A stretch of 64,000 nt of DNA from assembly GCA_040954595.2 (NCBI GenBank), contig CM082595.2:9661918-9725917 (forward strand), read 5' to 3'. This document shows, piece by piece, positions 1-64,000 of this stretch (the first letter of the stretch is position 1; each line of letters starts with the position of its first letter). Source of the DNA: Balanoglossus misakiensis (Eukaryota > Animalia > Hemichordata). Both the position numbers and the translations under genes were made by a program. A model generated the notes under the pieces. It saw only the letters and a program-made list of their open reading frames with translations, searched no databases and was not told the DNA's origin.

Positions 1-1002
1 GCCTGCCCACGGACGCCCCAATTTCAGCAAAAATTATTGCATTAAAATATGAGTATGGAGAACTATGCTCTGTGTTTCTTTTGTTAGCTTACATAGCTGT
101 TGTCATTCTAGTTTTTCCTCCGTCCTGTGAGCAGAGTTTCAGTTGCGAAAACCGACAGTTCTCAAAGTACAAAAGTACACCTAAATTGCCTCGGTGATGA
201 GCATGCAGAATTTATCTGATGCTTCTTACTGGCAGAAGGACCCCACCAGTTGCAGATTGTGAATTCCATGGCACAAGGGAATTTACGCTTTGCGTTCAAA
301 TATAAATAATTAAATCCTGTAAAATTATTCTATATGTTATTTATTGATGATTCAAAAGTGTTTTGACTGATTGTGTTAGAGTACCTGTATTCCATATAAG
401 CATGCTGTCAGTGCACATCCGATTGATAACAATTTCACATTTTTAAAAATTTGCTTCTCTGAATAATTATGAATACATAAAACTTCATATGATATAAATT
501 GATAAACATTAAACCCCGATGCGTGGTATAAAAGACCCCCCAAATCAGTGGCGAATCTTAATGCCGTTTGACTGACAACAGACAACACCAACGATCTTGG
601 CTCTATGAAAATCGGCCCAAACAGATCCAAGCATAAAGAATTACACCACACAACGACAGTGGTTGGCTTTATAAACACACACAACATAAAGTTATCGATG
701 AAAAAGTACACGAGCTTTTGAAACAACGATGATTTTGGGAGAAATCTGGTTTCAGTGCTTTTCAGAAGCATCCCTGGGAAACAATAACCACGCCATTCAA
801 ACAGCTGTCAATCGCACAGAGGTGTAAAGTGTTCAATTATTTTCTATGTACATGAGATCAATTACACAGTTATTATGCACGACGACCACTCCCAAATAAA
901 CAACTGTACAAACACACGTTAATCCGAACCCCAGTACTTTCCGCACCGGGGTTTAAGGCCTAATGCTAGTGTCACAACATTGATTACCAGACCGTTTCCC
1001 TC

Positions 1003-1047
1003 TGTATGTATGTATGTATGTATGTATGTATGTATGTATGTATGTAT
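1003..1047 (+). repeat. (TATG)n microsatellite in a degenerate interspersed repeat
   Basis: Visible TATG run; one unit longer in copy 2 (about 57133-57181). Confidence 0.9.
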
Positions 1048-2613
1048 GCAGCCATGTATGCATGTGTTTGTGTGTGTGTGTACATGTGTGTATGCATGTT
1101 ACATGTATATATGGATGTATGTCTGCCCTGATCCAAAACATGAAACCACGCTTTTTTTATTTTGGTGTGTAGATGGGATTTTGCTTAAATGAAGTTGTCA
1201 TTGCAAAAATACGCAAATAACCTGTGAAATATGTGGAATTGATCAAAACTCAACAACTGGTTAGACTGCTTTGAACATTTGTATGCATGTAGGTAATGTC
1301 ATCATACCTGATATACTTTGAGTTTATATCGTGAATTGTCTATTTTTTATGCAATTATTTTGTCTTGTTTTACCATTTGAAAAAAAATCTTTTTCTCTTA
1401 AAGAGATTGGCTGATTTCTTTAGAATTTAGTATGACACTTCCGGTAGGTGATCTTAGTTGGTTTTGTTTAAATTGTCGCAGAATTTGTAATCTGTCATTT
1501 TTGGTCAAAATTCATTTTCTGAGAAACTCCTTAGATTGCTTTTAAATTTTGGTATGCTTGTTCCAAGAGGTAACCCAAGTAATGTTGTATATCATTTTGG
1601 TGAAATTTACATATTGTGGTCTTGGGGCAATTTTTGCAATTTGTATTCTTTGAAACTACTAGTCAGATTGCTTTCAACTTTGGGAGGCGTGGTGATTGAA
1701 GTAGATATTATACAATTTGTTGATAGTTGGATAGATGTGGTTTGAGGCAGTTTTTGTCATTATTGAATGTTGTTTTCCCTAAAATACTTGTCTGGTTCCT
1801 TTGAAATGTTCTTACAGTAGGTCATATCTGCTTGCCAATGTCACATGATTTTTCCCATGAACACAGACATACCTAATTTTGTGTAATCCCCAGATGGGAC
1901 CACAGTGTGTAATAACCTGACCAACAGTGACTAGTATATCCTGTACTTCTCACAAGGTTGAAGTACATGTAGACTGTTGATGATTTTTTGCGATTCTTCA
2001 GAAACTTACAATACAGAGTCTAATGTGGTAACGTCCATGGTCACATTAGTCCTGTTTCAAAATGACCTACATTACACGTCCTATACACATGTTTTGCATG
2101 TTATGATTGGTTTATCCGCTTCTCTTAGGTCCACTTGCGGCACGCTGATTGGAGGGACCTTGTAGGTTAGGTCTTATTATTATGTATTATTCACTAGACC
2201 TTGTAGGTTAGGTCTTATTACTATGCATTTTTCGCTTTACAGCTCCCTGATTGGTTAACGTGTCAGTCTGGTCCCCCATGTGTTCACTGCCTCATAATAC
2301 AGGACCTTGTAGGTTAGGTCATATTAATATGTATTTATTCACCATACAGCTCCCTGATTGGTTAACGTGTCAGTCTGGTCTCCCAGTGTTCACTGCCTCA
2401 TTGTGAAATGTCCCATGTGCTTCCTGGCTAGCGTTGTGGTAACACATTATTCGGTATGTCCGCAGATCATTCATTAATTTTCTGAGAAATAGCCTGACTG
2501 ATACTATCTCCAACATAAACTGCACCCTGGAAAGATTAAATGATTTTTAGATGGACTTTGAAAATCTGATTAACACATCTAAGCATTTTTGCTAACAGTT
2601 GTATATTTTCTTA

Positions 2614-2614
<1 letters not shown>

Positions 2615-2650
<36 letters not shown>

Positions 2651-4973
2651 TTTTATTTACCCATTAATTAAAGGGTACATATGATAGGTAAAAATACAAA
2701 TGGTGGGTAAATATGGAGTCAGGAAATAGCCACAGCTAGTCTAGCCTGTACTCCTACAATATAGCTTGCTTGGTTACAGAAAAAAAAGATAATGTTGAGG
2801 GAACGCTTGAAGCGTGATTCAAGTACAATCTCACTACAACAGTGTAAAGTTATCCATTGCAAATGGTAATGGAAAAAAGAAAGGAACAACAATCACAAAC
2901 AAACAAACAAAACAGCATCATACTACATCAAGAAAATTACAAATTCATTTGTACTGGTTTAAGAGGTGTTGTTTAAATGTCCTACGAAATTGGCATAAAG
3001 TATTTGAAGACTTAATTTGTGGAGGAATATCGTTCCAGATTTTTGCTCCAGTATGTGATATCGAGAACTGGCCTGAGTTTGTTTTGGCGTGAAACGGGCG
3101 TAGATAGTGATATAACCAAATTCTGGTATTATGCTCATGACTTGTTGTGTTAAAATAATCTGAAAGTGAATGTGGAGATTTCTGGTGATATAAAGAATAA
3201 ATGAAGGAACCTAGTAAATAACTGTGAAGCTTGGTAATATCCAAAATATTCAGTTGATTAAAGAGAGGAGAAGAATGGTCCATGTGTGATTTGAAAAGCA
3301 TTATACGTACAATTGTTTTTTGGGCAACTTGGATACAATGTAACTTTGTGGGGTAAGTATTGCCCCAAACCTCAAGACCATATGTAACATGAGGGAGTAT
3401 GAAGGCGTTGTAATATAAAATTCTGATGTGGAGTGGTAAAATATTTCTAATCTTGTATAAAATTCCACAGTGCTTCCTAATGAGATTATTTATTTTGTTA
3501 ATTTGATGTGACCATGACAGATGCTTATCCAATAAAACCCCAACAAATGGTATCACATCAACCTCTTTGATTTCTTCATTCTGGATTTGCAATGACCCAT
3601 GAACATCAAGTTTTTTCTGCCGACCCCTAAAAATAATAAAGTGAGTCTTGGCCCTATTAATTGTTAGTTTGTTGGCATTGCACCATTGCTGAACATCATT
3701 TAAATAAGAGGATATATGAGTCAAGTTAATACTATCTGCACCTGAGAAGGAATGGAAGAGATTGGAGTCGTCAGCAAATAAACGGAAATCAAAAAATGTA
3801 GAAGAATTTGGAAGGTCATTTATATAAATAAGGAAAAGGGTTGGGCCCAAAACTGATCCCTGTGGGACTCCATTGTGGATCAAGGACTTTTCTGAAACAT
3901 GACTGGTTAATGTGACATACTGTGAGCGGTCTGTGAGGTAGCTGTTAAACCAATGCTGGCAGGGGCCCCTAAACCCGTAATGTTCAAGCTTGGACAATAA
4001 AGTGGCATGGTGAATGGTATCGAAAGCTTTGCTGAAGTCAATAAACACCCCCAGTGTGGAATTCCCCTTATCAATTTCTTTTAACAAGTGGTTAACTAAG
4101 TTAATCAAAGTGTGCTTGGTGCTATGGTTCTTTCTAAAGCCATACTGATGCTTATATAAAATATTATATTTATCAAGGTAAGTAATCACTTGTTTGTTTA
4201 CCACTTTTTCTATCACTTTACTGAACATTGATAAAATGGCGATGGGTCTGTAGTTCCCAACAATGTTCTGTTCTCCTTTCTTGAAGATAGGTTTAACCTT
4301 AGCGACTTTTAAGGAATTTGGGAAGACACCGGTACAGAAAGACATATTTATGATGTGGGTCAAAGGTTGAGCAATAACATCAGCTGCATCAATTAGGAGT
4401 CTTGGAGGAATATTATCCCACCCACTGGCCTTTTTACTGTCAAGATGCGCCAAAATCTCTTTTATCTCAGCAACCGTAACAGGATGGAGAAAAAAAGAGT
4501 TTGGCATAGGATCATTCATATAATTTTTAAAATCTTTTGTGGTTTTTGGAATGTGTTTTGCCAGATTTTGACCCACATGTACAAAGAAGTCATTAAAACA
4601 CTTAGCCATATCAGCTGGCTTATCTACCAAACTTTCAATCCCATTTACATTAACCTTTAACTGATCTGGTGCTTTATCTAAAGTAGTGTTTTTACCAAGC
4701 AACTCATTTACAACATTCCACACTTTACCATTGTTGTTTACAGTGAATAAATTAGCATAATACACCCTTTTGGCTTTTCTTAAAACACTTGTAAGAATAT
4801 TTCTGTAGGTTGTGTAGCGGGCAACAGCACTTGGTTCATGTTGTGTGGTGACAACTTTAGCATATAGTTTGCGCTTGGTGCGAATTGACTTCTTAATAGC
4901 TTTGGTAATCCAGGGATTTTTGTTACACTTGGCCTTAATAGTTTTAACCTCAAGTGGGGCATGATGGTCACAC
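2615..4973 (-). mobile_element. 5'-truncated non-LTR retrotransposon, CR1 group (L2/Crack-like)
   Basis: RT ORF, about 300-bp 3' UTR and an (ATT)n tail (seen as TAA repeats at 2615-2649). Boundaries are set by the empty site in copy 2; only a 2-bp AT overlap, no long TSD. Confidence 0.93.
2945..4973 (-). CDS. LINE ORF2 fragment: reverse transcriptase and C-terminal region, endonuclease missing
   Basis: Motifs NYRPIAIL, QYGFR, DFSKAFD, GVPQGSVLGP, LFADD; open to the stop codon. The ORF-track start (4976-4999) lies in host flank. Confidence 0.92.
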
Positions 4974-6439
4974 ATCACCCTCCTACTTCTCATCATCAAT
5001 ATTATTATTGTTGTTTTACTATTTTAAAGTAAATTTGTTTTGACGTAGATGTTGTGAAAAGGAGTACGTTGTCCGTTTATACATTCGTATATTGTTTTCA
5101 TAAAAATGGAACTATGACGGTGCAGCTTCGTGAAAGAAGTACAATAAAAGTAATCATACCTGTAAAGCAACTAATGAGGTATCCCAATTAAAGAAATGCA
5201 ATGCTATTCTAAACAGTTCTATTGTAAGATATTTTTGGTTTGCTCGAATGAATAGCACACACTTCGTATTCAGCCAGGTGTTACACGAAGTGATGCGCTG
5301 AAAAGCATTACGTAACAAAACACTAGCCCATTTCAACAAACCGCCACTGGAAATAACATAAAAAAATTCTCCTGGCAATTTTTATTTCGAGTATCTAGTT
5401 CACAGTATCACAAAAAAATGCCATGAATAGTGAAGGAAATGTTAAATCCAATCATTATATGAGTGCCTTTCTTTATACACTGGGATCGAGCTTCGACAAC
5501 GCGCAGGCAGCATGCCAGACAGAATACGACAACTGTATTCAGAAAGTACAAAAGACTTTGCATAACGAGGCAGTGAAAATTGGAGACCTACACATTAACC
5601 AATCAGGGAGCTGACAATTGAATAAATGCATGTTAATAAGACCTAACCTACAAGGTCCTGCATAATGAGGCAGTGAACACTGGAGGACCAGACCTACACA
5701 TTAACCAATCAGGGAGCTGTAAAGTGAATAATACATAGTAATAAGACCTAACCTACAAGGTCTAGTGAATAATACATAATAATAAGACCTAACACATAAG
5801 GTCCCTCCAATCACCGTGCCTCAAGTGGACCTAAGATTACCAGATGGACCAATCACAGATGTCGGTACATATGTCATGGACCTGACTTATGAAACAGGAC
5901 CGTTCAGAACTACCTAGTCTATGCCCGGCAGTGTTCTGTCCGCTTTGCTTCCAAAACTAATGTCTGGCCTCACTCATGCCACTTGCCCAATAAACTAATA
6001 CCCCTTGCTGGGAATTATGATGTAACTAGCGTCGCTTTGAAGCCTATCACATTACTGAACAGTGTTGATTTGGTGTAAGATTATAGTGAAGGCAGGGCTT
6101 ATTACATTGAAAATGCTACCCAACCTTAATTACACGTATGTATATCCTTTGTCTAATCATTGGAAAAACAATGTACATGTACCAAAGACTAAGTAGCTAT
6201 TTGAAGGTGAATCGCAAGTGGGCACTTTTATTACTTAACCTCAAGCAGTCGGTTAGCTACCGTATACTAAGACAAACATTCCTGGTGTAATTAACATCAC
6301 TGTCATTAGTAATATCTATCTCCAATCAGTATCAGTTCTGCCTTTATGTTATTTTAAGTCAATTGTCAAGGTTCATGTACATATATTACAGCTTAACTGT
6401 CTTGTCAAAAACTTACGCATGTACATGTACCTAATTCTA

Positions 6440-7640
6440 GGCTTACCTGTAGGGTTAGAGATACAGTGTTTTATATTAATATGCATTAATATGAAACTAA
6501 AATTTGATGGTTAATTTAAGACCCCCCTGAGCAATGGTAACCTCGTTAAATATGTGCATATCTAATTCTAGGCTATTCAGCTGAAGTAGAAACCTGGACA
6601 TGGACAACTTCGGGGTCAAAATCTTTTGACAAACATTTGTGTGATCTTGGGTAAACTTTGACCTACATTCCTATATTTTAGCATCCGGAGCAGATACAAC
6701 CTTGACACTTGGAGTGATGGAACTATTTGATTGAGTATTATGTCTTGCCTCATTAATTATGTACTTACCTAATGCCAGCCTAACCAATAGGGCTGGAAGT
6801 CTGGCTTTTTGGACATGATAAATTTGAGATCAACATTTTTCTACAGCAGCCAGCCTTCTCTTAAAAAGAATGGACAATATAAAGGCTTTGATGGTATACT
6901 GAACTTTTGACTCCCTCCCTGAGACTGTGTGCCAATGACGGGATAGCCTACTCAGCGTTGGGTAGATCCTAAGAAGGCCTCAGCCAGGCATCAAATACAA
7001 AAGCGGAAATCCAAGCTTTAATGGTGGGTTACATCGTTAACTTCCCTGCAGAGCTGATTTCTCAGACTGTGAGCCAATGACGGGTAAAGCCCCTAGGTAG
7101 GGGCCACCTAAGACAGGCCGGTCATGCTTTAATCACAAAGAAGGGCAAGTTTAGTCTTACCACAACTTTGTCTGCTGTATATGCTTCATAAAGATTGCAG
7201 AGTATTTAGAGAATACATTGTGTTAAGGCAGTGTGACCAGCTAAAAAGTACTGGCAAACACAGCCAATGTGTAATGAAAAACATCTAATTTGGCTGAATA
7301 AAAGACATAAAACACAGCAAAAGCACTGTGACTAGCTGAGACATAATACTCCATTATGCAGTTCCATCACTCCAAGTGTCAAGGATGTATCTGTGCCGGA
7401 TGCCAAGATATAGGAATGTAGGTCAAAGTTTACCCAAGATCACCCAACATTTTGTCAAAAGATTTTGACCCCAAAGTTGTCCATGTCCAGGTTTCTACCG
7501 CAACTGGATAGCCTAGAATTAGATATGTACATATTTAATGAGGTTACCATGGATCAAGGCAGTCCTAAGTAAACCATCAAATTTTTAGTTTCATGTTAAT
7601 TCATGTTAATATAAAACGCTGTATCTCTAACCCACTGGTA
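6440..7640. repeat. About 280-bp inverted repeats (6440-6725 / 7365-7640) around a conserved core
   Basis: ccttgacacttggagtgatggaact vs agttccatcactccaagtgtcaagg; gggttagagatacag vs ctgtatctctaaccc. The same unit occurs at about 33870-35050 (inverted) and 60230-61430. Confidence 0.85.
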
Positions 7641-8929
7641 TGCCATTCTGTGTTTCATGCTACCCAATATGGGTAAGTAGGTAAAAAGTCACCCTAGGCC
7701 ATTTGAAATTTTGCTGAAAAAATCTCGTCTCTTACATATGTACATTTGGTAAAAGGGAAATTTTAATCACGGAGTAGAACATATTCATAAAAAATATTTG
7801 AGGGAAAGAAGGAAGTTTTTCATAGCTTTGGTGCGTCAAATAGTAGAGAGGTTCCCTTGTTATCCTTAGACTCAAACTCAGAGTTTCCAATCTTTCAGTA
7901 TTTTCATGATATTACTTTCCATCTTAGATTTGTTCATCTAAACAAACTGACTGATAGGTATACATGAACATTTTATTGACTAATGAATGTGCCTGTATGT
8001 TGCAATTTAAAGAAGTCAGATATTAAACGAGCGCCACACCTGTTTTAATCAGCCTCCATATGGAGGGTACACATCGCAGAGAGATGACAAACCCCATGCA
8101 AATTCAAGTAATATGGCTCAATGGTGCTGATTTTAAAGGATAGGTGGATGATTTGAAAAATGTTATTGTGGAAAAAGATGTGTAAAATTTGGCAGCTTGT
8201 GAGGCTTTAATTGTAAAATCTTTGAAATGTGTTTTACTCTTTAGGTCCAATTTTGTATATGTCAATATACCATTGGGACCAATGTGATATTGTTCTAAAC
8301 TCAGAAACTCAAGAAGGTACTGGTCAGATTGCTTTAGAAATTGGTGTGTATTTATGTTATTGAGACTTTATACAGATTTTATTTTTCATTTTTAAAGTAT
8401 ATTTTTGGGGTGATTTTGGTCGTCATATACTCAGAAACCTCTACCCATATTTTTTTTAAAATTTGGTTTGCATGTTCTTAGGTGTGATTTTATGACAATT
8501 TAACAAACCCAGTGATGGAAGTGACAATATTGTTTTTTTTTTTTTTTTGGCAATTTCTGCCATTTTTGTCTGATTGCTTTGCAATTTAGTTTGCAGTTTC
8601 TAGGGAATTCTTACTGTGGTGCACAAAATTCACAAAGGTGATTTACTATCCTCATGCGCTTTGTTGAACTGGCACCCTGTTGCAAAACAGACATTACAAC
8701 ACTCTTTGAATTGAATTCATAGCTACCAATTTTTCGGGGGTGTAGCACCTTTTTTATGCCTAAAACTTTGATCGAGAACTTCAAATTAAATGCAACCCTC
8801 CAAATATTTGCAATATTTCAGGTATAATGATTTAATTTTAAAGCATAAATTTTGATGTATTCATAATCATTAAGAGAAACACATTTTGAAAATAGAATAT
8901 TAATCACACTAGCAGTCATAATACTTTTG

Positions 8930-9720
8930 AATCATCACTAAAGAACATATAGAAAAATTAAACAGGTTTTAATTATTTATATTTGAACGCAAAGCGTAAA
9001 TTCCCTTGTGCCATGGAATTGACAATCTGCAACTGGTGGGGTCCTTCTGCCAGTAAAAAGCATCAGATAAATTCTGCATGCTCATCACCGAGGCAATTTA
9101 GGTGTACTTTTGTACTTTGAGAACTGTCGGTTTTCGCAACTGAAACTATGTTCACAGGACAGAGGAAAAACTAGAATGACAACAGCTATGTAAGCTAACA
9201 AAAGGAACACAGAGCATAGTTCTCCATACTCACATTTTAATGCAATAATTTTTGCTGAAACTGGGGCGTCCGTGGGCAGGCAAAGGCAGTTCTAACTCGA
9301 CTTGCAAATAAGGCCCATGTCTCTTGTTCGCTGAGATTGTCTGGTTCTAATAATAGCTGTAAGAACTTGATCATTGACCGAACTGTTGGTTCAATTTTGC
9401 AACATTTTATGATTTCAAGCTGTGCAATATTTGCAACTCAGTTTCAACTTTGGTTGGAGGGATGATGATGAAGCCATTTCACTGACAAAATAGCGCTACT
9501 GACTGATGTCAATGTTTGTTTACAGTCGAATGCATTGCCATCATAAAAATACATGTGAGAAATTTCTTATGTGTATGATACACACTTTTGTGCATGACTG
9601 CAAACTCTGTTACAGTTGTGAAATTCTAAGGGTTGAATTCATTGGGTAGAATTCATGTTTTTTGGATTCTTAAACAACCAGTCACGAAAGCTAAGTGGTT
9701 ACCTCAGAGAAACTGTGTTA
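8930..9720 (-). repeat. About 750-bp repeat, inverted relative to 1-370 and 55720-56500
   Basis: gcctgcccacggacgcccca (pos 1) vs tggggcgtccgtgggcaggc (9262-9281); homology continues against 55720-56130. More copies at about 28590-29970, 36770-37620 and 62720-63500. Confidence 0.88.
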
Positions 9721-10120
9721 AATTTGGTCATCAATTGCTTTAAATCACACAAGACATTCCCAGAGCTAAAGTTACTGCAGCAGTCAGTTTCAACTCAGCT
9801 TGCAAATTGGGATCATGTCTTGTGTTCATCGAGACTGTCTGTAGTCGAGTTGACAGTCCTATGGGGTCAATGATGAACCTACAAATGTTCTTTCCAATGA
9901 AATTGTTATAAATCTAATATTCAGGATTTGCATTCATACCTTAAACAATATAACTGTATTGCAAATATGGCAACTCTTCTAAGTTACATTGGAACACCTT
10001 CTCGCCACTGTTTGTGCCAAAATGGTGAATAAGCTTTCATTTTCAAGCCTTAACATAGGCACCCAAAACAAGACAACAGCATTGCAAATATGGCATTTTT
10101 TGTTCAACTCTTCTCATTTG

Positions 10121-10766
10121 CATAGTCCAAAATGGCCGCCAAACTCCACTAACATGTAAATTTCCTATGGTCGTCTTAAATAGCGTGTAGTATCGCATTT
10201 GAAGGGTTTTCATCAATATGGGTACCTAAAACAATTTCAACGTGGTTGACATTGCAATGTTAGACAGCTGTTCTAATTTGCATAATCTAGAATGGCCGAC
10301 AAACTTCTCTAACATGTAAATTTACTATGGTTGTCTTTAATAGTGTGTAATATCGCATTTGCAGGGTTTTCATCAATATGGGTACCTAAAACAATTTCAA
10401 CGTCGTTGACATGGCAATATTAGACAGCTGTTCTAATTTGCATAATCCAAAATGGCCACCAAACTCTTCTTAAATGTAAATTTCCCTGTTTTGTCTTATA
10501 TGGTGCCTAAAATCGCATTTGCAGGGTTTTCATCAACATGGGTAACTAAAACAATTTCAGCATGGTTGACATGGCAATATTAGACAACTGTTCTTATTTG
10601 CATAATCCAAAATGGCTGACAAACTTCTCTAACATGTAAATTTCCCTGGTTTGTCTTATATGGTGTGTAATATCGCATTTTCACGGTTTTAATTAATATG
10701 GGTACCTAAAACAATTTCAACGTGGTTGACATGGCAATATTAGACAACTGTTCTAATTTGCATAAT
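10121..10766 (+). repeat. 160-bp tandem repeat, about 4 copies
   Basis: tttg|cata anchor at 10121, 10281, 10441, 10601, 10761; about 1.5 inverted copies at 28040-28270. Confidence 0.9.
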
Positions 10767-11207
10767 TCGAACACCTGCTGGATAATTTAATTTTTGCCCT
10801 TCTTGTCCCATGATTATATGTGTAATGTCTCATTTTCAATGTGTTTACATGTATATATGCAGAATCCATTTCAAACTAAGTGGGCATATTGTAGCGCCAA
10901 TCTTATTTCTTAATCCGCACCACAGAACTGATGCAAGGTTTAGGACTGGAAATGTATGTGGCCATTGGCCGACACCCCGGGCGAGAGGTCTCCAATTATT
11001 TTCAGCACGTAGTGTGCTTCCCGGTTGATAACATCAATATGTGTAAATGCCAAAAACCCGACCTATTGTAATACCAGTCAAATTTTCTTTGTCATTTACC
11101 ATTTTTCTCTTGCATATGAAGGTTTTTCTTAAAGAGTACATACCCATATACATTTGTATGGGAGCACACATCCCCACCCCCTGCCAACAATAATTGGACA
11201 ACTTTAT

Positions 11208-14200
11208 TAGGGGCACAAGCCTATCGGGCTTGTGCCCCTATTGGTATTGTTGGAATATTTCTTCTTTATTATTACGGGCCCAAGCCAAGCCAGGCTTGGG
11301 CCCGTATTGGTTTCGTTGGAATTTTTACGGGCCCAAGCCAAGCCAGGCTTGGGCCCGTATTGGTTTCGTTGGAATTTTTAGGGCCCAAGCGCAAGCCAGC
11401 GCTTGGGCCCTATTGGTTTCGTTGGGGTTTTTCTTTCTTCTTTCTTTCTTTATTCTTGTGTCAATTCTTTGTCGCTCTAGATCTCAGACACCACTGCAGG
11501 TACACTTCTGAAACTTGCTACAGTGGTCAAGGTCAATGAGTAGTCGTGCATTGAACTCTTGAATGTTTAATTAGTCACGTGACATGGCGGCCATATTGGA
11601 TTTTCTGAAAAAATGCAAATCTCAGATCTCAGAAACTACAAGTCAGATTTACTTCAGATTTGGTGTGCTGGTAGTGTACCTTCTGCCCATCATTTTTGTA
11701 ATTGGATATTTTGCTGTCAATGTTGCAGTTTTTTTGCTACAGTTGTTTTTCTGAAATCTGGCTTAAATTTCAAAAATCTTCTTCTCCAGAACCGGCGATA
11801 ACCGAGTCACGCGGTTTGGGGTATGTGGTCACCAAGCTGAGGTCTATCAAGTTTGCGAAGATCATTGTGATTGGTCGAAGATTATGGCGGCCATATTGGA
11901 TTTTAAAAAAACCCTAGTAAAATTTCAAAAATCTTCTTCTCAAGAACCGGCGATAACTGAGTCACAAGATTTGGTGTGTTTGGTCATTAAACAGATGTCT
12001 ATCAAGTTTGCGAAGAGGAATGTGATTGGTCGAAGATTATGGCGGCCATACTGGATTTTGTGAAAAACGATTAAAAAGTAAAAATTCCCTTTCTAGCCTA
12101 AAAATTGATAGCACAAAAATTCTTTTTACGGATATGAATCATCATATGCCAAGAATAAGCTATAAATATTTTGGTAATTTTGGCAATGACCTTTGACCTA
12201 CTTTTGACACATCGTTTTTTCTGCATATCTAATTCCAGGCTAACCTATAGGGCTATCATTTTGGTTTTTGATGTATGTGGATTTGTATGTGATCAAAAAA
12301 TTTCGCTACTTTTCATGACCCCTTTGACCTCTGCTGACCTCATTAAATATGCACATACCTAATTACAGATGAACCAATAGACCTAGAGGTTTGGTTTTTG
12401 TTGGACATGGACCAGTATTGGGTCAAAATTTGTTGCCCAAATGTTGGGTGACCTCGGGTGACCTTTGACCTACTTTTGCATATCTCGACATCCACAGCAG
12501 ATACAGCCTTGGCGTTTGGAGGTATGGGGCCATAATGAAAAGCCAAAGTTTTGGGTCATCTGTGACACCTGCTTAACTCATTATTTATGTGCATACCTAA
12601 TTCCAGGCTAACCAAAAGGGCTAGAGGTCTGGTTTTTGTTGGACATGGACCACTATTGGTCAAAATTTTCTGCCCAAATTTTGGGTGACCTCAGATGACC
12701 TTTGACCTACTTTTGCATATCTCGGCATCCAAAGCAGGTACAGCCTTGGCATTTGGAGATATGGGGCCATAATGAAAAGCCAAAGTTTTGGGTCACCAGT
12801 GACACCTGCTTAACTCATCATTTATGTGCATACCTAATTCCGGGCTAACCAAAAGGGCTAGAGGTCTGTTTTTGTTGGACATGGACCACTATGGGTAAAA
12901 TTTTCTGCCCAAATTGTGGGTGACCTCTGGGAGACCTTTGACCTACGTAACACTATATCAGCACCAAACATACATATAACCTTGATATTTCATGGGATAA
13001 AACACAGCATTATGTTTCTACTCATTAATTATGTGCATATCTAATAATCAGATCAGATAATAGAGCTTGGGCCCGGACAATGCTGCTTGCAGCTTTAATT
13101 ACGGGCCCAAGCCAAGCCAGGCTTGGGCCCGTATTGGTTTCGTTGGAATTTTTCTTTCTTTCTTTCTTTATTCTTGTGTCAATTCTTTGACCCACGAGAT
13201 CTCAGACACCGCTGCAGGTACACTTCTGAAACTTGCTACAGTGGTCAAGGTCAATGAGTAGTTGTGCATTGAACCCTTGAATTTTTAATTAGTCACATGA
13301 CCTGGTGGCCATCTTGGATTTTCTGAAAAAATGCAAATCAAAGATCTCAGAAACTACAAGTCAGATCGACTTCAAATTTGGCATGCTGGTAGACTACCTT
13401 CTGGCAATCATTTTTGTTATTGGAAATTATACTGACAAAGTTGCAATTTTTTGCTACAATTTTTTTTCTGAAATCTGGCTTAAATTTCAAAAATCTTCTT
13501 CTCCAGAACCGGTGATAACCGAGTCATGCGGTTTGGGGTATGTGGTCACCTAACTGATGTCTATCAAGTTTGCGAAGATCATTGTGATTGGTTGAAGATT
13601 ATGGCGGCCATATTGGATTTTCGAAAAACCATAGTAAAATTTCAAAAATCTTCTTCTCAAGAACCGGCGATAACTGAGTCACAAGATTTGGTGTGTGTGG
13701 TCATTAAACAGATGTCTATCAAGTTTGCGAAGCGGAATGTGATTGGTCGAAGATTATGGCGGCCATATTGGATTTTGTGAAAAATGATTAAAAAGTAAAA
13801 ATTCCCTTTCTAGCCTAAAAATTGATAGCACAGAAATTCTTTTTACGGATATGAATCATCATATGCCAAGAATAAGCTATAAATATTTTGGTAATTTTGG
13901 CAATGACCTTTGACCTACTTTTGACACATGATTTTTCTGCATATCTAATTCCAGGCTAACCAATAGGGCTATAAGTTTGGTTTTTGATGTATGTGGATTT
14001 CTATGTGATCCAAAAATTTTGCTATTTTTCATGACCCCATTGACCTCTGGTGACCTCATTAAATATGCACATACCTAATTACAGATGAACCAATAGACCT
14101 ATAAGTTTTGTTTTTGTTATACATGGACCAGTACGGGGTCAAAATATTTTGCCCAAATGTTGGGTGACCTCGGGTGACCTTTGACCTACTTTTGCATATC

Positions 14201-17200
14201 TTGACATCCACAGCAGATACAGCCTTGGCGTTTGGAGGTATGGGGCCATAATGAAAAGCCAAAGGTTTGGGTCACCTGTGACACCTGCTTAACTCATTAA
14301 TTATGTGCATACCTAATTCTAGGCTAGCCAAAAGGGCTAGAGGTCTGTTTTTTGTTGGACATGGACCACTATGGGTCAAAATTTTCTGCCCAAATTTTGG
14401 ATGACCTCAGATGACCTTTGACGTACTTTTGCATATCTCGGCATCCAAAGCAGGTACAGCCTTGGCATTTGGAGGTATGGGGCCATAATGAAAAGCCAAA
14501 GTTTTGGGTCACCTGTGACACCTGCTTTACGCATTATTTATGTGCATACCTAATTCCAGGCTAACAAAAAGGGCTAGAGGTCTGGTTTTTGTTGGACATG
14601 GACCACTATGGGTCAAAATTTTCTGCCCAAATGTTGGGTGACCTCTGGGTGACCTTTGACCTACTAAACACTTTAACAGCACCAAACATACATATAACCT
14701 TGATATTTCATGGGATAAAACAGCATTATGTTTCTACTCATTAATTATGTGCATATCTAATATCAGATCAGATAATAGAGCTTGGGCCCGGACAATGCTG
14801 CTTGCAGCTTTAATACTTTCTTTCTTTCTTTCTTTATTCTTGTGTCAATTCTTTGACCCACGAGATCTCAGACACCGCTGCAGGTACACTTCTGAAACTT
14901 GCTACAGTGGTCAAGGTCAATGAGTAGTCGTGCATTGAACCCTTGAATTTTTAATTAGTCACGTGACCTGGCGGCCATCTTGGATTTTCTGAAAAAATGC
15001 AAATCTCAGATCTCAGAAACTACAAGTCAGATCGACTTCAAATTTGGCATGCTGGTAGACTACCTTCTGCCCATCATTTTTGTAATTGGAAATTATGCTG
15101 ACAAAGTTGCAGTTTTTTGCTACAATTTTTTTTCTGAAATCTGGCTTAAATTTCAAAAATCTTCTTCTCCAGAACCGGTGATAACCGAGACACAGGGTTT
15201 GGTGTATGTGGTCACCTAACTGATGTCTATCAAGTTTGCGAAGATCATTGTGATTGGTCGAAGATTATGGCGGCCATATTGGATTTTCGAAAAACCCTAG
15301 TAAAATTTCAAAAATCTTCTTCTCAAGAACCGGCGATAACCGAGTCACAAGATTTGGTGTGTGTGGTCATTAAAAAGATGTCTATCAAGTTTGCTAAGAA
15401 GAATGTGATTGGTCGAAGATTATGGCGGCCATATTGGATTTTGTGAAAAACCATTAAAAAGTAAAAATTCCCTTTCTGGCCTAAAAATTGATAGCACATA
15501 AATTCTTTTTAAGGATATGAATCATCATATGACAAGAATAAGCTATAAATATTTTGGTAATTTTGACAATGACCTTTGACCTACTTTTGACGCATCCTTT
15601 TTCTGCATATCTAATTCCAGGCTAACCAATAGGGCTATAAGTTTGGTTTTTGATGTATGTGGATTTGTATGTGATCAAAAAATTTTGATACTTTTCATGA
15701 CCACTTTGACCTCTGCTGACCTCATTAAATATGCACATACCTAATTACAGATGAACCAATAGACCTAGAGATTTTGTTTTTGTTATACATGGACCACTAT
15801 GGGGTCAAAATATTTTGCCCAAATGTTGGGTGACCTCGGGTGACCTTTGACCTACTTTTCCATATCTTGACATCCACAGCAGATACAGCCTTGGCGTTTG
15901 GAGGTATGGGGCCATAATGAAAAGCCAAAGTTTTTGGTCACCTGTGACACCTGCTTAACTCATTATTTATGTGCATACCTAATTACGGGCTAACCAAAAG
16001 GGCTAGAGATCTGGTTTTTGTTGAACATGGACCACTATGGGTCAAAATTTTCTGCCCAAATTGTGGGTGACCTCTGGGTGACCTTTGACCTACTTAACAC
16101 TATATCAACACCAAACATAGATATAAACTTGATATTTCATGGGATAAAACACAGCATTATGTTTCTACTCATTAATTATGTGCATATCTAATAATCAGAT
16201 CAGATAATAGAGCTTGGGCCCGGACAATGCTGCTTGCAGCTTTAATTCTTTCTTTATTCTTATGTCAATCTTTGCTCTCCTAGATCTCTGAAACGGCTAC
16301 AGGTACACTTCTCAAACTTGCTACAGTGGTCAAGGTCAATGAGTAGATGTGCAGTGGCTTGTGAATATATAATTAGTCACGTGACCTGGCGGCCATATTG
16401 GATTTTCTGAAAATCTTTAAATGGCTTCTTCTCAAAAACCACAGGGCCAATCAAGTTCAAATTTGGTGTATGGTACACATGTCCTCTGCCCTTCAAAGTT
16501 TGACAATAAAATCCTGAGCGGTCACGTGACTTTGGCCGCCATATTGGATTTTCGAAAAAGTACAGTAAAATCTTCAAAAATCTTCTTCTCCAGAACCGGC
16601 AATAACCGAGTCATGGGATTTAGGGTATGACATCACCTAACTGATGTCTATCAAGTTTGCGAAGAGCGTTGTGATTGGTCGAAGATTATGGCGGCCATAT
16701 TGGATTTTGTAAAAACCAGCGAAAATTAAGAAATCATATTTCTAGTCTAAAAATAGATAGCATACACATTCTTTTTATGGATATGAGTCGTGATATGACT
16801 AGAATATGTTGCAAATATTTTGGAAATTTTCACATGACCTTTGACCTACTTTTTTAAGAACCTGCATATATGCATATATAGCTCATACTACGTGTTCTAA
16901 ATGTACCAGAGTTCTGATTTTTGTGCACATTGGTATCATCCCTGCCAGGACCTACCCCAAATATTTTGGTAATTTTGGCAATGACCTTTGACCTACTTTT
17001 GACACATCGTTTTTTTCTGCATATCTAATTCCAGGCTAACCTATAGGGCTATGATTTTGGTTTTTGATGTATGTGGATTTGTATGTGATCAAAAAATTTC
17101 GCTACTTATCATGACCCCTTTGACCTCTGCTGACCTCATTAAATATGCGCATACCTAATTACAGATGAACCAATAGACCTAGATGTTTGGTTTCTGTTGG

Positions 17201-20200
17201 ACATGAACCAGTATTGGGTCAAATTTTTTTGCCCAAATGTTGGGTGACCTCGGATGACCTTTGACCTACTTTTGCATATCTCGACATCCACAGCAGATAC
17301 AGCCTTGGCGTTTGGAGGTATGGGGCCATAATGAAAAGCCAAAGTTTTGGGTCACCTGTGACACCTGCTTAACTCATTATTTATGTGCATACCTAATTTC
17401 GGGCTAACCAAAAGGGCTAGAGATCTGGATTTTGTTGGACATGGACCACTATGGGTCAAAATTTTCTGCCCAAATTGTGGGTGACCTCTGGGTGACCTTT
17501 GACCTACTTAACACTATATCAACACCAAACATAGATATAACCTTGATATTTCATGGGATAAAACACAGCATTATGTTCCTACTCATTAATTATGTGCATA
17601 TCTAATAATCAGATCAGATAATAGAGCTTGGGCCCGGACAATGCTGCTTGCAGCTTTAATTAGGGCCCAAGCGCGCGCAAGCGCTTGGGCCCTATTGGTT
17701 TCGTTGGAATTTTTTAGGGCCCAAGCGCAAGCAAGCGCTTGGGCCCTATTGGTTTCGTTGGAATTTTTCTTTCTTTCTTTCTTTCTTTATTCTCCTGTCA
17801 ATTCTTCGGCCAACTAAATCTCAGAAACTACTGCAGGTACACTGCTCAAACTTGCTACAGTGGTCAAGGTCAATGAGTAGATGTGCAGTGCGTTGTAAAT
17901 ACTTAATTAGTCACGTGACCTGGCGGCCATATTGGATTTTCTGAAAAAATGCAAATCTCAGATCTCAGAAACTACAAGTCAGATCGACTTCAAATTTGGC
18001 ATGCAGGTAGACTACCTTCTACCCATCATTTTTGTAATTGGAAATTTTGCTGTCAATGTTGCAGTTTTTTTGCTACAATTTTTTTTCTGAAATCTGGCTT
18101 AAATTTCAAAAATCTTCTTCTCCAGAACCGGTGATAACCGAGACATGCGGTTTAGGGTATGTGGTCACCTAACTGATGTCTATCAAGTTTGCGAAGATCA
18201 TTGTGATTGGTCGAAGATTATGGCGGCCATATTGGATTTTCGAAAAACCATAGTTAAACTCCAAAAATCTTCTTCTCCAGAACGGGCGTTGACTGAGTCG
18301 CAAGATTCAGGGAGTATGGTCACTACACTGATGTCTATCAATTTTGCAAAGAGCATTGTGATTGGTCGAAGATTATGGCGGCCATATTGGATTTTGTAAA
18401 AAGCAGTGAAAAATTGAAATTCCTTTTTCTAGTCTAAAAATTGATAGCATACAAATTCTTTTTATGGATATCAATCGTCATGTGACTAAAATATGTTACA
18501 ATTTTTTGGCGATTTTTCACATGACCTTTGACCTACTTATCACGCGTTATTATTTCTGCATATCTAATTCCAGGCTAACCTATAGGGCTAGAGGTTTGGT
18601 TTTTGATGAATGTGGATTAGTGTGTGATCAAAATATTTTGCTACTTTTCATGACCCCTTTGACCTCTGCTGACCTCATTAATTATGTGCATAGCTAATTA
18701 CAGGCGAACCAATAGAGCTAGAGGTTTGGTTTTTGTTGGACAAGGACCAGAATGGGATCAAAATTTTTTGCCCAAATGTTGCGTGACCTCTGGTGACCTT
18801 TGACCTACTTTCGCATATCTCAGCATCCAGAGCAGATACAGCCATGGCATTTGGTAGGATGGGACCAAAATGTAAAGCCACATTTTTGGGTCACCTGTGA
18901 CACCTGCTGACCTCATTAAATATGCACATACCTAATTACACGCGAACCAATAGAGCTAGAGTTTTGGTTTTTGTTGGACATGGCCCAGCATGGGTCAAAA
19001 TTTTTTGCCCAAATGTTGGGTGACCTCAGGTGACCTTTGACCTACTTCACCCTATTTCAGCAGCAAAAATACACACATCCTTGTTATGTCATGAGATAAT
19101 ACATCCGATAGATAATTCTGTTTCTTCTCATTCATACTGTGCATATATAATTCAAGATCAGCGCTTGGGCCCGACAATGCTGCTCGCAGCTTTAATCTTT
19201 CTTTCTTTCTTTATTCTTGTGTCAATTCTTCGGCCAACGAGATCTCTTAAACTACTGCAGGTACACTTCTCAAACTTGCTACAGTGGTCAAGGTCAATGA
19301 GTAGATGTGCAGTGACTTGTGAATACTTAATTAGTCACGTGACCTGGCGGCCATATTGGATTTTCTGAAAAAATGCAAATCTCAGATCTCAGAAACTACA
19401 AGTCAGATCGACTTCAAATTTGGCATGCAGGTAGACTACCTTGTACCCATCATTTTTGTAATTGGAAATTTTGCTGTCAATGTTGCAGTTTTTTTGCTAC
19501 AGTTGTTTTTCTGAAATCTGGTCAAAATTTCAAAAATCTTCTTCTCCAGAACCGGTGATAACCGAGTCACGCAGTTTGGGGTATGTGGTCACCTAATTGA
19601 TGTCTATCAAGTTTGCGAAGATCATTGTGATTGGTCGAAGATTATGGCGGCCATATTGGATTTTCGAAAAACCATAGTAAAACTTCAAAAATCTTCTTCT
19701 CCAGAACGGGCGATGACTGAGTCGCAAGGTTCGGGGAGTATGGTCACTACACTGATGTCTATCAAGTTTGCAAAGAGCATTGTGATTGGTCGAAGATTAT
19801 GGCGGCCATATTGGATTTTGTAAAAAGCAGTGAAAAATTGAAATTCCTTTTTCTACTATAAAAATTGATAGCATACGAATTCTTTTTATGGATATCAATC
19901 GTCATATGACTACAATATGTTACAAATTTTTGGCGATTTTTCACATGACCTTTGACCTACTTTTCACACATTATTATTTCTGCATATCTAATTCCAGGCT
20001 AACCTATAGGGCTAGACGTTTCGTTTTCAATGAATGTGGATTAGTGTGTGATCAAAATATTTTGCTACTTTTCATGACCCCTTTGACCTCTGCTGACCTC
20101 ATTAATTATGTGCATAGCTAATTACAGGCGAACCAATAGAGCTAGAGGTTTGGTTTTTGTTGGACATGGACCAGAATGGGATCAAAATTTTTTGCCCAAA

Positions 20201-21830
20201 TGTTGCGTGACCTCTGGTGACCTTTGACCTACTTTCGCATATCTCAGCATCCAGAGCAGATACAGCCATGGCATTTGGTAGGATGGGACCAAAATGTAAA
20301 GCCACATTTTTGGGTCACCTGTGACACCTGCTGACCTCATTAAATATGCACATACCTAATTACACGCAAACCAATAGAGCTAGAGTTTCGGTTTTTGTTG
20401 GACATGGACCAGTATGGGTAAAAAAAAATTACCCAAATGTTGGGTGACCTCAGGTGACCTTTGACCTACTTCACCCTATTTCAGCAGCAAAAATACACAC
20501 ATCCTTGTTATGTCATGAGATAATACATCCGATAGAAAATTCTGTTTCTTCTCATTCACACTGTGCATATATAATTCAAGATCAGCGCTTGGGCCCGACA
20601 ATGCTGCTTGCAGCTTTAATTATTATTATTCTTCTTCTTCTGAGATTTTCGGCCAGGTAGATCTGGAAAACCGCAGCACCTAGGGTGCTGAAACTTGGTA
20701 GGGTGATAGGGGCCAATGAGTAGACGTGCAGTGGCTCGTGAATATTTAATTAGTCACGTGACCTGGCGGCCATATTGGATTTCCTGAAAATCGTTAAACG
20801 AGTCCTTCTCAAAAACTGCTGGGCCGATCGAGTTCAAATTTGGTGTGCAGGTAGCCTACCTTCTGTCCATCATTTTACCCCATTGAAATCATGACGTCAC
20901 ACATAAAGTTTTTTTGCTACAATTGTTTTTCTGAAAAACTACTTAAAACTTTAAAAATCTTCTTCTCCAGAACCAGCGATTGCCGAGTCACGGGATTCGG
21001 GGAATGTGGTCACCTAACCTATGTCTATCAAGTTTGCGAAGCGCACTGTGATTGGTCGATCATTATGGCGGCCATGTTGGATTTTCGGAAAACCATTGAA
21101 AAGTGATAATTCCGTTTTGTAGCCAAAATGTTGACAGCATCGAAATTCTTTTTTTGGATATGAGTCATCATATGACCGGAAGTTGTCACAATTTTTCGGG
21201 GCAATTTTCACATGACCTTTGACCCAGTTTTAAAACAACTAATTATATATGCATATTCCCCATACCTCCTCTTGTCAAAGCACCACAGTCATGAATTTTG
21301 TGGACATGGGTACCAATGCTGCCAGGATATGACACAAATATTTTGGTAATTTTGGCAATGACCCTTGACCTATTTCTGAAACATTATTTTTCTGCATATC
21401 TAATTCCAGGCTAACCAATCGGGCTAGAGGTCTGGTTTAAGTTGGACATGGCCCACCCTGGGGTCAAAATTTTATGCCCAAATTTTGGTGACCTTGGATG
21501 ACCTTTGATCTACTTTCCCATATCTCAGCATCCACAGCGGTTAGAGTCCTGCCTTTTTGGGGGGCCGATGGAGCACATATGGAGTCTTACACTAGACCTC
21601 ATTAATTATGCGCATACCTAATTCTAGGCGAACCAATAGAGCTAGGGGTCTGGTTTTTGTTGGACCTAGACTAGTATGAGGTCCGATTTTTTTGCCCAAA
21701 TTTTGGGTGACCTCGGGTGACCTTTGACCTACTTTCCCATATCTTGGTATCCACAGCAGATACAGCCTTGGCATTTGCTGGTTACCATGGGAACCGCTTG
21801 TGCCCCGCCAACGCTGCTTGCAGCTTTAAT
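11208..21830 (+). mobile_element. Nested stack of seven Helentron-associated non-autonomous elements (HINE/DINE-1-like)
   Basis: Each element has a 5' palindromic subTIR (GGGCCCAAGC..GCTTGGGCCC), a (TTTC)n tract, a 1.2-1.7 kb body with internal tandem subrepeats, a 3' subTIR GCTTGGGCCC and a stem-loop GCTGC-tt-GCAGC followed by TTTAAT. Insertion is at T|T with no TSD (empty site in mirror arm about 27515-27545). Heads at 11208, 11273, 11326, 11379, 13100, 17661, 17715; tails end at 13099, 14814, 16246, 17660, 19196, 20620, 21830. Confidence 0.85.
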
Positions 21831-21998
21831 TCTTCTTATACTTCTTTTTAGTCTAAACATTCATATAGAGAAGGCAACATGTTCTTGAAGCTGCTGACTA
21901 TGGAAATATGATGAAGTACATTTTCCTAGTTGTACATGTACAGTATGATAGGCCCAATGTACCAATTGGAGATGTGTGCCTTACAGGCAACATACATG

Positions 21999-22815
21999 TA
22001 GCTCTGCATGGGCTGGTTAATCAATGTTGACGCAAAGGTTGACCCTACCAAACACTCAAAATTAATGGGCACGACACTGGCCACTAGCTCTGCATGGCCT
22101 GGTTAATCAATGTTGACGCAAAGGTTGACCCCACCAAACACTCAAAATTGATGGGCACGACACTGGCCACTAGCTCTGCATGGCCTGGTTAATCAATGTT
22201 GACGCAAAGGTTGACCCCACCAAACACTCAAAATTGATGGGCACGACACTGGCCACTAGCTCTGCATGGCCTGGTTAATCAATGTTGACGCAAAGGTTGA
22301 CCCCACCAAACACTCAAAATTGATGGGCACGACACTGGCCACTAGCTCTGCATGGCCTGGTTAATCAATGTTGACGCAAAGGTTGACCCCACCAAACACT
22401 CAAAATTGATGGGCACGACACTGGCCACTAGCTCTGCATGGCCTGGTTAATCAATGTTGACGCAAAGGTTGACCCCACCAAACACTCAAAATTGATGGGC
22501 ACGACACTGGCCACTAGCTCTGCATGGCCTGGTTAATCAATGTTGACGCAAAGGTTGATCCCACCAAACACTCAAAATTGATGGGCACGACACTGGCCAC
22601 TAGCTCTGCATGGCCTGGTTAATCAATGTTGACGCAAAGGTTGACCCCACCAAACACTCAAAATTAATGGGCACGACACTGGCCACTAGCTCTGCATGGC
22701 CTGGTTAATCAATGTTGACGCAAAGGTTGACCCCACCAAACACTCAAAATTGATGGGTACGACACTGGCCACTAGCTCTGCATGGCCTGGCTAATCAAGG
22801 TTGACGCAAAGGTTG
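21999..22815 (+). repeat. 86-bp minisatellite, about 9.5 near-identical copies
   Basis: tagctctgcatgg anchor at 21999, 22085, 22171 ... 22773; no unique spacers. Confidence 0.95.
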
Positions 22816-22915
22816 TTGAGAGCAGTTGTTTTTTGCTAAACATTAGTGAAAATATGAAATTATTGACATGTAGGATTTCAATTTTATGATGTAAGAGTAT
22901 TTTATAATATCTCAC

Positions 22916-23087
22916 CGGGACTTCAGTTGTCGCTGTAGTATTTAACCCAAGTTTAACTGTGCCACCCACGTCCATGCATGGCAAGGTTTTCTCTCCCAAA
23001 AGTTTCAGTTTGGTATCCCAGTTACCATCAGTTGCACTTACTCCACGCCTTCTAAGTTGAATGCGATTTACCATCACAGGATTCATA
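22916..23087 (-). pseudogene. Inverted, decayed paralog of the OB-fold exon
   Basis: Same cag|TATGAAT acceptor and |gtgaga donor; peptide ATDGNWDTKLKLLGEKTLPCMDVGGTVKLG-LNTTATTEV; 172 bp, so the frame is broken. Confidence 0.65.
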
Positions 23088-24149
23088 CTGTGGTGCAAAG
23101 ACAATTAAAAACATCGATTGTAAGTCATTTAGTAGTGATACCATTGTGACCAAACCTCGTTTTAAAATACATGTAATCTGTACTCGAAACTATCATTTTT
23201 TTCTTTCTAGAATATTAGAACGCGCTCAAAAATAAAAATGCGACCTGTAAGCGAGTGCCGCGTTTCAATTGGTACTGACGATAAACACCGCCACTCGGAG
23301 ATAAAATCAACGTTTTTTTTTTAATGCAAGTGAACGCATGGAGGCGGCCATACTGAATTTAGGTTACATACCAAGACATTCCGACTGGGCTTCAGGTGGA
23401 TTCGGGAAAGGTCTCTAAAACATAATCGGTCATCCAATTTTGTATACTAAATTTCTAAAAATGTAGGACATGGGAGGTTAACATACCCACAATGACAGCC
23501 AAGGCGTGGCAGTGAAATTGTGCCTCATTGAGGATACAGTCTAGATCCGGAATTCAGCCAACGGCAAACTGTTTAGCGTGCCTTGTATGCAGCAGGATGG
23601 CAACGTTCTGGAACTTAAATTCTGGAAAGAAAATCCGAAATAGCTGAACAGATAACAGAAGAGAGAATACATACAGCTCCGCAACTTTTCCACTGGAAGA
23701 TATAATACCATTTGCCTCTATGATAGAGCAAAGGTATGTTATAATCGCACCCCGAAACTTATGGGCCTGACTTTTTTTTGCCGTAGTCATTTTGGGTATC
23801 TTAACCTCCCATCTTCTACATTTTTAGAAATTTACTCTACAAAATTGAATGACCCATTACATTTTAGAGACCTTTCCCGAATTCAACCGAAGCCCAATGG
23901 GAAGGTCTTCAGATGTAATCCAATATGGCAGCCTCCATGCGATCACGTACATTGAAAATCCATTTATATGATACAACCATGCCTTGTCAACTCACCTCGG
24001 GTCAAAATTACTGCCATCGATTCATCATTTTGCAGTTCAAATTTTAAAAAGCAACTGACAAAAAACAACCACTCTTGCACTATTTCTCCACAACATTTAC
24101 TACTCGTAATTATTAACATTCAATGTTTTCCATTTTATTTCCACTACAG

Positions 24150-24356
24150 TATGAATCAGTGACACATACATCGAATTCTACAAAGAGACGTAAACTGACC
24201 ATAACTGATGGCACAAGAGATGCTGAAGTCAACCTTTGGGGTGAGAAAACAGCGCTGCCACTGGATGTAGGTGCCACAGTTAAACTAGGCCCATTGGTTA
24301 TCAACAGATATAAAACATCGTCCACATTAAATACAACAGCGACAACTGAAGTGGAG
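24150..24356 (+). CDS. Isolated phase 0-0 exon encoding an RPA/SSB-like OB-fold segment
   Basis: Acceptor ttttatttccactacag| and donor GAG|gtgaga; 69 codons including RRKLTITDGTRDAEVNLWGE and LNTTATTEVE, resembling the D-x-T/S-G...V-x-L-W-G motif of RPA-type OB folds. Confidence 0.6.
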
Positions 24357-24372
24357 GTGAGACATAAAATAC

Positions 24373-26013
24373 TGTTCCTGATGCTCCTTGAGAACTGTCA
24401 AGTAGCCACGGTTCTAGGCGACATAGGATGGATGTCCACGGTACGGGAGGAGGCCATGCATGTATACGGGAAGGAAAAGAATGAAGCCAACCTGCCCGTA
24501 CCATCCGACGCAGCCATAAAAACCTGCACACTACCTCGGGAGTTCAATCCAGGCCGCGTACGTGGGGGATTCGTTGGCCATATCTCCCCGCAAGAGCCCA
24601 CAAGAACCACCACCGCAGCTGACGACCTGGAGGAAACTTTGAGCATCTTCCGGGATCCGCAGCTGGAAAAACAGGTACTCGGTGGCGACAAGGACCAGGC
24701 GATGGAGGTGTCGGAAGGGCCAGACCCACCCCGCACCCGTGTATCACCCCCAATAGCAGTAGCGAGAGACGGGGGAAACCAAGGGCTGCTGCAGGAGCCA
24801 TCACCCCCACGCCAAGAAATGCTGCCGCTGCAGTCACTGATCAACCCATTGGAGCTGGAGGCGACGTTGGAGGCGGGGGAATATCTAATCCCCTGGGAAC
24901 TTCGACGCCACCCCGGCAGCCCTACTAGGTCCAGATCCCCAACCCGGTCGCCGCGACCGGAGCGTTCTCGAGAGGAAAGGCGGGACCGCCCACCTTCCCG
25001 TGAACGACCATCCTTTTCACGCTGGGGAGATCTCAGCCCCAGACGTCGATCACCGATCCGGTATCCGACGCCGGAACCGCCCAAAGAAGACGAACGCCGC
25101 TGGAGGAGCGCCAGGCCGGCCCAAAGGAGCCCCCTATCCTCTGTTCCACATTACTCATCAGGCCCTTCTCCATGTCCGTTCCCGGGAGGCCGGAGGTCCA
25201 CGCGCAAACTGAAGAAACACGCCTTTCAGTGCCACCTTCCAGTTATTTTTACTGAGAAGCCGGTAGTATTCCGCGAGTGGGACGCGGTTGAGGCGTTAGA
25301 GAAACTCACCTATACTGGCTGTGTGGTCCAGGAAATGAAATACCCGACCTGCTAGACTTCTATATCCGCAGGGGCGGACCTGGACGGATCCCTACGGAAT
25401 CCTTTTGTTCACCGGAGTCCATGGTGATGATGAAGCGCCTGTGCGTCTTCCAGGGGTGGGAGGTGCCGAACAGGTTCCGACTGAGCTCCCCCACCACACC
25501 AGCGATTCTCATCCACTGGCGTGTCCTTAGCATACTGCTGAGGTGGGTATCCCAATCACGACAGGAAGAATTCCGGGAAATCCGACCTCACCGGAAAACA
25601 TCATCAATCCGGACACAGCAACCAGAGAGGACGGGGGCGGAAGCAGTCGCACAGAATCCATCGACGCAGGGGGAGCGAGGACGCGCCAGGGGTTTTTGAT
25701 GCATTTTTTATCCCCCAAGCGTGCGCGGAGGAGTGCCGAGTGGAAGACGCGCCCACCACCATAGATGACCTCACTGACTACGATGTTGGTGTCCCCCCTG
25801 TTATGTTTCCATCAACATGGGAATAATAATGCGATCATAAGGTATAACAACAACCTATTTATTGATCGGCTGAAAAGACTCAACAATGTGCTTCGCCTTA
25901 TCTGGGCGGAAGTGACGTCGTACAGCAATTCATAAACAAGTGGAACACCAACAATGCAACACTAGAGGGCGCTATATTGATCGTAGCTGTCAGAATACTA
26001 CACCCCCCCCCCC
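24373..26013. mobile_element. GC-rich foreign insert, probably retroelement-derived (Pro/Arg-rich ORF with CP..KKH..CHLP motif; LTR/PPT-like end)
   Basis: Abrupt GC rise where homology to the mirror exon flank stops. The minus strand shows G11 then TGTAGT at 26002 and AATAAA near 25860. No RT or integrase motifs. Confidence 0.4.
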
Positions 26014-28798
26014 GCATGTTTAAAGGTTTCTATAGAAAAGCATTGTTGAGGTTCACAAAACTTTGAAGAAGCTTTGCAACCCTAACTTTGGCCAAAGATT
26101 TGAATGTTAAGGTTTCACAAACGTAGTTACAGCTGAGGTTCAACTAAGACTAGTATAAGAGGCTTCAGCACGCCAAGTCTTGTAGCAAGCTTCAACACAA
26201 AGCTTTTTGCAACATTGTTCAAAGCGTTGTCAAAGGTACTGCACAACCCTGGTGAAGTAGTGCTATATTTTCAATTAAATGGCTTAAGCCATTTGTCTCT
26301 CCAACCAGAATTGCACCAGAGTTAAATACACACAGCTTGAAATTGTAAAATGTTGCAAAATCAAACGATCACATCCTTACACCTATTATTAGAACCAGAA
26401 GTTGAGTCAAAATTTTCCTACCTAGAAATTTTCTTTCCTATGAAGTTTTTTGCTTATTGGCATTCATATGGGAGCCTAGACCTATTCCAGCTGAGTTGCC
26501 AAAATGGCAATGTTGGACAATTCTTCTAATATGCATGATCAAAAATGGCCGCCAAATACCTTCTCTAAAATAAAACTTGGCCCTTTTTTCTCAAAATTAT
26601 GTGTAATATCTAAAATTTCAGGATTTGCATCCATATTGGTTATGTATTGCAAATATGGCAGTGTTTGGCAACTTTTCTATTTTGCATAATCAAAAATGGC
26701 CGCCAATCACCACTAAAAGTGAAATTTTGCCATGTTTCCCAAAATGATGCGCAATATCGTATTTTCAGGATTAGCACATTCATATGGGTACCTTTAACAA
26801 TACAACTGTGTTGCAAATTTGGCAGTGTTACCGTACTAATCATGAAGCAAGGAAGTGCAACCTCTGTATCCCAAATATATGTCTATCCCCACTCACAAAG
26901 AGCCAGCCCCTCTGCATCATCCTGTTCCTCAACTTCACGATGGGAATCCTTTTCAGAATTCCGACCTCAAAACATCCAGGGATTCACCATCATTCACCAC
27001 ACCCTCGTCAGTATCCACCATGTTTAGATCCAATGCCTGAACATGTTGTCTCTTTATCTATGGATTGCGTTAAAGGCCAGTGGGAGTTTCATCTCCTTTT
27101 TTTGCAATTTTGACCATTTTTATCTGGTGCATAATGCTAGAGTACATATCATCCATACAGGATGATGCATGTACAGTGATGGGAAATGTATCAATCCAAA
27201 CCTGCACTAGATTTGCATACAGTGCCATACCTTTTAGGGCTATTTTCTTGACCCTTTTGATAGTCTGCTGGCCAAAAGTGGCTGGCCAAAGTGGCCAGCA
27301 GAGACATTCTTCCAATACCCTTCATAGTGCCAACAGACAAGGCTTGGATATACAACCTGTGTTGCTTGTAAGGCACACATCTCCAATTGGTACATTGGGC
27401 CAATTATACTGTACATGTGTACAGCTAGGAAAAAAATATACTTCATCATAGTTTCCATGGTCAGCAGCTTCAATAACTTGTTGCCTTTTCTTACTGAACA
27501 TTTTGACTTATAAAGAAGTATAACAAGAATAAAGTTGTCCAATTAGTGTTGGCAGGGGGGTGGGGGATGTGTTCTCCCATACAAAGGTGTATAGGTATGT
27601 AGTCTTTAAGAAAAACTTGGGGTAAATGACCAGAAAATTTGACTTATAATACAAATAGGTCGGGTTTTGGGCATTTACACGTGTTGATGTTATCGACTGG
27701 GGCGACAGACTACCATCCGAAAATATTTCAAGTACCCCCCCCCCCCCTCGGGTGCCGGCCAGTGGGATGGAGGTGATAGAAACTGTTGTAGATACAATAG
27801 AGGCCTACAACCTGAAAACCTTCTGGCTTTAACCGAGGACTTGCCATTAAAGATACCTGTAGGCCCCTATATGCTGCTCCCACATACACTCCCAGTCCTA
27901 AACCTTGCATCTGATTTGTGGTGCAGATGAAGAATTAAGATTGGCTTGACAATTAGCACACTTAATTGCCTGTTATGAGATATAATACATACAATCATGG
28001 GACAAGAATGGCAAAAGTTAAATTATCCAGCAGGTGTTTGAATTATGCAAATTAGAGCAGTTGTCTAATATTGCCATGTCAACCATGTTGAAATTGTTTT
28101 AGGTACCCATATTAATGGAAACCCTGCAAATTCGATATTACACACCATTTAAAACAAATATGGGAAATTAACATGTTAGAGAAATTTGGCGGCCATTTTG
28201 GATTATGCAAATTAGAACAGTTGTCTAATATTGCCATGTCAACCATGTTGAAATTGTTTTAGGTACCCAGGAGAGTTGAATGAAAATGCCATTTGCAATG
28301 CAGTTGTCTTGTATTGGGTGCCCATATTAAGGCATTCTTGAAAACGAAACATTATTCATCATTTTGACGCAAACAGAAAAGGTGTTCAAATGCAAATTGG
28401 AAGAGTTGCCCAACCCTGCCATATTTGCAATACAGTTGTAGTGACTGTCAACTCGACTACAGACAGTCTCGATGAACACAAGACATGATCCCAATTTGCA
28501 AGCTGAGTTGAAACTGACTGCTGCAGTAACTTAGCTGTGGGAATGTCTTGTGTGATTTAAAACAATGATGACCAAATTTAACACAGTTTCTCTGAGGTAA
28601 CCATTTAGCTTTCAGGACTAAGTTTGTTTAAGAATCCTTTATTCTACCCAAGGAACAAATTTCCTTAGAATTTCACAACTGAGACACAGTTTACAGATAT
28701 ACAAAAAGTGCGTACTACAAACATAAGAAATTGTTTGCATTTTTTTTTTCTGATGGCAATGCATTTGACTGTAAACAGACATTGACGTCCTTTAGTAA

Positions 28799-29627
28799 GG
28801 GACTGTTCAGTTATGGTGGAGGGGGGGGGGCAAAAGTTTGTGTCATTGGTTTTCAAAATCAGGCCGACACCCCCTTCAACCAGGACCAAAAAAATGATGA
28901 CCCCCCCCCCTTTGACAGGACCAAAATATGATGACCCTCCTCCCACCCCGAAAACATTCGCCATCCTTATCTTATGTACACTGACTGTATGCAATAAAGG
29001 TAAAGGGTCTCCTCACACCTCAATTCTAAATTTCTTAAAGAAATTTATAATTTGAAGTGTATAATAGTATAGCGTTGCAATAAAGAAGGTCTATGGATAA
29101 ATTAAAAGGACACGTCAATACAATAGTTGGTAGAATTGGTAAAACAAGAAAAGTGGAAGGGGTGGGTGTACGTAGGACAATTTTGTAAAATACAATTAAT
29201 GCATTTTAATGAACTCAAAGGCAAATTAACTTAATGTTGGGGAGGACAAATTTGACTTTTGCCACTCAAAGTTAACATCAGTGGGGGTGGGATGGCAAGT
29301 ATTCTGCCCTGGTACACTATATGTGGCGAAGAAATAAGGGGATGGGTGTGGGAGGGGATGTCCTCCTTCCACATAAGAAAACTTTGTAAAATATGTAGCT
29401 CAAAGTTGCATTTTAATGAAGTCAAAAGCAAATTACATGTATCTCAATGTTTGAAAGGACCAATTTTACTGTTGCCACTCCACTCAAAGTTAGCATCGGT
29501 GGGTACATGTATATGACATCCCCCCTAAACGTTTGAAAAAAAGATGACTCCCTCTTTTGGATTTCAAAATTTAAGTGACCCCCTGGATTTTGCCAGCCTC
29601 CCCCCACCGTAAAAACTGAATGGTCCC
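28799..29627. mobile_element. MITE, PIF/Harbinger-like
   Basis: TIR GGGACTGTTCAGTT / AACTGAATGGTCCC with TAA on both sides; absent from paralogous repeat copies (about 9495 and 55915). Confidence 0.75.
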
Positions 29628-32600
29628 TAAGCGCTATTTTGTCAGTGAAATGGCTCCATTATTATCCCTCCAACCATAGTTGAAACGGAGTTAAATATGT
29701 ACAGCTTGAAATCATAAAATGTTGCAAAATTGAACCAAGAGTTTGGTCAATGATCAAGTTCTTACAGCTATTACTAGAACCATACAGTCTCAGCGAACAA
29801 GAGACATTGGTCCGATTTGCAAGCCGAGTTGGAACTGACTTTGCCTGCACACAGATGTGCCAATTTCAGCGAATCTTATCGTATTTAAAAATGAATATGG
29901 AGAATTGTTATCTGTGTTCCTATTGCTAGCCTACATACATGTAGCTGTTGTCATTCTAGTGTTTTTTTTCTGTATACCAAAATTGCCACACTGTTTGGGA
30001 TACTTTTATCAAATGTTATGTGATACTATATCAGCCTGTTTTGGGGATCTTGACAATGACATATATTAGACTTTTCATACACAGCATGAGGTAGAATTTC
30101 AGAAAAGATTAGGTAATAAGACTGTATATCTCATAGGAAATAATCACTTTAGAAGTATTACGATAAAAAAAAATCATTTCACTCTTATTGGGAGCATACA
30201 TTTGTAAAACATACATACAGACATGAATACAGACATAGAGAGATCAAGGTGTATACGATTTTCAGTGGGGGAGGGGGTCCTCCTTAATTGCAAACAACTA
30301 TGTAATGGTAATTTCCCTTTTATAATAACAATTTTTGAGGTATAAGGAAAAAATATCAAACAAAATAAACAAAAAAACTAATTCAGCTATGATTTGATTC
30401 AATTATCATTCTAAAGAAGCACATATCATTAACTCACTACTAAACTTTTAAAGTGATCAACCATGCACTTTCTGAGAATTTTTTTATGCCCCCAAAATAC
30501 AATTTTTTCATTTTCAGAACATTTATGATATATCACAGTAAAAAAATCCCCTGGAAACTGCAAAACAAAAAATTGCAAAGCAATCAAACAAAAATGGCAA
30601 AAATTGTCCACAAAAACTATATTGACAGTTCCATCATAGGATTTGTTAAAATGTCGTGATAACACACCTAGGAACCTGCAAACCAAATTTCAAAGAACTG
30701 TGAGTAGAGGTTTTTGAGTATTTGACCAAAATCACCCCAAAAATATACTTCAAACCAGATATTAACTGAATATGCTCACGTGCAGTACTGTGATTGGTTG
30801 ACAGAATAACAAGATTAGAAAAACCAGTGTTAAACCAATTTGGTTTATAGTGTATATGGTGTAAGGGTTGTGTGTTGCACCATTGTGAAATGTAAACATG
30901 TTTGTGGAATTGTTGCCTTGTCAATTTTTGTAAGGGGTTATGAGTCATGTACCCCATCCTGAACTGCATAAAAAGATAAGTCTATGGAATTCTAAAACTC
31001 GTTAATCAAAAATGGCAAGAAATATACCAAAAAATATGAATATTTCACCAGATTTCAACAAATCTGATTTCTGTTCATGCCTAAGAACCTCTTTAACAAG
31101 TTTCAATAAGGAAGACATTTTGGCAAACAACAGGTAATTCAGACAAATCTGACTGATATCACATATATGAATTCCCATTCAAAGTTTCCAATCAATTGGA
31201 CTTGTGGTTTCACTGAAGACTATTTGGCCAAACCCTGCAGAATTCCCAAAAAATACAATTATGCAAATTTCTTTACAATTTGATCATATCTGACTGAGAT
31301 CACCCCTAGAAACCCAAATACAAAGTATCAAAACAATTGCACTTACAGTTTCACGGGATTTGATTTTTTGACAAAAACAGGAAATATTGCCCAAAAATGC
31401 ATTTTTGCAAATTTCACCACCGTTTGCACAAATGTGATTCAGGTAAGCCCTATGAACCTCCATACCAAGTTTCCAATCAATTGGACATGTAATTTCAGAG
31501 AAGAATTTTTTTAAACAAAACTGCAGAAAATTCCCCCAAACATTCATAAAAAATAGCAAACGCCAGATACTGACTCCACCTGAACAAAATCATACGAGGT
31601 CTTCCCATAGTACTTGCACACCAATGCACGCCAATTTTTAACTGAATCTGATCCGCTGTTATTAAGTTTTTCAATTTTGACTATTTGAACATTTTTCCAG
31701 TTAATACCAGTATGCATTTTTTCGCAATAACAATTTCTATGTACACACTAAATATCAGTAGTTTCAAGTTTTTGATGTTGATGGACATACACATACATAC
31801 ATCAATACATTTAGACGAAACTGATCCATTCGCAAAATACATAATTCTGTATGAGGCACACATACAGACATACATAGACGACGGACACCAACTTATGCTA
31901 TAAGCTGACATTGATATACATGTTAGCCAAAAACCAAAATCAACCTCAAAATAGACATTAAAATATATTGCACCACCATGAGAAGACAAATTCATTTTTC
32001 GACAAATTTTCTGGGGCGTCATTGATATAGCATGGCATATTGTCAAAGTACGTAGTCTCTGTGATAAGATTCCATACACACAAAATGGTAACCTTGGAAG
32101 TCCAGCTGACGTAGTTATGCAATGGCGTCTCGTGTATTCCGTCGCCAAAAAATCATCGTAAAATTGATAGTCGGGGTCACAATTCAAGACGACTTTCTCT
32201 AAATTCTTTATGAATGGATTAAATCGAAATCGAAATGTTGACGTATGACGTACGGAATGAGATCTGAACAGACATTCAATGTTATCATTCTCGCTCGATC
32301 ACATATTGGGTAAGCCATCTAGCAATCGCTATATAGTATTGGCGATAACAGACTGTCTATAAACTCACAAAACGGATTTTACTGTTGAGTGTGATCAACC
32401 GCCACGTTATTTTTCTCTGAACAATAGACAAATAGAAAGCCTGGTGACATTTTTAGATTGACTGCGTGAGGACCACAATATGCGTGAATCATTTACGGTT
32501 TGTCTTGATGAATGGGTCACGTCATAGTCATAACGCGGATTCGGCTGCACGCCAACTATCCGCCATATATTGTCTCCACTAACTTACTCGTAAGTAGTTT

Positions 32601-32844
32601 CAAACTTCATTTGAAAAGAGTATTCGTCTGACAGTCCTGTAGATTAACAATTTACGCTCTATAAAGCAACTAAACAACGTTAGCTTCCTTGTGGATTCAC
32701 GTAGGGAAGTTATTCGTAACGACGGGTACATCGTCTGAGCATGGACAGAACAACGGCAATATCGCCAGGAATGTCTCATTTCACAGCGCCCTCAAACAGT
32801 CGATCTCCTCAAACTATCGTTTCCACTGGTCATATATGCGGCAT

Positions 32845-33108
32845 TAACGAAAGCTCACATAGACAACCATGTAATAGAAAAATTAAAACTTAAATAACTT
32901 CATTAATATCAAAGCTACACCCACCAAAACATTTTCAGTTCTTGCCATATGATATCTGAACCTGTGTACTAAATTTGGTTGAAATCGGTTCAGCGGTTCT
33001 TGAGATATCGGGTATACAGACAGACACACACACACATACATACATACACACACACACACACAGACATCGCTAAACCATAAGCTCACGTGATTTTCACGTG
33101 AGCTAAAA
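32845..33108 (-). mobile_element. Short HINE (pearl/DINE-like) of a different family
   Basis: Minus strand reads TTTTTAGCTCACGTGaaaatCACGTGAGCT, then a (TG)/(TATG) microsatellite, then a distal GTGAGCT near 32852. Confidence 0.6.
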
Positions 33109-36100
33109 ATGAAAAGAAATCCATGAGGTCTCAAAATGAATACACACCAATTTCTAAAGCAATTTGACCAGTTTCCACCAATTTCACATTGGTCCCAGTG
33201 GTAGATAGACATATACGAAATGGGAACCAAAGAATAAAACACATTTCAAAGATTTAACATCTTTTTCCTCAAGAGTGTTTTTCAAATCTTCTCCACATCC
33301 TTCAAAATCGCCACCATAAAGCCATATTACTTGTAGTGCTTATGTTTGTCATATCTAGGTGATGCATACCACTATAGATGTGTACCCTTTGTATAGAGGC
33401 AGATTAAACAGGTGTGGTACCTGTTAAATATCTGACTTCTTTAAATTACAGCCACAATCGTCTGTCAACAAGATGTTCATGTAGATGTATACCTAGCAGT
33501 AAGCTTATTTAGATTGACAAATCTTAGATGAAAATAATGAAAAAGTGGCACAACCCTTAGGGCTTTAACTAGCAGCTTTATGCCAGATGAGTTCGAGTCT
33601 AACGATGTAATGTTGACATTAAGGTTTCATTGAAATAACTTGGGAACCTCTCTACTATTTGAAGCACCAAAGCTGTGAAAAACTTCCTTCTTTCCCTGAG
33701 TTTTTTATGAATATGTTCTAATCTGGGACAAAAATTTGTTGCCAAGTGTCTTGACTCCTTTACCAAATGTCAGGGACCGGATTTTTTTCAGCAAAATTTC
33801 AAATAACCTTGGCTGATTTTTTACCTACTTTCACATATTGGGTAGCATGAAAAAAAGTATGGCTTCCAGAAGGGTTATAGATACAGTGTTTTGTAATAAC
33901 AAGAATTAACATGAAACTATAATTTCATGGTTAATTTAGGACCGCCTTAATCTATGGTAACGTCATTAAATATTTGCATATCTAATTGTAGGCTATCCAG
34001 TGGAGGGAGAAACCTAAACATGGACAACATTGGGGTCAAAATTGTTTGACAGAACTTTGGGTGACTTTGGGTAAACCTTGACCAACATTACTATATCTTG
34101 GCATCCAGAGCAGATGCAACCTTGACACTTGGAGTGATGGAAATGCATAATGGAGTATTATGTCTCAGCTAGTCACAGTGCTTTTGCTGTGTTTTATGTC
34201 TTTTATTCAGCCAAATTAGATGTTTTTTATTACACATTGGCTGTGTTTTCCAGTACTTTTTAGCTGGTCACACTGCCTTAAGACAATGTATTCTCAAAAT
34301 ACCATGCAATCATTATGAAGCATATACAGCAGACAACGTTATGGTATGACTGAACTTGCCCTTCTTTGTGACTAAAGCATGACCGGCCTGTCTTAGGTGG
34401 CCCCTACCTAGGGGCTTTACCCGTCATTGGCTCACAGTCTGAGAAATCAGCTCTGCAGGGAAGTTAACGATGTAACCCACCATTAAAGCTTGGATTTCCG
34501 CTTTTTGTATCTGATGCCTGGCTGAGGCCTTCTTAGGATCTACCCAACGCTGAGTAGGCTATCCCGTCATTGGCACACAGTCTCAGGGAGGGAGTCCAAA
34601 GTTCAGTATACCAGCAAAGCCTTTATATTGTCCATTCTTTTTAAGAGAAGGCTGGCTGCTGTAGAAAAATGTTGATCTCAAATGTATCATGTCCAAAAAA
34701 AGGCAGACTTCCAGCCCTATTGGTTAGGCTGGCATTAGGTATGTACATAATTAATGAGACAAGACATAATATTCCATTACATAGTTCAATAACTCCAAGT
34801 GTCAAGGATGTATCTGTGCTGGATGCCAAGATATAGGAATGTAGGTCAAAGTTTACCCAAGATCACCCAAAAGTTTGTCAAAAGATTTTGACCCCAGAGT
34901 TGTCCATGTCCAGGTTACCACATCCTCTAGAATAAGATATGCACATATTTAATGAGGTTACCATAGCTCAAGGGGGTCTTTAATTAACCATCAACATTTA
35001 GTTTCATATTAATGCATGTTAATATAATACACTGTATCTATAACCCTACTGGTAAGCCTAGAATTAGGTACATGCGAAAGTTTTTGACAAGATAGATAAG
35101 TTGTAAAATATGTACATGAACCTGACAATTGACTTAAAATAACATAAGGCAGACTTGATACTTATCGGAGATAGATACTAATAACAACAGTGATGTTAAT
35201 TACACCGGGAATGTTTGTCTTATTATAGCTACATGTAAAAGACTGCTTGAGGTAATGTAATTAAAGTGACCACTTGCGATTCACCTTCAAAGTGCTATGC
35301 AAGTCTACGGTACATTGTTTTTCCAATGATTGGACAAAGGATATTCATAATGTGTAATTAAGGCTGGATAGCATTTTCAATGTAATAAGCCCTGCCTTCA
35401 CTATAATCTTACGCCAAATCAACATTGTTCAGTTTATGTTAATAATTTCACTAAGGGACACTTGTTACATCAAATTTCCCAGCAAGGGGTGTCAGATTAT
35501 TGGGCAAGTGGCATGCATGACACTAGACGATACTTTTGGAAGCAAAGCGGACAGAACACGGCTGGATATAGACTAGGTAATTCTGAATGTGACCATGAAC
35601 TGTACCACAGACTCTGTATTGTATGTTTCTGAAGAATCCCATTTAACCCAGACATCAACATACTTCAACCTTGTAAGAAGTAGAACATACATGATTTACT
35701 AGTAAATATTTGCTAGGTTATTACACACTTTGGATTACACAAAAATAGGTGTGTACACCGCTGTGACATTGCCAAGCAGATATGACCTACCAGGTAACCT
35801 AATACAATTTCACAGGAATCGGAGTATTTTCAGTGAAAACAACATTTCTTCAACAATGACAAAAACTGCCTCAACCACAAAAATTCAGATATCAACAAAT
35901 CCAACAATATCTCACTTCAATCACCACAAGGAACATGCCTACCAAAATTGAAAGCAATTTGACATGCGGTTTCAAAGAATACAAATTGCAAAAATTGCCT
36001 CAAGACCACAAATATGCAAATTTCACCAAAATGATATACAACATTACTTGGGTTACCTCATGGAACAAGCAAACCAAAATTTAAATGCAACCTGACCTGA

Positions 36101-38339
36101 CATGGAGTTTCAGAGAAAATGATTTTTGACCAAAAATGACAAAATTATATTTCCCAAAAATTACAAATTTTGCCACAATTTAAACAATACTAACAAAGAT
36201 TACCTATAGGAAATAGCTTACTAAATTATAGATACAATTCACGATATTAGCTGAAAGTATATCAGGCGTGACATAGGCTACATGCATACAAATGTTCAAA
36301 GCAATCTGACCAGTTGTTGAGTTTCTGAGTTTTGATCAATTTCACATTGCTCCAGGTAATTAGCATATTTCATTTGAACAGGCGTGCCTGCATCTAAAAA
36401 CCCAATATCAAGACTTACCACACAGACTCTGTATTGTATGTTTCTGGAGTAATCAAATAAAACCAATCATGAAAATACTTCAACCTTCTTAATATGAACA
36501 AAATCCTATTTACAGGCTGGCCTACATCTACACACCAAATATCAAGGGGATACGCGAAGGGGTTTTCAAGTTTTTGATGTGGACAGACATACATACATCC
36601 ATACATACTACATACACACATACAGAGGCAACTGACTGGTCAGAAGGCATGAGCAAAAATGCAGGAAATCAATGTTGTGACACTGGTAGTAGGCCTTAAT
36701 GTATACAATATCAAGACAGTTTATTTAACATGAAGTTTGATATGTTCATAATCATTCAGAGCTAAGCATATTTTGAAATTGTAAAATTAATATCAATCAC
36801 ATGAAAACTGACAGCATGCTTTCATTTGGGAATTTAGGTATTGTAATTAACACTAACAGTCATGAAACTATTGAATCGTCAATAAAATCATACAGTAGAA
36901 ATTAATGGGTTTTCTATTTATATGCGATATGAAAATGCAACTTGTGGTCCTTCGGCCAGTAAGAGGCATCAGATAATATTGTAAGACCCAGTTGCCCAAT
37001 TGATTAGACCTACATGTATGCGCTGTGTGAAGCGCAAGTTATGGCAACTGAATTCACAGGACACTGAAGAAAGTGGAATCACTCAAGGTACATATGTATA
37101 CATGTAGGCTAACAATCACAACACAGAGAATAGTTCTCCATATTCATTTTTAATACGATAAGATTCACTGAATTGGCGCATCCATGGGCAGGCAAGGTTA
37201 GTTCCAACTCAGTTTGCAAATCAGGCCCATGTATCTTGTTCCCTGAGACTGTCTGCTTCTAATAATAGCTGTAAGAACATAATCGTTGACCGAATGGTTG
37301 GTTCAATTTTGCAACATTTTATGATTTCAAGCTGTGCAATATTTGCAACTCAGTTTCAACTTTGGTTGGAGGGATGATGATGAAGCAATTTCACTGACAA
37401 AATAGCACTACTAACTGACGTCAATATTTGTTCAAAGTTAAATGCATTGCTATCAGAAAAATGTATACTAAAAGTTTCGTATGTGAATAATAACACTTTT
37501 TCGTATAACTGCAAACCCTGTCACAGTTGTGAAATTCTAAGAAAATTCATTCATTAGGTAGAATTCGTGCTTTATGAATTCTTAAACAAACTTAGTCATG
37601 AAACCTAAATGGTTACCTTACACATGTTGAGGCTCGACTTCTGTGATATGATAGTCTTTAATTAATGTGTATGTGATTCCATACAAATCCATATGATTAC
37701 CTGAACATACAAAATAAATTAAAAATAAATACATAAATTAAAAATAAATAAGTATCTCATACATATGCATAAGTGCTTGTGAGAAATATATCATATATCT
37801 AAATAAACCTGTCATTTATTGACCTCATTTTCCCAGTAAACCAAAGGACTAAATTGCACTTTAATATTACAGCTTCATTTCAATGCAACAGGTACACTAC
37901 ATCATAAGGGAACAAATATGCCAGCTCAACATTTATATAAACAGTGTCAAAATATAAGTGGCTACAAAAGCTTGTGTCCCTTCAATCCATTCTCCCACTC
38001 AGGTCAAACGTGTTACATATTAAAATTGCAATGTGCATAATATACAATTAGTCTTTTGTAAATTCAGACTGAGAAAATATGACTGATAAACATTATCTGG
38101 CACATGTTGGTGAATGGCTGGCGCTGATGTTGTGGGTTGAAATCCGAACTATGATTATCGCGGGTACAAATCACATTTATTTTCTCAGAGACAACACGTT
38201 TGCAACTTCGGGACAGAAAGGTGAAAACGAACGTCATTAGTTCTTGGGAAAAAACTCTGAAATCAATTTCGGTGAGGTCAAATGTGTTCCAAAGGCAAAC
38301 CGTTTCTGGTAAACAAATCAATGGCAAATAGTTACTTCG

Positions 38340-38540
38340 GCGACTTACCAATCAATCAACATGGCTGCCAAATCGTTGGATATCCCGGTTTCATCTCGCG
38401 ATCATTCTATCTTCCGATATGGCGTTGCTTGGTTAAATTCGCCTCTTCTTTGCCGACATAGTCGGGCGACAGCGGTCCAGAAGCATATACAGCGACGCCA
38501 TCTTGTTTACAATGTGAAGTATCAACTGCGCATGCTCAAT
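38340..38540 (-). promoter_or_regulatory. CpG-rich promoter/first-exon-like segment at the palindrome end
   Basis: NRF1-like ACTGCGCATGC (about 38525), YY1-like CAAGATGGCG on minus (about 38496-38505), splice donor G|GTAAGT on minus (about 38345). Confidence 0.4.
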
Positions 38541-39072
38541 GGTTGTTGATTGGAAAGTGGGCAGAGCCTGCAAGATCCAGGGTTCGCTTGACCGGCCAAA
38601 CGCGGTTATTCTCCCTAGACCAAATCATTTAAGCGTCAGGCGTAATACATCACATAATTGACTGGAAAACTAAACAGTCTTCCACCTATATATCAACACA
38701 GTTTATTAAACCAGCACCCGCGCAAATATTCACAAGTATATGATTAAAATTGATGAAATCATTAATCGCACGGTTACAGCTGTCATAGTTTCTAATAATA
38801 TTATTCACTGGTAGCGCTGACATACCATGTTGAAACTTGTCGCGGAAAACAAGATAATTGATCTTACGGTGTCATTTGTTTTTAAAAAGTGCTTAATAAC
38901 TATTGATCCCATTGATATATTTTTTCCATATTTATATATTTTTCGCAAATTTTGACTGCTTGGGCTACTAATAGCATGGTGATCACAATGGATTTACCAC
39001 CTCCCAGCTGCGTTATAAAAGAATGCCTATTCTGTGGACACTAGCCTCATCGAAGACCGAACGTGTTCATCG

Positions 39073-39171
39073 ATGTTTCCATTCATGACGAACTCCAATG
39101 CAGGCGTCGCAGTCATTCTGGCTTTCACGCTGTGGGCACCTCTGGTGACAGCAATTCCCAACAAGTTGCGG
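39073..39171 (+). CDS. Putative first coding exon with signal peptide
   Basis: TATAAAA at 39014-39020; MFPFMTNSNAGVAVILAFTLWAPLVTA-IPNKLR followed by a consensus donor |GTAAGT (phase 0). Confidence 0.5.
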
Positions 39172-39324
39172 GTAAGTAATCACACAACCTATATGAGTGA
39201 AAGTTTCTTGTCATTTTCGCAACGTCAAGGTTGATATTCTCTTCTTGGATCGAAAATGTGTGACACAACAAATGAATCTGCGTGGCAGGGTCGGCTGTGT
39301 CTTTTGCTTCGAGGCATAGTCGTC

Positions 39325-40058
39325 TGTCACGCATCGACGGCTATACGTGAACTAGACAAATCGAATCGAACGATCAAATCTACGAAAATATATTCCACCT
39401 GGGGATTTAATTACTAATCATGAAAATATTACCCGTACATCAAAATACCATATACAGACATGACAATCAAAACGCCACGTGGTCAAACTTATGAAAATAA
39501 TCCGTTACAATCTTAACTTATCTTAACTTAACTTAAATCTAATAAATAAAGTCCGACAAACATCGTCCTCGTTGGCATGCATGTGGAGTCTGGTAATTCA
39601 TCCAGGTCTTCCTCCTGTCCGACTTGACCGCGACGCAGATACTCTTCGTGCACTTGCCAAAGTACACCGAGACGTCACCGCACATTCATTCCACACCAGC
39701 AATGTCCATTGACAGATCAAAGTTCCGTACGGCTAAACGCCCAATTTCAGAACATCTCGACATCAATTCAGTGTAGTGTGCTGGGTTATTAAAATATACC
39801 ACAGGTTGAGATGAAAAGTGATAGTCAAAACTCACATGGTTGGAGGATGTCTATGGATCCAAAATCATACACGTCAAACGCTATGGCTGCCATCCTATCA
39901 AATCCCCTAGGAAGTAGTCAGACCAGGTGGTCCTCAAGACTCCCCAAGCTACTAAAACACACGTATTCAATATACTAAATCTCACCACCGAGGGCGTAAA
40001 CTCTAGAGAGACAATTACAAGTACATACAATTATGCTATATCACAGAATATCGTCACA
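39325..40058 (-). repeat. 3' LTR of the Gmr1-like element
   Basis: No difference seen from 48755-49488; adjacent PPT. Confidence 0.95.
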
Positions 40059-40236
40059 CCCCCCTTCCAGAACAAGAAATTTTGGTATTGAAGATTCCAA
40101 AATTTCTAAGAATTCTAACTCTAGATTTACAAATACAATATATACTTTTTTTTTTTTTACAACTTTAAATATTTTCCTCTTAAGTAGCAAAATATATCTT
40201 TCATGAGAGATATATACACCAGTCAATTACAGTTAA

Positions 40237-42691
40237 TTAATACATACGGGATAAAGCATCGGCGCATACATTATCTTTTCCCCGAATGTGCCTAATCTCC
40301 AAGTCATATTCTTGTAACAACAAACTCCAATTAAGCAATCGTCGATTCTTATTTCTCATCTTATGCAAGAATACCAGCGGATTATGGTCTGTAAAAACTA
40401 CAACGGGTTTCCCAGATGAAGTTACATAGATTTCAAAGTGCTGAACTGCTAAGACTAAAGCAAGGGCTTCCTTCTCGATAGTAGAGTAATTCTGTTGACA
40501 AGAATTAAATTTCCTAGAAAAATAAGCAACTGAGTGTGCCACATTAGCACCATCAAATTGAAGTAATACAGCCCCAGCTCCCACGTCACTCGCGTCTACA
40601 TTCAATGCGAATGGTTTGGTAAAGTCGGGTGCTTTCAACACTGGTACAGTACACAGCAACGATTTGACTTTGTCAAATGATATCTGACATGACGAAGACC
40701 ATTCCAATTTTCTGCCCTTCTTTAACAAATTGGTTAGAGGGGCAGCCACTTCAGAAAAGTTTCTACAAAATTTCCTGTAGTAACCGGCCATCCCCAAGAA
40801 ACGCATTAAACCACGTCGATTTACTGGCACCGGATATTCAACAATATCTTTAATCTTAGCAGTAAGAGGAGCCACTTCACCTCCCCCCACAATATGGCCT
40901 AAATACCTAACTTTAGCCTTTCCGAATTGACATTTACTCAAATTTACAGTCAAGTTATCTCGTCGCAATCGGTCAAACAATTTGTCAAGTGATGCTACAT
41001 GTTCAGACCAAAGTACACCACCATATGAGGCAATGTCATCGATATAGGGATCTGTTTCTTTCATCCCTTCTACACATGAATTCATCATTCGTTGAAAAGT
41101 AGCTCCAGAATTTTTCATGCCAAAAGGCATAACTTTATACTGATACAAACCATCTGGTGTGGCAAAAGCAGATATCTCCTTGGCTCTTTCAGTCAATGGA
41201 ACACACCAATAACCTTTAAGCAAGTCTAAAGTAGTTATATACTGTGCTTTACCAATGCGATCTATACAGTCATCAATCCGAGGGATGGGATAAGAATCAG
41301 TTTTGGTGATGGCATTAACTTTCCTGTAATCAGTACAAAATCTTACACCGCCATCAGGCTTATCCACCAAAAGACATGGCGAAGCCCAACAGCTATTGCT
41401 AGTTTCGATGATATCATTATTCAACATATATTTAATTTCACCCCGAATTTTCTCAAGCTTCTCAGGGTTCACCCGATATGGATGTTGTTTGATGGGTCTG
41501 GTATTTCCCACATCTACATCATGAAAACACACATTAGTCCTCTTCGGCACATCAGGAAACAAATCGACATACTTATCTAATAACTGACTAATATCTTTCC
41601 TGTGGTCAGGTGACAAATGCCCCAATAAAGTATCCCGATTACTCAACAGCTCTGAGTTTTTCAATTTTACATCATGGTCGCTCTTAACGTCAGCAACTGC
41701 TACATATGTCGAGTCTGTTTCATGATCTACTTCTGGAGACATTATAGGCAATACATTATGTACATGGTTTTCATTACGATAAAGCTTTAACATGTTTATA
41801 TGACATAATTGTGTCGCCTTTCGACGATCAGGAGTTTCAATTACATAATTTACATCATCAACCTTCTCTAGAATTTTATACGGACCATGAAAACGTGCGC
41901 TCAAAGCATTTCCGGTTATGGGCAACAACGCTAATACTTTGTCACCAGGTTTAAAGGCGCGACTCTTCGCTACCCTATCGTACAAGTGTTTCATTTTATT
42001 TTGGGATGATTTCAAATTAGCTCGAGCAAGTTCACATGCCTCACTGAGTCTGGATTTAAATGTGGACACATACTTCAACAAGGTCATACCCGATGGACTG
42101 TCGTCAAGCCATTGTTCCTTCAGCAATTTAAGAGGACCGCGCACTCGATGGCCGAATATCAATTCAAATGGACTAAACCCCAACGACTCCTGAACAGACT
42201 CTCGAACTGCAAAAAGCAACAAATGCACCCCTTCGTCCCAATCCTTGTCATTGTTGAAACAATACACTCGAATCATATTTTTCAAGGTAGAATGGAACCT
42301 CTCTAAAGCCCCCTGCGACTCTGGATGATACGCACTGGATTTAACCTGATTTATCCCCATGTGATAAACTAGCTGCTGAAATAACCCAGACATAAAATTA
42401 GTTGCCTGGTCAGATTGAATCTCTCGTGGAAATCCAACCCATGCAAAGAAACGTGACAGTGCTCCGGCAATCACTGGAGCCGTTATGTTCCGAAGTGGAA
42501 TCGCCTCAGGAAAACGCGTAGACATACACATAATAGTCAGCAAATACTGATTCCTAGATCTAGTTTTTGGCAGAGGCCCTACACAATCAATCAGAATCTT
42601 ACTAAACGGTTCATCGAAGGCAGGGATGGGTTTCAACGGAGCGACAGGAACAGATTGATTAGGTTTTCCGACCAACTGACAAACATGACAA
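40237..42691 (-). CDS. pol: Pol 3' part: integrase core, RT, RNase H
   Basis: CHVCQ, IDCVGPLP, SDQ, GALERFH (DDE), GPY motif, then RFCTDYRKVN, DLLKGYW, MPFG, YIDD, DAS, EKEALA, TDH, ADALSR. Confidence 0.93.
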
Positions 42692-42886
42692 TGAGACATT
42701 TGAGTACTTTTGTGAATGGCGCCCTCTGTGTCAAGAGGTGGGAGGTGGGTAGCCTCGTTTTGGAGAGGGAACGCCATCTTGTTTTTGGTGTGTGATTGTA
42801 GATGTCGAGCATGGTCTGATGTGAATAAAGAGTCCATTGAAATACAGTTGTGTGTAGACGTTTCAATGGTGGCAGCGGTGTAAACG

Positions 42887-44080
42887 ATGGCCAAAAAAGT
42901 AGAATATTTCACCGGGGAGGAGAGAGGAGAACTGGAACCTTGGTTGGATAGATTCGATGCTATCATTGAGGCAGAAGGTAAAGAGAACAAAGCTGCAGCA
43001 ATAATACGCACGTGTTTGAAAGGAGATGCAGCGACCGTAATCCAATTGCTGTCGGTAGATGACAAAAAGGACATAGATAAGATAAAGGTAGAGTTGAGAA
43101 AACATTTTGGATTGAAGAGAGATGAATTGTCAGCACAGCGGGAATTTCATTGCCGTAAACTGGAATCCGGGGAGAGCATTGGGAAGTTCGTGCGTTCCCT
43201 AAGAAAGCTTGCAATTGAAGGATTTCCCAAATGCGTTGGTAGCGGATTAGACTCAATTATCAAAGGTCAGTTTATCGTCGGTCTTCCTAGGGAATTGGGC
43301 GACCAGTTATCTGTTGCCTTACACTACAAAGTTGCCGAAGCGGAGTTAAGTGAGGTCGTGGATTTTGCCACGAACTGCAACCGACGTGGAATACGGCGCA
43401 CTCTGGTAGAACGACGCAAATTAGATTCTGCACCATGGTTGCCATCAGTCTGCTGGCTCCCTGACCCTGCAGCATCCATCCCTTCATTTCCAGTCGGCTC
43501 CATTTCCGTCTGACGGTCTGGTACCACACTCCCCTGGGGGCGTATTACACTCCCCTGGGTTGGTATATTTCCTATACGTGAACTTCCCAAAAGATCCCCA
43601 TCCTCAGAATCGGAATATATGTTTGAAAGGAGATGCAGCGACCGTAATCTGTGCAATGAAATTCCCGCTGTGCTGACAATTCATCTCTCTTCATTTCTGT
43701 TTGCCACGAACTGGCAAAAATATCAGACAAAGGAGAACACTATTTCTGTTGACAACGTCATGCAAGTAGGGGAGGTCGATACAACCGTAAGTAGTGTGGT
43801 ACGCGAGGCTGTTGAATCTGCAATTTCAAGCTTAGAGCCAACAATTTCAGCAATGGTTGATGCGCAAGTTAATCGGGTGTACGGAAACCAGAGCAACCAA
43901 CAAAGAGGTCGTGGTAGAACCAGTCGCTCATCAACAAGGCCTGCACAGACAACTGGTAAGTGTTTTGAATGTGGACGGTTCGGCCATTTTAGAAGAAACT
44001 GTCCTAATCGGTTCCAGTGTTTCAAGTGTCATCGTTACGGACATAAGGCAGCCAATTGTCCTGAATTTTACCCAAACTAG
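42887..44080 (+). pseudogene. gag: Gag of the nested element, disrupted by a templated insertion (43378-43713)
   Basis: MAKKVEYFTGE..QFIVGLP..DFATN resumes as FATNWQKY.. with two CCHC knuckles (CFECGRFGHFRRNC, CFKCHRYGHKAANC). Confidence 0.88.
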
Positions 44081-44115
44081 TGGGAGGTCGGGGCGCTGGC
44101 CAGCCCTTGACCTCT
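44071..44115 (+). promoter_or_regulatory. -1 ribosomal frameshift signal (gag-pro)
   Basis: Slippery C CCA AAC just before the gag TAG, then a hairpin GAGGTCGGGGC..GCCCTTGACCTC about 6 nt downstream; the protease ORF is in the -1 frame. Confidence 0.75.
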
Positions 44116-44712
44116 GTTGAGAAGACGGCCATGGATGGTCTGTGTACTGATGATCTGGTGAGTGGCAATGTTCGGGGGACCCCGGAACTGCCTGTCCGGG
44201 GCCTTAGAGCCTGGGGATTGCCACATGACCAGAATCAGTATCATAGTCAACAAACTGTTACCGAACAACAAATGAACAACGATGAACTCTCACCCCAAAT
44301 ATTAACCACAATGACTTCACGCACATGCGGCGACCAATATAGGACTACGGGTATGATAAATGGAGTTGAGACGCCCATATTCGTAGATAGTGGTTCACAA
44401 ATTACCATAGTCAGAAGTGATCTACCAGCCATAAACGGGTTGCCACTGTATCCTGTGAATATTCAGCCAGAAGCAGTTAATGGTACACCCGTATGCTTTG
44501 ATGGCCAGGTGCAAGTCGATCTTACTGTTCAAAATTTTGTCATTGGTCCAACATGGGTGTATGTAATGTCTCCAAAGCTCATGCGCAATGAATTCTTGAT
44601 GGGAACGGATGTTATGGAAAAACTGGGAAGCATGGAAGTTGATTTTGTAAAGAAAACTGTGACTTTCAAAGGACTGACACAACCTAATACTTACCTCAGC
44701 AAACCTGTAAAT
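44080..44712 (+). CDS. Aspartic protease of the nested element (pol truncated after it)
   Basis: FVDSGSQIT and FLMGTD motifs. Confidence 0.85.
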
Positions 44713-44822
44713 AACAAGATGGCGTTCCCTCTCCAAAACGAGGCTACCCACCTCCCACCTCTTGACACAGAGGGCGCCATTCACAAAAGTACTCAAATGT
44801 CTCATAACTTCCCCCCCTTCCC

Positions 44823-46018
44823 AAAGGAAATCGCTACATTGTAACCATAAATGATGGCTTTAGTAAATTTGTTGTAGCTAAAGCAGTACCCAATCAAGAA
44901 AGTTCTACCATAGCAGAAATATTCATCAATGATTGGTGTTTGTTGTTTGGTCCACCAGAGACATTACACAGTGATCAGGGACGAAATTTCGAAAGTAATC
45001 TCCTGTCTGAGGTGTGCAGAATGTTCAACACATCAAAAACAAGAACATCAAGTTACCACCCATCTGGAAATGGACAAACAGAACATTTCAACCTTACTTT
45101 GGCTGACATGTTAAAGAACTATGTTAACGAGTGTCAAGACAATTGGGATGACCATCTACCAAAAGTCATCCACACCTATAACACGAGTGAACATGATGCT
45201 ACCGGGCATACACCGTATTTCTTACTGTACGGTCAGGAGGTTAGAACTGCATTGCAGCCAGTACCCACAGACACAGTCAATTCAAGAGGTTTGTGTACAG
45301 CCCGGGACAGGGTCAAAGATCATTTTGACAAACTCACCAAGGCCAGAAAACTGGTGTATGATAGACTGGCTAAATTGAGAGACAGACGTTGTGAGAAGTC
45401 AAAGATAAACAGCCGATTCTGTAAATACAATGTTGGTGACAAAGTTATGGTTGCTAACAATGCCAGAAGGAAGGGACGTTCACCTAAACTCAGTGCCCGA
45501 TGGAATGGTCCTTACATCGTCGTCAAGGTAATCAGCGATGTGTTGTACAGGATAAGCCAGGGGGGGGGGGGCGGAGAAGGAAAGTGATACATCATGATCA
45601 ACTTCGTCCATACAGAGAGAGGCCAGGACATTTATACAGTAAGACGAGTGAGCAGACAATTGATGCTGGTTCGCCTTTGCGAGATCCAGAGGTGTCAACT
45701 AATGGTAATGACCAACCGTCAGTTGCCGATAGTAGTGATTCCGATTCCGATTCTGAGGATGGGGATCTTTTGGGAAGTTCACGTATAGGAAATATACCAA
45801 CCCAGGGGAGTGTGTTACCCACCCAGGGGAGTGTGGTACCAGACCGTCAGACGGAAATGGAGCCGACTGGAAATGAAGGGATGGATGCTGCAGGGTCAGG
45901 GAGCCAGCAGACTGATGGCAACCATGGTGCAGAATCTAATTTGCGTCGTTCTACCAGAGTGCGCCGTATTCCACGTCGGTTGCAGGATTATGTACTCACG
46001 GAACAGATATCGGACTAA
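44823..46018 (+). pseudogene. Integrase core and C-terminus of the nested element (N-truncated, frameshift in the G run near 45560)
   Basis: KGNRYIVTIND..FGPPETLHSDQGRNFES..YHPSGNGQTE..WNGPY..VIHHDQLRPY. Confidence 0.88.
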
Positions 46019-46364
46019 AACTGTCTTTGTTGACTGTCGACTACTGTGTATGAAAAAAATGCATTGATTGTTAAACATTATTTATTTATTTATTTTATTT
46101 AATTATTTGCAACAGGCATGGAACACTTGGACTCTTGAATTTATTCTTGTCACATGTGGACATGTGCAGGGAAGGGGGGGAAGTTATGAGACATTTGAGT
46201 ACTTTTGTGAATGGCGCCCTCTGTGTCAAGAGGTGGGAGGTGGGTAGCCTCGTTTTGGAGAGGGAACGCCATCTTGTTTTTGGTGTGTGATTGTAGATGT
46301 CGAGCATGGTCTGATGTGAATAAAGAGTCCATTGAAATACAGTTGTGTGTAGACGTTTCAACAA

Positions 46365-47260
46365 TTTCTGCAATAATCAGCAACGCTCTTTCTAATTTTT
46401 GGCCAATAGAAATGTCGAGTAATTTTCCACATAGTCTTGGAAACACCCAAGTGTCCACCCATTGGACCCTCATGGGCCAATCCCAAAATCTGAGATCGAT
46501 AACTTTCAGGAACAACAATTTGGTACAATACCGACCATTCATTCGACGCAGGCTCAGTGGGAGGACGCCATTTTCTCATCAGTACTCCCTGATTCACAAA
46601 GTAACCCCTTGGAACCTTTTTCAACTCATCGACAGACAAAACCACTTCAAACAGTGGAGCAAGATCGGAATCTTTACTCTGTTCTGATATCAATTTCTCA
46701 CGAGACAGCGACATTTTCGAATCAACTTTATCGACTGACGTTTTCGAAACATTATCATCAACTTTCAATAAACTTTCATCGTCTACAACATTCGAAATCA
46801 ACTTTCCCATAAAAGTCTCAGACAAATCAAGATCATCAGACATCGATTCTAAATTATGCGCTTCTTTGTTCATGTGCTTGACCTGAGAACGTGTTACGGC
46901 ACAAGCAGGAAAAATACCGGGAATGTCATTCTCCAGCTTTTCGGTTTCGGCAGACGTAACTGGACCAAACACCACTTTAGGATCAGCAATGACCCGACCT
47001 CCGGCCAAATCATTGCCTAGCAACAAAGATATACCTTTAATCGGCAATGACGGTCGAATCCCCACCACTACAGGACCAGACACCAAACTTGAATCAAGGA
47101 CTACTCGATGAAGAGGTACCGTAAGGAAATTTCCCTCAATACCTTGTATAATAACTTGCTCCCCAGTATCCGTCCCAGAATCAACAGGCAAAATTCCTTC
47201 TAACAGCAAAGACTGGGTTGCACCTGTGTCCCGCAAGATCCGAATGGGCATAGGTTTTCC
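46365..47260 (-). CDS. pol: Pol 5' part: aspartic protease and N-half of the integrase HHCC zinc finger
   Basis: ILRDTGA and LLGNDL protease motifs; LAHEGPMGGHLG..FYWP..DYCRN, cut by the nested element. Confidence 0.9.
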
Positions 47261-48704
47261 CCCCAACAACTGACACAAACCCATCTGTAACAAAGGGCTG
47301 AAATTCCTTTCTAATTACGGGTTTTCTAATTTCATCAATACGACTTGATAAAGCTTCCGAAACAACTTTTGGACAAGCAGACACAAAAGCATTAGGCGAC
47401 GCTACATTTTGCTGTGCCCGTTTCAAAAGCAAACATTCATTTCTTGTGTGTCCCCTCTTTTGGCAATATGAACACTGAGGAAACGTAGGACATGACGACA
47501 TTACGTGCCCCGGTTTCTTACAATAATGGCATATGGGAGGGCTCGAGCCAATTCTCAATTTATTCTGATGATTAAAATTTGATCCACTTGTACGATTTAC
47601 CTGAATGGGAGGTTTTGAATAATTTGGTTTATACCCTCCAGCATTGGCGACAGTCGCTGACGCTGTTGCCCTACCCGGTCCATGGTCTTTACCTCTGTAA
47701 GAAGAAAGTTTATGTGTCAATGCAAAATCATCAGACATTGTGGCAGCTTTATGCAATGACTCAATATCTCTTTCATCTAAATATGTTTTGATTTCATCAT
47801 GCACGCAACTCTTAAATTCTTCAATCAAAATTAACTGTTTCAATTTATCAAAATCGTTTCCAACATCTTTAGCACGGCACCATCGGTCAAAATACACCTC
47901 TTTCAAATGGGCAAATTCAACATGAGTACGACTCGACTTCTGCAAATTTCTAAATTTCTGTCGATATGCCTCCGGCACCAACTCATACGCTTTCAAAATA
48001 GCAGTTTTAACTGCCTCATAATCGACATACTCATCAGGGGACAAATTCGAGTATGCTTCTTGAGCTTTACCTCTCAAAACACTTTGCAACAACAAAGGCC
48101 ACTTATCCTTAGGCCATTTCAAACTATTGGCGACACGCTCAAAATGTTGGAAATATTTATCTATATCATCCTCATTAAATTGAGGTACTAAGCGTATCTG
48201 TTTTCCCAAATCAAAATAACTCTCTTCATTTCTTACATCTGGTCGAAGACCCATTGACTCTCTCTCAAGATTATTTCTCATTTCCATTTCTTTTATTTTC
48301 ATCTTTTCCGCAGTTTCAATTTCTTTTACTCTAATTTCGAATTCTTTTAATTTCAATTTTTCCTGCATTTCAATTTCTTTTAATTTCAATTTCTCCTTCA
48401 ATTCAAATTCCATTTTTAATTCCATCAGACGCAAATCAGCATTTGTCGACTTTTCTTCAATTTCAGGATACTGAATTAAAGCATCTAGTGGCAATTTATC
48501 CTCATCGACCAGAAATGCAACAATGATACGCTTAATTTCATCTTTACGCATGGAAGTTTTCACGCTGAGCTCAAGTTTGTTTGCAATCTCAATTAAATCC
48601 ACCTTTTTACATGCTTCCAATCCGGCAAGGGATGGTGACTCAATAAATTCTGCGATATCCATGTTTCTTCTATATTTATACTCAAAAATAAATCTATACC
48701 ACAA
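47181..48704 (-). CDS. gag: Gag of the Gmr1-like element (likely start MDIAEF near 48662)
   Basis: Coiled-coil, SCAN/capsid-like AYELVPEAYRQKFR, two CCHC knuckles (CHYCKKPGHVMSSC, CSYCQKRGHTRNEC). Confidence 0.9.
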   Translation of the reverse strand: MWYRFIFEYKYRRNMDIAEFIESPSLAGLEACKKVDLIEIANKLELSVKTSMRKDEIKRIIVAFLVDEDKLPLDALIQYPEIEEKSTNADLRLMELKMEFELKEKLKLKEIEMQEKLKLKEFEIRVKEIETAEKMKIKEMEMRNNLERESMGLRPDVRNEESYFDLGKQIRLVPQFNEDDIDKYFQHFERVANSLKWPKDKWPLLLQSVLRGKAQEAYSNLSPDEYVDYEAVKTAILKAYELVPEAYRQKFRNLQKSSRTHVEFAHLKEVYFDRWCRAKDVGNDFDKLKQLILIEEFKSCVHDEIKTYLDERDIESLHKAATMSDDFALTHKLSSYRGKDHGPGRATASATVANAGGYKPNYSKPPIQVNRTSGSNFNHQNKLRIGSSPPICHYCKKPGHVMSSCPTFPQCSYCQKRGHTRNECLLLKRAQQNVASPNAFVSACPKVVSEALSSRIDEIRKPVIRKEFQPFVTDGFVSVVGGKTYAHSDLAGHRCNPVFAVRRNFAC

Positions 48705-48754
48705 TCTATACTACGTAACTAATACTACGGTTAAAACTCCCGGACGAGCCCCCA

Positions 48755-49488
48755 TGTCACGCATCGACGGCTATACGTGAACTAGACAAATCGAATCGAA
48801 CGATCAAATCTACGAAAATATATTCCACCTGGGGATTTAATTACTAATCATGAAAATATTACCCGTACATCAAAATACCATATACAGACATGACAATCAA
48901 AACGCCACGTGGTCAAACTTATGAAAATAATCCGTTACAATCTTAACTTATCTTAACTTAACTTAAATCTAATAAATAAAGTCCGACAAACATCGTCCTC
49001 GTTGGCATGCATGTGGAGTCTGGTAATTCATCCAGGTCTTCCTCCTGTCCGACTTGACCGCGACGCAGATACTCTTCGTGCACTTGCCAAAGTACACCGA
49101 GACGTCACCGCACATTCATTCCACACCAGCAATGTCCATTGACAGATCAAAGTTCCGTACGGCTAAACGCCCAATTTCAGAACATCTCGACATCAATTCA
49201 GTGTAGTGTGCTGGGTTATTAAAATATACCACAGGTTGAGATGAAAAGTGATAGTCAAAACTCACATGGTTGGAGGATGTCTATGGATCCAAAATCATAC
49301 ACGTCAAACGCTATGGCTGCCATCCTATCAAATCCCCTAGGAAGTAGTCAGACCAGGTGGTCCTCAAGACTCCCCAAGCTACTAAAACACACGTATTCAA
49401 TATACTAAATCTCACCACCGAGGGCGTAAACTCTAGAGAGACAATTACAAGTACATACAATTATGCTATATCACAGAATATCGTCACA
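48755..49488 (-). repeat. 5' LTR of the Gmr1-like element
   Basis: Followed on the minus strand by the tRNA-Pro PBS. Confidence 0.95.
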
Positions 49489-50181
49489 CGTAAGACACAC
49501 ATCCCTAACACGCGAAGCCAGCTTATCCTTTGATCAAATGGCAGCGCTATTCTAAATATTTTACAGCATGCCCTAAAGGACAAACACGTGCCGCTGGAAG
49601 AGGCCAACACTCAGCAGAGACGGCAAGATGTTAACAGAGATGAGCCCCAACAATAAATTAATATTGTTCCTTTTATTTAGAAAACGCCGCATAATTAGCC
49701 AACCAATCATGGTTATGAGAAACCTCCAAAATACAATGTATCGATATTTACTGCATCTGTTCATACTTCGCCCGCGCTTTAAAAACCCTATAGCTGCTAA
49801 AATTGGCATATTTTTTTCCAGAGTACAATACTTCATATGTATATTCCCTATTCCCTAAAATCTTCACCCGTGACCATTGAGCCATATTACTTGCATTTGC
49901 ATTGGTTTGTCATAACTTGGCGTCGCATTTCACGATAGCTGCTTAGCTGCTATTGTTTGTATGAAGGCTGATTAAATCGGTGAGGCACCGTTTTAATACA
50001 TAGCATGTTCCAATTGCAACATGCAGTCACAATCGGGCATCGATAAGATGTTTATGTATACCTATCAGTAAGCTTATTTTGATGAACCAATTTAAGTTGG
50101 AAAATAAAATCATGAAAATAATGCTAAAAGTGGCAGCTTTGGAGGCTTTAAACTACAGTTCTCCCAAATTGTCTTGACTAA

Positions 50182-50332
50182 ATGACATACATGTGGTCAA
50201 AAGTTCTGACTGCAGAAGAGGTTGCAGCTGTGGCGGGGGACTGTTCAATTGGAGGAAATATATTTACATGGAATAAAGACAATATTGAAATGGCAGCAGA
50301 AATAGTTCCTACTGAAAAGAATGCTATCTGCA
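50182..50332 (+). pseudogene. Pentraxin/LamG C-terminal exon fragment
   Basis: YMWSKVLTAEEVAAVAGDCSIGGNIFTW resembles the pentraxin W..VL..EE....C...GN.I.W motif; donor A|gtgagt (phase 1); in-frame TAA directly upstream. Confidence 0.6.
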
Positions 50333-51219
50333 GTGAGTATCACAACTTTAAAATGAAAGATTTTGCAAATTTAAAAAAAATATTGAGTGTTTTGACATGC
50401 GTCAGTGGTCAGTAACACACAAGCTGCATGATAAGAGGGTCACGAGAAATTGTAAGCCGCAATGTATAATGGATTAACTCCATGACCTATGCGACCTACG
50501 AACTGTGACGTACAGAATTTATTTCTACGTGTAATGCGGTCTGCGGCAGTGAGCCACAGACCGCATTGCGAGAGCAGTGAGAATTCACCACAATGCAAAC
50601 TTTCTGAACGTAGGTTGATCTTCGAATGAAATATTACCTTGTCACCAGTTTTCCACATGGCTACACTGTAAAATTGGGTGACGTGTTCGTTCACAAGTGG
50701 AATAATTGTGAGTAGTAAAGCACGCGAAGTTAAGCAACGAGCACGTTTTGAAATGCGCGCAGATGATCCCAGTTTAGCAAATTCAGGCCATTGCGTGCAT
50801 GCAAAATAAAATAATACTGTACCGGGGGTGAGCCTACTTTCTTTCCATACAGATACACGTATATGTTGGTTAAGGTATGTGACAAACAGTTTTCATGTAA
50901 CAGCCAGTGATGCTGACCATAAAACCAGCGCAGCTGATGCTTTCATCTACAATTTGCAACATGGACGTTTGTGTCTCTGCATGTGTCGTGCATGTTACTG
51001 CTGAACAAAAAAGATATGCGGGCACCACAGGCTGGCGAAAGCGGTGCTCACGTGCTCTGCAAGCTGATGTTGTCACTAAATTGGCAAAGTATTGTACACA
51101 TGGAGGAGTTTCTTGAGCTGTCTGTTGTATAAATGTCGGTTGTGAGTACATTATTTTTTATTTTATTTTAATAATTTTCAAAGCCCCTATGATTGAAGCA
51201 TATTATTACGACTCATCCG

Positions 51220-51278
51220 TTCATCATTCATTCATTCATTCATTCATTCATTCATTCATTCATTCATTCATCCATTCA
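51220..51278 (+). repeat. (TTCA)n microsatellite
   Basis: Directly visible. Confidence 0.9.
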
Positions 51279-51366
51279 GTCAGTCACTGTACCAATTGAA
51301 GACGCCCTTGTATAGGAGAATTTAGCTATGTACTGACTGTCTTTTCATTTTTTCTTCATCCAATAG

Positions 51367-51410
51367 AATCTACCGACCTGGTCGCTGTCAATAACAATTC
51401 AACTCCTTAA
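51367..51410 (+). CDS. Putative terminal exon (K)STDLVAVNNNSTP*
   Basis: Branch-like tactgac, pyrimidine tract and tag| acceptor; phase-compatible with the 50332 donor; AATAAA at about 51679 and 51718. Confidence 0.45.
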
Positions 51411-53774
51411 ACATCCTGTGTGTGTGAAGTCTATGAACACTGGCCATGCATTTCAATTCAAGGACAAAATGAATGCGCAATATTTCGTTTTATCGAGAGT
51501 AATGTGCAGTGATTAAATTTGCTAGGGCTCTCTTAGCAGATTTGGAGTTAGTCATTTTGGTAGAAACTTTTCGAGATGGGAAATCTTTGGTCATCTAACC
51601 AAGTTATTTGTATTTTTGTTATATAAGACAGAGTCATTTCTATATCATAGATGCAAGTTTAATTTATAACATGAATTTGAATAAAATATTTTTTTTAAAT
51701 ATCACCACATGAATTTGAATAAAATATTTTTTTTAAATATCACCAGATTGAAATCTTTGGAAGTTTGCACTTAGAGGGATGGCATGGCAGTTTTCCACTG
51801 TTCATATTACAAAGAATTTGGCGTCACGTGTAGATTTCATGAGTGTTCGAGTTTTGCTCTTCCCAGCCTCGTATCCACAATCCTCTGATACTTACACTTA
51901 CGTCAGTTCTATAGCCGCTGACCCACTAGATTCTCCTTATGAATTGCCCAAATTATTTTTTGGTATAGTTTTGATAGTTAGTGCACGGAAACTTTTGATC
52001 GATTCACGAAATTCAAAATATGTTACATCACAAACCTCATAAAAAGGAGGCTAGAGTAGCCTGTTTGTTTTCAGGTAATTTTACAATAACCTCAATTACC
52101 TTTTTTCGAGGGAGGGGGTTAAGAAAACATACAGATTGAAATAACAAGGAAGTGGTATATCAAACCGAAACCTTATCTCAATCGTGATTCTAGAGTGTTT
52201 CCATGTCATGTGACATCCACAAAAATGTGGTATTATCTTGAAAAGAGTCCCGATTTCCCAAACTGGTTTTGCGAATGTACTTCACTTTGGAGCAATGCAT
52301 GAGTACATTCGTAGAAAGATATTGCTCCACTATTTACTGACACTCCTCTTGTACTGCAAATATTACTGCATTCTGTCAGGGCAAGACAAAAGACACAGCA
52401 GAACTGCCAGAATTAAAACAGACAACTGGCAATTTCAATAAAACATGTAATAACAAATATATGTAACATTGAATGAGGTGTCCATACAGCTTGGTCATTT
52501 AAAGACCTCCAGTCATTGCGACAATGCATAAATATTTATGTACACCATATTAAAAATTAGTTCAGGCATACCTTATACATGTATGTTTTTGACTGACCAT
52601 ATCCTCAGCACGCCCTTTTTTTCAAAAAGACTATCATTATTCTCTGCCAGGCAGAGAGTTGCCGCTTTCTTGTTAACAATAATATACTATTATAACATTG
52701 CATAGATTCCTGTTTGTTTCTGTCCATATCTCACAAACTGTGGTGTGCATACTGTTGAAATGACCTCAAGAAGAAAATGCCAAATGGAAAAATATTTGAC
52801 ATACTAACCTGTATGATAATGTTATACGGTACAAAATATTTAACGGTTCCAATCCAATGTTGAGAACTAACAAAACAATTTGAGCAGAATTCATTTAAAA
52901 TTAATTGCAGTTCCGTTTCACCGCATTTCATAGGATGCTGGCTAAAATTCATACTATGGTGGATTACCTGTTATGCATTTCTTTCCCTATTTCGTCTGGC
53001 AGATTTGAGTTTGACAAGCTGTCATTTTCCTTTCAGCTCCGCAAAATTGATGGATTTACTTTGACAGCACACAGACTGTCCATTTGTCATCGGAGATACA
53101 AGCAGCATCAGTTGCTGAACAGCTTGCAGCAGTGTTGGAAAAGAGTACACAACACTAACTTGCAAGAGTGCTTTGGCCCTTTCTTCACACTGTCCGAAAC
53201 TTGTTGTGTTACATCATTGCATAATGAATAAGAAATACACAGGTATTTAGCGTTCTATTCAATACCTACAATAGATAAAAGGGTGTCGGTCTGTATGCGA
53301 CAATCTTCAATGTTCTTATGAGCACAAGGCTTTATTCAGGGAACGTTTTACAGTAAGAATTATATGATATAAACTGAATAAGTTTGTTGTCTGTCAACTC
53401 TTCTGTCTTTGTCTTACCGATACGGTTCTAACCGCAAACACTGAGGCTTCTCTGCTTGTACACAGTATAAATCAATGGATGATAAAATGCGCCCTCTTTT
53501 GGTGAACTCTTCCTACCGCCCGACCTTCTACCTTACATTAAGGCATGTAGGGCGGTCAGGTAGATGGCAGTGTATTGCAAGCGTCTCTTGCATATTTTTT
53601 TCCGCCAGGAATGGCATACATTCGTTTTTGGCGACACCACAACTGCTGGAACTTCTCGAAAAATTGAGAGCCGGATTTCATAAATGCTCATGTTTTCCGA
53701 AGGGCTGAAAGAAGATCCAGAGTGGAATATTTAAATTTGCCTGTGGCAGACATCATAGTGGCTGCCAGTTATTC

Positions 53775-53955
53775 TATTTCTTGTGCAAGAGATAGTATCT
53801 TGTTCCAGCGAGATGTTTTCTCGTGTGCACGAGAAACATGCTATCTCGTGCATATCTCGTGCGCACGAGAAAATTGCGAGCGCACTCGTGTTCACGAGAA
53901 AATATCACATGCACACGTAAGTCGTGCGCACGAGATAAAAAAATGTGCCCTGTAG
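53775..53955. repeat. Cluster of palindromic TCGTGCGCACGA-type repeats, likely a MITE remnant
   Basis: About 7 degenerate TCGTG(C/T)GCACGAGA units. Confidence 0.55.
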
Positions 53956-55004
53956 TCTTTCTTAGGACATGGTAGCGTGACGTCGCATTGTAATTAACGG
54001 ACGATCTTGGAAATTCGGCTATTAATGGTGAATGGACTTTCGCCTCCTTCGAACAACAACAGAGACTGACGTCGCAACAATGACAGAAAAAGTGAAGCAA
54101 ATGGCCGACAAAACGAAGAGAATCGGAAAACGGGCAGGATCCTCGGCACAGACATCTGGGAATAATACCACCACATCAAATAGAACGACGAGTAGTGCAG
54201 GACAAACCGCCACCAGTGACTATGACAACAAGTCTGAAGGCGATGCTGGCGAACCCTTGCACAATACAACTACAGTCCTACAGAGAAATGCAGCCCAGCG
54301 CCACTCAAGATTTTCCATTCCTGGTCTGGCAGCAGCCAAAATATGTTGTTGTTTTTTCTCTTAGAAGCGACCTCAGTCTGAGCTGCATGAGAATAAACTG
54401 TAGGTTGGGAATACAACAAAAAAACACGCAGTCGCTGCGGTCAACACGTAGCTATTAGTTTCGGTTTTATGTTCGCTACAGCTCGGAAACCAAAATGTGG
54501 TACAACTTCAAGCTACATAAACTGGAAAGCATAGTACGTGCAGAGCAGACCATGGTGACGAAAGCAGGTATTCTAGGTCGTAAGATAAAAACACGGCGCT
54601 AGAAAAACAGTCATCAAAAGTTGCACGTGTTCCCCGGCCACAAATAATGTAATTGTTGGCGCACAGAAAGTCCAGTCGATAAACGTTTACGCTATAGAAA
54701 CTCACTCTCTCAGCAAAAGTCTGACACCCTCGTCAATGACAAAACGCAAACCGAGCTGGGTATGATCAAGTCAAACATAGGGCCAATCCCCACTCTGTGT
54801 TTTATTATTTTCCACATACGATGGTTCTAAATAAAAATGTACCTATTTGAAATGCTTACCGAGGTAAGATCATTGAAAGTTTTCAAACGTTGATGACAAA
54901 TGTATAACTGATTTTTTACAAATGAATAATCGCGCACTTGCATGTTATTTTCTCTATACCAGACACCGCGCGCGCGCCGTTGGCAAAAAAAAAACGCGGA
55001 AAAT

Positions 55005-55205
55005 TATTGAGCATGCGCAGTCGATGCTTCACATTGTAAACAAGATGGCGTCGCTGCCTATGCTTCTCGACCGCTGTCGCCTGACTATGTCGGCAAAGAA
55101 GAGACGAATTTAACCATGCAACGCCATATCGGAAGACAGAATGATCGCGAGATGAAACCGGGCTATCCAACGATTAGGCAGCCATGTTGACTGATTGGTA
55201 TGTCG
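55005..55205 (+). promoter_or_regulatory. Mirror copy of the promoter/first-exon-like segment
   Basis: GCATGCGCAG (55011), CAAGATGGCG (55041), donor G|GTATGT (55198). Confidence 0.4.
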
Positions 55206-56130
55206 CCGAAGTAATTATTTGCCATTGATTTGTTTACCAGAAACGGTTTGCCTTTGGAACACATTTGGCCTCACCGAAATTGATTTCAGAGGTTTTTTCC
55301 CAAAAACTAATGACGTTCGTTTTCACCTGAGTGCGAGGATGGATTGAAGGGACACAAGCTTTTGTAGCCACCAATATTTTGACACTCTTTATATCAATGT
55401 TGAGCTGGCATATTTGCTCCAATATGATGTAGTGTACCTGTTGCATTGAAATGAAGCTGTAATAATATTACAGTGCAATCTAGTCCTTTGGGTTAATAGG
55501 AAAACGAGGTCAATAAATGACAGGTTTATTTAAATACAGGATATATTTATCACAAGCACTTATGCATATGTATGAGATACTTATTTATTTTTAATTTATT
55601 TTTTATTTTTTATTTATTTTGTACGTTCAGGTAATCATATGGATTTGTATGGAATCACATACACATTAATTGAAGACTATCATATCACAGAAGTCGAGCC
55701 GCCAGATGTGTAAGGTAACCATTTAGGTTTCATGACTAAGTTTGTTTAAGAATTCATAAAGCTACCCAATGAATGAATTTCCTTAAAATTTCACAAATGT
55801 GACAGAGTTTGCAGTTGTGCAAGAAAGTGTGTATTATTCACATAAGAATTGTTTCGTATCCATTTTTCTGATGGCAATGCATTTGACTGTAAACAAATAT
55901 GGATGTCAGTTAGTAGTGCTATTTTGTCAGTGAAATGGCTTCATCATCATCCCTCCAACCAAAGTTGAAACAGAGTTGCAAATATTGCACAGCTTGAAAT
56001 CATAAAATGTTGCAAAATTGAACCAACCCTTTGGTCAACGATTATGTTCTTACAGCTATTATTAGAACCAGACAGTCTCAGGGAACAAGAGACATGGGCC
56101 TGATTTGCAAGTTGAGTTAGAACTGCCTTT

Positions 56131-59100
56131 GCCTGCCCACGGACGCCCCAATTTCAGCAAAAATTATTGCATTAAAATATGAGTATGGAGAACTATGCTC
56201 TGTGTTTCTTTTGTTAGCTTACATAGCTGTTGTCATTCTAGTTTTTCCTCCGTCCTGTGAGCAGAGTTTCAGTTGCGAAAACCGACAGTTCTCAAAGTAC
56301 AAAAGTACACCTAAATTGCCTCGGTGATGAGCATGCAGAATTTATCTGATGCTTCTTACTGGCAGAAGGACCCCACCAGTTGCAGATTGTGAATTCCATG
56401 GCACAAGGGAATTTACGCTTTGCGTTCAAATATAAATAATTAAATCCTGTAAAATTATTCTATATGTTATTTATTGATGATTCAAAAGTGTTTTGACTGA
56501 TTGTGTTAGAGTACCTGTATTCCATATAAGCATGCTGTCAGTGCACATCCGATTGATAACAATTTCACATTTTTAAAAATTTGCTTCTCTGAATAATTAT
56601 GAATACATAAAACTTCATATGATATAAATTGATAAACATTAAACCCCGATGCGTGGTATAAAAGACCCCCCAAATCAGTGGCGAATCTTAATGCCGTTTG
56701 ACTGACAACAGACAACACCAACGATCTTGGCTCTATGAAAATCGGCCCAAACAGATCCAAGCATAAAGAATTACACCACACAACGACAGTGGTTGGCTTT
56801 ATAAACACACACAACATAAAGTTATCGATGAAAAAGTACACGAGCTTTTGAAACAACGATGATTTTGGGAGAAATCTGGTTTCAGTGCTTTTCAGAAGCA
56901 TCCCTGGGAAACAATAACCACGCCATTCAAACAGCTGTCAATCGCACAGAGGTGTAAAGTGTTCAATTATTTTCTATGTACATGAGATCAATTACACAGT
57001 TATTATGCACGACGACCACTCCCAAATAAACAACTGTACAAACACACGTTAATCCGAACCCCAGTACTTTCCGCACCGGGGTTTAAGGCCTAATGCTAGT
57101 GTCACAACATTGATTACCAGACCGTTTCCCTCTGTATGTATGTATGTATGTATGTATGTATGTATGTATGTATGTATGTATGCAGCCATGTATGCATGTG
57201 TTTGTGTGTGTGTGTACATGTGTGTATGCATGTTACATGTATATATGGATGTATGTCTGCCCTGATCCAAAACATGAAACCACGCTTTTTTTATTTTGGT
57301 GTGTAGATGGGATTTTGCTTAAATGAAGTTGTCATTGCAAAAATACGCAAATAACCTGTGAAATATGTGGAATTGATCAAAACTCAACAACTGGTTAGAC
57401 TGCTTTGAACATTTGTATGCATGTAGGTAATGTCATCATACCTGATATACTTTGAGTTTATATCGTGAATTGTCTATTTTTTATGCAATTATTTTGTCTT
57501 GTTTTACCATTTGAAAAAAAATCTTTTTCTCTTAAAGAGATTGGCTGATTTCTTTAGAATTTAGTATGACACTTCCGGTAGGTGATCTTAGTTGGTTTTG
57601 TTTAAATTGTCGCAGAATTTGTAATCTGTCATTTTTGGTCAAAATTCATTTTCTGAGAAACTCCTTAGATTGCTTTTAAATTTTGGTATGCTTGTTCCAA
57701 GAGGTAACCCAAGTAATGTTGTATATCATTTTGGTGAAATGTACATATTGTGGTCTTGGGGCAATTTTTGCAATTTGTATTCTTTGAAACTACTAGTCAG
57801 ATTGCTTTCAACTTTGGTAGGCGTGGTGATTGAAGTAGATATTATACAATTTGTTGATAGTTGGATAGATGTGGTTTGAGGCAGTTTTTGTCATTATTGA
57901 ATGTTGTTTTCCCTAAAATACTTGTCTGGTTCCTTTGAAATGTTCTTACAGTAGGTCATATCTGCTTGCCAATGTCACATGATTTTTCCCATGAACACAG
58001 ACATACCTAATTTTGTGTAATCCCCAGATGGGACCACAGTGTGTAATAACCTGACCAACAGTGACTAGTATATCCTGTGTGTTATACAGTACTTCTCACA
58101 AGGTTGAAGTACATGTAGACTGTTGATGATTTTTTGCGATTCTTCAGAAACTTACAATACAGAGTCTAATGTGGTAACGTCCATGGTCACATTAGTCCTG
58201 TTTCAAAATGACCTACATTACACGTCCTATACACATGTTTTGCATGTTATGATTGGTTTATCCGCTTCTCTTAGGTCCACTTGCGGCACGCTGATTGGAG
58301 GGACCTTGTAGGTTAGGTCTTATTATTATGTATTATTCACTAGACCTTGTAGGTTAGGTCTTATTACTATGCATTTTTCGCTTTACAGCTCCCTGATTGG
58401 TTAACGTGTCAGTCTGGTCCCCCATGTGTTCACTGCCTCATAATACAGGACCTTGTAGGTTAGGTCATATTAATATGTATTTATTCACCATACAGCTCCC
58501 TGATTGGTTAACGTGTCAGTCTGGTCTCCCAGTGTTCACTGCCTCATTGTGAAATGTCCCATGTGCTTCCTGGCTAGCGTTGTGGTAACACATTATTCGG
58601 TATGTCCGCAGATCATTCATTAATTTTCTGAGAAATAGCCTGGCTGATACTATCTCCAACATAAACTGCACCCTGGAAAGATTAAATGATTTTTAGATGG
58701 ACTTTGAAAATCTGATTAACACATCTAAGCATTTTTGCTAACAGTTGTATATTTTCTTAAATCACCCTCCTACTTCTCATCATCAATATTATTATTGTTG
58801 TTTTACTATTTTAAAGTAAATTTGTTTTGACGTAGATGTTGTGAAAAGGAGTACGTTGTCCGTTTATACATTCGTATATTGTTTTCATAAAAATGGAACT
58901 ATGACGGTGCAGCTTCGTGAAAGAAGTACAATAAAAGTAATCATACCTGTAAAGCAACTAATGAGGTATCCCAATTAAAGAAATGCAATGCTATTCTAAA
59001 CAGTTCTATTGTAAGATATTTTTGGTTTGCTCGAATGAATAGCACACACTTCGTATTCAGCCAGGTGTTACACGAAGTGATGCGCTGAAAAGCATTACGT

Positions 59101-62100
59101 AACAAAACACTAGCCCATTTCAACAAACCGCCACTGGAAATAACATAAAAAAATTCTCCTGGCAATTTTTATTTTGAGTATCTAGTTCACAGTATCACAA
59201 AAAAATGCCATGAATAGTGAAGGAAATGTTAAATCCAATCATTATATGAGTGCCTTTCTTTATACACTGGGATCGAGCTTCGACAACGCGCAGGCAGCAT
59301 GCCAGACAGAATACGACAACTGTATTCAGAAAGTACAAAAGACTTTGCATAACGAGGCAGTGAAAATTGGAGACCTACACATTAACCAATCAGGGAGCTG
59401 ACAATTGAATAAATGCATGTTAATAAGACCTAACCTACAAGGTCCTGCATAATGAGGCAGTGAACACTGGAGGACCAGACCTACACATTAACCAATCAGG
59501 GAGCTGTAAAGTGAATAATACATAGTAATAAGACCTAACCTACAAGGTCTAGTGAATAATACATAATAATAAGACCTAACACATAAGGTCCCTCCAATCA
59601 CCGTGCCTCAAGTGGACCTAAGATTACCAGATGGACCAATCACAGATGTCGGTACATATGTCATGGACCTGACTTATGAAACAGGACCGTTCAGAACTAC
59701 CTAGTCTATGCCCGGCAGTGTTCTGTCCGCTTTGCTTCCAAAACTAATGTCTGGCCTCACTCATGCCACTTGCCCAATAAACTAATACCCCTTGCTGGGA
59801 ATTATGATGTAACTAGCGTCGCTTTGAAGCCTATCACATTACTGAACAGTGTTGATTTGGTGTAAGATTATAGTGAAGGCAGGGCTTATTACATTGAAAA
59901 TGCTACCCAACCTTAATTACACGTATGTATATCCTTTGTCTAATCATTGGAAAAACAATGTACATGTACCAAAGACTAAGTAGCTATTTGAAGGTGAATC
60001 GCAAGTGGGCACTTTTATTACTTAACCTCAAGCAGTCGGTTAGCTACCGTATACTAAGACAAACATTCCTGGTGTAATTAACATCACTGTCATTAGTAAT
60101 ATCTATCTCCAATCAGTATCAGTTCTGCCTTTATGTTATTTTAAGTCAATTGTCAAGGTTCATGTACATATATTACAGCTTAACTGTCTTGTCAAAAACT
60201 TACGCATGTACATGTACCTAATTCTAGGCTTACCTGTAGGGTTAGAGATACAGTGTTTTATATTAATATGCATTAATATGAAACTAAAATTTGATGGTTA
60301 ATTTAAGACCCCCCTGAGCAATGGTAACCTCGTTAAATATGTGCATATCTAATTCTAGGCTATTCAGCTGAAGTAGAAACCTGGACATGGACAACTTCGG
60401 GGTCAAAATCTTTTGACAAACATTTGTGTGATCTTGGGTAAACTTTGACCTACATTCCTATAGTTTAGCATCCGGAGCAGATACAACCTTGACACTTGGA
60501 GTGATGGAACTATTTGATTGAGTATTATGTCTTGCCTCATTAATTATGTACTAACCTAATGCCAGCCTAACCAATAGGGCTGGAAGTCTGGCTTTTTGGA
60601 CATGATAAATTTGAGATCAACATTTTTCTACAGCAGCCAGCCTTCTCTTAAAAAGAATGGACAATATAAAGGCTTTGATGGTATACTGAACTTTTGACTC
60701 CCTCCCTGAGACTGTGTGCCAATGACGGGATAGCCTACTCAGCGTTGGGTAGATCCTAAGAAGGCCTCAGCCAGGCATCAAATACAAAAAGCGGAAATCC
60801 AAGCTTTAATGGTGGGTTACATCGTTAACTTCCCTGCAGAGCTGATTTCTCAGACTGTGAGCCAATGACGGGTAAAGCCCCTAGGTAGGGGCCACCTAAG
60901 ACAGGCCGGTCATGCTTTAATCACAAAGAAGGGCAAGTTTAGTCTTACCACAACTTTGTCTGCTGTATATGCTTCATAAAGATTGCAGAGTATTTAGAGA
61001 ATACATTGTGTTAAGGCAGTGTGACCAGCTAAAAAGTACTGGCAAACACAGCCAATGTGTAATGAAAAACATCTAATTTGGCTGAATAAAAGACATAAAA
61101 CACAGCAAAAGCACTGTGACTAGCTGAGACATAATACTCCATTATGCAGTTCCATCACTCCAAGTGTCAAGGATGTATCTGTGCCGGATGCCAAGATATA
61201 GGAATGTAGGTCAAAGTTTACCCAAGATCACCCAACATTTTGTCAAAAGATTTTGACCCCAAAGTTGTCCATGTCCAGGTTTCTACCGCAACTGGATAGC
61301 CTAGAATTAGATATGTACATATTTAATGAGGTTACCATGGATCAAGGCAGTCCTAAGTAAACCATCAAATTTTTAGTTTCATGTTAATTCATGTTAATAT
61401 AAAACGCTGTATCTCTAACCCACTGGTATGCCATTCTGTGTTTCATGCTACCCAATATGGGTAAGTAGGTAAAAAGTCACCCTAGGCCATTTGAAATTTT
61501 GCTGAAAAAATCTCGTCTCTTACATATGTACATTTGGTAAAAGGGAAATTTTAATCACGGAGTAGAACATATTCATAAAAAATATTTGAGGGAAAGAAGG
61601 AAGTTTTTCATAGCTTTGGTGCGTCAAATAGTAGAGAGGTTCCCTTGTTATCCTTAGACTCAAACTCAGAGTTTCCAATCTTTCAGTATTTTCATGATAT
61701 TACTTTCCATCTTAGATTTGTTCATCTAAACAAACTGACTGATAGGTATACATGAACATTTTATTGACTAATGAATGTGCCTGTATGTTGCAATTTAAAG
61801 AAGTCAGATATTAAACGAGCGCCACACCTGTTTTAATCAGCCTCCATATGGAGGGTATACATCGCAGAGAGATGACAAACCCCATGCAAATTCAAGTAAT
61901 ATGGCTCAATGGTGCTGATTTTAAAGGATAGGTGGATGATTTGAAAAATGTTATTGTGGAAAAAGATGTGTAAAATTTGGCAGCTTGTGAGGCTTTAATT
62001 GTAAAATCTTTGAAATGTGTTTTACTCTTTAGGTCCAATTTTGTATATGTCAATATACCATTGGGACCAATGTGATATTGTTCTAAACTCAGAAACTCAA

Positions 62101-64000
62101 GAAGGTACTGGTCAGATTGCTTTAGAAATTGGTGTGTATTTATGTTATTGAGACTTTATACAGATTTTATTTTTCATTTTTAAAGTATATTTTTGGGGTG
62201 ATTTTGGTCGTCATATACTCAGAAACCTCTACCCACATTTTTTTAAAAATTTGGTTTGCATGTTCTTAGGTGTGATTTTATGACAATTTAACAAACCCAG
62301 TGATGGAAGTGACAATATTGTTTTTTTTTTTTTTTGGCAATTTCTGCCATTTTTGTCTGATTGCTTTGCAATTTAGTTTGCAGTTTCTAGGGAATTCTTA
62401 CTGTGGTGCACAAAATTCACAAAGGTGATTTACTATCCTCATGCGCTTTGTTGAACTGGCACCCTGTTGCAAAACAGACATTACAACACTCTTTGAATTG
62501 AATTCATAGCTACCAATTTTTCGGGGGTGTAGCACCTTTTTTATGCCTAAAACTTTGATCGAGAACTTCAAATTAAATGCAACCCTCCAAATATTTGCAA
62601 TATTTCAGGTATAATGATTTAATTTTAAAGCATAAATTTTGATGTATTCATAATCATTAAGAGAAACACATTTTGAAAATAGAATATTAATCACACTAGC
62701 AGTCATAATACTTTTGAATCATCACTAAAGAACATATAGAAAAATTAAACAGGTTTTAATTATTTATATTTGAACGCAAAGCGTAAATTCCCTTGTGCCA
62801 TGGAATTGACAATCTGCAACTGGTGGGGTCCTTCTGCCAGTAAAAAGCATCAGATAAATTCTGCATGCTCATCACCGAGGCAATTTAGGTGTACTTTTGT
62901 ACTTTGAGAACTGTCGGTTTTCGCAACTGAAACTATGTTCACAGGACAGAGGAAAAACTAGAATGACAACAGCTATGTAAGCTAACAAAAGGAACACAGA
63001 GCATAGTTCTCCATACTCACATTTTAATGCAATAATTTTTGCTGAAACTGGGGCGTCCGTGGGCAGGCAAAGGCAGTTCTAACTCGACTTGCAAATAAGG
63101 CCCATGTCTCTTGTTCGCTGAGATTGTCTGGTTCTAATAATAGCTGTAAGAACTTGATCATTGACCGAACTGTTGGTTCAATTTTGCAACATTTTATGAT
63201 TTCAAGCTGTGCAATATTTGCAACTCAGTTTCAACTTTGGTTGGAGGGATGATGATGAAGCCATTTCACTGACAAAATAGCGCTACTGACTGATGTCAAT
63301 GTTTGTTTACAGTCGAATGCATTGCCATCATAAAAATACATGTGAGAAATTTCTTATGTGTATGATACACACTTTTGTGCATGACTGCAAACTCTGTTAC
63401 AGTTGTGAAATTCTAAGGGTTGAATTCATTGGGTAGAATTCATGTTTTTTGGATTCTTAAACAACCAGTCACGAAAGCTAAGTGGTTACCTCAGAGAAAC
63501 TGTGTTAAATTTGGTCATCAATTGCTTTAAATCACACAAGACATTCCCAGAGCTAAAGTTACTGCAGCAGTCAGTTTCAACTCAGCTTGCAAATTGGGAT
63601 CATGTCTTGTGTTCATCGAGACTGTCTGTAGTCGAGTTGACAGTCCTATGGGGTCAATGATGAACCTACAAATGTTCTTTCCAATGAAATTGTTATAAAT
63701 CTAATATTCAGGATTTGCATTCATACCTTAAACAATATAACTGTATTGCAAATATGGCAACTCTTCTAAGTTACATTGGAACACCTTCTCGCCACTGTTT
63801 GTGCCAAAATGGTGAATAAGCTTTCATTTTCAAGCCTTAACATAGGCACCCAAAACAAGACAACAGCATTGCAAATATGGCATTTTTTGTTCAACTCTTC
63901 TCATTTGCATAGTCCAAAATGGCCGCCAAACTCCACTAACATGTAAATTTCCTATGGTCGTCTTAAATAGCGTGTAGTATCGCATTTGAAGGGTTTTCAT
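56131..64000 (+). repeat. Segmental/tandem duplication, copy 2 (lacks the LINE; runs off the window end)
   Basis: Near-identical to 1-10213: a few SNPs, one extra TATG unit, 12 extra bp (gtgttatacagt) near 58079, and an empty LINE site ttcttaa|atcaccctcc at about 58760. Confidence 0.97.
58194..59688. mobile_element. Same TIR element in copy 2, uninterrupted
   Basis: Same termini as 2048-5901, no LINE inside. Confidence 0.75.

Follow-up and report, generated by a model that had tools for sequence, protein, structure and literature searches.

A stack of seven nested non-autonomous Helentrons in Balanoglossus misakiensis, likely grown by repeated insertion into a landing site carried by the element itself

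Introduction

DINE-1/HINE elements and Helentron-Da-40 feature a 5' subTIR with an inverted repeat, a microsatellite, central tandem repeats, a 3' subTIR and a stem-loop. DINE-1/HINE insert at T-rich targets without target site duplication (TSD), and the partner Helentron-Da-40 codes for OTU, Rep, PIF1 and endonuclease domains (PMC4067079, PMC2374699). The hemichordate elements described here share these end structures, the T-rich target, the absence of TSD and an OTU/Rep/PIF1/endonuclease partner, whose reading frame, like that of Helentron-Da-40, is on the minus strand. They differ in the microsatellite, which is made of T-rich units (CTTT/CTT/ATT) instead of GTCY and serves as the main target, in subTIRs of ~11 bp, and in a site-specific self-nesting that the accessible parts of those two papers do not report. 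Helitron2 (PMC3627910) and HLE2/HelenXT233 (PMC11417382) have asymmetric TIRs, a 5' hairpin, a 5' T, the target TTTT^T/C and the marker DUF6570; HelenXT233 in addition has left ends of two kinds, arranged as direct repeats. The hemichordate elements share the asymmetric TIRs, the 5' hairpin, the 5' T, a T-rich target and DUF6570, while neither a nesting rate nor a landing tract is described in the available text of the two papers.

The Helitron2-type FoHeli elements of Fusarium oxysporum carry more than one 5' terminus, with the first 31-85 nt repeated, for which self-insertion near the 5' end was proposed, and FoHeli1/2 insert between TNAT and T (PMC5148889). Repeated 5' ends, self-insertion near the 5' end and a TNAT^T-type target are also found here. 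The FoHeli hypothesis was built on partial copies and one nested case, though Table S6 and Figure S11 of that paper may bear on precedence; in the present family whole elements with both ends are nested, these account for more than half of all copies, and some paralogous sites are empty or only partly filled. Oyster Cg_HINE elements carry tandem repeats and use TT targets like those found here (PMC7492417), and maize helA Helitrons are reported to insert preferentially close to or within other Helitrons, leading to multiple termini (PMC3288121). The accessible parts of both reports mention no fixed internal landing site, and helA is an HLE1 element with AT targets. Helraiser, which cuts and joins single strands by its HUH domain, has an AT-rich preference mostly 3' of the insertion, a likeness to the present elements, and shows no local hopping; self-targeting is not addressed in the available text (PMC4778049).

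As far as these sources go, self-insertion was thus already proposed for FoHeli and maize. To this the locus adds a dated series of empty, solo and filled sites together with lineage-matched nesting. A literature search covering few subscription papers turned up no report of Helentrons that nest site-specifically in one another.

Organization of the nested stack

Positions 11208-21830 of the window, the 64-kb stretch of DNA analysed as a whole, hold seven non-autonomous Helentron elements (HLE2, DINE-1-like) nested in the same (+) orientation as A(B1(B2(C,B3)),D1(D2)). The preliminary description of this block was correct in its essentials: the outer boundaries are exact by comparison with an empty paralogous site, and the seven heads and seven tails follow each other in the bracket order (((()()))(())). 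Head hairpins start at 11211, 11276, 11329, 11381, 13103, 17663 and 17717, and no further heads or tails are found within the 64-kb window.

The outermost element A (11208-21830, boundaries from empty paralogues) encloses the whole stack and is split into head plus tract (11208-11272) and body plus tail (20621-21830), giving 1275 bp when rejoined. Its head hairpin (11208-11239) combines the 5' subTIR with an inverted repeat and folds at -18 kcal/mol (z -8.6); all other heads in the stack share this design. The left part of A's landing tract (11240-11272) is composed of a conserved spacer, a T-run and a short microsatellite, and the tract resumes at 20621. The tail of A (21797-21830) comprises the 3' subTIR, a small stem-loop and a terminal TAAT, which restores the left half of the target motif. 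Head A pairs only with this last tail, as had been noted, the subTIR type matching there alone.

B1 (11273-17660; head 11273-11325, body 16247-17660, 1467 bp rejoined) lies within A's tract and B2 (11326-16246; head 11326-11378, body 14815-16246, 1485 bp rejoined) within that of B1. B2's tract hosts two uninterrupted elements, C (11379-13099), with a C-type head and a B-type tail, and B3 (13100-14814), which abuts C's tail. D1 (17661-20620; head 17661-17714, body 19197-20620) is in A's tract abutting B1's tail, and the uninterrupted D2 (17715-19196) lies within D1's tract. Excision of the inner elements restores intact sequences: the D1 head/body junction becomes GGAATTTTT|CTTTC, as predicted, while the 5' 400 nt of rejoined B1 and B2 are 99% identical to uninterrupted copies and 99.75% identical to the uninterrupted copy L024, respectively. 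The seven rejoined elements differ from each other by 3.8-30% and are not near-identical monomers; this, with the bracket order, led to rejection of satellite DNA formed by tandem amplification.

Insertions had been placed about 20-35 nt past a resident hairpin. This holds for B2, C and D2 (23 nt from the hairpin end) and nearly so for B1 (36 nt); B3 and D1 are different, standing directly behind sibling tails and assignable to the tract only once the sibling is removed. Targets are not strictly TT either, the right junctions of B3 and D2 being followed by A and C, respectively. Element C is no chimera, contrary to what its ends had suggested: among innermost pairs, a C-type head is joined with a B-type tail 21 times out of 21, so that the combination is a regular subfamily with autonomous members included.

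Ends and family assignment

The subTIRs of A are 11 bp long (GGGGCACAAGC / GCTTGTGCCCC) and lie 2 nt in from the 5' terminus and 23 nt in from the 3' terminus. Three head hairpins fold well relative to shuffled sequences (z = -6.4 to -8.6) and two tail stem-loops weakly (z = 0.2 and 0.9), the palindrome GCTGC-TT-GCAGC being present in six of the seven tails and as a one-base variant in the seventh. A microsatellite near the 5' end and central tandem repeats (155 and 237 bp) are also present. The elements start with T[AG] and end in TAAT or TATT, with T^T/C as target, which is incompatible with a canonical Helitron (HLE1: 5' TC, 3' CTRR, A^T target). By subTIR, hairpin, stem-loop, target and microsatellite alike the block members are HINE/DINE-1-like non-autonomous Helentrons (HLE2). 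A 139-aa stop-to-stop frame across the heads is the sole frame of at least 120 aa that overlaps the block, and an Rfam search gave no match.

Autonomous partners

The Helentron/HINE identity already put forward is reinforced by the autonomous elements that it called for: OTU-DUF6570-Rep-PIF1-endonuclease elements with the same ends do exist in the genome. A 2,536-aa frame in a sister stack has Pfam matches to OTU, DUF6570, Helitron_like_N, PIF1 and Exo_endo_phos. All nine long RepHel frames in the fetched loci have HUH, YxxxYxxK and Walker A motifs and lie on the strand opposite to the head-to-tail direction. Eight are bracketed by a type-matched head and tail (five C/b, two A/a and one E/e); the ninth has a tail, and a search for its head found none. 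The family counts 60 close RepHel copies, of which 49 keep a frame open over 2,000 aa or more. There are three RepHel lineages, 60-70% identical to each other. Judging from their coding capacity and shared ends, the intact RepHel elements are the predicted autonomous partners of the small ones.

Empty, solo and filled paralogous sites

The left host flank (10600-11207, +) belongs to a macro-repeat of which there are at least 40 copies, 99-100% identical, and the right flank (21831-21990, +) is joined directly to it in empty copies. The empty site reads ACTTTAT^TCTTCTT, and the stack is inserted at host TTAT^T without duplication. Among 39 other copies, 37 are empty and clean, one has an independent solo element (A') at the same base, and one, 79 kb away, contains a different nine-element stack, in support of the proposed sequential nested insertion without TSD.

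The sister stack has A and B1 in common with the window. A differs by 0.3%, and of the 40 top-ranking candidates out of 2,614 the sister copy is the closest relative of B1, with 2 mismatches in 1,400 bp. D1 is absent from the sister, where E, A2 and D' sit behind the shared B1, and B3 is identical across 1,716 bp to a sister element at a different nesting position. The right flank of the sister unit differs in 23 of 14,637 bases, a figure for the sister comparison alone, that query stretch being absent from 18 empty copies; the inner elements not in common therefore probably postdate ~0.16% divergence. A second series on C1 (8 mismatches in 1,273 columns) has three paralogous sites, two occupied by A alone and the third by an A into which B-type elements have inserted. 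Two different A-lineage elements used one and the same host base, with no resident element there, in two paralogue sets. Among sequencing runs that carry the sequence no RNA run was listed, and short contigs from two DNA runs of one sample, possibly the source of this DNA, added nothing new. It is likely that the stack grew via recent repeated jumps into a landing site carried by the element itself.

Nesting and head-tail pairing across the genome

About 57-59% of ~2,600 copies genome-wide adjoin a resident element, a proportion that, like lineage matching, could be inflated by clustering of the elements in certain chromosome regions. The counts are 2,092 heads, 2,623 tails, 1,088 head-then-head and 419 tail-then-head arrangements, and in a census of C1 a resident body or head follows 59 of 100 tails. 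Sequence-only models predict 0.13%, 1.3% or 3.6% of insertions in tracts, so the anticipated enrichment next to heads is borne out and a short motif is insufficient, implying a further factor.

Last-in-first-out pairing, also foreseen, fits 47 of 47 pairs in 11 balanced stacks, compared to 33 of 47 for first-in-first-out and a mean of 37.8 for random pairings, which reached 47 once in 10,000. Strong support comes from the other loci, as the window's own pairing by head/tail type alone is matched by 614 of 10,000 random pairings. The B1 and B2 heads are identical, so a swap between them is compatible with head sequence; heads are ~50 nt long and the body tree took in 8 rows. Among 51 parsed locus-strands 25 are unbalanced, because a locus was cut at its edge, a head was overlooked or a head is truly gone. 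Heads have been lost at several other loci, and at L081 a head stands without its body.

The stack was thought to record insertion order. Outer before inner can be read; sibling order cannot, and the lost heads elsewhere further limit the record. From the sister stack, later siblings probably landed behind a tail, at least 1.4 kb from the host's hairpin. A left-before-right order relies on B1 being common by descent and is weakened by B3, which shows that stacks can share an element at different positions. The pooled sibling tests, by descendant load (left more 8, right more 6, ties 15) and by nearest-neighbour identity, are weak, as is age by nesting, the child being nearer a relative than the parent in 43 of 70 cases.

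Target motif and landing position

Outside insertions follow T-H-D-T^(T/C) and are T-rich on the 3' side, the next base being T in 31 of 38 sites and C in 4. T-H-D-T precedes the insertion point at 45/45 outermost, 86/87 tract and 52/53 behind-tail sites, and both the element's own tract and its 3' end supply the motif. In a weight-matrix model the tract holds 78% of the element's target weight. No opposite-strand elements were found inside a tract in the fetched loci. The idea of guide-like pairing between post-hairpin sequence and upstream host DNA, which came from one 9-base match at the window site, was rejected when 39 outer sites gave no enrichment over a control window.

Mechanism of stack growth

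IS91 and IS608 are HUH elements that cut and join single strands, with targets and ends resembling those found here. No biochemistry on HLE2 was found in the literature searched. We favour, with moderate confidence from sequence comparison, separate recent jumps into T-rich targets of the kind that every element bears just behind its own 5' hairpin. After T-H-D-T, whether in the donor's ends or in the target, the Rep (HUH) domain would cut and join single strands, and the T-run with its (CTTT/CTT/ATT)n tract would offer a dense cluster of sites on one strand that sets position and orientation. Each insertion would supply a new tract for deeper nesting and leave TAAT followed by the remainder of the host's tract, giving exact sibling junctions. 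Recognition may reach beyond the short motif and differ among RepHel lineages, and the resident's 5' region may draw insertions even with its hairpin far off.

The hairpin-guided target choice originally suggested corresponds to an alternative that we consider rather unlikely, in which either RepHel docked on the head of a resident element or the opening of a head at initiation leaves the adjoining T-run single-stranded as a target. Docking would account for the distance of 22-24 nt that separates 56 of the 87 nested insertions from the end of the hairpin, for the enrichment of at least 16-fold over sequence models, for lineage matching (E in E 21, E in others 4, others in E 1, others in others 60; A as inner element only within A hosts, 5/5), and for the 42 of 44 resolved tail-head junctions inside the host tract, which is expected if copies land beside the host's head. 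Against it stand the reuse of resident-free host sites at the same base, the position of D1 and the sister's E, A2 and D' behind the shared B1, distant from A's hairpin, and the left junction, where the next sequence is a GC-rich head and not the T-rich 3' side of outside targets.

It appears improbable that self-insertion was modest and that nests multiplied mostly by composite transposition, segmental or tandem duplication, or conversion between copies. Macro-repeats do carry elements along, one stack is tandemly duplicated four times with a 4,226-bp unit, L081 and the two positions of B3 could be so explained, and composite movement was proposed for FoHeli in the accessible part of that report (PMC5148889). 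However, the sister stacks are unlike in most inner elements, the junctions fall into 18 offset classes (one of which arises from an overlooked head) and involve many combinations of host and child type, and for five of the seven window bodies the other fetched loci contain no twin above 99.72%. Unequal crossover, rolling-circle concatemers or re-insertion of a copy into its own donor would fit the exact, circle-junction-like state of 48 of 53 tail-head junctions but are very improbable and, as predicted, largely refuted at this locus by adjacent siblings 70-99% alike and often of different lineages, 83-98% likeness between parents and first children that share a head type, heads stacked apart from bodies, and clean empty sites.

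Returning to repeated jumps into the resident's tract, it is conceivable, though we lean against it, that the T-rich microsatellite is an evolved lineage-specific landing pad: the three RepHel lineages would prefer their own tract, the 3' end would rebuild the cut site, and new copies would mostly pile harmlessly into old ones.

Significance

The RepHel copies, the sharp motif and the paralogues that are empty, singly filled or deeply filled make Helentron target choice directly testable. The locus supplies, in intact form, the nested intermediate that had been no more than a proposal for elements whose 5' end is present several times, and illustrates a route via insertion to satellite-like arrays of tens of kilobases, blocks that repeat annotation would call satellites or chimeras. 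If the landing pad is true, it would represent a kind of self-targeting not previously known from eukaryotic rolling-circle transposons, yielding satellite-like blocks that log insertion order and a programmable landing site.

Organization of the nested block

The block at 11208-21830 contains seven heads (5' subTIR hairpins) and seven tails (3' subTIRs with a stem-loop end) in the bracket order (((()()))(())), and no further heads or tails are found elsewhere in the window. They delimit the non-autonomous Helentron elements A (11208-21830), B1 (11273-17660), B2 (11326-16246), C (11379-13099), B3 (13100-14814), D1 (17661-20620) and D2 (17715-19196), each starting with a single T ahead of the hairpin and ending in TTTAAT. 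In anatomy they correspond to DINE-1/HINE and Helitron2 (PMC4067079, PMC2374699, PMC3627910, PMC7492417, PMC11417382). The bodies feature internal repeats of 155 bp and 237 bp, and neither a long reading frame nor an Rfam match was found in them. When rejoined, the seven elements differ by 3.8-30% and group as A, B1, C with B2 and B3, and D1 with D2. Comparison of the first 400 nt with uninterrupted copies gives 99.0% identity for rejoined B1 and 99.75% for rejoined B2.

Immediately to the right of the stack lies an 86-bp tandem array (21999-22815; 9.5 copies at 98%). The alignment to the sister, a paralogous copy of the host site with its own stack, is shifted at this array, whose length may differ between copies. 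A GC-rich stretch carries a 412-aa stop-to-stop frame (24117-25355) that is also present in the sister unit and has no Pfam match.

Pairing of heads and tails

Last-in-first-out pairing, by which the preliminary description had joined the outer head to the last tail, fits 47/47 pairs in 11 fully balanced multi-element loci, six of which have a single tail type and contribute nothing to the test. In the same loci first-in-first-out pairing fits 33/47, while random pairing has a mean of 37.8 and reaches 47 once in 10,000. The window on its own is less demanding, random pairing achieving 7/7 in 614 of 10,000 trials. Fifteen further balanced loci hold one element each; 25 of the 51 locus-strands were excluded because cut edges, missed heads or lost heads left them unbalanced. 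Among all parsed loci 151/169 pairs are type-matched. Innermost pairs agree with a fixed type map in 93/95 cases, and C heads carry B-type tails in 21/21; element C, for which this combination had suggested a chimera, thus has the regular pairing of its type and is no chimera.

One or two tails in excess of heads are present at L072, L077, L082, L090, L024/L064 and L040, probably because a single 53-bp head unit was lost between direct repeats. The heads of L038 and L039 are broken off within the hairpin.

Empty, solo and filled paralogous sites

The left flank of the block occurs in at least 40 places at 99-100% identity (best 40 of 198 candidates). The other 39 of these best 40 were fetched and 37 are empty, reading ACTTTAT^TCTTCTT, which shows that no target duplication accompanied insertion. 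Locus L108 (contig C10) has a lone A-lineage element at the same base as the block. It differs from A by ~5% over the full length while the flanks differ at 3/667 bases and, judged by this divergence, is likely a separate insertion.

The sister, 78.8 kb upstream, is a balanced stack of 9 elements spanning 32.4 kb. It has A and B1 with body 4 in common with the window, at differences of 0.3% and 0.1%, respectively, while B2, C, D1 and D2 are not shared; the right flanks differ at 23/14,637 bases and sister B1 is the closest relative of window B1 (best 40 of 2,614 candidates). On these comparisons A(B1) is probably older than the duplication, and the two stacks grew independently afterwards. Over 1,716 bp B3 matches a sister element at a different depth without a single difference, and the best 40 of 2,218 candidates include no further identical twin. 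This identity likely results from a local jump or conversion between the stacks, which weakens B1 as a marker shared by descent without removing it. A second series on contig C1 has solo A at two paralogous sites and A plus B-type inserts at a third.

The host site itself sits within another interspersed repeat, which has internal tandem repeats of 160 bp (9946-11207 and 21831-21992, compared to 27360-28443, minus strand); the latter, an older copy with ~80% similarity, is likewise empty at the corresponding position.

Autonomous partner

An autonomous Helentron with the same ends, for which the preliminary description suggested a search, is present as a 20.6-kb element of the sister stack. 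Between its C head and B-type tail, the opposite strand carries a frame of 2,536 aa with OTU, DUF6570, Helitron Rep, PIF1 and AP endonuclease domains. A 180-aa piece of Rep has 88 matches, 60 of them at 86-100% identity, and 49 of these 60 lie within open frames of at least 2,000 aa. In the fetched loci long frames run opposite to the head-to-tail direction (9/9) and are enclosed by a matched head and tail (8/9). They form three lineages, whose ends are of the C, A and E types; frames of one lineage are 81-99% alike, those of different lineages 60-70%. Autonomous copies are both nested themselves and hosts to insertions.

The sister's autonomous element (L001 8345 to L022 8959) looks mosaic. 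Its left end carries an almost complete body of a small element, additional partial bodies lie towards its right end, and tandem repeats of 963 bp and 205 bp surround the frame.

Target site and origin of nesting

The motif T-H-D-T is found ahead of the element at 45/45 outermost sites, 86/87 sites in tracts (the T-run and microsatellite behind a head) and 52/53 sites behind tails. At outer sites the next base is T in 31/38 and the subsequent 13-14 bases are T-rich. Both tail variants, TAAT and TATT, end in the motif, and 48/53 tail-head junctions have no intervening host base; 42 of 44 resolved junctions lie within a host tract, nine others being unresolved. In 56/87 cases a nested insertion lies 22-24 nt from the end of the hairpin, and in the remainder it lies farther along the microsatellite.

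Nesting is fairly likely explained by an extended, lineage-biased target that the elements carry themselves. The Rep enzyme would join after T-H-D-T; the tract, which offers ~3.6 good sites on one strand, would fix place and orientation of insertion, and every new copy would contribute a tract and leave a reusable right junction. The HUH domain of Helraiser is reported to cut single-stranded DNA, with a preference for flanks that are AT-rich on the 3' side (PMC4778049). Lineage matching gives 21 E elements in E, 4 E in others, 1 other in E and 60 others in others, counts that come from 11, 4, 1 and 22 loci, respectively, and are not independent. A is an inner element solely within A hosts (5/5).

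Docking on the resident hairpin, the targeting proposed initially, is doubtful. Different A-lineage elements used the same base of resident-free host sites at L108 and the window, and at L097 and the C1 20.18-Mb stack; the latter case is softer, since that stack is missing one head and its right flank gives a poor alignment. D1 and three siblings in the sister sit behind the shared B1. Both observations argue against a need for the hairpin.

Models based on sequence alone predict a tract share of insertions of 0.13% (motif count), 1.3% (motif and T threshold) or 3.6% (weight matrix built from the same outer sites). They fall at least 16-fold under the nesting observed, a gap that speaks against targeting purely by the short motif, as do the insertion peak at 22-24 nt and the scarcity of exact tandems away from tracts. 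Multiplication of ready-made composites is improbable. Concatemers or crossover are hardly credible as the origin of the stacks. Neither concatemers nor re-insertion into the donor can account for the similarities, which are 70-99% between siblings and 83-98% between parent and child.

Nesting across the genome

Exact patterns count 2,092 heads, 2,623 tails, 1,088 head-then-head and 419 tail-then-head junctions genome-wide, with 0 matches to each reversed control. The share of copies adjoining a resident element, (1,088 + 419) / 2,623 = 57%, is rough because the patterns are of unequal strictness and miss A' and G heads. In a census of C1, which omits three L096 paralogues and one head-only locus, host DNA follows 41 of 100 tails; the other 59 have a resident body (44) or head (15) behind them.

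Near-continuous nested elements occupy 60 kb at L041-L046 (G000:C2:18674000-18733999), including two autonomous copies of different lineages. At L036-L037 (G000:C1:16008000-16027999) a 4,226-bp unit with five stacked heads is present in four tandem copies, showing that true tandem amplification acts on such stacks too.

Other repeats in the window

The window includes one macro-repeat unit (1-2616 and 4974-10213, compared to 56131-64000) with copies ~48-105 kb apart. At least 40 copies at 99-100% cluster near one end of many contigs (C25, C1, C7, C10, C12, C17, C23 and others of G000, this genome), and a more distant Helentron group (~41% Rep identity, ~18 copies) occupies similar regions. Unit copy 1 bears an insertion (2617-4973) missing from copy 2, a LINE-like retrotransposon with an (AAT)n end and, on the minus strand, a reverse-transcriptase frame of 692 aa. 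A Ty3/Gypsy-like LTR retrotransposon (~39325-49489) has identical 735-bp repeats (39325-40059 and 48755-49489), a gag-like frame (47181-48710) and a frame (40237-43146) with integrase ahead of RT and RNase H. This order suggests internal rearrangement or a Gmr1-like layout.

Significance

For FoHeli, self-insertion close to the 5' end has been proposed (PMC5148889), and a preference for other Helitrons is reported for those of maize (PMC3288121). No paper measuring site-specific nesting of whole Helentrons was found in the literature searched, supplements aside. The block is a genuine, well-dated case of genome-wide self-nesting in an active Helentron family, to which this locus adds the series of empty, solo and filled sites, the shared cut motif and the matching of lineages.
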